NCBI GenBank assembly: GCA_964356495.1
Contig: CAYHHR010000003.1
Location: forward strand, 1-55,351
Source of the DNA: an uncultured Gammaproteobacteria bacterium
GTDB lineage: Bacteria; Patescibacteriota; Patescibacteriia; Magasanikbacterales; GWA2-37-8
Direction of reading: 5' to 3'
Length of the DNA: 55,351 bases
Shown: one piece after another, positions 1 through 55,351 of the stretch
How positions within the stretch are numbered: the stretch's first letter is position 1
Layout: the number at the start of each line of letters is the position of its first letter
Notes under the pieces: model-generated
The model's input: only the letters and a program-made list of their open reading frames with translations
Told to the model about the DNA's origin: nothing
Databases searched by the model: none
Translations under genes and position numbers: made by a program

Positions 1-2
1 TA

Positions 3-986
3 TTTGTCTCCAATACGCCGATGGTCTCCGGTCAATACAAATTCTTCCCGGCGCCTGCTACCTATGTCGTGACCGAGGCGCCTAATGCTAACTATACCGC
101 AGTTTTCTCAGGTGACTGCGACCCCACCGGTCACGTGACGCTGAGTCCGGGAGAAAGTAAATTTTGTTTGATTACCAATACGGCCGTGCTAGTAAAGCCG
201 GTTTTGCCACCGCTAATCGACGTGGTAAAAGTTCCAAGCCCGCTTGCTCTACCAAATGGGCCCGGCTTAGTTACCTATACCTACACGGTTCGTAATATTG
301 GACCTGTTCCGATGAGTAATGTAAAATTAGTCGGTGATACCTGCAGTCCGATTAACCTTGTGTCTGGCGATATCAATAATAATTCTATACTCAATCTGAA
401 TGAAACCTGGATCTTTCGTTGCGCCACGATGATATCTGCCAATCATACTAATACCGTCGTCGCGACCGGCTGGGCCAATGGCATCAGTGCCACCGATATT
501 GCCACCGCGCACGTGATCGTCGGTCTGCCGATCGTACCGCCACTGATCCATGTGACCAAGACCCCAAGCCCGCTCGCTCTCCCGGCTGGTGGAGGCTGGG
601 TAACCTATACTGAAAAAATTACCAACCCCGGAACAGTCGCACTCAACGATGTCCGTCTTAACGATGACAAATGCAGTCCGATGAAGTTTATTTCGGGTGA
701 TACCAATGGCGATGGCAAGCTTAATCCGACCGAAACGTGGACCTATACCTGTCGAACCAAGTTAACCAGAACCACTCTCAATACCGCCACCGCCGTAGGA
801 ACCGCCAATGGCATCGGTGTCAGAGATTTTGCTCTCGCGACCGTGATTGTTCCACTTCCAAAACTTCCGAATACCGGTTTTGCTTCGAGAGAGGATAATT
901 CCTTCTGGAGTTCGCTAATGCTAGCCGCCGGATTCGCATTTGGTTCAGCCTCATTGGTGATAGTTCTCAAAAAACGTAAAATTTAG
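3..986 (+). CDS. LPXTG-type cell-surface protein, probably 5'-truncated by the window edge; two ~120-aa tandem repeat domains (DUF11-like)
   Basis: Frame is open from base 3 to the ATG at 21, and the M21 product has no signal peptide. Repeat 'PPLI(D/H)V(V/T)K.PSPLALP.G.G.VTYT' occurs at aa ~63 and ~184. C-terminus has 'LPNTG' + hydrophobic stretch + 'KKRKI', a sortase sorting signal. Confidence 0.8.
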   Translation, partial: FVSNTPMVSGQYKFFPAPATYVVTEAPNANYTAVFSGDCDPTGHVTLSPGESKFCLITNTAVLVKPVLPPLIDVVKVPSPLALPNGPGLVTYTYTVRNIGPVPMSNVKLVGDTCSPINLVSGDINNNSILNLNETWIFRCATMISANHTNTVVATGWANGISATDIATAHVIVGLPIVPPLIHVTKTPSPLALPAGGGWVTYTEKITNPGTVALNDVRLNDDKCSPMKFISGDTNGDGKLNPTETWTYTCRTKLTRTTLNTATAVGTANGIGVRDFALATVIVPLPKLPNTGFASREDNSFWSSLMLAAGFAFGSASLVIVLKKRKI

Positions 987-1016
987 TCCAGGCATTGACC
1001 TCGGCCTAAGAGTAGC

Positions 1017-1050
1017 AAAGGTCCCCGTCGGTGTGCGGGGCCTTTGTGTT
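1017..1050 (+). terminator. Rho-independent terminator-like hairpin after the surface-protein gene
   Basis: AAAGG(T)CCCCG / CGGGGCCTTT stem with 8-nt loop, followed by a T-rich tail. Confidence 0.5.
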
Positions 1051-1067
1051 GGTGAAGATAAATAAGT

Positions 1068-1697
1068 ATGAATTCAAAAAAATTATTAAAATGGCCGCTG
1101 TTCATAACAGGCGCAGTTTGGATTGCGTTTGGTCCCGCTATTTTTTTCTATTCCCTTTTTGATTTTCCGACTTTAGGCCCATCCGCGCAATCAGCGCCGA
1201 CCTTATATAGCCGTGAAATTTCTGATTCTATTTCGTCTTCTACATTGGCTAGTCCGGGTTTGCCGGTTCGTCTGAAGATTCCAAAGATTAAAGTCAATGC
1301 CGCCGTTGATTATGTTGGTTTGACGCCGGACGGAGCGATGGGCATACCAAAAATTCCACGTAATGTCGCGTGGTATAATCTTGGTCCGCGTCCCGGTGAG
1401 GAGGGGAGCGCGGTAATGGCTGGTCATGTAAATTGGTATAACGGCGCGAAGGCGGTGTTTGTTAATTTATCAAAATTAAAAAAAGGCGACAAAATAATTA
1501 TAACGGATGACAGGGGGGCGACCTCGACTTTTGTTGTAAGACGATTGCGAACCTACCGCTTTGACGAAGATGCTCCGGATGTGTTCTCATCAGACGACGG
1601 CAAGGCGCACCTCAATCTTATTACTTGTGTTGGTGTTTGGAACAAAAAATTAAAAAGCTACTCGAAGCGGTTGGTAGTATTTGCGGATAAGGAGTAA
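1068..1697 (+). CDS. Sortase (membrane-anchored transpeptidase)
   Basis: N-terminal TM helix. 'MAGHV' His, 'LNLITCVG' (TLxTC-type catalytic Cys) and a downstream Arg ('SKRLVVFA'). Lies directly after an LPNTG substrate gene. Confidence 0.85.
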   Translation: MNSKKLLKWPLFITGAVWIAFGPAIFFYSLFDFPTLGPSAQSAPTLYSREISDSISSSTLASPGLPVRLKIPKIKVNAAVDYVGLTPDGAMGIPKIPRNVAWYNLGPRPGEEGSAVMAGHVNWYNGAKAVFVNLSKLKKGDKIIITDDRGATSTFVVRRLRTYRFDEDAPDVFSSDDGKAHLNLITCVGVWNKKLKSYSKRLVVFADKE

Positions 1698-1702
1698 TTT
1701 TA

Positions 1703-3997
1703 TTATAGCAAGGCCGCCTTCAGAAGCCTTCCTGAATCGAGAAGATAAACTGTCTTGGCCGCGGGGTCAATCACCATACCGGTAGGATTTTTTAAGGAGT
1801 CATTGGTTAGCTGTCCGACCAGGTGGCCGTTTTTTTCAAAAATTATCAGGCGTTTATTTTGCGGATCGAGAATATATAGATAAGGAATATCGGTGTAGGT
1901 CCAAAGCCGGGCGCCGGCGCCGAGTGCCGGATCAAGTCCGGAAAGTGAAAGTGGCTGTGAAACACCCTTGGTAAATCTTGCAATTTGGCCGTTGGTTTTT
2001 GAGACGAAGAGATCGCCGTCGATTGCCAGGTCTGAGCCGTCATTTACCGAGACGCTTTTATCTTTTAGCCACTCGGAACCCTGGCCAAAGCCGGTAGTGA
2101 TTGGATCATGGCGGAAAATTGTCCCGTTTTGGATATCGAGCGTATAAAGCCGGCGGTTGTAAATTACAAAACTGCTGAGGTTTGATTTCTTGGTTGGAAA
2201 AGAAATTTCAACCAACTTCGTGGAAAAGTCGCTTGGTTTCAACTGCATCAATTTATTATCGTCATAAAGAAACAAAGCGTAATCATTTTCTTTTGGCGCT
2301 CCCGCCTCGGAAAATCCACTGATCGATGGATAAGTGGAAATCGTTTTTGCGTCGCCATTCATGACATCATAGACAAATAAAGTCGAGGTGTCAGTGGAGT
2401 ATGCGATCAGTTTGTTTTTTATTTTGATAAGTCCGGCCGCGGCGGAAGGCGACATCGGCAAATTTGCAAGCAGCGTGGTATTGAGCGGAAGCACTTTTCG
2501 TAATTTTGTGCCGAGGTCGTTTATTTGTTTCGCGATCTCGGTACATTCCGGTTGCCGTTCGGCAGAATCGCATGGTAATTTACCGAGCAAGTCGCGGGCG
2601 GTTTTAAATTCCGAAAATGCAAGCTCGTCATTTTTGTAAATTAGCGCGTTCTCGACCGAGCTGTGGCGGTCTTTTAGGTCCTGGAGTGAACGGCTAAATG
2701 CTAAATCAGCAGTGATGACGTTTTGGCGGTGGCGAATATAGATGATGCTGACAAGGAATCCGACCGCTAAAATAATCGACCCGAACAGCATAAATTTTGT
2801 CATCAATGGGAGACGGTAAATGTTTTCTTTGAAGCCGCGCCAGCTTTGCCGCCAATTTTCGATAATCGCGGCGCGCCGGTTATTGCGGTTGAAAATAACG
2901 ACAAAAAGTAGAGCGATCACGCGGACCGAATTATAGAAAAAAGCGTAGATCAAGATCAGGAGGCGCAGCAGTATTTGTCCGATGATTTTTAGAATTAGCC
3001 AGATTTTCGCGAGAATCGGCGCGAGCCGGTCGCCGAGGTTTTGATTTTGGGGACGGCGGTGAGAGCCTTGCAGACGAGTGGAGAGGTGGCTCGACATTAT
3101 CTCGGTCGGTTGTTTGTTCCGTGATTCATTAATTTGGGCGTTATCTTCTTTAACCGACTGTTCATCAAGAATGCCCTTAATATTATTGAGTTTTGGAAAT
3201 AGCGAGGGGGATAGGGTGTTGGCGGTGTCGTCTTCGCGGCGAAAAAGTTTCTGCAACGACGCATTTGACGCTCCTTGTTGAGTGGCTGGACGGATTTTTT
3301 TGGCCGCGGCATCGTTCGCGTCCGGCTGAAACAGATTGATAATCAGGCCGCCGAAGGAGTAACCGTTCTTCAGTTCGCCCAGGACTTTCTCCAGATGCTG
3401 AGCGCTCTGCTGAGCGCTGCGCGTCGTAATTATTTTTTCCAGGCGGTCATGACTGAAGAAATCTATCAGGTGCGGGGTGCCGGCGAAAAGATAATCGTTG
3501 GCGCTGAGTTTTCCCTGAATAATTTGCGAGAACAATCCTTCATCATTCGTCGTATCGATATCTTCGCCGTTGCCGCGGATCAGATCCATTTTTTCATAAC
3601 TATCAAGTCCGTTTTTGTAAAAAAGCAGGAGATGAGGGTTGCCGAAGAAACTAAAAACAATTTCTCCCGGGCGTATAGCGCCCACGATACAATGTAAATC
3701 GCCCCGAGCCTTTTCGAGAGTGAACGCTTCACTGTTTAATTTTTCGAGCACGGCTTCGAATGAATCCTTTTCGTCATTGTTCGGAATTTCATAGTATTCG
3801 TTCTCGGCGCGGTCGATCATTTCCTGCAATTTTTTTATGAAAATAGCGTCGGCGTTATTGACTTCGCACAACGCAAAAAAGTAACCTTTTTCGGCCTCTT
3901 CGGGGGTGGAAGGTTCGGTAATGTGAAGCAGGACGTGTGATAAGTCTTGCTTACCGCCTTCGACAAAAAATTCATTTAGTCTGAGAATTGAATCCAT
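1703..3997 (-). CDS. Large membrane protein: degenerate PP2C/SpoIIE-like N-terminal domain, TM block, C-terminal beta-propeller-like repeats; function unknown
   Basis: 764-aa ORF. Hydrophobic helices at aa ~325-420. C-terminal ~300 aa has repeated 'L(Y/F)(I/V)LD..N..I..F'-type blades. N-terminal region resembles the PP2C layout but lacks the metal-binding Asp motifs. Confidence 0.6.
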   Translation of the reverse strand: MDSILRLNEFFVEGGKQDLSHVLLHITEPSTPEEAEKGYFFALCEVNNADAIFIKKLQEMIDRAENEYYEIPNNDEKDSFEAVLEKLNSEAFTLEKARGDLHCIVGAIRPGEIVFSFFGNPHLLLFYKNGLDSYEKMDLIRGNGEDIDTTNDEGLFSQIIQGKLSANDYLFAGTPHLIDFFSHDRLEKIITTRSAQQSAQHLEKVLGELKNGYSFGGLIINLFQPDANDAAAKKIRPATQQGASNASLQKLFRREDDTANTLSPSLFPKLNNIKGILDEQSVKEDNAQINESRNKQPTEIMSSHLSTRLQGSHRRPQNQNLGDRLAPILAKIWLILKIIGQILLRLLILIYAFFYNSVRVIALLFVVIFNRNNRRAAIIENWRQSWRGFKENIYRLPLMTKFMLFGSIILAVGFLVSIIYIRHRQNVITADLAFSRSLQDLKDRHSSVENALIYKNDELAFSEFKTARDLLGKLPCDSAERQPECTEIAKQINDLGTKLRKVLPLNTTLLANLPMSPSAAAGLIKIKNKLIAYSTDTSTLFVYDVMNGDAKTISTYPSISGFSEAGAPKENDYALFLYDDNKLMQLKPSDFSTKLVEISFPTKKSNLSSFVIYNRRLYTLDIQNGTIFRHDPITTGFGQGSEWLKDKSVSVNDGSDLAIDGDLFVSKTNGQIARFTKGVSQPLSLSGLDPALGAGARLWTYTDIPYLYILDPQNKRLIIFEKNGHLVGQLTNDSLKNPTGMVIDPAAKTVYLLDSGRLLKAALL

Positions 3998-4007
3998 GCT
4001 TTTAACG

Positions 4008-4036
4008 TTGACTTACACCATTATTAATAGTATACT
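4008..4036 (+). promoter_or_regulatory. Sigma70-like promoter (TTGACT-17-TATACT)
   Basis: TTGACT at 4008-4013, 17-nt spacer, TATACT at 4031-4036, upstream of the wHTH regulator gene. Confidence 0.55.
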
Positions 4037-4048
4037 ATACAGCGAAGC

Positions 4049-4091
4049 AATTATCAATTATCATTTATCAATTATCAAAAATTGAAAATTG
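4049..4091 (+). repeat. Heptanucleotide tandem array in a 5' leader (AATTATC x4, then AAAATTG x2)
   Basis: Read directly: aattatc aattatc atttatc aattatc aaaaattg aaaattg. Lies between the predicted promoter and the start codon. Confidence 0.8.
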
Positions 4092-4121
4092 AAACATGGT
4101 AATTGGTACATATCGTTGTAT

Positions 4122-4718
4122 ATGCTTGAACACTTTTTTGGTTCAAAGACCAGATTAAAGCTTTTGAAAATATTTTTTCGCTCTCCGGAGCATCCTTTTT
4201 TCGTACGCGAGCTGGCCCGCCTCGCCGGCACGCATTTGCACGCCGTGCGGCGCGAAATCAGCAACCTCCTCAAGCTGAAAATCATTAAGCAAGTTTCGGC
4301 GCATGACGTCGAGCAGAAGCTTGAAGGCACTGAACGTTCAAAATATTTTCAGCTTGACCCGGATTCAGATCTCAACCAGGAACTGGCGGCTCTCCTGAAC
4401 AAAGCCGAGGTGCTCGAGGAGCATGAGTTGGTCGATAAGATTAAATCGGAAGGCGGAAAAATTAAACTTTTTATTTTGACAGGAATTTTCACTGAGGAAA
4501 AAAATATCAGCACCGATATTTTTATCGTCGGCGCTCTGAAGCCGATGATCCTCGCGAAACTGATCAAACGTTACGAAAACGAACTCGGCAAAACGATTCG
4601 CTATACTTTTATGACTGACCGGGAATTCAAAGATCGGCGGCAGATCGGGGATCGGTTCCTGTTTAGCGTGCTGGAAGGTAAACATGAATTTGTCGTCAAC
4701 GATTATAATTTGACGTAA
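4122..4718 (+). CDS. Winged-helix (ArsR/MarR-like) transcriptional regulator with C-terminal domain
   Basis: 'FFRSPEHPFFVRELARLAGTHLHAVRREISNLLKLKII' is a wHTH signature. ATG at 4122 is preferred over the TTG at 4089 used by the ORF track. Confidence 0.6.
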   Translation: MLEHFFGSKTRLKLLKIFFRSPEHPFFVRELARLAGTHLHAVRREISNLLKLKIIKQVSAHDVEQKLEGTERSKYFQLDPDSDLNQELAALLNKAEVLEEHELVDKIKSEGGKIKLFILTGIFTEEKNISTDIFIVGALKPMILAKLIKRYENELGKTIRYTFMTDREFKDRRQIGDRFLFSVLEGKHEFVVNDYNLT

Positions 4719-4720
4719 TT

Positions 4721-5101
4721 ATGCAGATTTTCCTTGATAATACTGAACCAGCGGAGTTGGTTCTTTTCGCTTCCAGGGATGGTGAATCTTTTCATGAATA
4801 TCGAAAATCCGCCGAGGGCGGCGGCAGTATACTCGTAGCGCTTGAGGAAGTCCTCGCTACCGAAAAAGCGACGCTCGCTGATTTGTCCGGGATTGCGGTT
4901 CGTGTTGGAGTCGGGCGGTTCACGGCGACGCGCATCGCAGTGGTATTCGCCAACACGCTTAGTTATTCTCTTCAGATACCAGTTTCTGCCGTTCATGACT
5001 CTGATCCTAAATCAGCTTTCAAAAATTTAATGTCCGCTCCCGCCGGAAAATATATCACGGCGGAATACAGCGCGGAGCCACGTCTCGGAAATAAAAGTTA
5101 A
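4721..5101 (+). CDS. Short TsaB/YeaZ-like protein (t6A biosynthesis accessory, N-terminal domain only)
   Basis: 'IAVRVGVGRFTATRIAVVFANTLSYSLQIPV' resembles the TsaB 'GPGSFTGLRIG..AKGLA....P' core. Only 126 aa. Confidence 0.5.
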   Translation: MQIFLDNTEPAELVLFASRDGESFHEYRKSAEGGGSILVALEEVLATEKATLADLSGIAVRVGVGRFTATRIAVVFANTLSYSLQIPVSAVHDSDPKSAFKNLMSAPAGKYITAEYSAEPRLGNKS

Positions 5102-5103
5102 CT

Positions 5104-6591
5104 ATGCTTTCCCCTTATCAACGTTATCGTTTTTATGAAATTTTGCCGGGCCTAAGCATTTGGCTCACGTTGGTTCTTGGTTTGTTTTTGAGTTTTTTTC
5201 GTCCGCTGTGGATGATTTATATTATTATTATTTTTGATATTTATTGGGTGCTCCGAGTAGTTTATTTTTCTTTTTACACAATTTTATCCTGGAGCCGTTT
5301 TCACAAAGCGGTCAAACTTGATTGGTTCGCCATGCTAAAAAAGGATTTGCCAAACTGGATCGGTAAGATTAACGTGGTATTTTTGCCGATTTATAATGAA
5401 GAATATGGGGTGGTGAAAGCGACGCTCGACGCGCTCAGCGCCTCCAGCTATCCAAGGAATCGTCTTTACGTCGTCCTTTCCGGAGAAGAGCGCAATCTTC
5501 AACATTGGCAGAAAATTCAGGCTGAAATTAAAAAAGATTTTAGTTCATCATTTGCTGACATTCTCTTCTATACGCACCCTGATGGCCTCGCGGGAGAGAT
5601 TCCCGGCAAAGGTTCGAATATCCACCATGCCGAATGGGAATTTAAAAAATTTGCTGACGACAAAGGTTGGAAGTATGAAGACATTATAATTTCGGTTTTT
5701 GATATCGACACTATCGTTCATCCGCAATATTTCGCGCATCTCACCTACATGTACCTGAAGCACCCCAATCCGACGCGCAGTTCTTTCCAGCCGATCACGC
5801 TCTACAACAACAATCTTTGGGATTCGCCGGCGGTGCTGAGGGTGATGGCGTTTGGTACCACTTTTTGGATGCTATTTAGCCTGGCGCGACTTGATAATTT
5901 GGTGACGTTTTCTTCACACAGCATGAGTTTCAAGGCGGCGATCGACGTCGGCGGCCACGCGAAAGATATTATCAGCGAGGATTCGCGGATTTTTTTCCAG
6001 TGCTGGCTCCACTATGGCGGAAATTATGAAGTTAGTCCGCTGTATCTTCCGGTTTCGATGGATACGGTCAGAGACGATCGGATTTGGAACAGTCTCCGAA
6101 ATCTTTATCTGCAACAGCGCCGTTGGGCTTGGGGAGTAGAAAATATTTCTTATTTACTTTGGCAATATGGCAAGCATCCCGAAATCAGCTGGCATAAAAA
6201 ATTAGTCACGCTGTTTCACGAATGGGAAGGGAAGTGGAGCTGGGCGGTGGTCGCCATTTTGATCACTTTTCTCGGCCGCCTGCCGCTTTGGGTTGCCGGC
6301 GATCAGGTTCGTCAGAGCGCGCTTTTTTTCAACACGCCTCACGTGCTCGAGATTCTCATGACCCTTGCCATGGTCGGCCTCCTCGTTTCTCTGGTTATCA
6401 GCATGCTCCTCTTGCCGCCGCGTCCGGAGCATCGCGGCCAGCACAACTATCTGTTCATGATGTTACAATGGGCTCTCACGCCGGTGTCGCTTTTATTGTT
6501 TTCATCAATCCCGTGTCTCGATGCCGTGACGCATCTCATGCTTGGACGTTATCTTGGATTTAATGTTTCAGTGAAAAAGAGATCGCTGTGA
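5104..6591 (+). CDS. Membrane-embedded family 2 glycosyltransferase (processive, cellulose/chitin-synthase-like)
   Basis: N- and C-terminal TM helices. 'VVFLPIYNEE', 'VFDIDT' and 'QQRRWAWG' (QxxRW) motifs. Confidence 0.75.
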   Translation: MLSPYQRYRFYEILPGLSIWLTLVLGLFLSFFRPLWMIYIIIIFDIYWVLRVVYFSFYTILSWSRFHKAVKLDWFAMLKKDLPNWIGKINVVFLPIYNEEYGVVKATLDALSASSYPRNRLYVVLSGEERNLQHWQKIQAEIKKDFSSSFADILFYTHPDGLAGEIPGKGSNIHHAEWEFKKFADDKGWKYEDIIISVFDIDTIVHPQYFAHLTYMYLKHPNPTRSSFQPITLYNNNLWDSPAVLRVMAFGTTFWMLFSLARLDNLVTFSSHSMSFKAAIDVGGHAKDIISEDSRIFFQCWLHYGGNYEVSPLYLPVSMDTVRDDRIWNSLRNLYLQQRRWAWGVENISYLLWQYGKHPEISWHKKLVTLFHEWEGKWSWAVVAILITFLGRLPLWVAGDQVRQSALFFNTPHVLEILMTLAMVGLLVSLVISMLLLPPRPEHRGQHNYLFMMLQWALTPVSLLLFSSIPCLDAVTHLMLGRYLGFNVSVKKRSL

Positions 6592-6602
6592 AAAAATTAT
6601 TA

Positions 6603-6623
6603 ATTTAGGATTTAGGATTTTTT
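6603..6623 (+). repeat. Heptamer repeat in the mreB leader (ATTTAGG x2 + ATTTTTT)
   Basis: Read directly from the sequence. Confidence 0.6.
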
Positions 6624-6630
6624 ATAACGT

Positions 6631-7638
6631 ATGTTCATCAAAAAAATCGGCATTGATCTTGGGACGACGAACGTTCTTGTTTATATTCCGAAAAAAGGCA
6701 TTGTGGTAAACGAGCCTAGCGTGGTGGCGATTTCAAAAATTGACGGCAAGGTTCTCGCGGTCGGCCTCGAAGCCAAAGATATGATCGGCCGCACGCCCGA
6801 CGGGATTGTTGCCGAGCGTCCTTTGAAGGACGGCGTGATTGCCAACTATCATACCACTGAGGCGATGCTTCGATATTTTATAAATAAGGCGATGGGAGGC
6901 GTTCGGCTTTTTCGTCCGGAGGTAATGGTGGCGGTGCCGGGCGGAATTACTTCGACCGAGCGTCGCGCGGTGATTGACGCGACGATCGCGGCCGGCGCGC
7001 GGGCGGCTTACATTATCAAAGAGCCAATAGTAGCGGCGATCGGCGCTGATATCCCAATCGGGGCGGCGTCGGGCCACATGATTATTGATATCGGCGGCGG
7101 TACCGCGGAAATCGCCGTTATTTCACTGGGCGGAATTGTTTCTTCCGGATCGGTCAGAATCGGGGGTAACAAATTTGATCAATCTATGGTAGAATACATT
7201 CGTCACAAGTACAATCTTGCGATTGGCGAACGTAGCGCTGAAGAAATCAAAATTGCCGTTGGTTCGGCGGTGTACATGGATAATCCGATGACTTATGAAG
7301 TAAAGGGACGGGATATGGTTACCGGCCTGCCGCGGATTGTCATGGTTAAATCCGATGATACGACCGAAGCTCTGCAGCACGATCTCGAACTTTTGGTGAA
7401 TGCCATCAAGGAAGTTTTGTATCGCACTCCGCCTGAGCTGTCAGCTGACGTGATGGACAAAGGAATTATTCTTTCCGGCGGTTCGGCCCTGCTTCGCAAT
7501 CTCGATGTGCTTATAGCCGACGCGACCGGCGTGCCGACTTATGTTGCCGACGAACCGCTTCTTTGTGTGGCCAAGGGTACCGGGATCGCTCTTGAAAATT
7601 TAGACAGTTACAAGCGTAGTATTTTAGCAACGAAATAA
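6631..7638 (+). CDS. mreB: Rod-shape-determining actin homologue MreB
   Basis: 'GIDLGTTNVLVY', 'VAVPGGITSTERRAV', 'IDIGGGTAEIAVISLGG' and 'GIILSGGSALLRNLD' are actin-fold phosphate/adenosine motifs. Confidence 0.95.
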   Translation: MFIKKIGIDLGTTNVLVYIPKKGIVVNEPSVVAISKIDGKVLAVGLEAKDMIGRTPDGIVAERPLKDGVIANYHTTEAMLRYFINKAMGGVRLFRPEVMVAVPGGITSTERRAVIDATIAAGARAAYIIKEPIVAAIGADIPIGAASGHMIIDIGGGTAEIAVISLGGIVSSGSVRIGGNKFDQSMVEYIRHKYNLAIGERSAEEIKIAVGSAVYMDNPMTYEVKGRDMVTGLPRIVMVKSDDTTEALQHDLELLVNAIKEVLYRTPPELSADVMDKGIILSGGSALLRNLDVLIADATGVPTYVADEPLLCVAKGTGIALENLDSYKRSILATK

Positions 7639-7652
7639 TATTAGTATGTAGT

Positions 7653-8741
7653 ATGGTCATCGGCATTGAAGCCGCTCACGCCAATCAGGCGGAGCGGACC
7701 GGTGTGGAGGAGTATTGTTTCCAAATTATCGAAGCCTTGAAAAAGGTGATACCTTCCGATGTGAAGGTAACTTTGTATGCCAACTCGCCTCTTCGCGAGG
7801 ATATGATGGCACTGCCCGCAAACTGGTCGGTGAAGATTTTACATTGGCCGTTTTCTAAATCATGGACTCAGCTACGGTTGTCGTGGCATTTTTTATTTCA
7901 TAAACCGGATATTTTTTTCTCTCCCGGCCAAATTTTGCCGATCATTTGTCCCGAAAAAACTATCACGATGGTGCACGATAGTGCTTTCATGGCATATCCG
8001 CGGGCTTATGGGTTTCTGTCCCGTCTCTATCTTCGGGCGATGAACAGGAGAATTATCAAAAAGTCGTCTACCATTATCACTTCCACTGAATTCAACAAAA
8101 ATGAATTGATGAAATTTTATGGAACAAGAGTCGGTAAAAAAGTAATCGTGGTTCCGCTCGGCTTCAATACGGTCCAGCCGCCGCCGAAATTTGATCCGAA
8201 AAAATTCGGCATTAACAAACCCTATATCCTTAGTGTCGGTCGTCTTGAAACCAAGAAAAATACCAAATATTTAATTCAAGCTTTTTGCGTGATGAAGCAG
8301 TCGGTCGATATCCAGCTGGTGCTGGTCGGCCGGCCGGGCGTCGGCTATGGTCCGATCGCGAGGCAGATTAAGCAGTGTCCATATGTGGAGGACATTGTCC
8401 GTCTCGGCTATATCGATCGTCCGGATTTGTCGGGGCTTTTCAAAAATGCCATCGCTTTTGTTTTTCCTTCGATTTATGAGGGTTTTGGTTTCCCACTGCT
8501 TGAAGCTTTGTCGCTCGGCACGCCGGCGATCGCGGCGGATATTGAAGCGCTCCGCGAAGTTGGCGGTTCCTCCTGTGTCTATGTGGATCCTTTTGACATA
8601 AAATTATTATCCGATACGATTTTGGAGCTGGTAAAGAATTCAGGCAATCAAATTAAATTTAGTCACGAAGGCAGAGAGCGCGCCGCGCAGTATTCCTGGG
8701 AGAAGGCGGCGAATCAAACCTGGGAGGTTATTGCCAGTTAA
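7653..8741 (+). CDS. GT-B fold glycosyltransferase (family 4/1)
   Basis: C-terminal 'FVFPSIYEGFGFPLLEALSLGTPAIA' is an E-x7-E type motif. Confidence 0.85.
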   Translation: MVIGIEAAHANQAERTGVEEYCFQIIEALKKVIPSDVKVTLYANSPLREDMMALPANWSVKILHWPFSKSWTQLRLSWHFLFHKPDIFFSPGQILPIICPEKTITMVHDSAFMAYPRAYGFLSRLYLRAMNRRIIKKSSTIITSTEFNKNELMKFYGTRVGKKVIVVPLGFNTVQPPPKFDPKKFGINKPYILSVGRLETKKNTKYLIQAFCVMKQSVDIQLVLVGRPGVGYGPIARQIKQCPYVEDIVRLGYIDRPDLSGLFKNAIAFVFPSIYEGFGFPLLEALSLGTPAIAADIEALREVGGSSCVYVDPFDIKLLSDTILELVKNSGNQIKFSHEGRERAAQYSWEKAANQTWEVIAS

Positions 8742-8780
8742 TCAACTTTCTGTTACGATAGCCATAGTTTTAGGAATTTT

Positions 8781-9722
8781 GTGATCATCGGACATCGCCA
8801 CATTTTGAACTTTTTTGAAACAGCCGCTCAGCGCGGCCAGTTGAGTCATGCGTATGGATTTATCGGCCCCCGCGGTATTGGCAAGCGCGCGGTCGCGTAT
8901 GAGATTGCCGCGCGACTGCTAAATGTTTCCGAAGATAAACTGGCGCGTAATCCCGATTTCATTTTGGTTCAGCGCGGCGAGGATGAGAAAACCGGCAAGT
9001 TAAAAAAGGAAATTACCGTTGCGGAGGCGCGCGAACTGAAGAAAAGCCTTCAGCATACCTCGTGGCAAAAAGGCAATCGGGTCATCGTCATTGACGGCGC
9101 CGAGTTTCTAAACTCAGAGTCCGGGAACGCGCTTCTGAAGTTGTTGGAGGAGCCGCCGGAGAGAATATTTTTTATTCTTCTGATTGAAAATGAAGGAGCG
9201 GTTTTGTCCACAATTCGTTCGCGTCTGCAGTTATTTTATTTTTCCTTGGTCAAGACACTGGAGATTTCGACGGCTTTGGAGTTGAGAGGCGTACCATCCG
9301 AACAGGCGGAAATTTACGCGCGTCGAGCGCATGGTCGGCCCGGTAGAGCGCTGTCATTCATGGAAAATGAAAATGCCGAACGTTATGATGACCTCTTAGA
9401 AACTTTTCAGAAATTAGTCGGCGCGCCGTTTTATAAAAAAATTCAGCTGATTGAAAAATTATACGGCGCCAAGGAAGACGGCGAACGGGGTCGTACTGAG
9501 TGGCAGGAAATTTTGGAGACCTGGATTTCATGGTTCCGCGATTGGCTTCTGAAGAAGCATGGCGCGGCGCAGTTTGCCGGCGAACCGAAGCTTTCCGCGG
9601 GAATTAGTTTTTCCAGCAGCGAACTGGTCAATATAATCGATAGTTTTCAGCGAACCAAGAAATTGCTCCACCAGAACGCGCACCCGCGGCTCGCGATTGA
9701 ATCCGCTTTATTAAAAATTTAA
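8781..9722 (+). CDS. holB: DNA polymerase III delta' subunit
   Basis: GTG start. 'GPRGIGKR' degenerate P-loop and 'GNALLKLLEEPP' clamp-loader motif. Confidence 0.8.
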   Translation: MIIGHRHILNFFETAAQRGQLSHAYGFIGPRGIGKRAVAYEIAARLLNVSEDKLARNPDFILVQRGEDEKTGKLKKEITVAEARELKKSLQHTSWQKGNRVIVIDGAEFLNSESGNALLKLLEEPPERIFFILLIENEGAVLSTIRSRLQLFYFSLVKTLEISTALELRGVPSEQAEIYARRAHGRPGRALSFMENENAERYDDLLETFQKLVGAPFYKKIQLIEKLYGAKEDGERGRTEWQEILETWISWFRDWLLKKHGAAQFAGEPKLSAGISFSSSELVNIIDSFQRTKKLLHQNAHPRLAIESALLKI

Positions 9723-9733
9723 AATTTATTTTT

Positions 9734-10843
9734 ATGACGCGAAAAATTATTTTTGCTTTAGCGGCCTCTCTTTTATTGGTAGGGGCGGGATGTTTAAGTC
9801 TTGGCGGCGGGGCCGCTCCCTCGGCGCTCGGGACATTCCGGTCGGCCGACAAGGGTGAAACTTGGGGTCCGATCAGCACGCTCCTGACTGCTACGGGCGT
9901 AAAGAGTCTCTCGCAAACCAGCGTTTATCGTTTATTTACGGATCCATCCGACGTCAACGCTCTGTACATGGCGACTCGCGGCCAGGGTCTTTATTTTAGT
10001 TATGATCGGGGCGACAGCTGGAGAAGCGTGCCGTTTTTGCAGGGTAAGTTTATCTACAGCCTCGGTGTTGATTCAGCCAATAAGTGCCTGATCTATGTGA
10101 CGGATGGAAGTAATGTTTACAAATCTCTTGACTGTACCCGAACTTGGAATACGGTTTATTTGAGTCAGAACGGCAGTCGCATCGCGGCTCTCGCGCTCGA
10201 TTATTTTAATCGTGGCGTGCTTTTTGCCGGTTTGGAGGATGGCACGATTTTGCAGAGTATAAACGGCGGCAGCAGCTGGCGCACCACTACTTCCACGGGC
10301 GGAATATTGCGCGACCTGGTCGCCGATCCTCAAGTCCCGGGACGCTTTTATCTCGCCAAAGCCAGCTCCGGACTTTTTGTTTCCAATGACAATGGTCAGA
10401 GTTGGGACGATGCGTCCGCCGGTCTTCGAAACTTTAGCGAATCCTTGACGTTCTATCGCTTGATTCTTGATCCCTCGCAGAAAAACAGTATTTACTGGCT
10501 GAGCAAATATGGAATATTTCATTCCGCGGACGCCGGCAAAACTTGGTCGGATTTGAAATTAGTAACGGCCCCGGGAACAGTCAACATTTACAATTTTGCT
10601 TTAAATCCGAAAAATCCCAAGGAGCTGTTTTATACCGGCACCATTTTCAGCGGCCAGCAGGCGTCGGATAGCTTCAGTCTCTCGTCGCCACCCAAAATTT
10701 CCAGTTCTAAATTATATAAATCGATTGATGGCGGCGCGACTTGGTTTAATCGGAAATTACCGAGCGGCGCGATTCCAGTCAACCTTTTAATTTATCCGGA
10801 TGATCCGAGAGTGTTGTTCCTCGGATTTACTACCGCGCAATAA
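9734..10843 (+). CDS. Lipoprotein with BNR/Asp-box beta-propeller repeats
   Basis: Lipobox 'LLVGAGC'. Repeated S/D-x-G-x-S/T-W boxes: 'DRGDSWRSV', 'NGGSSWRTT', 'NDNGQSWDD', 'DAGKTWSDL', 'DGGATWFN'. Confidence 0.75.
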   Translation: MTRKIIFALAASLLLVGAGCLSLGGGAAPSALGTFRSADKGETWGPISTLLTATGVKSLSQTSVYRLFTDPSDVNALYMATRGQGLYFSYDRGDSWRSVPFLQGKFIYSLGVDSANKCLIYVTDGSNVYKSLDCTRTWNTVYLSQNGSRIAALALDYFNRGVLFAGLEDGTILQSINGGSSWRTTTSTGGILRDLVADPQVPGRFYLAKASSGLFVSNDNGQSWDDASAGLRNFSESLTFYRLILDPSQKNSIYWLSKYGIFHSADAGKTWSDLKLVTAPGTVNIYNFALNPKNPKELFYTGTIFSGQQASDSFSLSSPPKISSSKLYKSIDGGATWFNRKLPSGAIPVNLLIYPDDPRVLFLGFTTAQ

Positions 10844-10853
10844 ATATTTATTT

Positions 10854-11405
10854 ATGTTGAACCTTCAAGATTTCAAAGCCGATTTCAAGCGCGCGATCGA
10901 ATTTCTAAAGACCGATATTTCCTCTCTTCGCACCGGACGCGCTACGGGAGCGATGTTGGACAGCATTACGGTCGAAGCCTATGGATCCAGGCAGCCGCTC
11001 AAGGCGGTCGGTACGATTATGGTTGCCGATCCGAAGACGCTGACGATCGAGCCGTGGGACAAGGGCATGCTCGCCGCGATTGAGAAAGGCGTTCGTGATT
11101 CCGGTCTCGGTATCAATCCGGTGAATGACGGTAAGTTGATCCGCCTTTGTTTGCCGGAGCTGACTTCCGAGCGACGCGTGGAGCTTGCTAAGATTTTGCA
11201 TCAAAAATTAGAACAGGCGAAAATCGCGATCCGGAAGATCAGGGAAGACGTCCGTGAACTGATCGGCGAAGAAGAAAAATCCAAATCAATTTCCGAGGAT
11301 GATAAATTTCGTCTGCAGGAAGATTTGGAGAAGATGGTGAAAGAAACAAATGACGAGGTGAAAAAGGTGGGCGAGGCAAAAGAGAAAGAAATTACGACAG
11401 TTTAA
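10854..11405 (+). CDS. frr: Ribosome recycling factor
   Basis: 'LRTGRATGAMLDSITVEAYGS..PLK....I...D..TL.I.PWD' and 'GINP..DG..IR...P.LT.ERR' motifs. ATG at 10854 is preferred to 10800, which overlaps the upstream gene. Confidence 0.9.
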   Translation: MLNLQDFKADFKRAIEFLKTDISSLRTGRATGAMLDSITVEAYGSRQPLKAVGTIMVADPKTLTIEPWDKGMLAAIEKGVRDSGLGINPVNDGKLIRLCLPELTSERRVELAKILHQKLEQAKIAIRKIREDVRELIGEEEKSKSISEDDKFRLQEDLEKMVKETNDEVKKVGEAKEKEITTV

Positions 11406-11435
11406 CGTTGTCATTCCCGTTCGAAAGGAAAGTCC

Positions 11436-11687
11436 ATGATCGACGTGAAATCGCTTTCTGACAGGCAGGCTATCACTCAGCTCGCTCGACAAACGATTTA
11501 CACCAAAGCTCAGTCTAGAGGCATTATCGCGAGGTGGCGGAGACATGTGGCGGAAAATAAGAAAATAGGCTGCCATCTGGTCGCGAATCTTCGCGGTGAA
11601 CGCGATCTCTACTGCGCCGGCTGGAAAAACAGTCGGGAAAGTTTCGTGCGCGTTGGGTTTTTTCTCCTCGGATCGATGAGGCTCTAA
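11436..11687 (+). CDS. Hypothetical 83-aa basic protein (alternatively part of a non-coding transcript)
   Basis: AGGAAAG 5-6 nt upstream of the ATG, with a terminator at 11702-11746. No recognisable motif. Confidence 0.3.
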   Translation: MIDVKSLSDRQAITQLARQTIYTKAQSRGIIARWRRHVAENKKIGCHLVANLRGERDLYCAGWKNSRESFVRVGFFLLGSMRL

Positions 11688-11701
11688 AGAGCCATTCAGA
11701 G

Positions 11702-11746
11702 GGCATCTGGCGCGTCGCGTCCGGTGCCTTCCTTTATTTTTATTGA
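11702..11746 (+). terminator. GC-rich hairpin + T-tract
   Basis: GGCATC..GGCGCG-GTC-CGCGTCC..GGTGCC followed by ttcctttatttttatt. Confidence 0.55.
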
Positions 11747-11755
11747 GTAACAATC

Positions 11756-11785
11756 TTGACAGCAGGGTGTTTTTTTGGCATACTA
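11756..11785 (+). promoter_or_regulatory. Sigma70-like promoter (TTGACA-17/18-CATACT)
   Basis: TTGACA at 11756-11761, with CATACT/ATACTA at 11779-11785. Confidence 0.45.
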
Positions 11786-11848
11786 ACACGTTCCTATACT
11801 ACTTCGCCGCGCTCAAGCGGCTAGTAAGTTCGGAACGCAGAGGACTCA

Positions 11849-12130
11849 ATGTTCTACTCAATCGCGATGTTTGGTCTGATGATGTTTTTTGGTGTGTTGC
11901 TGATGATGCGTCGGATCACTCTCTCGGCGACCATGGCCAGCCTTCTCTTCATGTACGCACTGTACTCATTCCACATGGGAGCCGCCCTCGATCTGTCACA
12001 TGAGTGGCGCGGAGTCGTGGTTCGATTAGTCTTTGGTTGCGTCGGAATCGCGTCGTTTGTCCTTGCGGGGATCGTGTTCGTTCTTCGTTCCCGGGAGCTC
12101 GACGCTATTCGCGCGAGAACCTCGATCTGA
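11849..12130 (+). CDS. Small three-TM membrane protein, GC-rich
   Basis: 93 aa with three hydrophobic helices. 'agagga' RBS 6 nt upstream. Own promoter and terminator. Confidence 0.55.
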   Translation: MFYSIAMFGLMMFFGVLLMMRRITLSATMASLLFMYALYSFHMGAALDLSHEWRGVVVRLVFGCVGIASFVLAGIVFVLRSRELDAIRARTSI

Positions 12131-12150
12131 GGTCGTACGATTCTTTTAGT

Positions 12151-12192
12151 GCCCCGAACACCAATTCAACGGTGTCGGGGCTCTTATTTTTT
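12151..12192 (+). terminator. Rho-independent terminator
   Basis: GCCCCGA(A)CACC / GGTGTCGGGGC stem followed by ctcttatttttt. Confidence 0.7.
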
Positions 12193-12249
12193 AGATAATA
12201 TTTATCGGTCGAACCTTTAATTGGATTCCGCCCAAAAGTGTTGATCCGT

Positions 12250-12278
12250 TTGACATATTGGCTAATTTTTGCTATAAT
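12250..12278 (+). promoter_or_regulatory. Perfect consensus sigma70 promoter (TTGACA-17-TATAAT)
   Basis: TTGACA at 12250-12255, 17-nt spacer, TATAAT at 12273-12278. The leader contains hairpin GTTCCGAG-aaaaa-CTCGGAAC, and AGGAG lies 6 nt before the ATG at 12365. Confidence 0.7.
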
Positions 12279-12364
12279 AATGCGTTCCGAGAAAAACTCG
12301 GAACCCGCCTAAAGGCCGCGGAACGGCTTGTTATTTACAACCACGATCGCAACAGGAGTTACGC

Positions 12365-13075
12365 ATGTCCACAAGACGCCGTATCTTGATTTCCATAATT
12401 TCCGTCGTCTTCACCGTCGGCTGCGCTCACCAGGCGGCCTCGCCGACCAATGGCAGGCCAGCGGCCGAGCAGAGCGTATTCCCCATCGCCATACCTAAGT
12501 CGCTTCCCGAAGTCAAGATCGGGGGGGGGGTAATAGCCACGAAATACGCGGCGTGCACTGCCGTCTACGTCGCTCCTCACCTAATGGCCACTAGCGCGAC
12601 GGCTTTCCCGCGCACTGTCGAGGGGACGACGGCCTACAATGTCGCTGGTATCATCCTCCGGGATGGCGACTATCGGCTTAAACCCGTCGACGTGGTTTAC
12701 GAAGACGAGGGTAATGGTATTGCCATCATCAGGACCGAGGAAGTTGGGACACCTGTCATATTGAATGGCTTGGGTTACCCGATCGGGAGGAAGCTCATTG
12801 TGCAGTCGTTCACCTACAAAACCGCTTTGTTTCGCGGTCAGCTTCTCCAGCCTGTCTGGAATGTCGCGTTAGCCGCGCCTGCCGTCGAGCCATACACCGG
12901 CGCCAACGCATTCGCGCGATTCCGCATCGACGTCATCGTGGAAGATGGCGCGTGCGGCGCTCCGGTATTCGACGAAGACGGACGGCTTGCCGGCATCGTC
13001 CATGAACGCCACAGCGGCTACACGTCCGTGATCAGTGCATTAGCCATCGCATCCGCTTTGAAAGGAGTACCGTAA
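12365..13075 (+). CDS. Lipoprotein with chymotrypsin/trypsin-like fold and Cys at the nucleophile position (3C-like 'GxCG')
   Basis: Lipobox 'FTVGC'. 'EDGACGAPVFDEDGRLAGIVHE' aligns with the S1 'GDSGGP...G.L.GI' motif but has Cys197. Candidate His72 ('APHLMAT') and acidic residues 113-115 ('VYEDEGNGIAIIR'). GC-rich. Confidence 0.6.
   Translation: MSTRRRILISIISVVFTVGCAHQAASPTNGRPAAEQSVFPIAIPKSLPEVKIGGGVIATKYAACTAVYVAPHLMATSATAFPRTVEGTTAYNVAGIILRDGDYRLKPVDVVYEDEGNGIAIIRTEEVGTPVILNGLGYPIGRKLIVQSFTYKTALFRGQLLQPVWNVALAAPAVEPYTGANAFARFRIDVIVEDGACGAPVFDEDGRLAGIVHERHSGYTSVISALAIASALKGVP
12521..12530 (+). repeat. G10 homopolymer inside the lipoprotein CDS (encodes Gly53-Gly55)
   Basis: Ten consecutive G read directly (gatc gggggggggg taat). 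In frame as written. Confidence 0.9.
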
Positions 13076-13767
13076 TGAAGAACCATCCGAATCTTATACT
13101 CTTGTCAGGACTCATCGCGCTGTGGTCGGCATCTTCCTGCAGGCCGAACAATCCCGTAGACAAGGATTACGACAGCGCCGGCGGCCAGTGCCGTTCATAC
13201 GACTGGCTGGCGGGCGCCCGGGAGTACGGCATGACTCCGCGTTATGACGTCAACCCGACTATCGTCACGCTGGAAGGGATCAAAATCGATCCTTCCTCGA
13301 ACACCGTTTCGGGGGAAGCCGTCGACTGCATGGTCGACAAGATCGAACAGTGCCTCCTGCGTAAATTCGGCAATCCGCCGCGCATTCCGCCAGAGGTCAT
13401 GAAAGACGCCTACTGCGTCGACGCGACCTTCGCGTTCCCTATTCCGCGGGCATGCGTAACCGTGAAAGTCGTCGACGACTGGCGTCTGAATTGCGACGGT
13501 ACGCAACAGCTCCTCAAGTGGAGGCCGCCGGACGATTCCGGCTGTCTTGCCAAGGGGTTGACTCCCACGCCCGACTGCCCCTGTAGCTGGCGAGGCGGCG
13601 TCCAGGACGAACACACGGTGGTCGTCACGCCAAGCTTTTACCTCTTCCCGGACTGGTTCATACGCGTCTACACCGGCTGTCTCGACCCGTGGGGTAGTCC
13701 CGCGCTTGCCGAGTGCGCTTCACCGCTCACCGGCCCGCTCGACATGACGCCCACCTGCGTCAGATAG
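13075..13767 (+). CDS. Cys-rich lipoprotein (12 Cys after the lipobox Cys), unknown function
   Basis: Lipobox 'WSASSC'. TAATG overlap with the upstream gene implies translational coupling. GC-rich. No family recognised. Confidence 0.6.
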   Translation: MKNHPNLILLSGLIALWSASSCRPNNPVDKDYDSAGGQCRSYDWLAGAREYGMTPRYDVNPTIVTLEGIKIDPSSNTVSGEAVDCMVDKIEQCLLRKFGNPPRIPPEVMKDAYCVDATFAFPIPRACVTVKVVDDWRLNCDGTQQLLKWRPPDDSGCLAKGLTPTPDCPCSWRGGVQDEHTVVVTPSFYLFPDWFIRVYTGCLDPWGSPALAECASPLTGPLDMTPTCVR

Positions 13768-13796
13768 TGTTTCAAGTAGTCGCATAATCGCATCGA

Positions 13797-13833
13797 GGGC
13801 ATCAGCGCAATACGCTGGTGCCCCCTTTCATTT
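13797..13833 (+). terminator. Rho-independent terminator of the GC-rich operon
   Basis: GGGCATCAGCG / CGCTGGTGCCC stem (one G-U pair), 5-nt loop, then cctttcattt. Confidence 0.65.
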
Positions 13834-13836
13834 ATA

Positions 13837-13865
13837 TTGACAGAAACCCGTTTTAGCAGTATTAT
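13837..13865 (+). promoter_or_regulatory. Sigma70-like promoter (TTGACA-17-TATTAT)
   Basis: TTGACA at 13837-13842 and TATTAT at 13860-13865. The ORF track's TTG 'start' at 13837 is this -35 box. Confidence 0.6.
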
Positions 13866-13890
13866 TTCTCTAATTCTTGGTCTTTTTTAT

Positions 13891-14301
13891 ATGAAAATTA
13901 TCTTGGCGATAGCATCCGGACTGATTCTGCTTGGGGCAGGTTGTGCAAGTCAAATCGCACAGCTATATTCCAAAAATACGACGGAATCATATTCCTGGAA
14001 CGCTTATGATCGAGTGACTGCGACTTCGACGGTAGTTACCTTCGCTCATCCGTCCGGCTATGCTATCAAGGAGAATGGCAGCCTCGCCAGTACCGAAAAA
14101 ATCATTATCGGCGGCCTCTTTGGAAGAATCGAAATTTATAATCAGGATTTTTACAACACCGGTAATAATGATTTGCTCCCTGCTCGGCCGAATGAAACAT
14201 TCAAAAAAGGAAATTTTTACATATATTTATTCCACAACAAGTCTGATAAACCAACCAAAGACGAATTGATCAAAATTGTAAATTCTATAAAGATAAAATG
14301 A
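13891..14301 (+). CDS. Small lipoprotein, unknown function
   Basis: 'MKIILAIASGLILLGAGC' signal peptide and lipobox. ATG at 13891. Confidence 0.6.
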   Translation: MKIILAIASGLILLGAGCASQIAQLYSKNTTESYSWNAYDRVTATSTVVTFAHPSGYAIKENGSLASTEKIIIGGLFGRIEIYNQDFYNTGNNDLLPARPNETFKKGNFYIYLFHNKSDKPTKDELIKIVNSIKIK

Positions 14302-14302
14302 T

Positions 14303-15676
14303 ATGTCCGATCAAAATCTGATGGAGAAAATTATTTCATTTTGCAAACGCCGCGGTTTTGTTTTTCCCGGCAGTGAAATTTATGGCGGTTTGTCCGCTTC
14401 GTATGACTACGGTCCGCTTGGCGTTGAATTAAAAAATAATATAAAAAAGGCGTGGTGGAAGGCGATGGTGCAAAAAAGAAATGATGTCGTTGGGTTAGAC
14501 TCGGCTATTTTAACTCCGAAAATTGTTTGGGAAGCAAGCGGACATTTACAGAGTTTCCACGACCCTTTGGTTGAATGTAAAGTTTGCCACCATCGTTTTC
14601 GCGCCGATCATTTGTTGGAGGCGAAGCAAGCCGAGCCCGGTTATATGAAGGAGAAGCCGGTTGAAATAAGTGAAATCCCGTGTCCAGACTGCGGCGGCGC
14701 GTTGAGCGAGCCGAAAAATTTTAATTTGCTGATGAAGACGGAGCTCGGTTCGGTTGAGGGCCAAAAGGAGGACGCCTACCTCCGCGGTGAGACTTGTCAG
14801 GGTATTTATCTTGACTATTTGAGCGTGAAAGACGTGATGCGACAAAAGTTGCCGTTCGGAATCGCGCAGGTAGGAAAAGCGTTTAGAAATGAAATCACTA
14901 CCAAAAATTTTATTTTTCGCATGCGTGAATTTGAACAGATGGAAATGCAATTTTTTGTAAATCCTAAAGACGCGGAGAAACATTTTAATTATTGGAAGGA
15001 ACAGCGCATGAGTTGGTACAAGAGCCTTGGCATGAAAGAGGAAAATATACGTTTCCGTCAGCACGCGACCGATGAACGCGCACACTACGCGAAGGATGCT
15101 TGGGACATCGAGTACAATACTCCCTGGGGCGGATGGAAAGAGATGGCTGGAGTCCATAACCGAGGTGATTGGGATCTGTCTCGCCATGGTAAATATGCCG
15201 GCGTCGATATGACTTACACTGATTTGGAAGGCGAAAAATATATTCCGTATATCGTTGAGACCTCGGATGGCGCCGATCGGGCGACGCTGATGTTTTTGAT
15301 TGATGCATTTGCGGAAGTCGAGACCAGGAGCGGGGACGAAAACGCAAAACATGAAACAGAGTTAGTTCTTCGTCTGCACAAAGATTTAGCCCCGATAAAA
15401 GTTGCTATTTTGCCGCTTTCCAAAAAAGAGCCTTTGCAAAAAATAGCCAAAGAAATCCAATCAAGCATCTGGAACGAATTAATGACTCAATATGATGAGA
15501 CTGGCTCGATCGGCAAACGCTATCGCCGCCAGGATGAGATCGGCACGCCGTTTTGCGTGACGGTTGATTTCGATTCATTGGAAGATAAAATGGTGACGGT
15601 GAGAGAACGCGATAGCATGAAGCAGGAGAGAATCGCGATTGTCGACCTCAGAAAATATTTGTTAGAGAAATTTTAA
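14303..15676 (+). CDS. glyQS: Glycine--tRNA ligase (alpha2 dimeric type)
   Basis: 'RRGFVFPGSEIYGG....YDYGPLG..LKNNIK..WW' N-terminus, class II motifs, and C-terminal anticodon-binding 'GKRYRRQDEIGTPFCVTVD'. Confidence 0.95.
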   Translation: MSDQNLMEKIISFCKRRGFVFPGSEIYGGLSASYDYGPLGVELKNNIKKAWWKAMVQKRNDVVGLDSAILTPKIVWEASGHLQSFHDPLVECKVCHHRFRADHLLEAKQAEPGYMKEKPVEISEIPCPDCGGALSEPKNFNLLMKTELGSVEGQKEDAYLRGETCQGIYLDYLSVKDVMRQKLPFGIAQVGKAFRNEITTKNFIFRMREFEQMEMQFFVNPKDAEKHFNYWKEQRMSWYKSLGMKEENIRFRQHATDERAHYAKDAWDIEYNTPWGGWKEMAGVHNRGDWDLSRHGKYAGVDMTYTDLEGEKYIPYIVETSDGADRATLMFLIDAFAEVETRSGDENAKHETELVLRLHKDLAPIKVAILPLSKKEPLQKIAKEIQSSIWNELMTQYDETGSIGKRYRRQDEIGTPFCVTVDFDSLEDKMVTVRERDSMKQERIAIVDLRKYLLEKF

Positions 15677-15678
15677 TT

Positions 15679-16977
15679 ATGTACAGCGTCTCTAAATTAA
15701 AAAACGGCATCACGCTCCTGAAAGTTCCGGTGGGGGGCGCGCCGTCCGTGACCGTGCTGGCGTTGTTTCCGGTCGGGTCGCGTTATGAAGATAAAAAATT
15801 CGCCGGAGCGGCGCATTTTGTTGAGCACATGATTTTCAAAGGCACAGAGAGACGGCCGCAAGCGACCGATATTTCACGCACCCTCGACGCGCTCGGCGCC
15901 GACTACAACGCTTTCACCTCGAAAGATTATACTGGTTATTACATCAAAATCGCGGCTCTGAAACAGGAAATAGCTTTCGATATTTTATCCGATGTTATTT
16001 ATCATTCGATTTTTGTCGCGGAAGAAGTTGAGAAAGAAAAAGGCGCTATCGTCGAAGAGCTTCGCATGTACAAGGATAATCCAAGCATGGCGATCGATAT
16101 GCTTTTCGATAAGCTCCTCTTTGGCGACACTCCGCTCGGTTGGGATATCGGCGGCACGGAGGATACGGTTCGTGGTTTTACCCGTGACCAGCTCAATGAT
16201 TATTATCAATCTCATTACTCGCCGAAAAATACTTTGCTGATCTTGGCCGGAGCCATCAGCCTATCTTCTGAAAAGAAAATCACCTCATTTTTCAAAGAAA
16301 AGAAAGTTTCGAAACAAGCGAAAGACCTTTCACATTACAAAAAATCTTTTGAACATTTTGAATGGCCCAAAAAGCCTCTGCCGCTCGCGGACAGAATATT
16401 AGTTGAAGAAAAAAAACTAGACCAGGCTCAGTTGATGATTGGTTTTCCCGGTCTTCACAATGATCACGCCGATCGTTTTACCGCCGCGATTTTGTTAAGT
16501 ATTCTCGGCGGAGGCATGAGCTCGCGCCTCTTCGTGGAGGTGAGGGAGAAGAGGGGACTTGCGTATATGGTGCGCGCCGGATCGAATTCATTTCGCGATG
16601 TCGGCGTTATTTCGATTCAGGCCGGGCTTGATCCGAGCCGGCTTTTCGAAGCCTTGCAGGTGATCAAAGCTGAAGTCGAACGCATTGCCAAGGAACCCGT
16701 GACCGCGGAAGAATTGAACAATGCCAAGACGAATCTCGCGGGTCGGCTCGCGCTCAGTCTCGAAGACAGCAGTACCCAGGCGGAATGGTATGGCAAACAA
16801 TGTTTGTTTAATAAAAAAATAAATTTGCCAAAATACGTGATAGAAAAATTAAATAAAGTTACTGTGAAGCAGGTGCAAGCGTTGGCGGCGCGGCTATTGG
16901 TGTTGCCGGAAATGCGCCTCGCGATTATCGGGCCAGTTTCGAAAGCGGACGTTGTCAGTATGGTAAATAAATTGTAA
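15679..16977 (+). CDS. M16 family (pitrilysin-like) zinc peptidase
   Basis: 'GAAHFVEHMIFKGT' is the inverted HxxEH zinc motif. Confidence 0.85.
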   Translation: MYSVSKLKNGITLLKVPVGGAPSVTVLALFPVGSRYEDKKFAGAAHFVEHMIFKGTERRPQATDISRTLDALGADYNAFTSKDYTGYYIKIAALKQEIAFDILSDVIYHSIFVAEEVEKEKGAIVEELRMYKDNPSMAIDMLFDKLLFGDTPLGWDIGGTEDTVRGFTRDQLNDYYQSHYSPKNTLLILAGAISLSSEKKITSFFKEKKVSKQAKDLSHYKKSFEHFEWPKKPLPLADRILVEEKKLDQAQLMIGFPGLHNDHADRFTAAILLSILGGGMSSRLFVEVREKRGLAYMVRAGSNSFRDVGVISIQAGLDPSRLFEALQVIKAEVERIAKEPVTAEELNNAKTNLAGRLALSLEDSSTQAEWYGKQCLFNKKINLPKYVIEKLNKVTVKQVQALAARLLVLPEMRLAIIGPVSKADVVSMVNKL

Positions 16978-16992
16978 ATTCATTTTTCGAAT

Positions 16993-17733
16993 ATGAAAAA
17001 ACTTTATTTATTCGCTAACTGGAAAATGTATCTTGGCGTGGCAGAGAGCGAGAAGCTCGCGCGCGCCTTCGGGAAGATTTCCAATCCCAAAGGAAGCGAA
17101 ATCGTGATTTTTCCTTCGGCGCTCGCGATGAGTACGGCGGCTCCGATTTTCAAAAAAAATAAATTTCTTTTTGGCGCTCAAAATATTCATTGGTCCGACC
17201 ACGGCGGGTTTACAGGGGAAGTTTCCGTCGCAATGTACAAGGAGCTCGGCTGTACCCATGCGTTGGTCGGACACTCGGAACGCCGTCGCTTATTTCATGA
17301 GAGCGATCAGGACGTGCGTCTGAAGTTGGAAGCGATCCTTGATGAGAAAATAATTCCCGTGCTGTGCGTGGGAGAAACACTCGAAGAACGCAAGGCCGGC
17401 AAGGTGGAAGAAGTGCTTGAAAAACAGCTGCAATCAGCGTACGCGAATTTATTATTGCCAAAAGGAATTGGGCTGATCGTGGCTTACGAACCGGTTTGGG
17501 CGATCGGCACCGGCGAGTCGTGCGATTCAGAAGAAGCGGAACGGATCGCGGGATTTATCAGCGAGTTGGTAAAAAAGATAACCGGACAGACACCGGTTGT
17601 GCTTTATGGCGGCAGTGTCAGCGCGGAAAATATTCGTAATTACATCAATCAGCCAAATATTCAGGGCGTGCTTGTCGGCGGCGCGTCGGCTGCAAAAGAA
17701 AGCTGGTCCGAGCTGATTGAAAAATTGACCTGA
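16993..17733 (+). CDS. tpiA: Triosephosphate isomerase
   Basis: 'ANWKM', 'VGHSERR', 'AYEPVWAIGTG' and 'LYGGSV' motifs. Confidence 0.95.
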   Translation: MKKLYLFANWKMYLGVAESEKLARAFGKISNPKGSEIVIFPSALAMSTAAPIFKKNKFLFGAQNIHWSDHGGFTGEVSVAMYKELGCTHALVGHSERRRLFHESDQDVRLKLEAILDEKIIPVLCVGETLEERKAGKVEEVLEKQLQSAYANLLLPKGIGLIVAYEPVWAIGTGESCDSEEAERIAGFISELVKKITGQTPVVLYGGSVSAENIRNYINQPNIQGVLVGGASAAKESWSELIEKLT

Positions 17734-17738
17734 AATTT

Positions 17739-18638
17739 ATGTATTTAATCGGTTTTATAATTTTGGGCGCCAGCATCGTCGGCATGGCGATTGTAGTTGT
17801 CCGGAAATTTCCCCTGCTCGCCAATCTTGATCTTGAAAATTTGCCGGAGGAAAAACTCGCCAAAAAGAAAAAAGAAATGGTAAGTCGGAGAGTCAGAGCT
17901 GGACACAGCCGGCTCGCGTTAACATTTTTGAAACTTGCAAAGCCGGTCGGAAAATTATGGGGATCGCTGCAGTTGAAGTTTCGAATTTATGTCGGCAAGA
18001 TTGAACGCCTCTTGCATCATGAGCAGCGGGTAAAGATCAAAGCCGAACTTGCGCAGCTGCCGAGCGAGGCGGTCGATAATAAACTGATGAGCCTTGTCGC
18101 CGAAGGGGAACAGTATTTTCATCAAGGGAATCTTGAAAAAGCCGAAGAGTTTTTTATCGCGGCGATTAAGCTGGACGCGAAATTCGCGCCAGCCTATCGC
18201 GGCCTTGGTGATACCTACCTAGCCAAGGGCGCGCTCGCCGAAGCCGAGGAGACTTATCAATTTCTCATGCAATTGACCCCGAAAGACGACAGCGCGATGG
18301 TAAAAATTTCCGAATTACTTGAGAAGAAGGGGGAGATTGAGAAAGCGATAAATTTTTTACAGCAGGCGGTGATCGTGAATGATTCGCTTTCTTCGCGATT
18401 TTATCATCTTACTGAGCTGCTGCTTCGGGTGAACCAGCCAAGCGTGGCCAAGGAAGCAATAGTTCAGGCGGTGGAATTAGAGCCTAGGAATCCTAAATAT
18501 CTTGACTTGCTGGTCGAAACTGGTATACTATGTGGCGATAAGGTTTTGGCTGAAAAAGGTCAGAGGGAGTTACGTCTTGTGAACCCGCAGAATCAAAAAC
18601 TGGATAGTTTTCAAGGACGGATTCATGCGTTGAAATAG
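17739..18638 (+). CDS. Membrane-anchored TPR-repeat protein
   Basis: N-terminal TM helix. TPR-like 34-aa repeats ('AEEFFIAAIKLDAKFAPAYRGLGDTYLAKG...'). Confidence 0.65.
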   Translation: MYLIGFIILGASIVGMAIVVVRKFPLLANLDLENLPEEKLAKKKKEMVSRRVRAGHSRLALTFLKLAKPVGKLWGSLQLKFRIYVGKIERLLHHEQRVKIKAELAQLPSEAVDNKLMSLVAEGEQYFHQGNLEKAEEFFIAAIKLDAKFAPAYRGLGDTYLAKGALAEAEETYQFLMQLTPKDDSAMVKISELLEKKGEIEKAINFLQQAVIVNDSLSSRFYHLTELLLRVNQPSVAKEAIVQAVELEPRNPKYLDLLVETGILCGDKVLAEKGQRELRLVNPQNQKLDSFQGRIHALK

Positions 18639-18644
18639 ATTACC

Positions 18645-18726
18645 GGGCAGATACCGAAGCGGTCAAACGGGGCTGACTGTAAATCAGCTGGCTACGCCTT
18701 CCTAGGTTCGAATCCTAGTCTGCCCA
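18645..18726 (+). tRNA. tRNA-Tyr (GUA), long variable arm, no encoded CCA
   Basis: Folds as a cloverleaf. Acceptor GGGCAGA/TCTGCCC, anticodon loop CTGTAAA, T-loop GGTTCGAATCC. Aligns arm-by-arm with E. coli tRNA-Tyr. Confidence 0.95.
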
Positions 18727-18734
18727 CATTGAAC

Positions 18735-18807
18735 GCCGTCTTAGCTCAGCTGGTAGAGCAACAGTTTTGTAAACTGTAGGTCCGGGGTTCAAATCCCCGA
18801 GACGGCT
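18735..18807 (+). tRNA. tRNA-Thr (UGU)
   Basis: Acceptor GCCGTCT/AGACGGC, anticodon stem ACAGT/ACTGT with loop TTTGTAA, T-arm CGGGG-TTCAAAT-CCCCG. Confidence 0.9.
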
Positions 18808-18821
18808 CAGAAAATTTTAAC

Positions 18822-18894
18822 GCCGATGTAGCTCAGATGGTAGAGCACGTCCATGGTAAGGACGGGGTCCGCGGTTCAATTCCGCGCATCGGCT
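18822..18894 (+). tRNA. tRNA-Thr (GGU)
   Basis: Acceptor GCCGATG/CATCGGC, anticodon stem CGTCC/GGACG with loop ATGGTAA, T-arm CGCGG-TTCAATT-CCGCG. Confidence 0.9.
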
Positions 18895-18902
18895 CAGGGT
18901 TT

Positions 18903-18931
18903 AAAAATTGAAAATTAAAAATTAAAAATTC
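18903..18931 (+). repeat. Heptamer array in the rpmG leader (AAAAATTG AAAATTA AAAATTA AAAATTC)
   Basis: Read directly. Lies immediately upstream of the rpmG start, and no Shine-Dalgarno is visible. Confidence 0.8.
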
Positions 18932-18938
18932 ACAATGT

Positions 18939-19094
18939 ATGTCACAAGACAACATGGTAAAATTGGAATGTTCGGTCTGCAAGCATATCAATTACTTCAG
19001 CACCAAGAACAAAAAGATCCTCAAGAACAGGCTGGAGCTCAGCAAGTTCTGCGACAACTGCAAAGCGCACACTGTCCACAAGGAAACGAAATAG
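18939..19094 (+). CDS. rpmG: 50S ribosomal protein L33 (51 aa; below the ORF-track size cut-off)
   Basis: Hand translation: MSQDNMVKLECSVCKHINYFSTKNKKILKNRLELSKFCDNCKAHTVHKETK. It has the CxxC...CxxC zinc ribbon and the 'KNRLEL.KFC..C..HT.H.E.K' L33 signature. Confidence 0.9.
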   Translation: MSQDNMVKLECSVCKHINYFSTKNKKILKNRLELSKFCDNCKAHTVHKETK

Positions 19095-19115
19095 TCAGGG
19101 ACACTAAGTCAAGCT

Positions 19116-19928
19116 GTGAAATATTATTTTACCGCTTTCTATAAAAGTTTCTACGATTCCGTATGGTTGAAAGCCACGCGGGGTTTTCCTGGCAAAGCCT
19201 GGAGTTACTTTTGTCTTTTTGTTTTCGTCGTCGCTCTCGCCGCGTTAGTGCCGATCGCGTTTGAACTTCGCCCGCTGGTAAAAGATTTTGGTCAAAATTT
19301 TTCGACCGGCGCGCCTGATTTCGAGGCGACTCTGAAAGGTGGAAAATTATCAGTGCGGAAGTTGGCTCAGCCGTTTGTCTATCGTTCTTCCGGAAATGAT
19401 TTTGTAGCGGTAGTGGACACGATCAGCACCAGTTCGGTGGCGTTGGAGCAGTATGTGACCAGCACTTACGCCGACTCTATACTTATCACCTCTGATCATG
19501 TCGAGTTTCGTGATGTCAGTACCGGCGAATCGAGAATTCAGAGTTGGAAAGATTTTCCGGAGTTCTCATTTTCGAAAAGCGAAGTTGTAGCGATGACAAA
19601 TCGTTTTGCCGAACCAATGAATTTGGCCGCCGCGATTTTGGTGATCTTTATCGGGCTCTATGTTGGATTTTTTGTCAGCAAGCTCTATACTATACTAATG
19701 GTTACACTATTGGTTTCGGTATTTGCTCGAATATACAGTCGCGCGGTGAAGTTTTGGGAGTTGTTCACGATTGGTCTCTATGCGGTTACCTTACCGAGCA
19801 TTATCGGCATCATCCTCACTTTGATCGGACTGGAATTTTCTTATGTGCAGTTTCTTGCCCTTCTGGCGTTTATGCTGGCGATGGTGTGGACAAAAGATGA
19901 GGCCAAAGTCGAAAGTCCAAAGTTATAG
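19116..19928 (+). CDS. DUF1189-like polytopic membrane protein
   Basis: GTG start. 'FYKSFYDSVWL' N-terminus and a C-terminal block of TM helices. Confidence 0.5.
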   Translation: MKYYFTAFYKSFYDSVWLKATRGFPGKAWSYFCLFVFVVALAALVPIAFELRPLVKDFGQNFSTGAPDFEATLKGGKLSVRKLAQPFVYRSSGNDFVAVVDTISTSSVALEQYVTSTYADSILITSDHVEFRDVSTGESRIQSWKDFPEFSFSKSEVVAMTNRFAEPMNLAAAILVIFIGLYVGFFVSKLYTILMVTLLVSVFARIYSRAVKFWELFTIGLYAVTLPSIIGIILTLIGLEFSYVQFLALLAFMLAMVWTKDEAKVESPKL

Positions 19929-19935
19929 AAAAAAT

Positions 19936-20007
19936 GGGCCTGTAGTTTCAATGGTAAAACTCTCGTCTCCAAAACGAGCGTTCTCGGTTCGAATCCGAGC
20001 GGGCCTG
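19936..20007 (+). tRNA. tRNA-Trp (CCA anticodon), no encoded 3' CCA
   Basis: Acceptor GGGCCTG/CGGGCCT (with G-U pairs), D-arm GTTT/AAAC, anticodon stem CTCGT/ACGAG with loop CTCCAAA, T-arm CTCGG-TTCGAAT-CCGAG. Confidence 0.85.
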
Positions 20008-20013
20008 CACTGT

Positions 20014-20047
20014 AAATTTATGGCTTAGCATAGCCATAAATTTTTTT
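20014..20047 (+). terminator. Rho-independent terminator after tRNA-Trp
   Basis: AAATTTATGGCT / AGCCATAAATTT stem followed by a T-tract. Confidence 0.75.
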
Positions 20048-20150
20048 AACCTACATCGGAGTTAGAACCAAATGACCTTGGCGAATATTCTAGACATTTT
20101 TAAAATATGGTGTTATGCTTCAATCAATATTATAATTTTAGGATAATTTG

Positions 20151-20750
20151 ATGGCTTCTATGCGTACTTTAGTTTTAGCATCGACATCACCACGAAGGAA
20201 GTCTATTTTAACTAATTTAGACCTTCCTTTTGTTGTCGCGTCTCCTAAATATCATGAAGATAATTCATTACAGATTTTGCCTGCTGACTTAGTACAACAT
20301 TTGGCTGTTGGCAAGGCTCGTTCACTTATGACAGATTTCCCAGATGCTATTATTATTGGATCAGATACATTGGTAGAATTTAAAGGAAAAATTTTACCTA
20401 AGCCTCGCAGTATAAAAGAAGCAGTCGACATGCTACTGTCGTTGAGCGGCACTTCCCATTCCATTCTAACTGGGTTTGCACTATTTGATACGAAGTCTGG
20501 TCAAGTAGATAGTGGCACACAAAAAACAGTCATCACCTTTAGAGAGATTAAATTGGAGGAAGCCCAGGCGTATGTAAAACGTGAAGACGTACTTGGTGTT
20601 GCTGGAGCGTATGACCACGAGCACCTCGGCGCAGTGTTTGTTGAAAATTTGAATGGCGATTTCTATGGTTCCGTTGGTTTTCCGTTATATAAAATCGCAG
20701 AATCTTTGAAAAATAATTTTGAGATGGACCCTCTTTTTCTCGACCGATAA
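20151..20750 (+). CDS. maf: Maf-like nucleoside triphosphate pyrophosphatase
   Basis: 'LVLASTSPRRKSIL', 'IIGSDT', 'KP.S..EA..ML..LSG..H.I.TG' and 'GAYDHEHLGAVFVE...GD...VVG(F)P' motifs. Confidence 0.85.
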   Translation: MASMRTLVLASTSPRRKSILTNLDLPFVVASPKYHEDNSLQILPADLVQHLAVGKARSLMTDFPDAIIIGSDTLVEFKGKILPKPRSIKEAVDMLLSLSGTSHSILTGFALFDTKSGQVDSGTQKTVITFREIKLEEAQAYVKREDVLGVAGAYDHEHLGAVFVENLNGDFYGSVGFPLYKIAESLKNNFEMDPLFLDR

Positions 20751-20761
20751 ATTATTTCTTT

Positions 20762-21388
20762 ATGACACTCAACAATAATGAAAAAATTAAGAAAATAATG
20801 GAGAAAAGTGAACAATTTGTCGTTATTTGCGGACCAAGCGGTAGCGGTAAGACAATGGTTGCAGAATATCTTATTAGTAATTACGGTTTTGCTGAACTCC
20901 CATTTTTAACGACTCGTGATTTAAGGCCTGGAGAAAAAGAAATTGGTGCTTGTCAAATTACGCGGGATGAATTCATTGAACAATCGCAAGGTGGTAATAT
21001 TTTCTTGGGAGTTAGAAGCTATGGTAACGCTTATGGTTATAATTTAGATCTCATTTACAGTCAAACGATGAATGGTCAACGAATCGTTGTTGAAGCTCCT
21101 GCATCATATTTAACAACGGATGTTTCTTATTTTTTGCCAAAAAGTACTATAATTGGCGTTATTCCCTTAACCCCAAATGAAACTGAAAGACAACTGGAAG
21201 CACGGGGTTTAAATGCTGCGGTTGACCAAAGGTTGCGCGTGCTTAATTGTGAAATTGAAAAAGAACATATAGCATATTCCTGTGGCACAATTGATGTCAC
21301 GCCTATTTTGCCGACTGATGGCAGTCCTGAACACACTCTTCGTCAAGTTGATCGTTTGATGGAAAAACGTGGTTTCAGTAAAGTATGA
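20762..21388 (+). CDS. P-loop kinase of the guanylate kinase / PhnN-like family (divergent)
   Basis: 'ICGPSGSGKT', then 'TTRDLRPGEKEIG' and '...NAYGY', the guanylate-kinase layout. Substrate unknown. Confidence 0.6.
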   Translation: MTLNNNEKIKKIMEKSEQFVVICGPSGSGKTMVAEYLISNYGFAELPFLTTRDLRPGEKEIGACQITRDEFIEQSQGGNIFLGVRSYGNAYGYNLDLIYSQTMNGQRIVVEAPASYLTTDVSYFLPKSTIIGVIPLTPNETERQLEARGLNAAVDQRLRVLNCEIEKEHIAYSCGTIDVTPILPTDGSPEHTLRQVDRLMEKRGFSKV

Positions 21389-22656
21389 AGAAACTAATTA
21401 GGTTTCTTCATACTTTTTTCTTATTTTTAAACCTCACTTCTTTTGACTCTCGTTTACGAACGGGTCGTATTTTGGGCCGGTCATGGTCGCCATTAAGATT
21501 TAGCGCGCGTTTTTTTTCGTTTTGCTTTGGAAAACAAAATTACAATAATATTCTTCTCCATGCCAAAAATATACAAAGGGATCAAGAATTGGCTATTGCA
21601 GACTCAGGCACATTTAATTTTTCTCGATATATTGAAAAAAAATTGCTCCAAAAAATTGTAAATATTTTGAATTTGCCTTTTGCTGAGTTTTCCGGATACC
21701 TCACTACGGGAGCGACTGAAGCAAATATTTACTCTCTTTGGGTGGCACGAGAGTGGGCAAACAAACTAGTTGAAGCACGTTCTGAAAAAAAGATATATTG
21801 GCTTATTCCTAAGAATGTTCACTACTCAATAATTAAGGCACTACGTTTGCTGGCCATTGAAGGCCAACAAAATAATGAGGTAATTCTTATTGATCTTGAC
21901 CAGAACGGTCGTGCTAATCTTCAGCAGATCATTCAATATGTTGAACTCGCTCATACCCATGAAAATCCCGTGGTTCTAGTTATGACTGCCATGTCAACAG
22001 AATACGGATCTATTGATCCGCTCAAAGAGGTCGATCAGTACATTGCTTCTGCAGCGATTAAAAACTTCCATTTACATGTCGATGCGGCGTTTTCAGGATT
22101 TTTTCTGCCATTTGCTAAAGGTTATGAAAACATTTTTTCTATTCAATCGTTATCATCAATTTCGTTAGATTTTCACAAGACCATTGGCGGTCCTGTTGGC
22201 GTTGGGGCAGTAGTTATGCGTTCTGGGTTCGAAAAATTTGCGAAAGTCGAAGCCTCTTATCTTAAGGATGGTGCCGACTTTACGTTAGTAGGCAGCAGAA
22301 AAGGCATAGACGCGCTAGCGATTTATAGTATTTTTGATATATATGACATTGATGATTTTAAGAAGGAAGTAGCCGCGATGCAGACCAAGACGCAATTTTT
22401 AGCTAATAGTTTAGCTCGTTTGTCATTTATTAGATTATATTATGAACCAACATTTAATTATATTGTTTTTTCTTTAGATAATTTAAGTCCAGATAAAGAA
22501 TTAATTATTAGAAAAATATTTGCTAAATTTTCGGTTTCATCATCAGAAGTCGAAAGTGACGGTAAAAAAATTTCTTTATTCAAAATAGTTATCCGACAAG
22601 ACCACAGTGTTAGGTTATTACGCAAATTCGTGCTTGAATTAGCAGCACTTAGATAG
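21385..22656 (+). CDS. Group II PLP-dependent amino-acid decarboxylase (MfnA/GadB-like)
   Basis: 'TTGATEANIYSLWVARE', 'HVDAAFSGFFLPF' and 'SISLDFHKTIGGPVGVGAVVMR' (PLP-Lys). ATGA overlap with the upstream kinase gene. Confidence 0.75.
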   Translation: MKKLIRFLHTFFLFLNLTSFDSRLRTGRILGRSWSPLRFSARFFSFCFGKQNYNNILLHAKNIQRDQELAIADSGTFNFSRYIEKKLLQKIVNILNLPFAEFSGYLTTGATEANIYSLWVAREWANKLVEARSEKKIYWLIPKNVHYSIIKALRLLAIEGQQNNEVILIDLDQNGRANLQQIIQYVELAHTHENPVVLVMTAMSTEYGSIDPLKEVDQYIASAAIKNFHLHVDAAFSGFFLPFAKGYENIFSIQSLSSISLDFHKTIGGPVGVGAVVMRSGFEKFAKVEASYLKDGADFTLVGSRKGIDALAIYSIFDIYDIDDFKKEVAAMQTKTQFLANSLARLSFIRLYYEPTFNYIVFSLDNLSPDKELIIRKIFAKFSVSSSEVESDGKKISLFKIVIRQDHSVRLLRKFVLELAALR

Positions 22657-22657
22657 T

Positions 22658-23767
22658 ATGACTCAAAAAAATGAGTATTATAAAATTGGCCAGTTGCTCA
22701 ATCCGCTTCAGAGAAGCATTACAACATTATATCCGCAAGGAAGTAAGTGTAGAATCGTTGTTCCCGCTCGTGTTGATACCTTTTTGTGCCATCACCACTA
22801 TTTTGTGCATCCGCTTCGACCGCAAGTCTACCCGGTAAATTCTATTAACTTTGTTCTTAACCAATTAACCGAAGCAGAAGTAGCGATACGATCGGATAAA
22901 AAAATTGTTATCACTGCTCTCGAGACCAGAAAGCCGTTGATCGAGCATGTGGTTAAAATTATGCAACAGACCCTAGGGTTTGATACGGGATTTTCCGTTA
23001 TAGCAAAAAACAATCACAATACTTTGCATGGCGGACTAGGTTCGTCCTCCACACTAATGACTGCAGTAGCTCAGGCTATAAATATAATCATGGGTAACCA
23101 TTTAACGGTTCAGGAAATGACAAAATTATTAGCACAGAATTATGGAGAGGAAACCAATAAAACTGGTATGCTTTCTACAATGGCTAGTATTGGCGGTGCT
23201 TCTGCATCGGCGTTGAGCGGTAAATCTTTGATAATTATTGGCGGCGAAGCCGAGATATGGATTAAAGAGGACTTGCCCGTAGGTTATGAGGCAGTTTTGC
23301 TCTATCCGAAGAACATTAAAGCCATATCGGGTATAGTTGATATGCAGCTTTATAAAAAAGGGTTTGAGTTATTTGAGCGAATTGGGTATGAGTGGGGTGA
23401 CATCAAGGAAAATATTTTAAGATCAAAAATAATACCGGCGATTTGTAAAGAGGACTACTCAGTGTTGTTTAAGTCAATTAATATGTATACTATTGGAGCC
23501 TATGGCGATATTCCGCAGTATTTTAGATCACGTTGGCTATCGCACAACATTTTTTTTGATGAGTTTATATACACCATATTTTTAAGACTCTTTGCAGCCG
23601 TACCGATGGAGGAAAATTGTTTTTTTGTCTCATCCGGCGGTCCTTTACTTGTGATAATTACTAACCGATTTAACGATGTGATAGCTGCACTCGGCAACAT
23701 AACTGATAATTTTTCAGTTGATAGAGTTTCGTTGGCAAGAAGCGGGCCCCAATTAGAGATTGAATAG
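22658..23767 (+). CDS. GHMP-kinase-superfamily protein (beta-RFAP synthase / pantoate kinase-like)
   Basis: 'LHGGLGSSSTLMTAVAQAIN' matches the GHMP motif II (GLGSS). 1-nt gap from the decarboxylase gene. Confidence 0.55.
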   Translation: MTQKNEYYKIGQLLNPLQRSITTLYPQGSKCRIVVPARVDTFLCHHHYFVHPLRPQVYPVNSINFVLNQLTEAEVAIRSDKKIVITALETRKPLIEHVVKIMQQTLGFDTGFSVIAKNNHNTLHGGLGSSSTLMTAVAQAINIIMGNHLTVQEMTKLLAQNYGEETNKTGMLSTMASIGGASASALSGKSLIIIGGEAEIWIKEDLPVGYEAVLLYPKNIKAISGIVDMQLYKKGFELFERIGYEWGDIKENILRSKIIPAICKEDYSVLFKSINMYTIGAYGDIPQYFRSRWLSHNIFFDEFIYTIFLRLFAAVPMEENCFFVSSGGPLLVIITNRFNDVIAALGNITDNFSVDRVSLARSGPQLEIE

Positions 23768-23824
23768 TAATGGATTTTTTTAACAACCTAAATTGAATAA
23801 ATTCGGTCAATTACTGTATGTTAT

Positions 23825-24271
23825 ATGGAAAAAGAAATTAAAAAAATTTACCTAGGAGTTTACGGCGTGTATCTAAAAGGCGATAAGGTTTTAGTAATCA
23901 AGAAAGCGCGAGGTCCATATACCGGAAAATATGACCTACCGGGTGGTGGACTTAATTTTGATGAGACCGCAAGCCAATGCCTCGAAAGAGAAATGATGGA
24001 AGAAACCAATACAAAGGTACTAAAGAAAACTTTAATCGGGATAAATGAGTATCAATGCCAATACCCTAGAGAGGATGGCAGCATCAAGGACTTCCACCAT
24101 TTGGGAGTGTACTACCGGGTTAATCTTCTGATCGAAAATCTTAAGACTACGCCAGATGGTCAGGATTCAAACGGAGCCGTTTTCGTGCCAGTTTCAGAGC
24201 TTAATGAAAAAAATACGTCACCGATTTGCCTCCCGATGATTAAACAAGCACTGGATGTGAAAGTTTCGTAG
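23825..24271 (+). CDS. Nudix hydrolase
   Basis: Nudix box 'GGGLNFDETASQCLEREMMEETN' (Gx5Ex7REUxEExGU). Confidence 0.85.
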   Translation: MEKEIKKIYLGVYGVYLKGDKVLVIKKARGPYTGKYDLPGGGLNFDETASQCLEREMMEETNTKVLKKTLIGINEYQCQYPREDGSIKDFHHLGVYYRVNLLIENLKTTPDGQDSNGAVFVPVSELNEKNTSPICLPMIKQALDVKVS

Positions 24272-24362
24272 TACCGACTGCATACCTATTAATTAACCAA
24301 ATCTGACGCCGCGCTATAATCGGCATTGTTCCTGGTTCTGACTTCATCCACGATGCCCTGCG

Positions 24363-24389
24363 AAGACCAGTTTATGCTGGTCTTTTTTG
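24363..24389 (+). terminator. Rho-independent terminator
   Basis: AAGACCAG-tttatg-CTGGTCTT followed by TTTTT. Confidence 0.75.
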
Positions 24390-24438
24390 TTGTAGTAATA
24401 TAGAATATTAAAACCCGCACTTTATAAATTGTATTAAT

Positions 24439-25254
24439 ATGCCAGAAAATTCATTTGAAGCAATCAAAAGGGTAGACGATAATGGAAGGGAATATTGGTC
24501 ATCGCGTGAATTGGCTAAGGTTCTAGAATATCCATATTATCGTAAATTTCTTAGTGTAATCGATAAGGCGAAAGTTGCTTGCGAAAATAGCGGCGGAGTT
24601 ATCCACAGCCATTTTGTCCATATGGACGAAATGGTTCTAATCGGGTCTGGTGCGGAAAGGCCCATTGATACAATGTGTCTTTCACGATATGCCTGTTATC
24701 TGATCGTTCAAAATTCTGATCCAACTAAAGTAATCGTAGCAAAAGGTCAAACATATTTCGCGATTCAAACGCGAAGACAAGAAAAAGCTGACAATCTGAT
24801 CGAAGATAATAATCGTATTTTTTTGCGTGAGGAAATGAAAAAGCACAACACGAGCTTGATGCAGACTGCGGCCATGGCCGGTGTTGAAAATTATGCGATT
24901 TTTCAAAATTATGGTTATAAAGGTTTGTATGGCGGGCTGACAATGCAGGATATTCATGTGAAAAAACATTTGACGAAATCGCAGAAAATTCTTGATCACA
25001 TGAACAGCGAGGAGTTGGCTGCCAATTTATTTCGCGCTACTCAAGCTGGTGCAAAAATAAAGCGGGAAAATATTAGAGGTCAAGTAGATGCAAATTTGGC
25101 ACATTACGAGGTCGGTCAAAAAGTTAGAAATACGATTGCAAATTTAGGTGGTACGATGCCAGAAGAATTACCGACCCCGGATGCGATAGGTAAAGCTCAA
25201 ACGAGAATAAAGAAATCAAGGCAAGTGAAGAAAATTGAGACTGGCAGAGAATAA
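24439..25254 (+). CDS. dinD: DNA-damage-inducible protein D (DinD)-like protein
   Basis: 'FE.IK......G.E.WSSRELAK.L.Y..YR.F..VI.KAK.ACENSG......HF......V.IGSGA.R......LSRYACYL.VQN.DP.K...A.GQTYFAIQTRRQE' matches my memory of E. coli DinD almost motif for motif. Confidence 0.75.
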   Translation: MPENSFEAIKRVDDNGREYWSSRELAKVLEYPYYRKFLSVIDKAKVACENSGGVIHSHFVHMDEMVLIGSGAERPIDTMCLSRYACYLIVQNSDPTKVIVAKGQTYFAIQTRRQEKADNLIEDNNRIFLREEMKKHNTSLMQTAAMAGVENYAIFQNYGYKGLYGGLTMQDIHVKKHLTKSQKILDHMNSEELAANLFRATQAGAKIKRENIRGQVDANLAHYEVGQKVRNTIANLGGTMPEELPTPDAIGKAQTRIKKSRQVKKIETGRE

Positions 25255-25263
25255 AAATCGCAT

Positions 25264-26022
25264 ATGAAATTAATCTCACTTAACACTTGGGGAGCTCGAG
25301 CAGGTCTGGATAATCTGCTCGATTTTTTTAAAAAACATCGCGATGCGGATATATTTTGTTTGCAGGAAATCTGGGATGGCGGCGAAGAGCGGATCGCGGG
25401 AGTAAATTTTAAAGGGGTTGATTGTAAGCAGGTCGAGCCGCGATTACTTAGAAAAATTCAAGACGTTCTGCCGGATCACGTCGTGTATTTCAGGCCGCAT
25501 TATTTTGACTTTTATGGTTTGGCGTTATTTGTGAAAAAAGATTTAAATATTATTGAGGAGGGGGAGTTGTTCGTTTATAAAGAACGCGGCTATTATTCAT
25601 CGGACGCGGTAGGAAATCATGCTCGTAATATTCAATACGTGAAGGTCGCCATTCCGCGTGGCATACGCGTCATTGTTAATTTCCACGGCCTGTGGAACGG
25701 CCAAGGAAAAGATGACTCGGCTGACCGCCTGCTTCAGTCTGATAATATTTTGCGTTTTCTTGCCGCCCTTCCTCACCCGGTCATTTTATGCGGAGATTTT
25801 AATCTGTTGCCTGAGACGGAAAGTATAAAAAAACTTGAGTCTTTTGGATTGCGGAATCTTATTAAAGTAAATAATATTGCTTCGACAAGAACCAGTTTTT
25901 ATAAAAAAGAACACCGATTTGCTGATTATACGTTTGTGAGCAAGGATATTAGCGTCGTCGATTTTAAAGTATTGCCGGATGAGGTATCGGACCATAATGC
26001 CATGCAGCTTAGTTTTGAATAA
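25264..26022 (+). CDS. Endonuclease/exonuclease/phosphatase (EEP) family protein
   Basis: 'LNTWG', 'DIFCLQE', 'CGDFN' and C-terminal 'SDHNA' motifs. Confidence 0.8.
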   Translation: MKLISLNTWGARAGLDNLLDFFKKHRDADIFCLQEIWDGGEERIAGVNFKGVDCKQVEPRLLRKIQDVLPDHVVYFRPHYFDFYGLALFVKKDLNIIEEGELFVYKERGYYSSDAVGNHARNIQYVKVAIPRGIRVIVNFHGLWNGQGKDDSADRLLQSDNILRFLAALPHPVILCGDFNLLPETESIKKLESFGLRNLIKVNNIASTRTSFYKKEHRFADYTFVSKDISVVDFKVLPDEVSDHNAMQLSFE

Positions 26023-26064
26023 CCGTCATTCATCGCTAAAACAGCCATTTTTTTGGCCTTAAGG

Positions 26065-26093
26065 TTGACAAAAGGCTGATTTTGTAGTATAAT
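26065..26093 (+). promoter_or_regulatory. Perfect consensus sigma70 promoter (TTGACA-17-TATAAT)
   Basis: TTGACA at 26065-26070 and TATAAT at 26088-26093. Confidence 0.7.
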
Positions 26094-26130
26094 TCTGCGT
26101 TAGTGTACGTTAATTATTGAGCCTTTTTAC

Positions 26131-27162
26131 ATGAAAAACTTTTCCAAAAAACTATCTCTGCTCCTTATCCCAGTAATGATTTTTGCGTTTGGAATTAGTG
26201 AATCCAAAGCCGCGACTTCTACCCCCGCTCTTAGCGCGCCAAACACTACTATTATTATTGGTGATCAGGTAAATATCAAAGTTTCGAATACTGACGCTGA
26301 GCATACCTTGAGCGATATTCCGGTTTCTTTTGTCGGTGTGAAGGAAGGCGTGGCAAAAGTGACCGCCTGCCGACAAGAGACAAATTGCGCGTCTATAAAT
26401 ATAACGGTCATCAAGAAGGTCGCGAAGGCCGCGCCGCAGAAAACCGCCAAGGTCGTCAAAAATAAAGTTACGAAAGCCAAACGGATAACCAGACCGGTCA
26501 AAAAGGCTGCCGCCAAAATTGTTTATGCTCAGATCGCCATGCAAGAGGGCGGAGCGCAAACGCGATCCCTTGTTCTGAGTCGGACTAACTTTCAGGTGCG
26601 GGAGAAGGAGAGCGCTGATATTATAGTGCAAGACAGCAATGCCGTCAGTATTATGACGGACTCCTCAGCGGTGAGCGCGTCAGTAATTAGTAATCCGACT
26701 TTGCATAATGTAAAAATAACTATTTATGGCATGGCGCCCGGTACTGCCAATATAAAAATTTGTGATAAAAAGCCGGTTTGCGGCACAGTTCAGGTGGTAG
26801 TTACTCCTGCCGTTCAGGTGGCGGCCGTTCCTGCGGTGGCCGCTCCGGTCGCGATAAGTCCAACAGTCCAGGTAGCGGCTGCTCCCAGTATTTCAAGCGG
26901 TTCCTCAGCTGGTGAAAAATTCTTAAATATCAAGCCGGGTGAAACTTATTGGTTGAACATGGGTAGTGTCGCGAACCTTAGCGTGGAGTCCAATATTTGG
27001 CTCGTTCCCGCGACTGTCAAGGATAATTATGTTGTTATTTCCGTTTCGTCATATTATTATGGCGAAGCAATTTTGAAAGTTTGTAGCGGTCAATATCCAA
27101 GAACTTGTGGCAACGTTTATGTAAATAACAAATCCAGACCGTCATATCCTCCCGCCAACTAA
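26131..27162 (+). CDS. Secreted protein with three Ig-like (Big_2-like) domains joined by Lys-rich and Pro/Ala/Val-rich linkers
   Basis: Signal peptide '...GISESKA'. Three ~70-aa modules each end in 'C....C..V.V' ('ACRQETNCASINITV', 'ICDKKPVCGTVQVVV', 'VCSGQYPRTCGNVYV'). Confidence 0.6.
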   Translation: MKNFSKKLSLLLIPVMIFAFGISESKAATSTPALSAPNTTIIIGDQVNIKVSNTDAEHTLSDIPVSFVGVKEGVAKVTACRQETNCASINITVIKKVAKAAPQKTAKVVKNKVTKAKRITRPVKKAAAKIVYAQIAMQEGGAQTRSLVLSRTNFQVREKESADIIVQDSNAVSIMTDSSAVSASVISNPTLHNVKITIYGMAPGTANIKICDKKPVCGTVQVVVTPAVQVAAVPAVAAPVAISPTVQVAAAPSISSGSSAGEKFLNIKPGETYWLNMGSVANLSVESNIWLVPATVKDNYVVISVSSYYYGEAILKVCSGQYPRTCGNVYVNNKSRPSYPPAN

Positions 27163-27185
27163 TCTTTTAATTTGATGGTTATAAA

Positions 27186-27214
27186 ATAATGGCTAATTCA
27201 GCCATTATTTTTTT
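27186..27214 (+). terminator. Rho-independent terminator
   Basis: ATAATGGCT-aattc-AGCCATTAT followed by TTTTTT. Confidence 0.8.
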
Positions 27215-27596
27215 GTTAAACACATCGGTGCGCGCCCCTATATTTTATGGTATACTGACCCAATGATTCGAAAGATAATGAATTATACAAGCTCAATATT
27301 AATTTGTCGAAAATCATGCGCACTTTCAATTCCCGCCTCTTCAAAAATTTAGTTGGATGTTTTTCCGGAAATAATCTGATCTGGCACGTTTCCGCCATCG
27401 TCTTAACGTATGTGTTAGTCGCAGGCGGATTTGATTGGTGGTATTTTGAAGCGACACGGAGTGCGGTACTGCAGTCGATATTGTTTCCGGCCGCGATGAT
27501 CGGCGGGGTGGTAGGCCGGAGTTTTTTGAAGAAATAGTAGTATATTCGTACTATAATCTAAATGATTACGAAAATTACTAATCTAATAAATTCTAT

Positions 27597-27992
27597 ATGG
27601 ATGCGGTAAATTGGTATTCACAACTTATTAAACCAATCTGGTCGCCACCGGCATGGCTTTTTGGACCGGTGTGGACGTTTTTATATGTATTGATCGCCAT
27701 ATCGTTTGGCAAGGTTTTTTTGATGGCCTGGAAAAAACAAATTTCCCCCGTGATTGCCATTCCTTTTGCGCTCAACCTATTTTTTAATTTTATTTTTACC
27801 TCAATTCAATTTGGACTTAAAAATAATTTATTGGCTGCGGCGGATATTTTGCTCGTTGTTGGTACGCTTATCTGGGCAATGATAATCATTTGGCCGCGCG
27901 CCAGGTGGGTGGTCTATGCTAATATTCCTTATCTCGTCTGGAGTATTTTCGCTACCGCATTGCAATTAACAATTACTTATCTTAACCGTTGA
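27597..27992 (+). CDS. tspO: TspO/MBR tryptophan-rich sensory protein (short form)
   Basis: 'WY..L.KP.WSPP.W.FGPVWT.LY.LIA' N-terminal signature. Four to five TM helices. Confidence 0.75.
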   Translation: MDAVNWYSQLIKPIWSPPAWLFGPVWTFLYVLIAISFGKVFLMAWKKQISPVIAIPFALNLFFNFIFTSIQFGLKNNLLAAADILLVVGTLIWAMIIIWPRARWVVYANIPYLVWSIFATALQLTITYLNR

Positions 27993-27996
27993 AAGT

Positions 27997-28410
27997 ATGC
28001 GTGTCTGGATGGGTAATTCTTTTGTCCCCGAGAATGAATTTACGATTACTTTCGCGCGGTCGGGCGGAAAGGGCGGGCAGAATGTAAACAAAACTTCCAC
28101 CAAAGCGATTGTTCACTGGTCGGTGGGCAGGTCGCAGGTTTTGTCGTGGGAAGAAAAGGAAAGAGTTCGTGCGAAATTAGTTAATCGAATAAATAATAAC
28201 GATGAACTCGTGGTTATGTCTGAAGAGGAACGTTCCCAACCGCAGAATCGGGACAAGGCAGTGGCTCGTCTTCGCGCGCTCGTCGCACAGGCGCTTCGGG
28301 TGCCGAGGAAACGCCGGCCGACGCGTCCGACGAGAGCTTCGAAAATTCGTCATATGGAAAGTAAAATTCAGCGGTCGCGGGTGAAGTCCAGCAGGCGAGG
28401 TGGATTTTGA
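27997..28410 (+). CDS. arfB: Alternative ribosome-rescue factor ArfB (class I release-factor-like peptidyl-tRNA hydrolase)
   Basis: 'SGGKGGQNVNKTSTKA' GGQ motif and a basic C-terminal tail. Confidence 0.85.
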   Translation: MRVWMGNSFVPENEFTITFARSGGKGGQNVNKTSTKAIVHWSVGRSQVLSWEEKERVRAKLVNRINNNDELVVMSEEERSQPQNRDKAVARLRALVAQALRVPRKRRPTRPTRASKIRHMESKIQRSRVKSSRRGGF

Positions 28411-28465
28411 TTATTCTATCATCCTGAGTCGAAGCAAAGGTTCTCCGTTGTTTATTATTAGCCCT

Positions 28466-28832
28466 CCGCGGGCAGCGGTTCTTTTTCCGCAAAAAGAACC
28501 AAAACCGCCGAGCCTGTTGTCTCGTTCGGTAACTTCCAGCGACTCACTGACGACTTTTTTCAAATCAAATAAGGGGCATTGAAAAAAATCTCCGTTCGTC
28601 GGGAAGTAACTCTCACTCGACAAGAGCTCGGAAGCCAGCATTGGAGACCGAGCGTTTGTGAGGCGACTAGACAATTCGAGACGAGTTTTCCGTGGGAGGC
28701 CGTGTGCTTGAGGAACCAGGCGACGAGTTCACGGCCTCAGGAAAACGAGTCCGAATTGTCAGAAGCTGAACAATTTGCTCGGGGTCTTTTTGGTTTCTTT
28801 TTGGACAAGCAAAAAGAAACTGCCCGCCGCAT
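28466..28832. mobile_element. MITE-like non-coding element bounded by ~40-bp imperfect inverted repeats, each containing its own hairpin
   Basis: Left end is ccgcgggcagc-GGTTCTTTTT-ccgc-AAAAAGAACC. Right end is GTTTCTTTTTG-gacaag-CAAAAAGAAAC-tgcccgccgc, the reverse-complement arrangement. The interior holds a long imperfect hairpin at ~28670-28758. There is no credible ORF. Confidence 0.45.
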
Positions 28833-29031
28833 AGGCGGTATTTTTAGGTTTACTTTTCCTCTTTTTTAAGATAAGATTAGGCCACTAGTTCCATAGTGGA
28901 ACCAATTCAAATTAGCAGGTCACTTTGTGCAAAAATTGCACGAACTGTTATTCAAATAGTAATATGCAAAAAAAGCATAATGCTAGACGGAATAAATTTT
29001 TTTTGTGGACAAACGCCTCGTCATCCTCGGC

Positions 29032-29166
29032 ATGGCTATCGCCAGCACACTCGGCGGCTGGATCCTGACTCTTTTTGGCGCCGGTTCATTTTCTTATACT
29101 TCTGTTATTGGTACTTTGATTGGTGGGATATTGGGGATTTGGGTGATGGTGAGGGTGAGTGAGTGA
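29032..29166 (+). CDS. Possible 44-aa Gly-zipper hydrophobic peptide (alternative GTG start at 29005)
   Basis: Hand translation: MAIASTLGGWILTLFGAGSFSYTSVIGTLIGGILGIWVMVRVSE. It is below the ORF-track cut-off and has no clear RBS. Confidence 0.3.
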   Translation: MAIASTLGGWILTLFGAGSFSYTSVIGTLIGGILGIWVMVRVSE

Positions 29167-29223
29167 GATGCGCGACATTGTAACTTGTGTATTCGACCAT
29201 TGAGTGATAAACTTGCATGAAAT

Positions 29224-30030
29224 ATGCAGAAATCATATTACGAAAAACCAAAATTTACTCTGTATCAGGCGGATTGCCTGAAGATTCTTGCTGAGCTCCC
29301 AGAAAATTCAGTGGATATGGTTTTTGCCGATCCACCATACCTGCTTTCAAATGGCGGTTTTTCTGTCCAAGCTGGAAAGCGTGTGAGTGTTAATAAGGGA
29401 GAATGGGACAAAAGCGGTGGATTAAAAAAGGATTTTGAATTTCATATTCAGTGGATACGAGCCGTTAGGCGCGTATTAAAGCCGAGTGGAACGATTTGGA
29501 TTAGTGGAACCTACCATTCAATTTACCAATGCGGTTTTGCACTTCAAGTAGCTGGATTTCATGTGCTTAATGATATTGCGTGGTTCAAACCAAACGCTTC
29601 GCCAAATTTAAGCTGTCGTTTTTTTACCGCAAGTCACGAAACTCTTATATGGGCCAGAAAAGACAAAAAAGCAAAACATATTTTTAATTATGACGCGATG
29701 AAAAATGGCACGTGGCCAGAGGACGCGTTAAAAAAACCCGGCCTTCAAATGCGTTCGGTATGGTCAATGGGAACACCTAAACCATTTGAAAAGAAATTTG
29801 GTAAGCACCCAACGCAAAAACCGGAGGCCTTATTAAAAAGAATTGTTTTAGCCAGTACGAATAGAGGGGATGTCATTCTTGATCCGTTTACCGGTAGTTC
29901 AACTACTGGAATGGCCGCCTATCTTTATGGTAGAAATTTTATTGGTATTGATATGGAGAAAAAATATCTCGATTTGTCTATCAAACGATTTGAGGAGCTA
30001 GATCGTAATTTGAAAAATAAGAAAACCTAA
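29224..30030 (+). CDS. Beta-class N6-adenine (or N4-cytosine) DNA methyltransferase, DpnA/M.MboI-B-like
   Basis: 'FADPPY' (motif IV) lies N-terminal to 'ILDPFTGSSTTG' (motif I). Adjacent to a DpnII-family endonuclease gene. Confidence 0.85.
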   Translation: MQKSYYEKPKFTLYQADCLKILAELPENSVDMVFADPPYLLSNGGFSVQAGKRVSVNKGEWDKSGGLKKDFEFHIQWIRAVRRVLKPSGTIWISGTYHSIYQCGFALQVAGFHVLNDIAWFKPNASPNLSCRFFTASHETLIWARKDKKAKHIFNYDAMKNGTWPEDALKKPGLQMRSVWSMGTPKPFEKKFGKHPTQKPEALLKRIVLASTNRGDVILDPFTGSSTTGMAAYLYGRNFIGIDMEKKYLDLSIKRFEELDRNLKNKKT

Positions 30031-30032
30031 GT

Positions 30033-30413
30033 ATGACAGCCTTAGCGTATATGCCAAGCTATGTTACCGAATGGACTGACAAATATTTTCATCAATCGGC
30101 TTTTGATGTTCCTGTAAATTATCCAAATAAGAAGGTGCTAAAATTTTTGGCTAGTTTTTCGAAACCAAAAAAGGTACGACTTTTTAGAGGGATAAATAAA
30201 TACAATAAAGATAACGGAGCGGTAGCTAGTTGGACATATAATAGGCAAATTGCAGAAGGATATGCAAAGGATGTCGGGGGAAAAATTATCGAAAAGGAAT
30301 TTTTGTTTAATCAAATATTGCTGGATACAACCTTATTAACAAAAAAGGAGAAACAACAGTTTGGGTATGATTATAAAATCGATGATAAAGAAGTGTTAAT
30401 ATTAGAAATATGA
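30033..30413 (+). CDS. Hypothetical 126-aa protein embedded between the M and R genes
   Basis: 3-nt gap after the methylase gene and ATGA overlap with the endonuclease gene. No HTH is evident. Weak R-S-E-like pattern (see findings). Confidence 0.55.
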   Translation: MTALAYMPSYVTEWTDKYFHQSAFDVPVNYPNKKVLKFLASFSKPKKVRLFRGINKYNKDNGAVASWTYNRQIAEGYAKDVGGKIIEKEFLFNQILLDTTLLTKKEKQQFGYDYKIDDKEVLILEI

Positions 30414-31330
30414 TTTTCTTACCATTTTATAAGGAAAAATTAGGATGTAAAAACGAAGATGATGTTTTTGATTACATTATCAGAAATTTAAAGCTGAGCA
30501 TTTTATTATGGTCGTATTTTGTAAATTGGAGCAAGGTTTTTGAAAATACAAGAAAAATTGAATTGGCATTAAATGTCTTAAATTACCTTATCGGAAAAAA
30601 AGATTTTGATACGGAGTTTAAAATTTTGGTTAAGGAACACCCGGAAGTAGTAAAAGTTATCCCAGCCTTAGTGGTTAGGGATGGGGCAAATACTAGCAAG
30701 TTTAAAATTTTAGTAGATTATAAGAATAAAAAATTGGTTCATGAGGATTATGATTTTACTAAAAAAGACTTTAACGATAAGGATATCGAAAGATGTCTAG
30801 TCTTTGTAAAAGAGACTGGTCTTAAAGATTTGATTATTTCACAAAAGATAAAAAACCTTGTTGATTACATGATCGGTGTAGAGGCCGGGCTGGACAGTAA
30901 TGGTCGAAAAAATCGAAGCGGTCATTCAATGGAGAATATAGTTGAGTTCTTTATAGCAGACATATGCAAGCAGAAGGATTATAAGTATTTAAAAGAAGCT
31001 ACTGCCGCAACAATTAAACAGGGATGGGGTTTTGATGTGCCAGTAGATAAATCGTCTCGCCGATATGATTATGTGGTGAATACTGGTAAGGAATTATTTA
31101 TTTTTGAAACTAATTTTTATAGTGGTGGCGGGTCGAAATTAAAGTCTACTGCTGGCGAATATCGTAATTTGTTTGATGTGTTGGGTGGTAAATATAAATT
31201 TATTTGGATCACTGATGGTATGGGCTGGAGAAGCACAGCTAAACCATTACGAGAAACCTTTAATCATAATGGCTATGTGATTAGTTTGGATATGATTGAG
31301 AATGGGGTGTTAGAGAGTGTTTTGGAATAA
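30410..31330 (+). CDS. Type II restriction endonuclease, DpnII/MboI family (GATC-type, predicted)
   Basis: 'NLVDYMIGVEAGLDSNGRKNRSGHSMENIV', 'FETNFYSGGGSKL' and 'FIWITDGMGW....PLRETF' match my recollection of R.DpnII ('NLVDYVTGVEVGMDTNGRKNRTG.AMENIV', 'EVNFYSGSGSKL', 'FMWITDGQGW'). Confidence 0.75.
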   Translation: MIFLPFYKEKLGCKNEDDVFDYIIRNLKLSILLWSYFVNWSKVFENTRKIELALNVLNYLIGKKDFDTEFKILVKEHPEVVKVIPALVVRDGANTSKFKILVDYKNKKLVHEDYDFTKKDFNDKDIERCLVFVKETGLKDLIISQKIKNLVDYMIGVEAGLDSNGRKNRSGHSMENIVEFFIADICKQKDYKYLKEATAATIKQGWGFDVPVDKSSRRYDYVVNTGKELFIFETNFYSGGGSKLKSTAGEYRNLFDVLGGKYKFIWITDGMGWRSTAKPLRETFNHNGYVISLDMIENGVLESVLE

Positions 31331-31512
31331 AATTGTTCTCTTTTCTTTTTGAAGTGAAATATTTACAGACAATAAAAGCAGAGCATGTTTTGAAACATGC
31401 AAAGCGAATGCATGAATCGTGGAATCCGTCATATTTATTCTACACAATTATATAGTTTCACATATATTCTCATTCGTCCGCCCCGCTTAGCGGGGACTCA
31501 CGCATCTCAAGT

Positions 31513-32193
31513 ATGAAAAAAGTCGCAGTGTTCGACATCGACGGAACAATTTTTCGTTCCAGCCTGCTCATAGAAATAACCGAAGCGCTGATCCAAAGCG
31601 GCATTTTTCCGTTATCGGCGCGGAAGGTTTATGCCAAATCGTACAAAAATTGGCTGGATAGGCGTGATTCTTATGAGAAATATATTGGCGACGTGATAAA
31701 ATCTTTTGAGAAAAATATCAAGGGTGTGGGACAGGCGGAGTTTTTGAAAATTGCCAAGAAGGCGGTTGCTTTTCATCAGAACCGTGTTTATCGTTATACG
31801 AGGGATCTGGTATCGGAACTTCGTAAGAAAAATTATTATTTACTTGCTATTTCAAAGTCGCCGCGCGAGGCGGTGGAGGAATTTTGTAAAAAGCTCGGAT
31901 TTGATAAAGTTTATGGTCTAGTTTATGAATCGGAAAATAAAAAATTTACAGGTAGGGCTCTGTATTGGGACTTGATGAAAGATAAGGCGAAGATTCTACG
32001 GCGCGCACTGGAGACAGAACATCTTACTTTAAAAGGGTCGGTGGGAGTCGGCGACTCCGAGAGCGATATACCATTTTTAAAAATGGTGGACCAGCCGGTT
32101 TGCTTTAATCCAAATAGTATATTATATCGTCGCGCCAAACGGATGGGATGGAAAATTGTGGTGGAAAGAAAGGATGTTAATTATTTTTTGTAA
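31513..32193 (+). CDS. HAD-superfamily hydrolase, subfamily IB (SerB-like)
   Basis: 'VFDIDGTIF' motif I, 'ISKSP' motif II and 'GVGDSESDIPFL' motif IV. Confidence 0.75.
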   Translation: MKKVAVFDIDGTIFRSSLLIEITEALIQSGIFPLSARKVYAKSYKNWLDRRDSYEKYIGDVIKSFEKNIKGVGQAEFLKIAKKAVAFHQNRVYRYTRDLVSELRKKNYYLLAISKSPREAVEEFCKKLGFDKVYGLVYESENKKFTGRALYWDLMKDKAKILRRALETEHLTLKGSVGVGDSESDIPFLKMVDQPVCFNPNSILYRRAKRMGWKIVVERKDVNYFL

Positions 32194-32226
32194 CATAGAT
32201 TTTAGAATTTAATTCGCAAAAATTTT

Positions 32227-32823
32227 ATGAAAACGAAGGTTCAAAAACAAAAATTTAACGATCATTTTGAGTTAAACGAAGAGCCGAGCAAGGATGATTG
32301 TTATTATGATGCTTTGGAATTATCGGGTGGTGGGAAAAAGGAAATTAAGGAAGCGTTAAGATTATTAAATATAGCCCGTGAAATGGACAAAGATTATGTT
32401 CAAACGTATATTGGTTTTATTTGCGTTTATAGCGCTATTGGTGATAAAAAGAAGATAGATGATGCGATTAAGATAGCTTATGAAAAAACCGTGAAAAAAT
32501 TTCCTAAATGGCCAAAACAAATGAAGTGGGGATGGTTGGAAAATCGCGCATATATGCGGGCAATTCAATATATGGGAGATTTATATTGGGACAATGGGGA
32601 AATCGAGAAGGCGATTGAGCTATTTCGACTTTTGTTGAAATTGAACCCGGGCGATAATCAAGGAGTAAGATATGAAATTGCGGCGTTGTATGCCGGTTTG
32701 AGCGGCAAGGATGTTAATAGGATGACGGACGAAGGAAATGAAAAGCAGGATTGGAGTGAACAAGATAATCTTGTTTACGAGCAAAATAAAAAACACAAAT
32801 TTTGGCAAGAGCTAAGCTATTAA
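32227..32823 (+). CDS. TPR-repeat protein
   Basis: 'GEIEKAIELFRLLLKLNPGDNQGVRYEIAALY' is TPR-like. Confidence 0.55.
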   Translation: MKTKVQKQKFNDHFELNEEPSKDDCYYDALELSGGGKKEIKEALRLLNIAREMDKDYVQTYIGFICVYSAIGDKKKIDDAIKIAYEKTVKKFPKWPKQMKWGWLENRAYMRAIQYMGDLYWDNGEIEKAIELFRLLLKLNPGDNQGVRYEIAALYAGLSGKDVNRMTDEGNEKQDWSEQDNLVYEQNKKHKFWQELSY

Positions 32824-32883
32824 ATTTAGCTCGTGACACTTTCTTGTCAATATTTAAGGCATTAAGGAACTGTGGACAAACTG

Positions 32884-32912
32884 TTGACAACTTTTTTTAT
32901 TTTATGTACAAT
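32884..32912 (+). promoter_or_regulatory. Sigma70-like promoter (TTGACA-17-TACAAT)
   Basis: TTGACA at 32884-32889 and TACAAT at 32907-32912. Flanked by TTGTCAA (32852) and TTGACAA inverted copies. Confidence 0.6.
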
Positions 32913-32942
32913 ATTGGTGTGTTAAATTAATTAAACCAAAGT

Positions 32943-33701
32943 ATGCACCAAATTCAGGATAAAATTCTTCAGTTAATGGAGACTGGAAATCTTGGAAAGC
33001 TGACTTTGCGGGAAATTGGCGCGTCAATTGGTGAGCCGGATAAACCACAAAAAATAAAGCATCATTTGGATCAACTGGTCAAAAAAGGACTAGTTAGGGT
33101 TGATAAAGATAATAAGAACATCGAACGCGTGCCAAGTGGGCGCGTAAAAAATAGCAGTCTGGTGGCTGTGCCAATTTTTGGTTCTGCCAACTGCGGACAG
33201 GCAGCTTGTTTCGATGAACAAAATTTTGAAGGAAACCTGTATATATCTGATCGGTTGTTAAACAAAGTTCGCAATGTAAAAAATATCTTTGCGGTGAAAG
33301 CGGTCGGGTCTTCGATGAATCGCGCTTCCATTGATGGAAAAAATATTTCTGAAGGCGACTATGTTATTATTGATAAGGGCTGTCCGATCCCGCAGAATGG
33401 CGATTATGTTTTGTCCGTTATTGATGGGTTGGTAAATATAAAGAGGTTTTATAAAGATCAGAATAATCATCAAATTATTTTGATGTCAGAATCAAGCCAA
33501 AATTTGGCTCCTATTTATATTCACGAGGAGGATTTTGCAGATTACATGGTGAACGGCAAAGTCATCCAGATAATGAAACATCCTAATGAAGAGCAAATGT
33601 GGCAGGATGCCGCCGGCGAGGATGTTTTGAAGGATTTAGGTCCAATCTCCAAAACAGAATATGATTATTATGAAAATCTATGCTCGCAAAAGGTGAAGTA
33701 A
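32943..33701 (+). CDS. LexA-like repressor / S24 self-cleaving peptidase with a 41-aa acidic C-terminal extension
   Basis: N-terminal wHTH ('LTLREIGASIG....KIKHHLDQLVKKGLV'). 'VPIFGSANCGQAA' cleavage-loop region. 'GSSM' (Ser124) and 'NIKR' (Lys167). 252 aa. Confidence 0.75.
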   Translation: MHQIQDKILQLMETGNLGKLTLREIGASIGEPDKPQKIKHHLDQLVKKGLVRVDKDNKNIERVPSGRVKNSSLVAVPIFGSANCGQAACFDEQNFEGNLYISDRLLNKVRNVKNIFAVKAVGSSMNRASIDGKNISEGDYVIIDKGCPIPQNGDYVLSVIDGLVNIKRFYKDQNNHQIILMSESSQNLAPIYIHEEDFADYMVNGKVIQIMKHPNEEQMWQDAAGEDVLKDLGPISKTEYDYYENLCSQKVK

Positions 33702-34033
33702 AGTGTGGCGATATACTTTGGACGCAATTCAATCAGAGTGTCGGACACGAGTTTCAGGATAAACGCCCCGCGTTGGTTATTCAGTCAAATCGGCAATTGG
33801 CAAAATCAAATTTAGCTACCGTAATACCTATCACCTCAAATATCTCAAATAAGACGGCTGATGACATACATATCAAACCGGACATAGTAAATAATTTAAG
33901 ATACGATTCCGTCATTAAAGTCTATGATATTATTTCGTGTGATTATCAAAGATTTTTCGGAAAGATTGGTACTGTTGATGACGGTGTGATGGAAAAGATT
34001 AAAGTATATTTGAAGCGTCATTTTAATATTTGA
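33680..34033 (+). CDS. mazF: MazF/PemK-family toxin (mRNA interferase)
   Basis: '[28 protein letters not shown]' and 'ATVIPITS' motifs. The start overlaps the upstream gene by 22 nt. Confidence 0.8.
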
Positions 34034-35837
34034 CCCGCCTCAGCTCCGCGATTACCGCTCGGATTTCTCCGTAGCTTACACTCTCGCCCAGCGTTTCCTT
34101 CAGAGGCGATAGGGGGTAGGAACCCAAGCTTCGCACGACGTTCGTAATTCGCGGAATTTTTGCCGCGGGGACAAGGTCGGTCACGTTCAGTTCGCCGGTT
34201 TCGACGTAGAAGGCCAGGTGAGATTCGATGGTGCTAGCGGCGAGATCGCGTAGCGCGGCGATCTGCGGTATTGTTTTTCCAAGTTTAAAAAAATCAAAAG
34301 AAACGGTTTTGGTGTCAGTTTCATGTTCGCGTTTTCCTCGGCGTTCGCGCTTCGGAATTTTTTCGGATATTTTGGAGGATAGACCGCGCACCGCGGAGTA
34401 GGACCGGATCGCGTTTAGAAAAAGCTGACCATATTTCGCGAGCTTAACGTCGCCGAAGCCGGAAATCTTCCTCATTTCGATGGCGCTCTGCGGCAGGTAG
34501 GTGGCAAGCTCGAGCAGAGTGGCGTCGGAGAAAATAATATAGGCCGGAACATTTTCCTCGCGCGCGAGGCGGTTGCGGAGATTTTTCAGTTCGGAGAATA
34601 AATCTTTTTCGTAGGCTTTCTCCGTCAGCGCTACTTCCTTCTTCGGCAGACATATATCGCAACTCGCGCAGGCGCCATCGTGCGCTTCGCCGAAATAATT
34701 TAGGATAATTTTTCGCCGGCAGGTTTTGGCTTCGCATAGGCCGGCCATCTGGCTAAGCTTATTTAGCATGATGCGGGACTGTTCGGGATTCCCCTCGACC
34801 CGCGCGAATTGTTGGAGTTTGAAGACATCGCCGGTGCTGTAATACAGAAGCGCTTCACTCGGTAGTCCGTCGCGTCCGGCGCGGCCGGTTTCCTGGTAGT
34901 AGCCCTCGATATTTTTGGGGAGGTCGGCGTGGATGACGAAGCGGACGTTGGATTTGTTTATCCCCATGCCGAAGGCGATCGTCGCGACGATAATTTTTAC
35001 ATCGTCTCTCAGGAACAGTTCTTGATGCTTCTGCCGCAGTTCGCCGGTTAGGCCGGCATGGTAGGGTTTCGCCGAGAAACCGTCCTCTGCCAATTTGCCG
35101 GCCAGCTTCTCGGCTGAAGCGCGCGACAGGACATAAATTATGCCGGATTCATCGCGGCGACGATCGAGGTAGGCGGTGAGCCGGTCGTACATTCCCTTTT
35201 TGGGTTCGATAAAATAATTAATGTTTGGGCGGTTGAAGCTCGACACAAACACGGCGGGATTTTTCAGCTGTAATTTATTTAGGATATCTTCGCGCGTCAG
35301 TTTGTCGGCCGTGGCGGTAAGGGCGATCACCGGCACAGTTGGGAATTCTTTTTTGAGGGACGATAACATCCGATACTCCGGCCGGAAATCATGCCCCCAA
35401 TGTGAGATGCAGTGCGCTTCATCGATCGCGAATAGCGAAATGTTTACCTTTTTTAGAAAAGAAATAAATTGCTGGTCGGCGTGGTAGAGTTTTTCCGGCG
35501 CGACATAAAGAAATTTTAGTTCGCCGCGGTTGAGTTCGCGAAAAATTGTTTCGCGTTCCTCGGCAGTCAACGAGGAATTCAGATAGGCTGCTTTTATCCC
35601 GTTGATGCGAAGCGCGTCCACTTGATCCTTCATGAGGGCGATGAGCGGCGAGACTACTACTGTCAGCCCGCTCTGCATAATCCCCGGGATCTGATAACAC
35701 AGCGACTTCCCGCCGCCAGTCGGCAACAGCGCAAACGCATCCTGCCCCCTCAAAACCGTCTCAATGATTTTTTCCTGCTCAAATCGAAAGGAATCATAAC
35801 CGAATTTCGTTTTTAGAATTTGAAGCGCGGTAGTCAT
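34023..35837 (-). CDS. recQ: ATP-dependent DNA helicase RecQ
   Basis: 'FGYDSFR..Q..II', '[15 protein letters not shown]', '[15 protein letters not shown]', zinc-binding 'C....C..CD.C', and a C-terminal HRDC ('[11 protein letters not shown]'). Confidence 0.95.
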
Positions 35838-35975
35838 AGAATTTTAAGTGGCTTTATTTTAGCACAGACGCTAAAGTTTAGACAGCGCCCGATGTCATCG
35901 TTACCGAGTTGGATGGTGGTCAGAAACCAATCCGAGTGGTATAATAGCGCAAAGTGTGAGTTCAATATTAAATCT

Positions 35976-36167
35976 ATGAAATGGTACAAAAAACAAATGG
36001 ATCAGCTAAAAATCGCGAAATCGGAAGCGCCGAAGTCCAATTTCGAAGAAATTGCGAAGAAGACTTCTGGACATACTTTTGATGCCCGAAAAACCAGCGG
36101 CATGAAAACAAACATCAGTCCCGTGATGACCCGCAACCGAAACCGCCCCAAGACCGATTCGAAGTAG
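35976..36167 (+). CDS. Hypothetical 63-aa basic protein
   Basis: Internal ATG of the ORF at 35820. The upstream part of that ORF overlaps the recQ start and is unlikely to be coding. A TATAAT lies at ~35939. Confidence 0.3.
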   Translation: MKWYKKQMDQLKIAKSEAPKSNFEEIAKKTSGHTFDARKTSGMKTNISPVMTRNRNRPKTDSK

Positions 36168-36233
36168 GCTGGGTATTCCCAAGATTTTCATCTTGGTGTA
36201 TAGTATAGATACTTTTAAATTAAACCTATATAT

Positions 36234-36584
36234 ATGGATCAACAAATAACGCCAAATCCAGCCGTCCCGCAAATGCCAGCTGAAGGGCCAAAGAAGAATA
36301 CGTTCATGGTAATCGCTACTTACGTGTTATTTTTTGTTCCATTCCTTGATGAAAAAATGAAAAATGACCCATTTATGCGTTTTCACGCGAGGCAAAGCCT
36401 GGGGCTTCTCCTTTGCTGGGTGGCAGTCATGATTATTGGGGAGGTGCCATTTGTGTGGATGGTTGCGCCAATCTTACAGCTATTTATCTTCGTTTTATGG
36501 GTTATTGCCGTAGTTAAAGCCACTCAGGGTAAGCAGGAATCGGTTCCATTGCTTGGTGAAATATTCAAGAAAATCAACATTTAA
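36234..36584 (+). CDS. DUF4870-like small membrane protein
   Basis: 'MRFHARQSLGLLL' motif between TM helices. Confidence 0.5.
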   Translation: MDQQITPNPAVPQMPAEGPKKNTFMVIATYVLFFVPFLDEKMKNDPFMRFHARQSLGLLLCWVAVMIIGEVPFVWMVAPILQLFIFVLWVIAVVKATQGKQESVPLLGEIFKKINI

Positions 36585-36622
36585 CTCTGGACAAAATTGC
36601 TGAAAATTGCTATTATATTGGC

Positions 36623-37096
36623 ATGAAAAATTTTTCGCGGAAAATTTCCTGGGTAACTCTGATTGCCACAATTTCGGTGATGGCGTTGCTTTATATTTGT
36701 CCGATGGAGATGGCCGGTAGTGGAAAGCTCTCGATGGCCGCCGCCGTTCACAATTCGTGTGAGAACACCCCGGCCTCGGCAGGAACATTTAGTTTAAGCA
36801 AATTTAATTCGACCGGCGATTGCGCCAATGCTCGGCTCGCTTTAGTCGGACAAACATTGAAAAATTTGACCGGCGCGTCGGGATCTTTTTATTTGATGAT
36901 GGTGTTGTCAGTTTTAGTTATTTATTTTTTTACCAGGATCCGCCGGAATTTTTTAACCGGTGCTTTGCGATCTTTCTTGATCCGCGCGCAATATTTACGT
37001 CGGCGTTACCGCGCGTCAACTCGATTTTTAGTAGAGAAAAAATTGCGGCGTTATTTGAGTTTGCTTGGAAATTACACGGTCGTTTCGATTGGTTAG
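36623..37096 (+). CDS. 2-TM membrane protein with an extracytoplasmic Cys pair and a basic C-terminal tail (paralogue of 42750-43178)
   Basis: TM1, then Cys46 and Cys67, then TM2, then an Arg-rich amphipathic tail. Same architecture as the ORF at 42750. Confidence 0.55.
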   Translation: MKNFSRKISWVTLIATISVMALLYICPMEMAGSGKLSMAAAVHNSCENTPASAGTFSLSKFNSTGDCANARLALVGQTLKNLTGASGSFYLMMVLSVLVIYFFTRIRRNFLTGALRSFLIRAQYLRRRYRASTRFLVEKKLRRYLSLLGNYTVVSIG

Positions 37097-37184
37097 TTTT
37101 TCTATTCTGATGATAGTTTCGTTTTTGATAGAAAAGCTAATGTCGACGCGATTTTTTTAATTTTATTTTCTATATTCTCTAGCT

Positions 37185-38606
37185 ATGAATAAACTTAAGG
37201 TTCCAATCAAAGGGATGCACTGCGCTTCGTGCGAAATTCTGATTGGCGAGAGCCTGAAAGAATTGCCAGGCGTTAGTATGGTGAAGGTTGATCAGAAACG
37301 CGGCGAGGCGGAGATCCATTACAGAGACGGACAGCCGTCTGACACAGAAATCCGGAGGAAGATTCAGGATGCCGGTTATGATGTCGGCAATAAAGAAAAG
37401 TTAGCTTGGTTCTCCACTAATCCGAGGGATTATAAGGATTTGTTGCGCGCGGCCGTGATACTTTATGTTATCTATTTGATCGCCAAATGGCTGAATTTAT
37501 TCAGTCTCGATGTCGACAGTTCGCGAAACAGCGGCGTCTTCGTGGCGTTGTTTGTCGGTTTGGTCGCGGGAGTCTCCACTTGCATGGCATTGGTTGGCGG
37601 GTTGGTACTGGGCCTCTCCGCTCGGCACGCCGAACTTCATCCGGAAGCGACCGCGCTCCAAAAATTTCGTCCGCACATCTACTTCAATATTGGCCGTATC
37701 ATAGGTTACGCGATTCTCGGCGGCGTGATTGGCCTTCTCGGAGCGGTCTTCCGACCTTCGACCAACTTGCTTGGATTTCTTACGATGGTTATCGGCGGCG
37801 TGATGGTATTTTTCGGCCTGAAGTTGATCGAAATATTTCCGGTATTGAAAGACAAGAGCATCACCTTGCCGGCCGGCATCGCGCGGATATTCGGTCTTCA
37901 CAAGGAAGTTAAGGAATACAGCCCTAAAGGTTCGATGCTCATGGGCGGTCTGACTTTTTTCTTGCCGTGCGGGTTTACTCAGGCGATGCAGCTCTACGCG
38001 GTTTCGACCGGCAGTTTTTGGCAGGGCATGGCGATCATGGGGCTCTTTGCGATTGGCACGGCGCCTGGCCTCCTCGGTATCGGCGGACTTACTTCGATAT
38101 TTAAAGGACGCAAAGCAAGAATATTCTTTATGACGGCCGGGTTGGCGGTGATCATTCTCGGTTCGGTCAATATTGCAAACGGCAGCCGTTTGTTCGGCGG
38201 CGGTTCGGCTTCGTCTGATCAGGCGACCGCGACCAGCGATATTCAGGAAGTCAGGATGACCCAGACTGGCGGCGGCTATAGTCCGAATGTTTTCACGGTA
38301 GTGAAAGGTAAAACTGTGCGATGGATTATCGATTCCAAATCGTCTTTTTCCTGCGCTTCTTCGATCGTGATGCCGAAGTTCGGTATCAGCAAATCTCTTA
38401 GTCCAGGAGAAAATATTATTGAATTCACTCCCACTGAAGCCGGGGAAATTCCGTTTTCCTGTTCGATGGGGATGTATCGCGGAAAATTTATTGTGATTGA
38501 CTCAGACGGTTCTGCTGTAGCGCCGGCGAAGACTGAGGCGCTTGGCGGTAGTTGCGGTGGGGGAGCCGGCGGCGGTTGTGGCGGGTGCGGGGGAGGAAAG
38601 TCATAG
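37185..38606 (+). CDS. Fusion protein: HMA metal-binding domain + TauE/SafE-(DsbD_2)-like permease + cupredoxin-like domain + Cys/Gly tail
   Basis: 'GMHCASCE' in the HMA domain. About 6 TM helices with 'FFLPCGFTQAMQ'. C-terminal 'YSPNVFTVVKGKTVRW...FSCSMGMYRGKFIVID'. Tail is 'GGSCGGGAGGGCGGCGGGKS'. Confidence 0.7.
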   Translation: MNKLKVPIKGMHCASCEILIGESLKELPGVSMVKVDQKRGEAEIHYRDGQPSDTEIRRKIQDAGYDVGNKEKLAWFSTNPRDYKDLLRAAVILYVIYLIAKWLNLFSLDVDSSRNSGVFVALFVGLVAGVSTCMALVGGLVLGLSARHAELHPEATALQKFRPHIYFNIGRIIGYAILGGVIGLLGAVFRPSTNLLGFLTMVIGGVMVFFGLKLIEIFPVLKDKSITLPAGIARIFGLHKEVKEYSPKGSMLMGGLTFFLPCGFTQAMQLYAVSTGSFWQGMAIMGLFAIGTAPGLLGIGGLTSIFKGRKARIFFMTAGLAVIILGSVNIANGSRLFGGGSASSDQATATSDIQEVRMTQTGGGYSPNVFTVVKGKTVRWIIDSKSSFSCASSIVMPKFGISKSLSPGENIIEFTPTEAGEIPFSCSMGMYRGKFIVIDSDGSAVAPAKTEALGGSCGGGAGGGCGGCGGGKS

Positions 38607-38635
38607 CTTGGTTTAAACTAATACTATTAATTTAT

Positions 38636-38848
38636 ATGCCGCAAATGAAATTCAAAATTACTAATTTGACCTGTGAGGCGTGCGTGAAGATCTCGAAAAT
38701 GGAGCTAGGCGATATTTCCGGCGTAACTGATGTTTCTATTGATCAGAAGTCTGGCATCGTGAATCTTAGTACCGAGAGGGAAATAGCCTGGTCGGAAATT
38801 GAATCTGCGCTGAGAGCAGCCGGCAAGACCGTCGAAAAAATTAATTAA
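38636..38848 (+). CDS. copZ: Copper chaperone CopZ-like HMA protein
   Basis: '[13 protein letters not shown]'. The ATG at 38636 is preferred, because the ORF-track start at 38552 overlaps the upstream gene. Confidence 0.75.
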
Positions 38849-38852
38849 GTAT

Positions 38853-41276
38853 ATGCAGGAAAAGATATCTCTTCAAATTAGCGGGATGCACTGCGCTTCC
38901 TGCGCCGGCCTTATTGAAAGAAGTCTTCGGAAAGTTTCAGGCGCGGTAAACGCCAATGTTAACTTCGCCGCCGAAAAAGCGCACGTGGTTTATGATGCGT
39001 CGCTGGCTTCTCCGGACCAACTAATCGCGGCCGTGGTGAAAGCCGGTTATAAAGCGAATCTAATTACCAAAAACGATCCTGAGGCGGAACGACGGCAAAG
39101 GGAGGACGTTTTGAAAGGATACGCGAAAAGATTCTGGTGGAGTTTTGCTTTGAGTTTGCCGATGCTCTATTTCATGTTTCTTGATTTCTTTGCCTTTATT
39201 CCGGGGCGGGTTTTTCTGCTGCCTTACATCGGCGTGATTTCGCTCATACTTACCATTCCGGTGCAGTTCATAATCGGCGCCGGATTTTACAAAGGGATGT
39301 GGAGCAGTCTCCGAATGAAGACGTTTAACATGGATAGTCTGATCGCGATCGGGACTAGCACCGCTTTCTTCTATAGCCTGGCGCAGTTTCTGTATTATGT
39401 GGCGCGAACCGGAAGTGTAATTGGTCTAGATGGCATGAAAATTCCCGAACTTTATTTTGAGACGGCGGCGTTTCTGATCACGTTTGTCATCCTTGGGAAA
39501 TGGCTTGAGGCCAAAACCAAAGGCCGGACTTCGGAGGCGATAAAAAAATTAATAGGTCTTCAGCCTAAAACGGCACGCGTGAAATTTCCAATTTCCAATT
39601 CCCAATTTCCAGGCGAAAGTAGTGTAGAGTATAAAGAAAAGGATGTTTCTATTGAAGATGTTAAAGTAGGTGATATTATTGTCGTTAGGCCGGGAGAAAA
39701 AATTCCGGTTGACGGTACGGTGAGTAAAGGACAGTCGAGCGTGGATGAATCAATGATTACCGGAGAAAGTATCCCGGTGGAGAAGATGGCGGGTTCAATT
39801 GTTATTGGCGCCACGATAAATAAACACGGCAGCTTCGAATTTACCGCTACTAAAGTTGGAAGTGAAACGGCGCTGGCGCAAATTATCCGCGTCGTGGAGG
39901 AAGCCCAGGGTTCCAAGGCCCCGATTCAAGCTTTCGCTGATAAAATTTCCGCTTACTTTGTGCCACTAGTGATTGGCATCGCTGTGCTCACTTTTTTGGT
40001 TTGGTTTTTTGCTCTTGGCGCAACACTGACGTTTGCTCTGATGGCATTTACTTCGGTCATCGTGATTGCCTGCCCCTGCGCGCTCGGGCTCGCGACACCG
40101 ACCGCCATCATGGTCGGTACCGGAAAAGGCGCGGAATATGGCGTGCTCATCAAGGGTGGGGAACCGCTGGAGGCGGCTTGTAAAATAAAAGCGGTTGTCT
40201 TCGACAAAACTGGCACTCTCACCAAAGGAAAACCGGAGGTGACAGACATTTTGGAAATCTCAAATCCCAATTTCCAAATCCCAAATAAATCACAAAATCC
40301 AAATGATCAAATTCTCCAACTCGCCGCTTCGATTGAAAACTTATCGGAGCATCCTCTCGCTGAAGCTATCGTCCGAGCAGCAAGAGAAAAAAATTTGGCT
40401 TTGCTGGAAGTTACAAATTTTCGCGCCGTTCCCGGACATGGCGTCGAAGGTGTTCTCGCCGGTAAAAAATATTTTCTCGGCAATCGGAAGCTGATTACCG
40501 ATCTGGTTGGTCTAAATAGCGCCGCGGTAGAAAAAGTTGAACATAAAATTTGCAGGCTGGAAGAAGGCGGTAAAACCGTGATGATCCTCGCGTCGGAGCG
40601 GGAAATTCTTGGTTTGGTCGCGGTGGCTGATACGATTAAGGAAACTACGGTCGAGGCGGTGGAAGCTCTGCAAAAAATTGGCATCCAGGTATTTATGATC
40701 ACCGGCGACAATCGCCGCACCGCCGAGGCGATTGCGAAAATAGCAGGAATAAAAAATGTGCTGGCCGAAGTTTTACCAGAAGACAAAGCCAATGAAGTGA
40801 AAAAACTTCAAGGCACGGGAGTAAAAGTTGCGATGGTTGGCGATGGTATTAATGACGCGCCCGCCTTGGCGCAAGCTGATCTCGGTATTGCGATGGGTTC
40901 GGGAACGGACGTGGCGATGGAGACGGGCGGAATCGTAATTATCAAGAATGATTTACGCGATGTGCTTACCGCCATCAATCTCAGCCGTGAAACTATGAGC
41001 AAGATCAAACAAAATATGTTTTTCGCGCTCTTCTATAATGTGATCGGCATCCCGATCGCCGCGCGCGTCTTTGTTTCGTTTGGTTTGGTGCTAAAGCCGG
41101 AGTTGGCGGGGCTTGCTATGGCTTTCAGTTCAGTGTCGGTTGTTTCCAACTCGCTTTTCTTGCGCGGTTTCCGGCCGGGTAAACGCAACTGGTTGTCGAC
41201 GCTCGCGCCGTTTGCGATGGCGATATTATTCACGGCAGTGTTTTTTCTGTTTGCGCGTTTGAGTCAGATGAACTAA
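38853..41276 (+). CDS. copA: Cu(I)-translocating P1B-1-type ATPase
   Basis: N-terminal 'GMHCASC' HMA, 'TGES', '[11 protein letters not shown]', 'DKTGTLT', '[11 protein letters not shown]'. Confidence 0.95.
39583..39610 (+). repeat. In-frame heptamer array inside copA (AATTTCC AATTTCC AATTCCC AATTTCC)
   Basis: Read directly. Encodes '[10 protein letters not shown]' just before the conserved 'V..GD...V.PGE.IP.DG' block. Confidence 0.85.
40255..40303 (+). repeat. Second in-frame heptamer array inside copA (AAATCTC AAATCCC AATTTCC AAATCCC AAATAAA ...)
   Basis: Read directly. Encodes '[16 protein letters not shown]' right after '[15 protein letters not shown]'. Confidence 0.85.
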
Positions 41277-41286
41277 TCAAAATTAT

Positions 41287-41379
41287 ATGACATTCAAATT
41301 GCGTAAAAATAATCGAACAATTTTGGTTGTCCTCGGGATCGCGGCGGCGGTTGTTGGGTTTAAACTTCGAAAGGTATGA
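41287..41379 (+). CDS. Possible 30-aa single-TM peptide, translationally coupled to the YibE/F gene
   Basis: Hand translation: MTFKLRKNNRTILVVLGIAAAVVGFKLRKV. Its stop overlaps the ATG at 41376 (ATGA). Confidence 0.3.
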   Translation: MTFKLRKNNRTILVVLGIAAAVVGFKLRKV

Positions 41380-42518
41380 TCAAAATTCAGAAATTAAATT
41401 CGGCAATTGTTTTGGCGGTTTCGGTTTTTGGAATTCTTCTGGCGGCGCCGGCCTTCGCGGCTCAGGGTACCGCTGATAGTTCAGGAAATCGGAGTGATGT
41501 TTATGAGCGTGCCAGGGTAATTTCTGTTTCGACCGGCACGGTCTCCTCCGGACTTCTGGAAGACGGCGCGACCGGCAAAGGACCGGCTGGTTTGGTAGCC
41601 GAGGTTGAGGTTATCGGCGGCGATGACAAAGGAAAACTAATGACCGCGCAATATGAAATCGGTATTGCCGGGAAACTCGCCGCCGGAGACGAAGTAGTGA
41701 TAAACAAACCGGGCGGTGACGAAAATTCCGCTTACGTCGTTGATCCGTACCGCCTCAATCGTTTGTCATGGTTCATTCTGTTGTTCTTCGCGGTGGCGAT
41801 TTATTTTGGAAGGCGTCGCGGATTATTCGCTATTCTCGGTCTAGTCATCAGCGTATTCATTATCTTCTATTATTTGGTACCGAGAATTATCGCCGGCGGC
41901 AGTCCGCTCGGCGTTAGCTTGGTGGCCGCTTTCTTCATCACTGTCATTTCCTTGTTCGTGGCGCACGGAATTTCGAAACGGACCGCGATCGCTTTCGTTA
42001 GTACGATTCTCTCGCTCGTGATTGCGATCGTGACGGATTTGGTTTTGGTGTACTCCACGAAACTGACCGGGACCGGTTCGGAGGAGGCGGTCTATCTGCA
42101 ATTTGGTACCAGCCCGGTTGACCTGCAGGGAATTTTGCTGGCGGGCATACTGATCGGCGTGCTTGGGATTTTGGACGACATTACCACCGCGCAGGCGGCG
42201 TGCGTCGAGGAAATTCATAATGCCAACCCGTCATTCTCTATGAAGGAACTTTATCGGCGCGGCTTGTCGGTGGGCAGGGAACACATTGCTTCCCTCATCA
42301 ACACTTTGGTATTAGCCTATGTCGGTATTTCATTGCCGATGATACTTCTAATCATGTCTAGTAAAGGCGGGACCTTGTGGGTGGTGATGAACAGCGGTTT
42401 CATGGCGGAGGAAATTGTTCGGACGCTGGTCGGCAGTTTGGTGCTGGTCGTCGCCGTGCCACTAACGACATTTTTGGCTTCCTACTTGTATAGTCGTCCC
42501 AAAAGTGGTATGATGTAA
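41376..42518 (+). CDS. YibE/F-family polytopic membrane protein
   Basis: Signal peptide/TM, a soluble ~100-aa domain, then TM helices. 'DLQGILLAGILIGVLGILDDITTAQAACVEEI....NP' and 'INTLVLAYVGISLPMILL' match my recollection of the YibE/F signature. Confidence 0.65.
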   Translation: MIKIQKLNSAIVLAVSVFGILLAAPAFAAQGTADSSGNRSDVYERARVISVSTGTVSSGLLEDGATGKGPAGLVAEVEVIGGDDKGKLMTAQYEIGIAGKLAAGDEVVINKPGGDENSAYVVDPYRLNRLSWFILLFFAVAIYFGRRRGLFAILGLVISVFIIFYYLVPRIIAGGSPLGVSLVAAFFITVISLFVAHGISKRTAIAFVSTILSLVIAIVTDLVLVYSTKLTGTGSEEAVYLQFGTSPVDLQGILLAGILIGVLGILDDITTAQAACVEEIHNANPSFSMKELYRRGLSVGREHIASLINTLVLAYVGISLPMILLIMSSKGGTLWVVMNSGFMAEEIVRTLVGSLVLVVAVPLTTFLASYLYSRPKSGMM

Positions 42519-42552
42519 GCGAAATTAACTGATTACTAATATTTATTCTATA

Positions 42553-42729
42553 TGGTTTACATTGTAAAAAATACTGATGAAAAAATTCCCGCTGAAGCGC
42601 CGATCGAGGGTGGTAAAGTATTAAATCAACTTAGCCCGAAAACTGCGCTGGTTGTTGGGCTGGTCGGGTCTGTCATGGCGCTATGCACTGTCGGTTTTGT
42701 CGTGTTACTTTGGTTGGTGTTTAGATAGT
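42553..42729 (+). CDS. Possible 58-aa C-terminally anchored membrane peptide
   Basis: Hand translation: MVYIVKNTDEKIPAEAPIEGGKVLNQLSPKTALVVGLVGSVMALCTVGFVVLLWLVFR. Confidence 0.3.
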
Positions 42730-42749
42730 TGGCTCACTAAATATTCAAA

Positions 42750-43178
42750 ATGAAAAAGCTGGCAAAAAAATTCATCGAATTTTCAGCAATAATTATTATT
42801 GCCAGTATTTTGTTTTGCCTATCAAGCCCGCTGTTATCATCTGGAAGCCTAGACGCGGCCTGTGAATCGAAAATAGGATCCTCAGTTCACGACAGTAAAA
42901 TGAGCGGCAACGCGGCATGCGCCGAGAAGCATTCTGAAATGATCCGTTATGCCTTTAATTTTGTTTTTTCGTTTAACATCCTGGCTTCAATCCTCGTAGT
43001 GGTGGTGGTATTTTACGGTTTCTTTTCACGCAAGTCGTTAACCCTTAGCATGGAGTCGTATTTAATTAAACTTAATTTTTATTGGCACAAACACCGAATT
43101 CTAATAAAACCTAAATTAAATAAAATATATTTACGCTGGTTTAATTTAATCGGCGGCGCAGTCGCTTTAAGTCTTTAG
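42750..43178 (+). CDS. 2-TM membrane protein with a Cys pair (paralogue of 36623-37096)
   Basis: TM1, then Cys38 and Cys57, then TM2, then a basic amphipathic tail. Heads the RND module. Confidence 0.55.
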   Translation: MKKLAKKFIEFSAIIIIASILFCLSSPLLSSGSLDAACESKIGSSVHDSKMSGNAACAEKHSEMIRYAFNFVFSFNILASILVVVVVFYGFFSRKSLTLSMESYLIKLNFYWHKHRILIKPKLNKIYLRWFNLIGGAVALSL

Positions 43179-43270
43179 CTTTCTATATCCTCTCCATTAG
43201 GGTGAGTTTTTGATAGCAAGGCTAAATATTTAAGCGATTTTTTGTTATAACTAATTATCGATCAATCAAT

Positions 43271-44956
43271 ATGAATAATCAAAGGTTAACATCAATTCTA
43301 CTCACGACCATAGTGGTTTTACTAATAGGTGGCGGCGTGTTGGTTGTCACAAACTCATCGAAACATGGCATGAGTGTGGGAATGAGCATGGTCAGCGCTT
43401 CCTCTACCGACGCTCTACCGGTCAGTATCCAAATGGTTGGCGATGAAAGTAGCGAATTAGGCAGTCTCACCAATTCCTGGTCCGGGGAAATTAATTCCTT
43501 TGGAGACGTGCAGATACAGCCGAGGCGCGGAGGAACGATCGTCGAATGGAGTGTAAATATTGGTGAAAAAGTTCGGAAAGGACAAGTGATAGCGAAACTT
43601 TCCGCGCCGTCTGCTATGCCGGAATTAATTTCAATGTTGGCTGAGCAGTCAAAAATGTTGACTGAAGCTCGCGTTGACGCGAAGGCACAGATTGAATTCT
43701 CAGGTAAAAAGAAACAACAATTAGCAACTTTGCTCAGTATTATTGAAAATAATAATACAGTTTGGCAAGCAAAAAATGCGGTCGCTGCCGACAAGTTAAA
43801 GATTAAAGCCGCCCTAGAGCAGGCAATCAGCCGGGAACTTCAACTGTTCTCTACGGTTGATGTCGATTTTACATCATATTATAAGTCGATCAGTCCGCCG
43901 GTTATATATTTGAAAGATGCGCTTGGACATCTTAATTTTGGCACTCACAGTATTTATTTAGGATCATTAAAAAATGCGGCGCTCGAAATTCGTAAGGATA
44001 ACAGTGATAGTTTGGAGAATGTCGGAACCGATTATTTCCAGGCGGCCGCAAAAATGGTTGCTGCTACGTACGCAAGTGACGAAATAACTTCCGAGCAACT
44101 CATGGAAATGCGAAAAATGGTATCTATGGATCAGATGACCTTTTTGGAGGCGGTGAAGGACTCTCGCATGAGTAAAATCGAGCTTGCAAAAATGGAAACT
44201 GACTACGCTATGCAAAAGAAAGATATTGCAGAACAGATCGCGATGCTTGAAAAAGATACGGCGATGAGTGGGGGCAAGGTTGAGGCCGCGGAGGCATCAT
44301 ATGACACCCTGGCCAGCAGTATCAATGGTAATATCGACATTGTTGCTCCAGCTGATGGAGTAATCTCTTCTGTTATGAAAAAAAATGGCGATTTTGTCGA
44401 GCCGGGGATGGCTATTGCATCAGTAAATACCGGTCGTAATTCAGACCGATTTGTTCGCTTTAGAATTCCAAGCAATATCAGATTGCCTATACCTGGCAGT
44501 GAACTTGTTATAGTTAGACCGGGTTTCCCCAAGGATGCGAGGCGCATAAAACTTATTGGAGTTGGTACATCACTCGACGGTAATGGTTCGTATTTGGCAG
44601 ACGCTAAATTTATCGAACCATTGGATTGGCCGGTTAATATTTCAGTACGGGTATTACCCAATGACAATTCAACTTCAAGTTTATTCGTTAATCTCTCCGC
44701 TTTTGATTGGAGCGGCAATGGCGCTTCGATTTGGATTGTCGCCGCAGATAATACGATAAAAAAACAGACAGTTAAAATCGGTCGTACTTTGGGCGAAAGA
44801 GTTGAAGTTTATGAAGGTATAAAGTCCGGAGACCGGTATATCGCCAAATTGATTGCTGAGCTTAAGGATGGAATCAAAGTAAAAGAAGGAGAAATTGCTG
44901 GGATAGCAAAAATGACAGAAGACCCGCATGGTGGCGGAGGTGGACATAATGACTAA
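43271..44956 (+). CDS. Membrane-anchored periplasmic adaptor (MFP/HlyD family) of the RND pump, unusually long, with His/Gly C-terminus
   Basis: N-terminal TM. Lipoyl-like 'GGTIVEWSVNIGEKVRKGQVIAKL', a long coiled-coil, beta-barrel 'DGVISSVMKKNGDFVEPGMAIASV', and C-terminal 'DPHGGGGGHND'. Confidence 0.75.
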   Translation: MNNQRLTSILLTTIVVLLIGGGVLVVTNSSKHGMSVGMSMVSASSTDALPVSIQMVGDESSELGSLTNSWSGEINSFGDVQIQPRRGGTIVEWSVNIGEKVRKGQVIAKLSAPSAMPELISMLAEQSKMLTEARVDAKAQIEFSGKKKQQLATLLSIIENNNTVWQAKNAVAADKLKIKAALEQAISRELQLFSTVDVDFTSYYKSISPPVIYLKDALGHLNFGTHSIYLGSLKNAALEIRKDNSDSLENVGTDYFQAAAKMVAATYASDEITSEQLMEMRKMVSMDQMTFLEAVKDSRMSKIELAKMETDYAMQKKDIAEQIAMLEKDTAMSGGKVEAAEASYDTLASSINGNIDIVAPADGVISSVMKKNGDFVEPGMAIASVNTGRNSDRFVRFRIPSNIRLPIPGSELVIVRPGFPKDARRIKLIGVGTSLDGNGSYLADAKFIEPLDWPVNISVRVLPNDNSTSSLFVNLSAFDWSGNGASIWIVAADNTIKKQTVKIGRTLGERVEVYEGIKSGDRYIAKLIAELKDGIKVKEGEIAGIAKMTEDPHGGGGGHND

Positions 44957-47900
44957 TATAAATTGTATGTTTAATTATATTATTGCTTGGTCATTAAAAA
45001 ATCGAATTGCGGTTTTGGTTATTGCCGTAGCTGTGACGATTGGCGGCATTTGGAGTCTCTCCACCATGCGAGTAGACATTCTTCCTGATATCAATAAACC
45101 GACAGTCGCGATATTTGCGGAAGCAGAAGGTTTGGCGCCGGAAGAAATTGAAAAATTGATATTAAATCCGATTGAAACTGCTGTTGCCGGCGCTCCGGGA
45201 GTAGATCGAGTGCGAGGCACAGCATCATTTGGCCTTGCCATTATAAACGTGGAATTTTCTTGGGGCAGTGATGTTTATCGCAACCGACAAATCATTCAAG
45301 AAAGAATTTCCAGAGTTCTGCTGCCGGAAAAAGTAAAACCGGTGCTTGGTCCGGTCGGATCAATTATGGGAGAAATAATGTGGGTAGGCCTAACTTCTGA
45401 TAATCCGCAAATAAATGGAATGGAACTTAGAACACTGGCTGATTGGAATATTCGTCCGGCCTTGCTTCGAGTACCAGGAGTAGCTGAAGTGATTGTAATG
45501 GGCGGTGAACTTCGTGAATGGCAAATCAATGTCAACGCAGAAAAATTGCGTCGATATAATCTTCATATTGATGATATAGAGATGGCGGTCAAAAATGCTC
45601 TAAACAATAAAAGCGGTGGTGTGCTTGTACAGGGTGGAAAGGAATATGCGCTTAGAATTTTGATTGCTCCACAAGAAGTAAACGATCTTAAAGAGTTATC
45701 AATTGGTACAACCGGGGGAATGGAAGGTGGTACGCCTCTTAGACTCGCCGATGTGGCTATTGTTGAAGAGGGGCCAAGTCCGGTTCGAGGCAGCGCAACT
45801 ATTGATGGTCAGCCTGGGGCAGTTTTACGAGTTATTCGTCAACCGGACGCGGAAACTTTAAAAGTTACTGATGGAATCGATAAAGTGCTTTTATCTCTTC
45901 GTTCAAGTTTACCTGACGGTGTATCTCTAAAAAATGACTTGTTCAGACAAGAATGGTTTATTCGAGCCGGTTTGCACAATGTAATTGGCGCATTACGTGA
46001 TGGAATAATTATGGTTGTTATTATTTTAGTTCTGTTTTTGATGAACTTTAGAACAACAGTTATTACACTCGTAGCTATTCCGCTTAGCATTCTTGTGACA
46101 GCAATAGTCTTTCGCGCATTTGGTTTTTCCGTTAATGTTATGACGCTTGGCGGTCTCGCGGTAGCCATCGGTGAATTGGTGGATGATGCAATTGTGGATG
46201 TAGAAAATGTATCCAGGCGAATTCGTGAATGGAAAGTCGGCGGAAAAAAGGAACCAATCAGCGAGGTGGTTTTCAGAGCTTCAAGTGAAGTTCGAAATTC
46301 CATTGTTTATGCGACGATTTTGGTGGCGGTAGTTTTTGTTCCGATTTTCTTTATTCCGGGAGTTGAAGGCAAACTTCTGAGTTCACTTGGCGCCGCTTAT
46401 CTGATTTCTTTGGCAGGTTCACTTGTGGTATCACTTAGTGTTACTCCGGTGCTGTGTTCATATTTACTCGGAAAAGATAGTGGAAAAAATCATGAAGAAG
46501 AAACAAAAATTGTAAAATTCATTAAACGAAAAATAACCCCGGCTATATATTGGAGCGTGAATAATGTAAAAAAATTGAGTGTAGGAGTAATGGTTGCACT
46601 TTTAATTTCCACCCTATTATATTTTGCCGCAGGCAAAGAAGGCTTACCGCCATTTAATGAAGGATCAGCTACTATCTTAGTTCTTATGCCGGTTGGGACT
46701 GACGTGAATACATCTAATCTTTATACTTCAAAAGTGGAAAATTCTCTAATGTCTATAAAAGGCGTTCGTCGAGTCAGTCATATTACCGGACGCGCCGGCG
46801 CTGACGCGCATGAGAGTGGCGCTAATCGCAGTGAATTACAAGTTGTCTTTGATCCTGACCTTGAAAAGGAACACGAAAGACTTCTTAAAGATATTCAAAA
46901 TATCTTGGGAAACTATGGAGAAGCATCATATACAGTAGGTCAGCCGATTACCCATAGAGTTGAAGAATTGCTTTCTGGTGTCCGCGCTCCGGTAGTTATT
47001 AAAATATATGGAGACAATCCTGATGACATGAAAGCTGCGGCTGACAAAATTATTACTGAACTTGAGAAACAACCGGGCATGAAAAATCCTCAAATTCAAA
47101 AAGATGTAATGGTTCCGGAATTTAGAATGTATATTGATACCAATCGTTTGGCAGAATATGGGCAATCATCCGGTGTTGTTGCGGAGGAACTGGAAATGGG
47201 ACTTATGGGTTCACAAATTGGCCAAGTTAGAATTGGGCCGGCGTCTGTCAATGTAGTGGCGCGATATGATGCTGAATCAAAAGGCACAGCTGAAGCACTT
47301 CGTGATTTGCCTTTATCATTTAATGGTCCGACAACTTTGGGAGATGCCGTGGATATACGACTAGAGCCGGGCCGAAATCGTTTCAGTCATGAGGGCGGTA
47401 AGCGCGTCCTGGTAGTTAGTTCAAATTATCAAGGTTCAAATATTGTCGGCGCGGTTGATAAAGTAAAAAAAGAAATAGAATCGTCCAAACTTCCGACTGG
47501 AATTACTTTGTCATTTGAAGGTAATTATAAAAGCCAAAAAGAAAATAGCCGAAGACTGGGTATCCTTTTTATTCTCGGCTTGATTTCCATTTTTGGCATC
47601 TTGTACAAAGCCTTCAAATCAACGCCTATTGTTATACAGATCATGATGAATATTCCAACCGTTTTGATTGGCGGTATCATTGGTATCTGGTTGACCGGCG
47701 GAGTAATAAATTTGGCGCACCTAGTCGGGTTTATTTCTTTGGCCGGCATTATGTCCCGTAACGGAATAATGTTGATTGGCCGATGTATTCAATTGGCCAG
47801 AAATCAAGCGCATGAATTTACTCCGGACGTGGTGGTGAGGGCTACTCTCGATCGCGTTGTGCCGGTATTGATGACTTCGCTAGTGACTGCCCTCGCGCTA

Positions 47901-48077
47901 ATTCCGTTGCTTCTCGCCGGAGGAGAACCGGGCAAAGAATTACTGAATCCGCTCGCAGTAGTTATTTTTGGAGGATTAATTTCTTCAACAATCATATCTT
48001 TATTCTTGACGCCGGCCTTATTCTTCAAATTTGGAAAGAAGGCGGCCTTACAGGTTAAGGGTGAAACGGAATTCTAA
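44949..48077 (+). CDS. Heavy-metal-efflux RND transporter (CusA/CzcA-like)
   Basis: About 1040 aa with 12-TM RND topology. 'IIAWSLKNR' N-terminus and 'GGLAVAIGELVDDAIVDVENV' TM4 motif. The start overlaps the adaptor gene stop. Confidence 0.85.
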   Translation: MTNINCMFNYIIAWSLKNRIAVLVIAVAVTIGGIWSLSTMRVDILPDINKPTVAIFAEAEGLAPEEIEKLILNPIETAVAGAPGVDRVRGTASFGLAIINVEFSWGSDVYRNRQIIQERISRVLLPEKVKPVLGPVGSIMGEIMWVGLTSDNPQINGMELRTLADWNIRPALLRVPGVAEVIVMGGELREWQINVNAEKLRRYNLHIDDIEMAVKNALNNKSGGVLVQGGKEYALRILIAPQEVNDLKELSIGTTGGMEGGTPLRLADVAIVEEGPSPVRGSATIDGQPGAVLRVIRQPDAETLKVTDGIDKVLLSLRSSLPDGVSLKNDLFRQEWFIRAGLHNVIGALRDGIIMVVIILVLFLMNFRTTVITLVAIPLSILVTAIVFRAFGFSVNVMTLGGLAVAIGELVDDAIVDVENVSRRIREWKVGGKKEPISEVVFRASSEVRNSIVYATILVAVVFVPIFFIPGVEGKLLSSLGAAYLISLAGSLVVSLSVTPVLCSYLLGKDSGKNHEEETKIVKFIKRKITPAIYWSVNNVKKLSVGVMVALLISTLLYFAAGKEGLPPFNEGSATILVLMPVGTDVNTSNLYTSKVENSLMSIKGVRRVSHITGRAGADAHESGANRSELQVVFDPDLEKEHERLLKDIQNILGNYGEASYTVGQPITHRVEELLSGVRAPVVIKIYGDNPDDMKAAADKIITELEKQPGMKNPQIQKDVMVPEFRMYIDTNRLAEYGQSSGVVAEELEMGLMGSQIGQVRIGPASVNVVARYDAESKGTAEALRDLPLSFNGPTTLGDAVDIRLEPGRNRFSHEGGKRVLVVSSNYQGSNIVGAVDKVKKEIESSKLPTGITLSFEGNYKSQKENSRRLGILFILGLISIFGILYKAFKSTPIVIQIMMNIPTVLIGGIIGIWLTGGVINLAHLVGFISLAGIMSRNGIMLIGRCIQLARNQAHEFTPDVVVRATLDRVVPVLMTSLVTALALIPLLLAGGEPGKELLNPLAVVIFGGLISSTIISLFLTPALFFKFGKKAALQVKGETEF

Positions 48078-48119
48078 ATTTATGTTTATGTATACAATAT
48101 GGAAGGGAGGTGAAAAACT

Positions 48120-48446
48120 ATGAGTAAAATTAACTTAGTTCTAATCGGAGTAATTATTTTGCTGGCTGGTGCTGGCGGCGGCTATACAATGGCAATGTCT
48201 GGTGGTCATGATGAAGCATATTTGAAAGAAGTAGCCGAGCATATGCAAGATGAATCCAAAATGATGAAAGAAATGTCCGGGATGTTGAAAGAAAGCGGTA
48301 TGATGATGGATGAATTAGGCATGAAATACAACGATACGAAATTAACCGCCGAAGGAAAAGCATTGTCCGATAAATCAAAAGAATTGATGAAGGAAAGCGA
48401 GGAAATGATGGCAACAGGCGTCAAGATGATGGGGATGATGGAATAA
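48120..48446 (+). CDS. Met-rich, membrane-anchored small protein (candidate Cu(I)/Ag(I) binder)
   Basis: Strong RBS GGGAGGTG. One N-terminal TM, then repeated M-x-x-M/MM clusters ('KMMKEMSGMLKESGMMMDELGM', 'EEMMATGVKMMGMME'). Confidence 0.65.
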   Translation: MSKINLVLIGVIILLAGAGGGYTMAMSGGHDEAYLKEVAEHMQDESKMMKEMSGMLKESGMMMDELGMKYNDTKLTAEGKALSDKSKELMKESEEMMATGVKMMGMME

Positions 48447-48462
48447 ATCAGGTAGTTATTGG

Positions 48463-48492
48463 CACCCACCGCCCCATTTGGGGCGGTGGGTG
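48463..48492 (+). terminator. 13-bp perfect GC-rich hairpin (terminator-like)
   Basis: CACCCACCGCCCC-attt-GGGGCGGTGGGTG. The T-tract is weak. Confidence 0.55.
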
Positions 48493-48553
48493 TTCCGGTA
48501 TTTTAGTAAATGGACTAAAATGGTATACTTTACCTACTTATGTCAATCATTTA

Positions 48554-50581
48554 ATGATTTTTATTATGGATCACGATCATGGCGGGCATCAGAGTATGTC
48601 CATGCCGATGGGAAATAAGGCGGGACAGTCAGGATTCTCGAAGCATAAAGGCCACTCAATTGATGAGTTCAAAAGAAAATTTTACGTTTCAATGATTTTG
48701 ACGGTCCCGGTTTTGATTTTATCGCCGGCAATTCAAAGTTTTTTGAAGGTATCCCTTCGTTTTTCGGGGGATACGTTTATTTTATTTTTGTTTTCGTCGG
48801 TGGTGTTTTTTTACGGCGGCCTGCCGTTTTTACGCGGCGCGCTGAACGAATTAAAGCACCGCTTGCCGGGAATGATGGTCCTAATTTCTATCGCGATCAT
48901 GGTTGCTTATTTGTACAGCTCAGCCGTGGTGCTCGGACTTAGGGGTGAAATTTTCTTTTGGGAACTCGCGACCTTGATCGACATCATGCTGCTCGGACAT
49001 TGGCTTGAAATGCGTTCAATCATGGGCGCATCGAGGGCGCTTGAGAAGTTGTCTCAGCTCATTCCCGATACCGCTCATTTGATTTCCGGAGGCAAGGAAT
49101 CAGAAATTAATTCGAAAGATTTAAAAGACGGCAATATAATATTGGTTAAACCGGGAGAAAAGATTCCGTCCGACGGCGTAGTGGTCGGCGGCGAAAGTTT
49201 TGTAAATGAATCGATGCTGACTGGAGAATCAAAACCGGTTGGGAAAAAGGTCAACGATAAGGTGATCGGCGGTTCGATCAATGAAGAAGGTGCCTTGCAG
49301 ATACAAGTAAAAGGAGTCGGCGAATCTTCGTATCTTTCTAAAGTCATCAATCTCGTCAAGACTGCCCAGGCTTCAAAATCACGAACTCAAGTAATTGCTG
49401 ACAAGGCGGCATTAATTTTGACGGTGGTCGCGATTCTTACCAGCGTTACGACCTTTGTTGTTTGGCTTGTAGTAGGAGCGGACATCGCTTTTGCAATCGA
49501 AAGAGCGGCCACGGTTCTTATTATCGCCTGTCCGCACGCGCTTGGGCTCGCGGTTCCGTTGGTAGTTTCTATTTCCACCACTCTATCGGCGCAAAATGGA
49601 CTTCTGATTAAAAACAGGGTTGCCTTTGAAAATAGCCGGAAAATTTCTACAATAATTTTCGACAAAACCGGAACACTGACTGAAGGAGTTTTTGCTCTGG
49701 CTAAAATTTTTAATTTTAGCAAACTGCCGGATTCCGAATTACTCGCGATTGCGTCGACCTTGGAAAAAAATTCTGAGCATCCGATCGGCAAGGCGATTAC
49801 TTTGGAAGCAATTGAAGAAAATATTAAAAATCTTGAAGTTGAAAATTTTACCGCCATCAAGGGTAAAGGCGTTGCGGGTAAAATAAACGGCAAGAAATAT
49901 GTCATGGCGAGTCCCGGTTATTTGAGTGAGCTTGGCATAACCGTGCCGGACGAACTCGGCGATACCTATGGAACAAATATTTTTTTGGTGAATTCTGATG
50001 AAAAGGTTTTGCTGGCGGTTTTTAGCCTGTCGGATAAAATCAGGGCGGAGTCCTTCGAGGCCGTCAAACTTCTGAAAAAGGAAGGTGTTAAACTTTGGAT
50101 GCTGACAGGTGATAATAAGAAAGTGGCGGAGGGCGTTTCCAAAGAACTGAAGTTGGATGGTTTTTTTGCCGAAGTTTTACCTGATCAAAAACAGGATAAG
50201 ATTCGAGAGTTGCAGGAGAAAGGCGAATATGTGGCGATGGTAGGAGACGGGATAAATGACGCGCCGGCCTTGGCCAAGGCGGACGTCGGGATCGCGATTG
50301 GATCGGGGACTGACATCGCGAATGAGACCGCGGATATTATTTTGGTAAACAGCAGTCCGAGGGATATCGCGAATCTCATTCGCTTCGGTAAAGCAACTTA
50401 TAACAAAATGGTTCAGAATCTTTGGTGGGCGACCGGTTATAATATCGTCGCCATACCGCTTGCCGCAGGAGTACTTTCTAGATTTGGCATTATGCTTTCT
50501 CCGGCTTTGGGCGCGGTTTTTATGTCGCTTAGCACGATCATCGTGGCGATCAATGCCAAGACTTTGAGGGTTAGGAGGTAA
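48554..50581 (+). CDS. copB: P1B-3-type (CopB-like) copper ATPase with His/Met-rich N-terminus
   Basis: 'MDHDHGGHQSMSMPMG' N-terminus and no HMA domain. 'TGES', 'ACPHALGLAVP' (CPH), 'DKTGTLT', '[11 protein letters not shown]'. Confidence 0.9.
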   Translation: MIFIMDHDHGGHQSMSMPMGNKAGQSGFSKHKGHSIDEFKRKFYVSMILTVPVLILSPAIQSFLKVSLRFSGDTFILFLFSSVVFFYGGLPFLRGALNELKHRLPGMMVLISIAIMVAYLYSSAVVLGLRGEIFFWELATLIDIMLLGHWLEMRSIMGASRALEKLSQLIPDTAHLISGGKESEINSKDLKDGNIILVKPGEKIPSDGVVVGGESFVNESMLTGESKPVGKKVNDKVIGGSINEEGALQIQVKGVGESSYLSKVINLVKTAQASKSRTQVIADKAALILTVVAILTSVTTFVVWLVVGADIAFAIERAATVLIIACPHALGLAVPLVVSISTTLSAQNGLLIKNRVAFENSRKISTIIFDKTGTLTEGVFALAKIFNFSKLPDSELLAIASTLEKNSEHPIGKAITLEAIEENIKNLEVENFTAIKGKGVAGKINGKKYVMASPGYLSELGITVPDELGDTYGTNIFLVNSDEKVLLAVFSLSDKIRAESFEAVKLLKKEGVKLWMLTGDNKKVAEGVSKELKLDGFFAEVLPDQKQDKIRELQEKGEYVAMVGDGINDAPALAKADVGIAIGSGTDIANETADIILVNSSPRDIANLIRFGKATYNKMVQNLWWATGYNIVAIPLAAGVLSRFGIMLSPALGAVFMSLSTIIVAINAKTLRVRR

Positions 50582-50604
50582 AATTTTTAGGTAAAAAAAT
50601 ATAT

Positions 50605-50943
50605 ATGAAAAGAAAAATGCCCGAACAATTCTCACTCGAATTTGTTAAACCGACTCCGGAAAAAGCGTTGCCAAAGGTGGATGAACCAGTGGAAAAAACG
50701 CGAGAGGTTAAAACTGACAGCGGTACTTTTACAATTACGGAGGGGCCGACCAGGACTGTTTGGGAAGGCCTCCTGCCCTCGGAGGATTCTAATCCATATC
50801 AATCCGATGTTAGACCGGTTGCTAAACCAGAACCGACAAAATCCAAAAACATCTCTAGTGAAAAACGAAAGGCGGATTGGGAAGCGGTTAAGAAGGCAAG
50901 GCGTGCCGTGGGGGATAAGTTTAGGGGAAAATACAAGCCGTAG
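50605..50943 (+). CDS. Hypothetical 112-aa Lys/Pro/Glu-rich protein
   Basis: ORF only. Low complexity, no motif. Confidence 0.35.
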   Translation: MKRKMPEQFSLEFVKPTPEKALPKVDEPVEKTREVKTDSGTFTITEGPTRTVWEGLLPSEDSNPYQSDVRPVAKPEPTKSKNISSEKRKADWEAVKKARRAVGDKFRGKYKP

Positions 50944-50999
50944 ATTATCGGGGGATAGAGCTGAATGTTGCTAAATATGGGTATTTTTGAGCTTTTGGC

Positions 51000-51028
51000 T
51001 TGACAAATCTCGTCATTTAGGGTATACT
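51000..51028 (+). promoter_or_regulatory. Sigma70-like promoter (TTGACA-17-TATACT)
   Basis: TTGACA at 51000-51005 and TATACT at 51023-51028. Confidence 0.65.
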
Positions 51029-51085
51029 AATCTTTCTTAATTCATCCGCCTAGGGCGGACGACTCGAACCTCTCTGTCATACTAG

Positions 51086-51118
51086 AAATGTGGCCTAAGG
51101 AATCGGGTCACATTTTTT
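51086..51118 (+). promoter_or_regulatory. Leader hairpin + T-tract immediately upstream of the DEAD-box helicase start
   Basis: AAATGTGGCC / GGTCACATTT stem (one G-U pair). The 10-nt loop TAAGGAATCG holds the only SD-like AAGGA. T-run follows, and the ATG is at 51124. Confidence 0.45.
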
Positions 51119-51123
51119 AATGT

Positions 51124-52368
51124 ATGATGAACCAATCATCTAATGCCAGCTTTGAAAGCCTAGGCATTTCTCCTAAGTTGCTCGGGATCTTGAGGCAACA
51201 CAACTATTTAATTCCAACTCCGATCCAGCATCAGGCAATTCAGCCGGCGCTTGAAGGCAAGGATATCGTTGGTATCGCTCAAACCGGGACCGGAAAAACC
51301 CTGGCTTTTGGTATTCCAATGATCGAACGTTTGGCGAAGAACAAAGGCAAAGGCCTGATTCTTTTACCGACTCGCGAGCTTGCTATTCAGGTTGAGGAAA
51401 CGCTCCAGAAGATCGGCCACCAACTCGGACTCAAAACCGTCGTCCTGATCGGCGGCGCTCCAATGGGCCGTCAGAAGGAAATGTTGCGCCGCAATCCGCA
51501 TGTGATTATTGCCACTCCAGGACGCCTGGTTGATCATCTTAAACAGCGCACTGTTTCACTGCATGATGTGAAGATTGCTGTGCTCGATGAAGCCGACCGT
51601 ATGCTTGATATTGGTTTTGCTCCACAGATCAAGGAGATCCTCGCTCTCGTGCCAACTGATCGCCAGACAATGTTGTTCTCGGCGACGATGCCGAGCGCGA
51701 TCGCCGGACTGGCCGCGAAGTATATGAAACTACCGATTCGTATTGAAGTCGCTCCATCCGGAACCGCCGCCAGCCTGGTTGAACACGAAGTATTTATCGT
51801 CAGTCGTGAAATGAAAATGCAGTTGCTTGATAAGATTCTTACTGATACCAAAGGAAGCGTTCTCGTTTTTTCTCGAACTAAGCATGGCGCGAAAAAAATT
51901 GCCGCCAGCGTTCGACATATGGGTCATGAGGCAGTTGAAATGCATTCTGACCGCAGTCTGGCGCAACGCCGCGCCGCTTTGGAAGGCTTCAAGATGGGCC
52001 GTTTCCGAATTCTGGTCGCGACCGATATTGCCGCCCGTGGTATTGATGTGTCCGGTATTGAATTAGTCGTAAATTACGATTTACCAGCCAGTTCCGAGGA
52101 TTATGTTCACCGTATCGGCCGTACTGGCCGCGCCGGTAAATCCGGTAAAGCGGTTTCGTTTGCCGCTCCAGAGGAACGTGGCGACCTTAAGCAAATTGAA
52201 CGCCTAATCAGGAAAACTCTGGCAGTTTTGCCTTTGCCGGTTCTTCCGCCACGACGCACTCCTCCGCCAAAGCCGAGTTTCCAGCCGGGCGGATTCAAAC
52301 CGCATTTTGGACAAGGTCAAAAACCTCAACATAAATTTCAGCGCCACTTCTCGCATCCTTCTCGATAA
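51124..52368 (+). CDS. DEAD-box ATP-dependent RNA helicase
   Basis: Q-motif 'TPIQ', 'AQTGTGKT', 'DEAD', 'SAT' and 'HRIGRTGRAG' motifs. Basic/Pro-rich tail. Confidence 0.95.
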   Translation: MMNQSSNASFESLGISPKLLGILRQHNYLIPTPIQHQAIQPALEGKDIVGIAQTGTGKTLAFGIPMIERLAKNKGKGLILLPTRELAIQVEETLQKIGHQLGLKTVVLIGGAPMGRQKEMLRRNPHVIIATPGRLVDHLKQRTVSLHDVKIAVLDEADRMLDIGFAPQIKEILALVPTDRQTMLFSATMPSAIAGLAAKYMKLPIRIEVAPSGTAASLVEHEVFIVSREMKMQLLDKILTDTKGSVLVFSRTKHGAKKIAASVRHMGHEAVEMHSDRSLAQRRAALEGFKMGRFRILVATDIAARGIDVSGIELVVNYDLPASSEDYVHRIGRTGRAGKSGKAVSFAAPEERGDLKQIERLIRKTLAVLPLPVLPPRRTPPPKPSFQPGGFKPHFGQGQKPQHKFQRHFSHPSR

Positions 52369-52435
52369 AATTTCGCCAGGGGATTGTAAACTTACGTATT
52401 CGTTGTTAAAATAGCGCAATACGTATTTTTATTTT

Positions 52436-54421
52436 ATGCGCGATACATCATTTCTTCTTAACGATCAAAATCCTACCATTAAGCCCGGTGAGGATTTTTA
52501 TGAATTCGCTATCGGCGGCTGGTTGAAAAAAGTTTCTATTCCTGACGACTATAGTCGTTGGGGGTCGTTTGAAATTCTTATTGAGGAGAATTTTGTAAAA
52601 TTGAAAGAGATTTTAGAGAATCCGATGAAGGCTGCTGATCCCGAAGATTCGGAACTCGCAAAAAAAATCGCTACTTTCTATCGACAGGGGATGGATGAAA
52701 AGGCGATCGAGGAGCAAGGTCTCGCGTCACTCCAACCCTATCTTCAAAAAATCCGGAGCATGGCGTCGCAAAATGACTTCGTGGCGGTCGTTGCTGAGCT
52801 GAACAAAATTGGTGTTCATCCGTTATTTTCATTCATGTCAACTCCAGACGCCAGGAACAGCAAGTGGGTGATAGGCGGACTAGGTCAGGGCGGGCTGGGT
52901 TTATTTGAAAGAAATTATTATTTGGATAAAAAGAATGAGGAAATTTTAAATAAATATCGGCAACATATTGAGAAAATGTTCGGATTGATTGGCGAGCAGG
53001 ATCCCGCCGCCAAAGCGGGGATAGTTTTGAAAATAGAAACCGAACTCGCCAAATCCTCCCGATCCAAAGAGGATCTGCGTGATCCAATCAAAAATTACAA
53101 CAAAATGCAGCGCCGGCAATTGGTGGATTTGGCGCCGGAATTTCATTGGCAGAAATTTTTTCTTGAGGCGGGGGCTGAAAATTTGGTTGATATTGATGTC
53201 GGTCAGCCGGAATTTTTTGAGAGCCTAGCCGATCTTGTCGGCAGTATTTCGATGAGTGAGTGGCAATCATATTTTATCTGGCATATCCTCATTGGCACGG
53301 CTGATTTGCTACCCAAAAATTTAGTTGATGAGAAATTTGATTTCTATGGCCGGATTGTCAGCGGTCAGCCGAGGATAAAGGACAGGCTGAAGCGGGTGAT
53401 TATCATGATGAACTATCATATCGGCGAGGCGATTGGGAAGTTATTTGTTAAAAAATATTTTCCGCCGAACGCGAAGCAACGCGCGGAGGAATTAGTTCAA
53501 AATTTGATCGTAACGATGGGGGAGCGCATCGATAATTTGGCTTGGATGAGCGCAGCAACCAAAAAGGAAGCCCGGAAGAAACTGGCGGCAATTACCATCA
53601 AGATCGGCTATCCATCCAAATGGATCGACTATTCAAATTGGAAAACTGGCGCTAGCTACCTCGAAACGGCACTCCTCGCTCGACGGTTTGAATGGCAGAG
53701 AGAAATGGATAAAATAAATAAACCGGTCGACTGCACCGAGTGGCTAATGAGTCCGCAGACTGTGAACGCGTATTTCGAGCCGTTGAAAAATGAGATTGTT
53801 TTCCCGGCCGGTATTCTCCAGCCACCTTTCTTTTATGACGACGCGGATGACGCCTTGAATTATGGCGGCATCGGCACGGTTATCGGTCATGAAATTACCC
53901 ATGGCTTTGACGATCAGGGCCGTCAGTATGATGCCGAGGGAAATCTTCGTGATTGGTGGACTCTGGAAGACGGGGAACGTTTCAAAGTTTCGGCTGATAA
54001 CTTTGTGACTCAATATTCTAACATTGTCCCCCTCTTCCTTAAGAGGGGGGCGAGGGGGGAGTTGAAATTAAACGGTGAATTTACGCTTGGTGAAAATATC
54101 GCCGATCTCGGCGGACTTTGCGTCGCGTTCGCCGCTCTCAAAAAAGTGTCCGTCGTAAGTCCCCGCTTGGGCGGGGTAGGGGTGGGTTCGTTAGACGGTC
54201 TCACTCCTGAACAGCGGTTTTTTATTTCTTATGCGCAGACCGAGAAGTGCCATATTCGCGACGAACGTTTGAAAATGCAAATTCTGACTGACCCGCATTC
54301 GCCCAGCAAATATCGAGTAAATATTCCGCTTAGCAATATGGCCGAGTTCTTCGCCGCCTTCAAAATTAGTGAAAAAGAGCCGATGTTTCGTCCTTCGGAT
54401 AACCGTGTGGTGATTTGGTAA
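52436..54421 (+). CDS. pepO: M13 family metallopeptidase (PepO/neprilysin-like)
   Basis: 'VIGHEITHGFDD' (HExxH) and 'TLGENIADLGG' (ExxxD) motifs. Confidence 0.9.
   Translation: MRDTSFLLNDQNPTIKPGEDFYEFAIGGWLKKVSIPDDYSRWGSFEILIEENFVKLKEILENPMKAADPEDSELAKKIATFYRQGMDEKAIEEQGLASLQPYLQKIRSMASQNDFVAVVAELNKIGVHPLFSFMSTPDARNSKWVIGGLGQGGLGLFERNYYLDKKNEEILNKYRQHIEKMFGLIGEQDPAAKAGIVLKIETELAKSSRSKEDLRDPIKNYNKMQRRQLVDLAPEFHWQKFFLEAGAENLVDIDVGQPEFFESLADLVGSISMSEWQSYFIWHILIGTADLLPKNLVDEKFDFYGRIVSGQPRIKDRLKRVIIMMNYHIGEAIGKLFVKKYFPPNAKQRAEELVQNLIVTMGERIDNLAWMSAATKKEARKKLAAITIKIGYPSKWIDYSNWKTGASYLETALLARRFEWQREMDKINKPVDCTEWLMSPQTVNAYFEPLKNEIVFPAGILQPPFFYDDADDALNYGGIGTVIGHEITHGFDDQGRQYDAEGNLRDWWTLEDGERFKVSADNFVTQYSNIVPLFLKRGARGELKLNGEFTLGENIADLGGLCVAFAALKKVSVVSPRLGGVGVGSLDGLTPEQRFFISYAQTEKCHIRDERLKMQILTDPHSPSKYRVNIPLSNMAEFFAAFKISEKEPMFRPSDNRVVIW
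54028..54049 (+). repeat. GC-rich hairpin inserted in frame in the M13 peptidase CDS
   Basis: CCCCCTCTT-cctt-AAGAGGGGG. Encodes part of 'VPLFLKRGARGEL'. Confidence 0.7.
54161..54176 (+). repeat. Second GC-rich hairpin in frame in the M13 peptidase CDS (CCCCGC-ttgg-GCGGGG)
   Basis: Encodes part of 'SPRLGGVGVGS'. The same CCCCGC/GCGGGG hairpin type occurs at ~31479-31496 in an intergenic region. Confidence 0.7.
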
Positions 54422-54472
54422 ATTTATCCCCAGCTAAGTTTGCTTATTTAAGCCAAATATCGCCATTTAGCT

Positions 54473-55351
54473 ATGTCACACGGAAGTGATAATGTCACCT
54501 TCTGAAGGAAGTTAAAATGTCACCCCTATGGTAGAATGATGAGTTAAATATTAACTCATCACTACTATGGATAACGACAACTTCCTGCGTATGACAACTA
54601 AAGATCTTGAACGGCGAGACATTGTACAACGATTACTGCGTGGCGGGCTAACAATTGCTACCGCGGCATTACAACTGCGACTTTCGACCAGGCACTTGAA
54701 ACGATTGAAAGCCAAAGCTAAAAAGGGCGGCCTGCCGGCGTTACTTCACGGCAACCGTGGCAAGCCCAGCCCAAATCGTTTGTCAGACTCGGAGCGCGTC
54801 AAGATCGTGGCGCTCGTCAGCGAGAAATATCTGGATTTCACACCAACCTTCGCCGCCGAAAAACTCTCGGAAGTTCACAACATCACACATGATCCAAAAA
54901 CTATTCAAGCTGTACTGATCAATTCTGGTGTTTGGACAAAACCCGTAAAACGAAAAAAAGAACAACACCGAAGCTGGCGCGAACGCCGTCCAGCCTACGG
55001 CGACCTCGTCCAGTTTGATGGCTCATACGAACATTGGTTCGAGGATCGGGATGGCACCGGCGAAGCTTGTCTGCTCGCCGCCATTGATGATTCCACCGGC
55101 CGGATAGTCCAGGCGACGTTTGATTATGACGAAGGGCTCTCGCCGGTCTGTGGTTTCTGGGAAGCCTATCTCGTTAAAAATGGCAAACCTTTGGCTATAT
55201 ACCTCGATAAATTCAGCACCTATCGAATGAACCTTCCGACGGCCAAAGAGAACGCCGACACGCTTACCCAATTCCAGCGAGCGATGCAGGAGGATCTCCA
55301 TATCGAAGTAATCCACGCCCACAGTCCACAGGCCAAAGGACGAGTGGAACG
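54473..55351 (+). mobile_element. 5' part of an insertion sequence: subterminal ATGTCAC repeats, a palindrome, and an rve/DDE transposase gene (CDS 54567->55351, runs off the window)
   Basis: Hand translation from 54567: MDNDNFLRMTTKDLERRDIVQRLLRGGLTIATAALQLRLSTRHLKRLKAKAKKGG... (HTH), then ...DLVQFDGSYEHWFEDR...AIYLDKFSTY...HSPQAKGRVER (integrase-core DD..; ISNCY/IS481-like). It is absent from the ORF track because there is no stop in the window. ATGTCAC occurs at 54473, 54492 and 54517. A 10-3-10 palindrome lies at 54538-54560. Confidence 0.75.

Follow-up and report, generated by a model that had tools for sequence, protein, structure and literature searches.

Organization of the locus

Two overlapping genes lie between frr and glyS in the window, by which we mean the whole 55,351-nucleotide stretch of DNA from a groundwater bacterium that was analysed here. 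They encode proteins of 236 and 230 residues (ORFs 12365-13075 and 13075-13767) that overlap in a TAATG, and the translational coupling proposed in a preliminary description of this DNA is thus borne out (Table 1). The first of the two genes contains a G10 tract at 12521-12530. Both products carry a lipobox, called by inspection and conservation: that of the 236-residue protein is MSTRRRILISIISVVFTVGC, with Cys20 kept in 37 of 39 members, and that of the partner is ...LWSASSC, with an invariant Cys22. Judged by these lipobox cysteines, both proteins are bacterial lipoproteins, as had been suggested, and would be tethered to the cell membrane on its outer side. Overlapping ORFs for the pair are seen in six genomic contexts (the window, L001/L002, L003, L004, L010 and L011), and its neighbours are unrelated between them. 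We infer that the two proteins form a physical complex.

Table 1. Coordinates of the features of the cassette within the window
Feature	Position	Strand	Remarks
Promoter-like site TTGACA-17-CATACT	11756..11784	+	10/12, TG before -10; upstream of small membrane ORF
Small hydrophobic ORF, 93 aa	11849..12130	+	GC3 0.677, cassette-like composition
Intrinsic-terminator-like hairpin and T-tract	12151..12192	+	Hairpin itself 12151-12181; bulged 11-bp stem, -22.3 kcal/mol, z -5.2
Sigma-70-type promoter TTGACA-17-TATAAT	12250..12278	+	Perfect, 12/12; extended -10 TG
Leader, 86 nt	12279..12364	+	8-bp hairpin 12284-12304; AGGAG ribosome-binding site 8 nt before ATG
Lipoprotein, 236 aa, lipobox Cys20	12365..13075	+	Trypsin-fold domain, degenerate triad, read as pseudoprotease (Pfam, model, alignments)
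Cys64 codon	12554..12556	+	Equivalent to chymotrypsin Cys42; would pair with Cys197 in the proposed disulfide
Thr79 codon	12599..12601	+	Column of canonical catalytic His
Gly118 codon	12716..12718	+	Canonical catalytic Asp column; HtrA1 counterpart is the Asp of DIALIK
Cys197 codon TGC	12953..12955	+	Canonical nucleophile Ser column; HtrA1 counterpart is the Ser of GNSGGP
Lipoprotein, 230 aa, lipobox Cys22 and 12 further Cys	13075..13767	+	Matches no family or fold; homologues on phage contigs
Terminator closing the operon	13797..13833	+	11-bp G+C-rich stem-loop (13797-13823), T-rich tail, z -4.4

The cassette is equipped with expression signals of its own. On the + strand of the window there are five promoter matches of at least 11/12, every one intergenic and with a 17-nt spacer, against 0.58 in shuffled sequence. 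The two promoters had been described as perfect or near-perfect, and they score 12/12 at 12250 and 10/12 at 11756. The terminators noted at 12151 and 13797 are present, each consisting of a hairpin with a negative z score and a T-tract. A search for RNA-seq data turned up no run. No Rfam family matches the 86-nt leader. The 93-residue ORF was considered as a conserved third component and rejected, since no counterpart lies beside the pair at any of the other loci.

Composition and origin of the cassette

The pair (12365-13767) has a GC content of 0.598 compared with 0.446 for the rest of the 55-kb window, and it is the highest-GC 1403-bp stretch of the entire window (mean 0.450, sd 0.046). The GC3 values of the three cassette genes (0.677, 0.686 and 0.757) are the top three among 51 ORFs, the remaining ORFs having a mean of 0.457, an sd of 0.091 and a maximum of 0.616. 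For the pair, the GC3 excess corresponds to z = 2.5-3.3, and GC2 is also elevated (z ~2). The jump in composition that had been noted from hand counts (38/60, 28/60 and 21/60 G+C, all exact on recount) thus proves to be the maximum of the window in both GC and GC3 when computed. At the downstream edge of the cassette, GC falls from 0.61 to 0.39 inside 100 bp, and the nearest homologues of the pair are found on contigs with 57-69% GC. In its composition, own promoter and own terminator, the cassette resembles an acquired islet or moron-like unit. The two-gene GC-rich operon was probably imported, and horizontal transfer would then have supplied the bacterium with two co-translated lipoproteins. 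The earlier reading of foreign genes on local expression signals therefore holds for the anomalous composition and for the self-contained unit, which brings promoters and terminators of its own; the transfer itself is put at probable.

Alternatively, the cassette could be native, its GC content following from which amino acids and codons both genes use, at a locus that is ancestral in the lineage. In L001, L003, L004 and L010, too, the GC content of the pair exceeds that of the flanks by 2-7 points, and the GC excess may thus be partly intrinsic to the genes; the raised GC2 fits the same account, as does the finding of no flanking direct repeats, att sites, nearby tRNA or integrase around the cassette to mark an insertion. 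The excess in the window, on the other hand, amounts to 15 points and is largest at synonymous third positions, it is shared by the neighbouring, non-homologous small ORF, and it ends sharply at the downstream edge. Furthermore, the pair has a different neighbourhood in every genome and the partner family is phage-borne. We thus regard a native origin as unlikely and favour import.

A search for cassette-free relatives covered 80 metagenome GlyRS loci, all of them at most 60% identical and none (0/80) with frr upstream, and it brought to light no related genome without the cassette. A contig joint 11344->14342 (four runs), which if real would fuse the coding sequences of frr and glyS, was set aside as probably a spurious match, as it rests on a 44-nt A-rich side. 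An Rfam search of 11300-14400 gave sub-threshold noise only.

Fold and family of the 236-residue protein

The 236-residue protein scores 31.8 bits with Pfam PF13365 (Trypsin_2), above the curated cut-off of 27.6, and the match spans residues 64-211 and all 144 positions of the profile. Its AF2 model (pLDDT 80.6, pTM 0.78) is a PA-clan double barrel, which answers in the affirmative the question, raised with the preliminary description, of whether structure prediction would yield one. Foldseek returned 1216 PDB matches for the model at E<=1e-3, and the best 50 of the 1216 all have the trypsin fold and include HtrA1/HtrA, Esp, RsgI9-S1C, DegS, DegQ and MucD (E ~1e-9). Viral 3C proteases do not appear in these best 50, in which the nearest structures to the model are bacterial and cellular S1B/S1C proteases; the chymotrypsin fold proposed earlier is upheld and the special kinship to viral 3C is not. 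When the PDB was searched with the single protein sequence, the only matches were to CBS domains, and these were spurious and lay on the 'PVFDEDGRLAGIV' stretch; a profile search was required. The family profile matches 43 clusters at 50% identity among 1.84 billion representatives, so that these Trypsin_2 pseudoproteases form a small lineage that had not been described before, and the sequence outgroups of the family carry the Ser-protease motifs TAAHC, DLALL and GDSG.

The active-site columns

The catalytic triad is degenerate. An hhalign comparison with canonical relatives (probability 99.4%) equates Thr79 with the His, Gly118 with the Asp and Cys197 with the Ser, and hmmsearch likewise aligns Cys197 with the nucleophile Ser and Gly118 with the Asp of HtrA1. 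Cys197 therefore occupies the nucleophile position, as had been recognized, and the GxCG oxyanion-loop context around it is retained. Among the 45 family members with Cys197, however, the His column holds a His in one and the Asp column an Asp in none. The 3C-like triad proposed earlier, which combined Cys197 with His72 and an acid at Asp/Glu113-115, is rejected on the alignment and the hairpin topology: in the AF2 model, His72 (codon CAC, 12578-12580), the supposed general base, forms part of the two-residue turn that connects strands 61-70 and 73-77 of a beta hairpin, and it is conserved in only 34 of the 45 Cys197 members, and Asp114 is present but off the triad position. By its canonical His-Asp-Ser columns, as aligned, the protein classifies as a non-peptidase homologue. 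It is most likely a binding protein, that is, a pseudoprotease rather than a viral-style cysteine protease, and the evidence favours what the preliminary description had kept as its fallback.

Cys-His dyads that lack an acid residue are functional in some PA-fold viral enzymes. The protein could accordingly be an active cysteine protease with a non-canonical base, His213 or His216, and the partner would then serve it as substrate or inhibitor. His213 takes the chymotrypsin Ser214 position beside the old triad, next to the space vacated by Asp102/His57; the window protein has it, as do 24 of the 45 Cys197 members, and a non-canonical Cys-His pair within an intact GxCG loop can thus be envisaged. 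Several points speak against it. First of all, the other 21 members have R, F, N, Y, L, S, T, I or A in place of His213, and no His is conserved alongside Cys197. Second, the coupled homologue in L011 has Ala at 197. Third, Cys197 covaries strictly with Cys64, as a disulfide predicts. Finally, an exposed free thiol outside the cell, beside a partner with six disulfides, would be prone to oxidation. An active enzyme is therefore very unlikely. It would have been a rare cellular case of a chymotrypsin-fold cysteine protease, and the evidence points away from it; a GxCG motif in a PA fold does not by itself mean a cysteine protease.

A proposed disulfide between Cys64 and Cys197

What Cys197 does in the pseudoprotease is suggested by the company it keeps. 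The 236-residue protein (P0001) has exactly three cysteines, namely the lipobox Cys, Cys64 and Cys197. Across 60 family members, Cys197 always occurs with Cys64 (45/45), both are absent in 8 members, and Cys64 occurs without Cys197 in 7, six of which carry Cys80 at the chymotrypsin Cys58 position; one member, P0036, has Cys64 and no partner cysteine. The association of Cys64 with Cys197 has a Fisher p of 2.5e-6, uncorrected for relatedness, and the counts are phylogenetically non-independent. This covariation of Cys64, Cys197 and Cys80 suggests that a disulfide has been rewired to span an inactive catalytic site, as would befit a pseudoprotease. Position 42 of the fold lines the S1' pocket next to the catalytic centre (PMC6048020, PMC13165411). 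A Cys64-Cys197 bond would span the dead site and take the place of the ancestral Cys42-Cys58 bond, and a structural disulfide between the two residues is, from the pattern of covariation, the most likely arrangement. The nucleophile Ser apparently became a Cys that took over from the lost Cys58 as disulfide partner, a way in which a dead enzyme may be stabilized and reused. Nothing relevant was found in the literature on either a 42-195 disulfide or a cysteine protease of bacterial origin with the PA fold.

The same two residues could instead form a functional centre, either a redox pair that oxidizes or shuffles the six disulfides of the partner or a metal site as in MamO. They are the family's sole conserved reactive residues, they are located at the cleft, and the protein is co-translated with a 12-Cys client; MamO, in which a pseudoprotease of the trypsin fold has taken on new chemistry, offers a precedent (PMC4794232). 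The distribution of the cysteines is hard to reconcile with such a role. The L011 pair lacks both, its 236-residue-protein homologue having Gly64 and Ala197, and its partner still has 11 mature Cys, which indicates that Cys197 is dispensable for the partnership. Conversely, stand-alone members of the pseudoprotease family keep the Cys pair with the partner gene not nearby, and partner homologues in phages and in L009 are unaccompanied by any pseudoprotease. We consider a functional Cys-Cys centre improbable and retain the structural disulfide as our reading.

The cysteine-rich partner

The partner had been described as a 12-Cys protein of no recognizable family. The latter part stands; the count applies to the mature protein, as the precursor has 13 cysteines with lipobox Cys22 included. 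Pfam gives no match for any of the 12 members of the partner family, NCBIfam, PHROGs and PADLOC searches and a PDB profile search likewise give none, and Foldseek against PDB and BFVD returns scattered collagenase/MMP noise with a best E of 1.7-2.4. The HExxH motif is absent. The cysteines covary in pairs (85-228, 114-202 and 39-127), which argues for an oxidizing compartment, and the partner would be a compact domain of no recognized fold in which six disulfides are predicted. Its invariant polar residues (CDGTQQ, KG, CPCRWR and D..R..TGC.NPW) mark it as the likely effector of the pair.

Relatives of the partner are also found in phages. Homologues with the family motifs are encoded on L008 and on four contigs of IMG/VR (uncultivated phage), and on three phage contigs a homologue with a lipobox follows tail structural genes. 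In L008 and L096 it lies two genes after the phrog_10356 virion structural protein, with both of these genes downstream of the tape-measure gene in L096; in L097, a 933-residue protein whose C-terminal part matches phrog_10356 is followed by one small ORF and then by the partner homologue. A tblastn search with P0005 and P0014 against 50,697 deposited phage genomes found nothing. The position of these relatives just after phage tail genes suggests an envelope-directed role, for example one in which a surface receptor is blocked or modified, or an action on the cell wall. The partner family is common to uncultivated bacteria and to the tail-gene regions of uncultivated phages, and the partner is a candidate phage-host surface-interaction factor in organisms whose phage defence and attachment have been little studied.

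A model for the pair and its comparison with known systems

In our proposed model, the 236-residue protein, with Thr79 for the general-base His and Gly118 for the Asp, would be an S1B/S1C-like Trypsin_2 pseudoprotease that acts as a non-catalytic binding or scaffold subunit by means of its remnant peptide-binding cleft. Taken as a whole, an acquired operon for a disulfide-bridged pseudoprotease and a six-disulfide effector lipoprotein, directed at the envelope, is the account that we favour with some reserve. A bolder version would make the operon a domesticated, phage-derived envelope module, in which the old catalytic centre of a trypsin-fold scaffold has become a Cys-Cys redox or Cys-His site that matures, gates or activates a six-disulfide lipoprotein of new fold and the phage cousins share its surface target. 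We hold this to be decidedly unlikely; if true, ultra-small groundwater bacteria might in this way, for example, mask receptors or exclude superinfecting phages.

The systems closest to the 236-residue protein differ from it at the active site. HtrA/DegP (S1C), V8/Esp (S1B) and other PF13365 proteins have the same double beta-barrel and detectable sequence homology. HtrA/DegP and V8/Esp are likewise extracytoplasmic, and their GxxG oxyanion-loop context and 'LALIRT' strand are kept; the His-Asp-Ser triad, on the other hand, is replaced by Thr-Gly-Cys, the PDZ domain is absent and a lipid anchor is present. MamO (PMC4794232) and the S1C-like sensor domain of RsgI9 (PDB 7sjy) are also bacterial trypsin-fold proteins with degenerate active sites put to non-catalytic use, and the 236-residue protein, as aligned and modelled, appears to belong with them in having a degenerate site in a retained fold. 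RsgI9-S1C is its top PDB match by structure and by sequence, with Thr in the nucleophile column of the alignment. Neither a Cys at the nucleophile position nor a Cys42-to-195 pairing has been described for these two, which are domains of membrane proteins with no coupled cysteine-rich partner, whereas the 236-residue protein is a lipoprotein with one. Picornain 3C, NIa and 3C-like enzymes (MEROPS PA(C)) share with it the PA fold and a Cys in GxCG at the nucleophile position, but they keep the canonical general-base His where it has Thr79. The likeness to 3C in this motif is read from the alignments as a convergent Ser-to-Cys change inside a bacterial Trypsin_2 lineage, the outgroups of which carry TAAHC, DLALL and GDSG.

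For the partner, the available comparisons lie with phages. Phage surface lipoproteins are encoded beside tail or receptor-binding genes, as with T5 Llp and the Cor-type superinfection-exclusion proteins. The partner is not known to resemble T5 Llp or Cor in sequence or fold, and the comparison with these proteins and with phage morons is an analogy for the partner only, drawn from gene position. The anatomy of the cassette, with its own promoter, its own terminator and a deviant GC content, is like that of phage morons; the cassette in the window, on the other hand, sits between housekeeping genes and not in a prophage.

Fold and loss of the catalytic triad

The first of the two coupled lipoprotein genes encodes a trypsin-fold protein whose canonical active site is lost. 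It gives a full-length match to Pfam Trypsin_2 that exceeds the curated cut-off (31.8 bits, cut-off 27.6; E 2.9e-7), and its AF2 model, built with 29 homologues, is a double beta-barrel (pLDDT 80.6, pTM 0.78), matched best in the PDB by RsgI9-S1C, Staphylococcus Esp, HtrA1, MucD, DegS and DegQ (E ~1e-9, TM 0.55-0.6); no viral 3C protease is found among its best 50 PDB structural matches. In the family profile, Cys197 aligns with the nucleophilic Ser of HtrA1 (GNSGGP) and Gly118 with its catalytic Asp (DIALIK). The most distant family members, reached by exhaustive search, retain TAAHC, DLALL and GDSG motifs, and profile-profile alignment to them (hhalign probability 99.4%, E 6e-22) equates Thr79 with the catalytic His, Gly118 with the Asp and Cys197 with the Ser.

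These alignments bear out the preliminary description in placing a Cys at the nucleophile position, and refute the 3C-like triad that it proposed, as the canonical His and Asp columns hold Thr79 and Gly118. His72, its candidate catalytic residue, sits in the two-residue turn that joins strands 61-70 and 73-77, within a hairpin ending at 79, at the opposite end from the active site in the model topology, and gives way to another residue (Y, R, N, D, G or E) in 11 of the 45 members with Cys197. With the His and Asp columns so occupied and His72 off-site, no canonical triad therefore remains. The protein is thus a homologue within the Trypsin_2 superfamily that lacks both the S1 triad and the His of PA(C), and it is very probably not a canonical protease of either serine or 3C type.

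A proposed disulfide across the former active site

The family is small, a search at E<=1e-3 of 1.84 billion representatives yielding only 43 clusters at 50% identity. Among 60 tabulated sequences, counted as sequences and not as independent events, both Cys64 and Cys197 are present in 45, neither in 8, and Cys64 without Cys197 in 7, six of which carry a Cys at position 80. Cys197 is never seen without Cys64 (0/60), nor together with Cys80 in any of the 60, and most Cys197 members have exactly three cysteines, at the lipobox, 64 and 197. Position 64 is that of chymotrypsin Cys42 ('CGG...') and position 80 that of Cys58 ('HC'), which form the classical disulfide flooring the S1' pocket beside the catalytic centre (PMC6048020, PMC13165411).

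The simplest reading of this pattern, as far as sequences can tell, is that Cys42 would have switched partner from Cys58 to position 195 after loss of His57 and Cys58, the new 42-195 bond forming a disulfide across the former active site. The same co-occurring cysteines might instead make a redox or metal centre, which we consider improbable. We lean towards a Cys64-Cys197 disulfide in a non-catalytic binding subunit that would pair with the second lipoprotein, its partner, at the outer face of the membrane. This mode most resembles that of the known trypsin-fold pseudoproteases MamO (PMC4794232) and RsgI9-S1C (PDB 7sjy); unlike them, the first protein is a lipoprotein, has an apparent 42-195 disulfide and shows obligate-looking coupling to a novel-fold cysteine-rich protein.

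Linkage to the partner

In the window, as in homologous loci L001/L002, L003, L004, L010 and L011, the two ORFs share 1 to 62 nt, amid neighbours that vary by locus (glycosyltransferase and NTP-transferase, NIF3 and RuvA, transketolase, IMPDH and TsaD); the two genes therefore travel together. In L011, the first protein has Gly64 and Ala197 and still overlaps a normal partner, so that the chemistry of residue 197 is not what keeps the partnership. We regard an active protease using a non-canonical Cys197-His213 dyad as very improbable. Distant pseudoprotease homologues without a partner occur at L005 and L007, one in a Patescibacteria MAG and one in a Binatia MAG, and a partner homologue stands alone on cellular contig L009.

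In one subclade (L003 25-648, L004 1230-2006), the pseudoprotease has a C-terminal extension of ~20 residues with an extra Cys (...SSCRVMVDPNDPLVR), and the overlap is 62 nt, versus 1-4 nt elsewhere. Directly upstream of the L010 pair, 2404-3054 encodes a cysteine-rich lipoprotein with a metzincin-like motif, HEMGHLIGIWDH (HExxHxxGxxH-type); to judge by this motif, some genomes may combine the pseudoprotease pair with a genuine protease.

The partner family and its phage relatives

The partner was described as having 12 cysteines, which holds besides the lipobox; the precursor total is 13, including lipobox Cys22. Cysteines 85 and 228, 114 and 202, and 39 and 127 are co-present or co-absent across homologues, and this paired gain and loss is in keeping with an extracytoplasmic domain whose cysteines are all disulfide-bonded. 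Modelled confidently by AF2 (pLDDT 83.5), the partner has no structural match in the PDB or BFVD (best E 1.7-2.4); family searches of Pfam, NCBIfam, PHROGs, PADLOC and PDB profiles were likewise empty. Most of the invariant residues are polar or Cys (CDGTQQ, KG, CPCRWR, D..R..TGC.NPW).

Partner homologues stand alone, with family motifs retained, in phage contigs (L008 and four IMG/VR contigs); no pseudoprotease homologue was found in IMG/VR. In phage contigs L008 and L096, a lipobox-bearing homologue lies two genes past phrog_10356 'virion structural protein', both being downstream of the tape-measure gene in L096, and in L097 a single small ORF separates it from the preceding gene, for a 933-aa protein that matches phrog_10356 in its C-terminal part. 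Neither partner-family query P0005 nor phage-contig homologue P0014 matched deposited phage genomes. Phage gene position and analogy hint tentatively at an envelope-directed effector of phage ancestry, acting for example in receptor masking or on the cell wall, although we hold this to be rather unlikely. What most deserves follow-up is the partner family, with its link to phages.

Locus and transcription units

The window is a metagenome contig, of which 11700-13900 is present in groundwater metagenome runs, and the host gene set is monoderm-style (sortase with DUF11 protein, MreB, RND pump). The interval from frr (10800-11405) to glyS (14303-15676) contains two transcription units.

Features of the cassette and of the low-GC island
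Feature	Position	Detail
Unit 1 promoter-like site	11756	10/12
Unit 1 hydrophobic ORF	11849-12130	93 aa
Unit 1 hairpin, then T-tract	12151-12192	
Unit 2 perfect promoter	12250	TTGACA-17-TATAAT, extended -10
Unit 2 leader	between promoter 12250 and ORF 12365	86 nt
Unit 2 ORF	12365-13075	236 aa
Unit 2 ORF	13075-13767	230 aa; TAATG overlap with preceding ORF
Unit 2 strong terminator	13797-13833	
Bro-N protein	24439-25254	low-GC island
DNA methylase	29224-30030	low-GC island
DpnII-type restriction endonuclease	30410-31330	low-GC island; part of DpnII restriction-modification system
S24 LexA-like peptidase	32943-33701	low-GC island
EEP nuclease		low-GC island

Near-consensus promoters with 17-nt spacers also precede four other window genes (shuffled sequence gives 0.58 sites per strand), and the cassette promoters are therefore of the type used by this genome. 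The proposal of local expression signals stands to that extent, but a consensus as universal as that of sigma-70 cannot prove that they arose locally.

Upstream, 9734-10843 encodes a BNR/sortilin-repeat lipoprotein. Downstream, at 13837-14301, the listed TTG start (13837) is actually the -35 box of an 11/12 promoter, TTGACA-17-TATTAT; the true start is probably ATG 13891, giving a 136-aa lipoprotein (LLGAGC lipobox, gene GC only 0.39) for which family searches gave no match. With lipoprotein genes on both flanks, the cassette thus lies within a run of surface-protein genes. The ~350 nt from the frr stop codon to the cassette promoter (11406-11755) hold no convincing gene, the only ORFs being of 83 aa on the + strand and 167 aa on the - strand, overlapping frr; Rfam gave no match there, and the region may be what is left of a gene at the edge of the insertion.

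Strain-level indels are seen in groundwater runs: GT after 12171, within the first terminator's loop (four runs), and A after 12291, in the leader hairpin loop (two runs). Elsewhere, 37185-41276 encodes an HMA, DsbD_2 (CcdA-like thiol-redox membrane) and cupredoxin fusion protein adjoining an HMA-bearing heavy-metal P-type ATPase, which shows that this organism carries out extracytoplasmic redox chemistry on thiols and metals.

Composition and origin

The composition anomaly first noticed from three hand-counted G+C values, all exact on recount, is real: pair GC is 0.598 versus 0.446 in the remaining window, the highest of any 1.4-kb stretch in all 55 kb (~3.3 sd over the mean), and falls to ~0.39 in the gene downstream. 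GC3 of the three cassette ORFs (0.677, 0.686, 0.757) ranks as the top three among 51 ORFs, the others averaging 0.457 with a maximum of 0.616; the small ORF shares the anomaly yet is unrelated to the pair. The nearest homologues of the pair (53% and 70% identity) are on contigs of 57-69% GC.

In four other loci, pair GC exceeds the flanks by 2-7 points, and part of the excess is therefore intrinsic. A non-foreign origin would accommodate this part, and no relative with an empty cassette site was found; the 15-point GC jump concentrated at third positions, the small-ORF anomaly, the shifting neighbourhoods and the phage-borne relatives favour acquisition of the pair from a GC-richer donor, leaving a non-foreign origin improbable. 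Four runs show a contig joint 11344->14342, which was discounted because one side of it is a 44-nt A-rich stretch and it would fuse two coding sequences.

Window composition deviates both ways: following a tRNA-Trp gene, 20000-34000 has GC 0.31-0.42 against 0.45-0.50 around it, and looks like a second, independently acquired region.

A G10 tract in the first gene

A G10 homopolymer at 12521-12530, in codons Gly53-Val56 of a low-confidence loop of the pseudoprotease, is the longest homopolymer of the 55-kb window and its sole G/C run of at least 8. Slippage by +/-1 would cut the first protein short and, given the coupling, would probably also reduce expression of the partner; the tract is therefore a possible phase-variation switch. 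Contigs from two of four runs stop exactly within or at the tract; those from the other two read through it with no change.

Follow-up and report, generated by a model that had tools for sequence, protein, structure and literature searches.

A LexA-like S24 protein with a conserved C-terminal tail as the candidate antitoxin of a MazF-family toxin in Patescibacteria

Results

A LexA-like gene overlaps a MazF-family toxin gene

In the window, as we call the whole 55,351-nt stretch of DNA analyzed here, the + strand carries a gene for a 252-aa LexA-like protein (32943..33701) and, downstream of it, a gene for a 117-aa PemK/MazF-family endoribonuclease toxin (33680..34033; PemK_toxin E=5e-22). The ORF coordinates bear out the 22-nt overlap (33680..33701, +) that a preliminary description of the locus had reported between the end of the first gene and the start of the second, and at the level of sequence this overlap implies translational coupling of the pair. 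The downstream neighbor is, also as described, the 3’ end of a convergent recQ gene (34023-35837, − strand), which overlaps the end of the toxin gene by 11 nt. Neither the ORF list nor Pfam gave a MazE, AbrB, RHH or Phd-type ORF on either side of the pair, and Pfam and NCBIfam searches with the upstream protein returned S24 and LexA matches only, with none to MazE/AbrB, RHH or Phd/YefM. The earlier view that the LexA-like protein occupies the slot of a conventional antitoxin was thereby upheld. The closest solved structure to the window toxin is B. subtilis EndoA/MazF (4MDX). The catalytic-equivalent residues of the window toxin, Arg29 (33764-33766, +) and Thr52 (33833-33835, +), are each kept in 46 of the 47 S24-paired MazFs, and this conservation argues for retained RNase activity.

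The 252-aa protein, for which we propose the roles of antitoxin and autorepressor, had been read as LexA-type, and both profile and fold matches agree with that reading. Its Peptidase_S24 match in Pfam spans aa 77-207 (E=6e-14), and it scores 66 bits over aa 21-212 against TIGR00498 (lexA); because this score lies under the equivalog cut-off of 110.95 bits, we name the protein LexA-like and not LexA. The match to Pfam LexA_DNA_bind is weak (E=0.035, 14.3 bits; cut-off 23.7), and SocA_Panacea (PF13274) gave no match in the Pfam search. In the AF2 model (mean pLDDT 79.6), the top PDB matches found by Foldseek are the full-length LexA structures 3JSO, 3K2Z and 1JHH (E~1e-9, ~220 columns). A winged-helix DNA-binding domain is predicted at aa 1-62 (32943..33128, +) from AF2 secondary structure, conservation and the Foldseek matches to full-length LexA, and its ‘PQKIKHHL’ helix is near-invariant among homologues. 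The S24 peptidase core, delimited by Pfam, an alignment to UmuD’, conservation and AF2, extends from aa 95 to 211 (33225..33575, +), and the UmuD’ alignment ends at Lys212. The predicted self-cleavage site Cys84-Gly85 (‘GSANCG’; 33192..33197, +) and the dyad residues Ser124 (‘GSSM’; 33312-33314, +) and Lys167 (‘NIKR’; 33441-33443, +) are invariant in 120 homologues, with the codons confirmed, so that the protein looks cleavage-competent. Among annotated plasmid and phage records the combination of S24 core and tail was absent; these gave ordinary lexA matches only, ending at residue 212-213, and the best plasmid matches are annotated lexA genes with 26-29% identity over aa 2-213.

The C-terminal tail is a conserved two-helix motif

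Beyond the S24 fold, the protein continues into a 40-aa C-terminal tail (aa 213-252; 33579..33698, +), which we propose to be the MazF-neutralizing element. The acidic extension noted in the preliminary description is present, with 9 Asp/Glu and 4 Lys/Arg, and AF2 predicts two helices in it, at aa 216-231 and 237-251. The family consensus is PDExxx(W/F)xDAxxxD(I/V)LKDLGP(I/M)SKEEYDYYxNL, and across the family the mean net charge is -3.7 for the tail and +2.5 for the paired MazF. Profile and sequence searches detected no similarity of the tail to MazE, PemI, Kis or any PDB or Pfam entry; the PDB and Pfam matches that did appear were at chance level (cytochrome b5-like protein, eL30, APOC4), and homology to MazE was rejected. 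The tail had been pictured as a loose, MazE-like acidic peptide, a picture that gave way to a strongly conserved, predicted two-helix motif lacking MazE similarity.

A promoter with putative operator repeats precedes the pair

The best sigma-70-type promoter in the region (TTGACA, 17-nt spacer, TACAAT; 32884..32912, +) matches the consensus at 11 of 12 positions, and 30 nt separate it from the ATG downstream. Two sequence elements around it may form an operator. One is TTGTCAA (32844..32850, +), an inverted copy of the -35 element and a putative half-site, which is conserved among tailed homologues: in 57 of 61 of them a TGTCAA precedes the gene, spaced in ~10-11 bp phase from the -35 TTGACA. 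The other is an 11-nt tandem repeat, AACTGTGGACA / AACTGTTGACA (32868..32889, +), considered a putative operator from its sequence and from the layout in homologues; the -35 hexamer falls within the second copy (AACTGTTGACA), and close homologues keep the layout TGTGGA(C/T)AA-N4-TTGACAA. Beyond the module’s own promoter, the 55-kb window contains no further TGTCAA...TTGACA pair, and no wider SOS-type regulon is visible within it. The DnaA-box-like sequence TGTGGAYAA was considered as a regulon motif and rejected: the window has more copies than expected (5 sites against 0.66), but the other sites are mostly intragenic.

The tail and MazF occur together

The first neighborhood look-ups found S24 followed by PemK in 6 of 6 loci (82-50% identity, differing flanks), and a search starting from MazF likewise recovered the S24 gene upstream. 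The census covered 130 distinct relatives in which the DNA downstream of the gene could be read. Both tail and MazF were present in 61, the tail only in 3, MazF without the tail in 0 and neither in 66, such that MazF lies directly downstream in 61 of the 64 tailed proteins versus 0 of the 66 tail-less ones (Fisher p=5.6e-34, to be read in light of the tailed proteins forming roughly one clade, where the 61/0 count reflects about 1-2 evolutionary events plus retention and not 61 independent trials). The S24-MazF pair is thus a conserved two-gene module in Patescibacteria, found in varied genomic contexts, and the neighborhood survey advised in the preliminary description comes out in its favor. 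Junctions in the homologous loci are mostly overlaps, with -4 (ATGA) in 44 loci and -22 in 7, together 51. An overlooked small antitoxin gene had been named as a possible refutation; no other conserved small ORF is found in the homologous S24-MazF loci, whose flanks differ everywhere. Chance adjacency of an ordinary lexA and an orphan mazF is ruled out by the 61 distinct paired loci with differing flanks.

A nested ‘KYGKPI’ subclade has neither MazF nor the distal SKEEYDYYxNL helix; judged from these sequences, the loss of one went with the loss of the other. The toxin never occurs without the tail while the tail sometimes occurs without the toxin, a pattern that fits toxin-antitoxin logic. 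Tail distances and MazF distances also co-vary once the S24 core is accounted for (partial Mantel r=0.41, permutation p<=0.0005). The rank correlation of tail identity with MazF identity relative to locus L182 (see below) is not significant (rho=0.18), and for co-variation only the top matches and the partial Mantel test are informative.

The tail also appears on a second scaffold and alone

At L182, a protein composed of HTH_3 (Xre-HTH) and SocA_Panacea (L182:165-995) ends in ‘...MQDAAGSDSLKDLGEQSKEDYDYYMSL’, and a MazF gene lies 4 nt downstream whose product shares 70% identity with the MazF that is paired with S24 at L003. A Panacea fragment (P0170) also carries the tail. The motif is therefore carried by two scaffolds, S24 (61 loci) and HTH_3/SocA_Panacea, each preceding a MazF family toxin, and the recurrence of the same tail on the unrelated Panacea scaffold beside a 70%-identical MazF indicates that tail and MazF move from one scaffold to another as a cassette. 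The motif is found as stand-alone proteins of 35-66 aa as well. In the four distinct contexts examined (L183, L184, L185-190 and L191) no MazF lies beside them, and that of L185-190 is located upstream of ruvB; the tail motif may therefore have another partner, solely or additionally. Taken together, co-occurrence, co-loss and transfer between scaffolds make the tail very probably a MazF-neutralizing element, as far as comparative sequence evidence goes. Of the earlier proposal of a neutralizing module, the tie between tail and MazF stands (co-occurrence, co-loss, second scaffold, covariation), and the likeness to MazE does not.

The module lies in variable, restriction-modification-rich contexts

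In the window, the module is situated within a low-GC island. The accessory genes named in the preliminary description, a Bro-N (DinD-like) gene (24439-25254), an EEP nuclease gene (25264-26022) and recQ, are present, as is a DpnII restriction-modification system (29224-31330). Restriction-modification neighbors recur at L008 and L009 (type IIG, MmeI-like), at L182 (Eco57I/type ISP-like) and at L010 (Dam-like methylase), and Bro-N genes adjoin several loci. In the PADLOC comparison, the Bro-N protein of the window matches candidate PDC-S13, and no PADLOC defence-system model matches the S24-MazF pair itself. The tail-less relatives have a stable context, 17 of 48 lying beside an MscL-like channel gene (identified by sequence only), and the tailed ones occur in variable contexts, frequently near restriction-modification genes. 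The module has the look of a mobile offshoot of a tail-less, LexA-like regulator encoded on the chromosome of Patescibacteria. A phage origin is unsupported: 2.9 million viral contigs yielded just 6 weak relatives, all tail-less.

Discussion

We consider it probable, at roughly two chances in three, that the two genes form a type II toxin-antitoxin operon in which a LexA-type repressor, with a short C-terminal tail grafted onto it, serves as the antitoxin. In this operon, comparative genomics suggests that the tail would bind and neutralize the co-translated MazF endoribonuclease, and the conserved upstream sites suggest that the winged helix would repress the operon at TGTCAA-type repeats overlapping the -35 box. 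The S24 module, with its conserved catalytic and cleavage residues, would make the antitoxin self-cleavable, and the probable stimulus would be RecA on single-stranded DNA. A cut at Cys84-Gly85 would detach the DNA-binding domain and thereby derepress the operon, with the tail staying on the S24 core. Since the tail remains on the core after cleavage, toxin release would not be automatic and would need later proteolysis of the C-terminal fragment. In LexA-like proteins such as LexA and HdiR, autocleavage exposes degrons on both fragments (PMC5742171). By this analogy alone, a degron exposed by the cut could lead to degradation of the tail-bearing C-terminal fragment and free MazF, which may then couple growth arrest to DNA damage or phage attack. 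More tentatively, and with the odds leaning against it, the module could be the first type II system whose antitoxin cleaves itself: a RecA-nucleoprotein or another cue would provoke the Cys84-Gly85 cut, degron exposure, loss of the tail fragment and release of MazF.

The module shares features with several known systems. As in MazEF, PemIK and EndoAI-EndoA (B. subtilis YdcDE), the toxin has the PemK/MazF fold and keeps the catalytic Arg and Thr where B. subtilis MazF has them, and the gene that precedes and overlaps it encodes a partner with a DNA-binding domain suited to autoregulation and a presumed neutralizing element that is C-terminal, acidic and aromatic. The module departs from these systems in that the partner is a 252-aa protein of LexA architecture with an intact S24 autopeptidase, not of the AbrB/SpoVT, RHH or Phd type, and in that no homology of the tail to MazE, PemI or Kis could be detected. 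With LexA, HdiR, IrvR, CI and UmuD the family shares a predicted winged helix plus S24 plan with an invariant Cys-Gly and Ser/Lys dyad; the predicted cleavage site is, as in UmuD, a Cys-Gly pair, and like members of the LexA family the window protein probably represses its own promoter. Unlike LexA, it carries the extra 40-aa tail and a co-transcribed toxin, falls below the lexA equivalog threshold and has no SOS-box-like regulon visible within the window. SOS boxes read CTGT-N8-ACAG in E. coli and GAAC-N4-GTTC in Gram-positive bacteria, and the TGTCAA repeats of the putative operator resemble neither. In the SOS-regulated systems tisB/istR, dinJ-yafQ, yafNO and Caulobacter higBA, toxin expression or activity is likewise tied to LexA and DNA damage, but there a separate chromosomal LexA represses an operon having its own antitoxin, whereas in the S24-MazF module the role of antitoxin appears to fall to the LexA-like protein itself.

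Exchangeable terminal neutralizing elements on antitoxin scaffolds are established, for example the two-helix Phd-C on Panacea (PMC10440598). As in the ‘linear neutralization’ antitoxins of NetFlax (PanA with Phd-C, ZBD or PAD1; PMC10440598), a short terminal element appears toxin-specific and sits on several scaffolds, here S24/LexA-like, Xre-HTH plus Panacea, and stand-alone. Unlike in NetFlax, a repressor predicted to cleave itself is the scaffold (the main text of Ernits et al. 2023, PMC10440598, mentions neither ‘S24’ nor ‘LexA’), and the window tail motif is not among the elements named there. The preliminary description knew of no characterized MazF partner of such architecture, and our literature search, whose reach did not extend to the Patescibacteria SOS study of Sanchez-Osuna et al. 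2017, likewise found no report of an S24/LexA-MazF antitoxin.

The link between the two genes could instead be transcriptional only, the LexA-like protein just repressing a damage-inducible MazF gene and its tail serving oligomerization, a degron or another conserved partner, with MazF tolerated or otherwise neutralized. The tail’s dissimilarity to known MazF antitoxins and the stand-alone tail proteins conserved without an adjacent MazF, upstream of ruvB and in the three other contexts, would suit this, the tail-MazF interaction being itself drawn from sequence. We nevertheless judge it unlikely, because MazF is never seen without an upstream tail-bearing protein (0 of 66 among the tail-less relatives, and the Panacea-paired MazF follows a tail too), the subclade that lost MazF lost the distal tail as well, the ATGA and -22 overlaps are typical of toxin-antitoxin pairs, and the loci, with their differing flanks, contain no further conserved small ORF. 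The intact catalytic residues of MazF tell in the same direction, since an un-neutralized toxin would be costly. They also count, with the Arg and Thr kept in 46 of 47 partners, against a domesticated MazF that is no longer mainly a toxin and, bound through the tail, would help the LexA-like protein to repress or would modulate it, either by linking its dimers across the phased TGTCAA repeats or by adjusting how readily it cleaves itself, in a regulatory complex with no addiction or abortive-infection role. The multiple phased half-sites with ~11-bp periodicity would suit such higher-order complexes, the tail-MazF covariation is equally compatible with them, and co-repression by the toxin is known from classical type II systems; yet the variable, accessory, restriction-modification-rich contexts resemble those of mobile toxin-antitoxin or defence genes, and we find this role for MazF very improbable.

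A third possibility concerns the purpose of the device and is compatible with a toxin-antitoxin operon: it may serve abortive infection or defence and not a chromosomal SOS checkpoint, with phage-induced DNA damage, RecA activation or a phage anti-repressor acting on the LexA-like sensor to unleash MazF. Restriction-modification neighbors in the window and at four other loci, the low-GC island and the Bro-N neighbors, of which that in the window matches PDC-S13, point this way. Set against them are the pair’s lack of a PADLOC model and the few, weak and tail-less relatives in the viral contigs, and we give a defensive purpose a minority chance.

What switches on type II toxins under physiological conditions has long been debated; the loss of the antitoxin is mostly put down to the proteases Lon or Clp, whose triggers in this are unclear. 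LexA-type self-cleavage, by contrast, is a well-understood switch, normally stimulated by RecA on single-stranded DNA. In the S24-MazF module the antitoxin scaffold would itself be a sensor with such a switch, and this wiring could tie toxin release directly to a DNA-damage signal. If the tail neutralizes MazF, the wiring is directly testable and genetically separable, and the principle of exchangeable neutralizing elements would extend to a new scaffold class and to a proposed new anti-MazF motif of 35-40 aa. The module is a widespread accessory one, found at hundreds of loci in the Patescibacteria, a group that is still poorly understood. If its antitoxin is indeed autoproteolytic, the system would carry its own molecularly defined trigger, and in these genome-reduced bacteria it would provide a damage- or phage-induced translation checkpoint, as a stand-in for SulA-type arrest or as an abortive-infection switch.

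Architecture of the S24 protein and its MazF partner

The S24 gene (32943-33701, + strand) encodes a 252-aa protein that the preliminary description had read as LexA-type, with a Ser124/Lys167 dyad, a cleavage-site loop and an extra C-terminal tail, and profile, structure and alignment searches upheld each of these points. Peptidase_S24 matched aa 77-207 (E=6e-14), the LexA_DNA_bind match was weak, and TIGR00498 lexA scored 66 bits over aa 21-212 against an equivalog cut-off of 111 bits; the protein has the LexA architecture but misses the lexA equivalog threshold. The AF2 model (mean pLDDT 79.6, input 120 homologues) contains a winged helix (aa 1-62), a cleavage-site strand (aa 73-83), an S24 beta-core (aa 95-211) and two extra helices (aa 216-231 and 237-251), and its top Foldseek matches were full-length LexA (3JSO, 3K2Z and 1JHH; E~1e-9). 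Cys84-Gly85 in the cleavage-site loop, Ser124 and Lys167 showed no variation across the 120 homologues, and at the level of sequence both the cleavage site and the catalytic dyad are intact. The best matches in plasmid and phage records were annotated lexA genes that all end at residue 212-213, and the UmuD' alignment also stops at Lys212; by these alignments, the tail (aa 213-252) is truly extra to the S24 fold and lies outside it. In public annotation, relatives are named 'S24 family peptidase', 'repressor LexA' or 'hypothetical protein'.

The S24 ORF shares 22 nt with the MazF gene (33680-34033, + strand; 117 aa; PemK_toxin E=5e-22), both ORFs lying exactly at the coordinates first described, and recQ (34023-35837, - strand) converges on the MazF 3' end. 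The convergent MazF and recQ coding regions overlap by 11 nt (34023-34033), leaving no space for an intergenic terminator between them. The window MazF is closest to B. subtilis EndoA/MazF, and its Arg29 and Thr52 align with Arg25 and Thr48 of that enzyme. Each residue is kept in 46 of the 47 paired MazFs, and the active site, judged from these positions, is intact.

Co-occurrence of tail and MazF

Relatives of the S24 protein number in the hundreds, every one from Patescibacteria/CPR assemblies, and matches to the top 120 (235-268 aa) span 93-100% of its length, including the tail. A neighbourhood survey for S24-MazF pairs, as the preliminary description had proposed, found S24 followed by PemK in 6/6 loci looked up (82% to 50% identity, unrelated flanks), and a search begun from a MazF homologue returned the same arrangement. 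Genome and metagenome scans revealed that the family holds tailed (about 245-253 aa) and tail-less (about 208-220 aa) members, the latter ending '...VIQVIKKPKF'. A census combined local ORF calling with HMMs built for MazF and the tail, and took in each distinct protein whose ORF was complete and followed by at least 330 nt of DNA: 61 had tail and MazF, three a tail with MazF absent, none MazF without a tail, and 66 neither (Fisher's exact test, p=5.6e-34). Since the tailed proteins form essentially one clade in an NJ tree built from the core residues (aa 1-212), these counts reflect about one gain with faithful retention, not 61 independent events. At the S24/MazF junction, the ORFs overlap as ATGA (-4) in 44 loci and by -22 in seven.

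In a nested subclade (L048, L065, L079 and L156), MazF is gone, and so is the distal tail helix 'SKEEYDYYxNL', decayed to '...LKYGKPIxxVDxxKKKK'. An intact tail without toxin occurs in the three exceptions (L025, L112 and L118) and a toxin without tail never, an asymmetry expected of an antitoxin element.

The tail on a second scaffold

The upstream partner of one MazF homologue (P0148) is an HTH_3 + SocA_Panacea protein rather than an S24 protein. In translation, this Xre-HTH + SocA_Panacea protein, at L182:165-995, carries the same tail motif at its C-terminus ('...MQDAAGSDSLKDLGEQSKEDYDYYMSL'), and a fragment (P0170) is a second case of Panacea with the tail. Between L182 and the S24 locus L003, identity is 58% for the tails and 70% for the MazFs (L182:1000-1329 versus the S24-paired copy of L003). 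By these comparisons, tail and MazF travel together as a cassette between scaffolds. A type IIG/ISP restriction-modification gene comes after the L182 MazF.

Tail distances also correlate with MazF distances when S24-core distance is controlled (partial r=0.41, permutation p<=0.0005, 47 pairs), and mean net charge is -3.7 for the tail and +2.5 for the partner MazFs. The tail is very probably the element that binds MazF and neutralises it. This agrees with the 'linear neutralisation' principle of Ernits et al. 2023, in which exchangeable terminal elements on antitoxin scaffolds neutralise the toxin, as does the two-helix element Phd-C on Panacea; S24 and LexA are absent from the main text of that study (PMC10440598).

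The 40-aa tail, used as query in an exhaustive search, also matched separate 35-66-aa Patescibacteria proteins (P0150-P0192). Each begins at a start codon of its own and joins a short, variable N-terminal stretch to the complete motif WQDAAGxDxLKxLGPISKEEYDYYxNL. They are the chief caveat limiting our confidence. In the four distinct contexts read, no MazF lies next to them: one is followed by a 48-aa MazE/AbrB-like ORF and then a RhuM gene (L183:479-646), one is preceded by a 117-aa ORF (L184:780-917), one comes after a helicase gene (L191:2501-2656), and one family (L185-190; L185:2001-2150) lies just upstream of ruvB, with an S24-core remnant about 1 kb upstream. The small proteins could be orphans that counteract MazF in trans, remains of disrupted S24-tail genes, or a hint at another partner for the tail motif.

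Promoter and probable autoregulation

TTGACA-17-TACAAT, at 32884-32912, is the region's best match to a sigma-70-type promoter. Its -35 box is also copy two of an 11-nt tandem repeat, AACTGTGGACA/AACTGTTGACA, and the -35 hexamer is preceded, 34 nt upstream, by an inverted TTGTCAA. TGTCAA occurs upstream of 57/61 tailed homologues, spaced from the -35 TTGACA in about 9-11 bp steps, and tailed and tail-less members alike keep a near-invariant 'PQKIKHHL' in the region of the recognition helix. The winged helix probably autoregulates the operon via these TGTCAA-type repeats as putative operator. No second TGTCAA/TTGACA-type site was found within the window, which accordingly gives no sign of a broader SOS regulon.

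Separately, the window holds more copies of the DnaA-box-like 9-mer TGTGGAYAA than expected (five vs 0.66; 9204, 19885, 24599, 29004 and 32871). Upstream of 19/51 tail-less S24 genes (L047-L091) stands TGTGGATAA, often with TTTTCTAG/CTAGAAAA inverted repeats.

Genomic neighbourhood

Tail-less relatives have a stable context, and the next gene is an MscL-like mechanosensitive channel, an assignment judged from gene sequence only, in 17/48 (L047, L053, L061, L083-L085 and others). This setting is chromosomal and conserved, in contrast to that of the tailed genes linked to MazF, whose neighbours vary and are often restriction-modification genes. In the window, the module shares a 31-40% GC block (~30000-34000) with a DpnII-type restriction-modification system (29224-31330); the block holds most of that system and the HAD, TPR, S24 and MazF genes. 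The adjoining recQ has 51-54% GC (34000-35500), and this sharp step suggests an acquired island. A 126-aa ORF (30033-30413), described as overlapping both neighbours, is wedged between the N6/N4 methylase (29224-30030) and DpnII endonuclease (30410-31330) genes.

Elsewhere in the window, the DinD-like and EEP nuclease genes noticed earlier were located at 24439-26022: a Bro-N protein matching the PADLOC candidate defence family PDC-S13 (E=2.6e-107), directly followed by the EEP-family nuclease gene. Bro-N, KilA-N or RhuM-like genes also come after S24(-MazF) genes at L008, L010, L025, L048, L065 and L079. A tRNA cluster (Tyr-GTA, Thr-TGT, Thr-GGT and Trp-CCA; 18645-20008) lies upstream of the accessory region.

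Possible mechanism and relation to known systems

By analogy, a RecA-type signal would trigger self-cleavage at Cys84-Gly85. Such a cut would leave the tail on the S24 core; what it would certainly do is remove the DNA-binding domain and derepress the operon, and MazF release would require degradation of the tail-bearing C-terminal fragment. Because degrons do become exposed beside the cleavage site in LexA and its like, among them HdiR, whose C-terminal fragment gains an N-degron (PMC5742171), the gating of toxin release by self-cleavage that the preliminary description suggested is plausible; we put it at somewhat below even odds.

The module would work like MazEF-type type II systems, with a modular antitoxin, although the S24 protein itself belongs to none of the MazE, AbrB and RHH antitoxins. 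In the SOS-regulated systems tisB, dinJ-yafQ, yafNO and higBA, a separate LexA represses the complete toxin-antitoxin operon; the S24-MazF module differs from these in that the LexA-like protein itself appears to be the antitoxin. In the literature searched, no MazF antitoxin of S24/LexA type was described. The S24-tail/MazF module is real, widespread and experimentally tractable.
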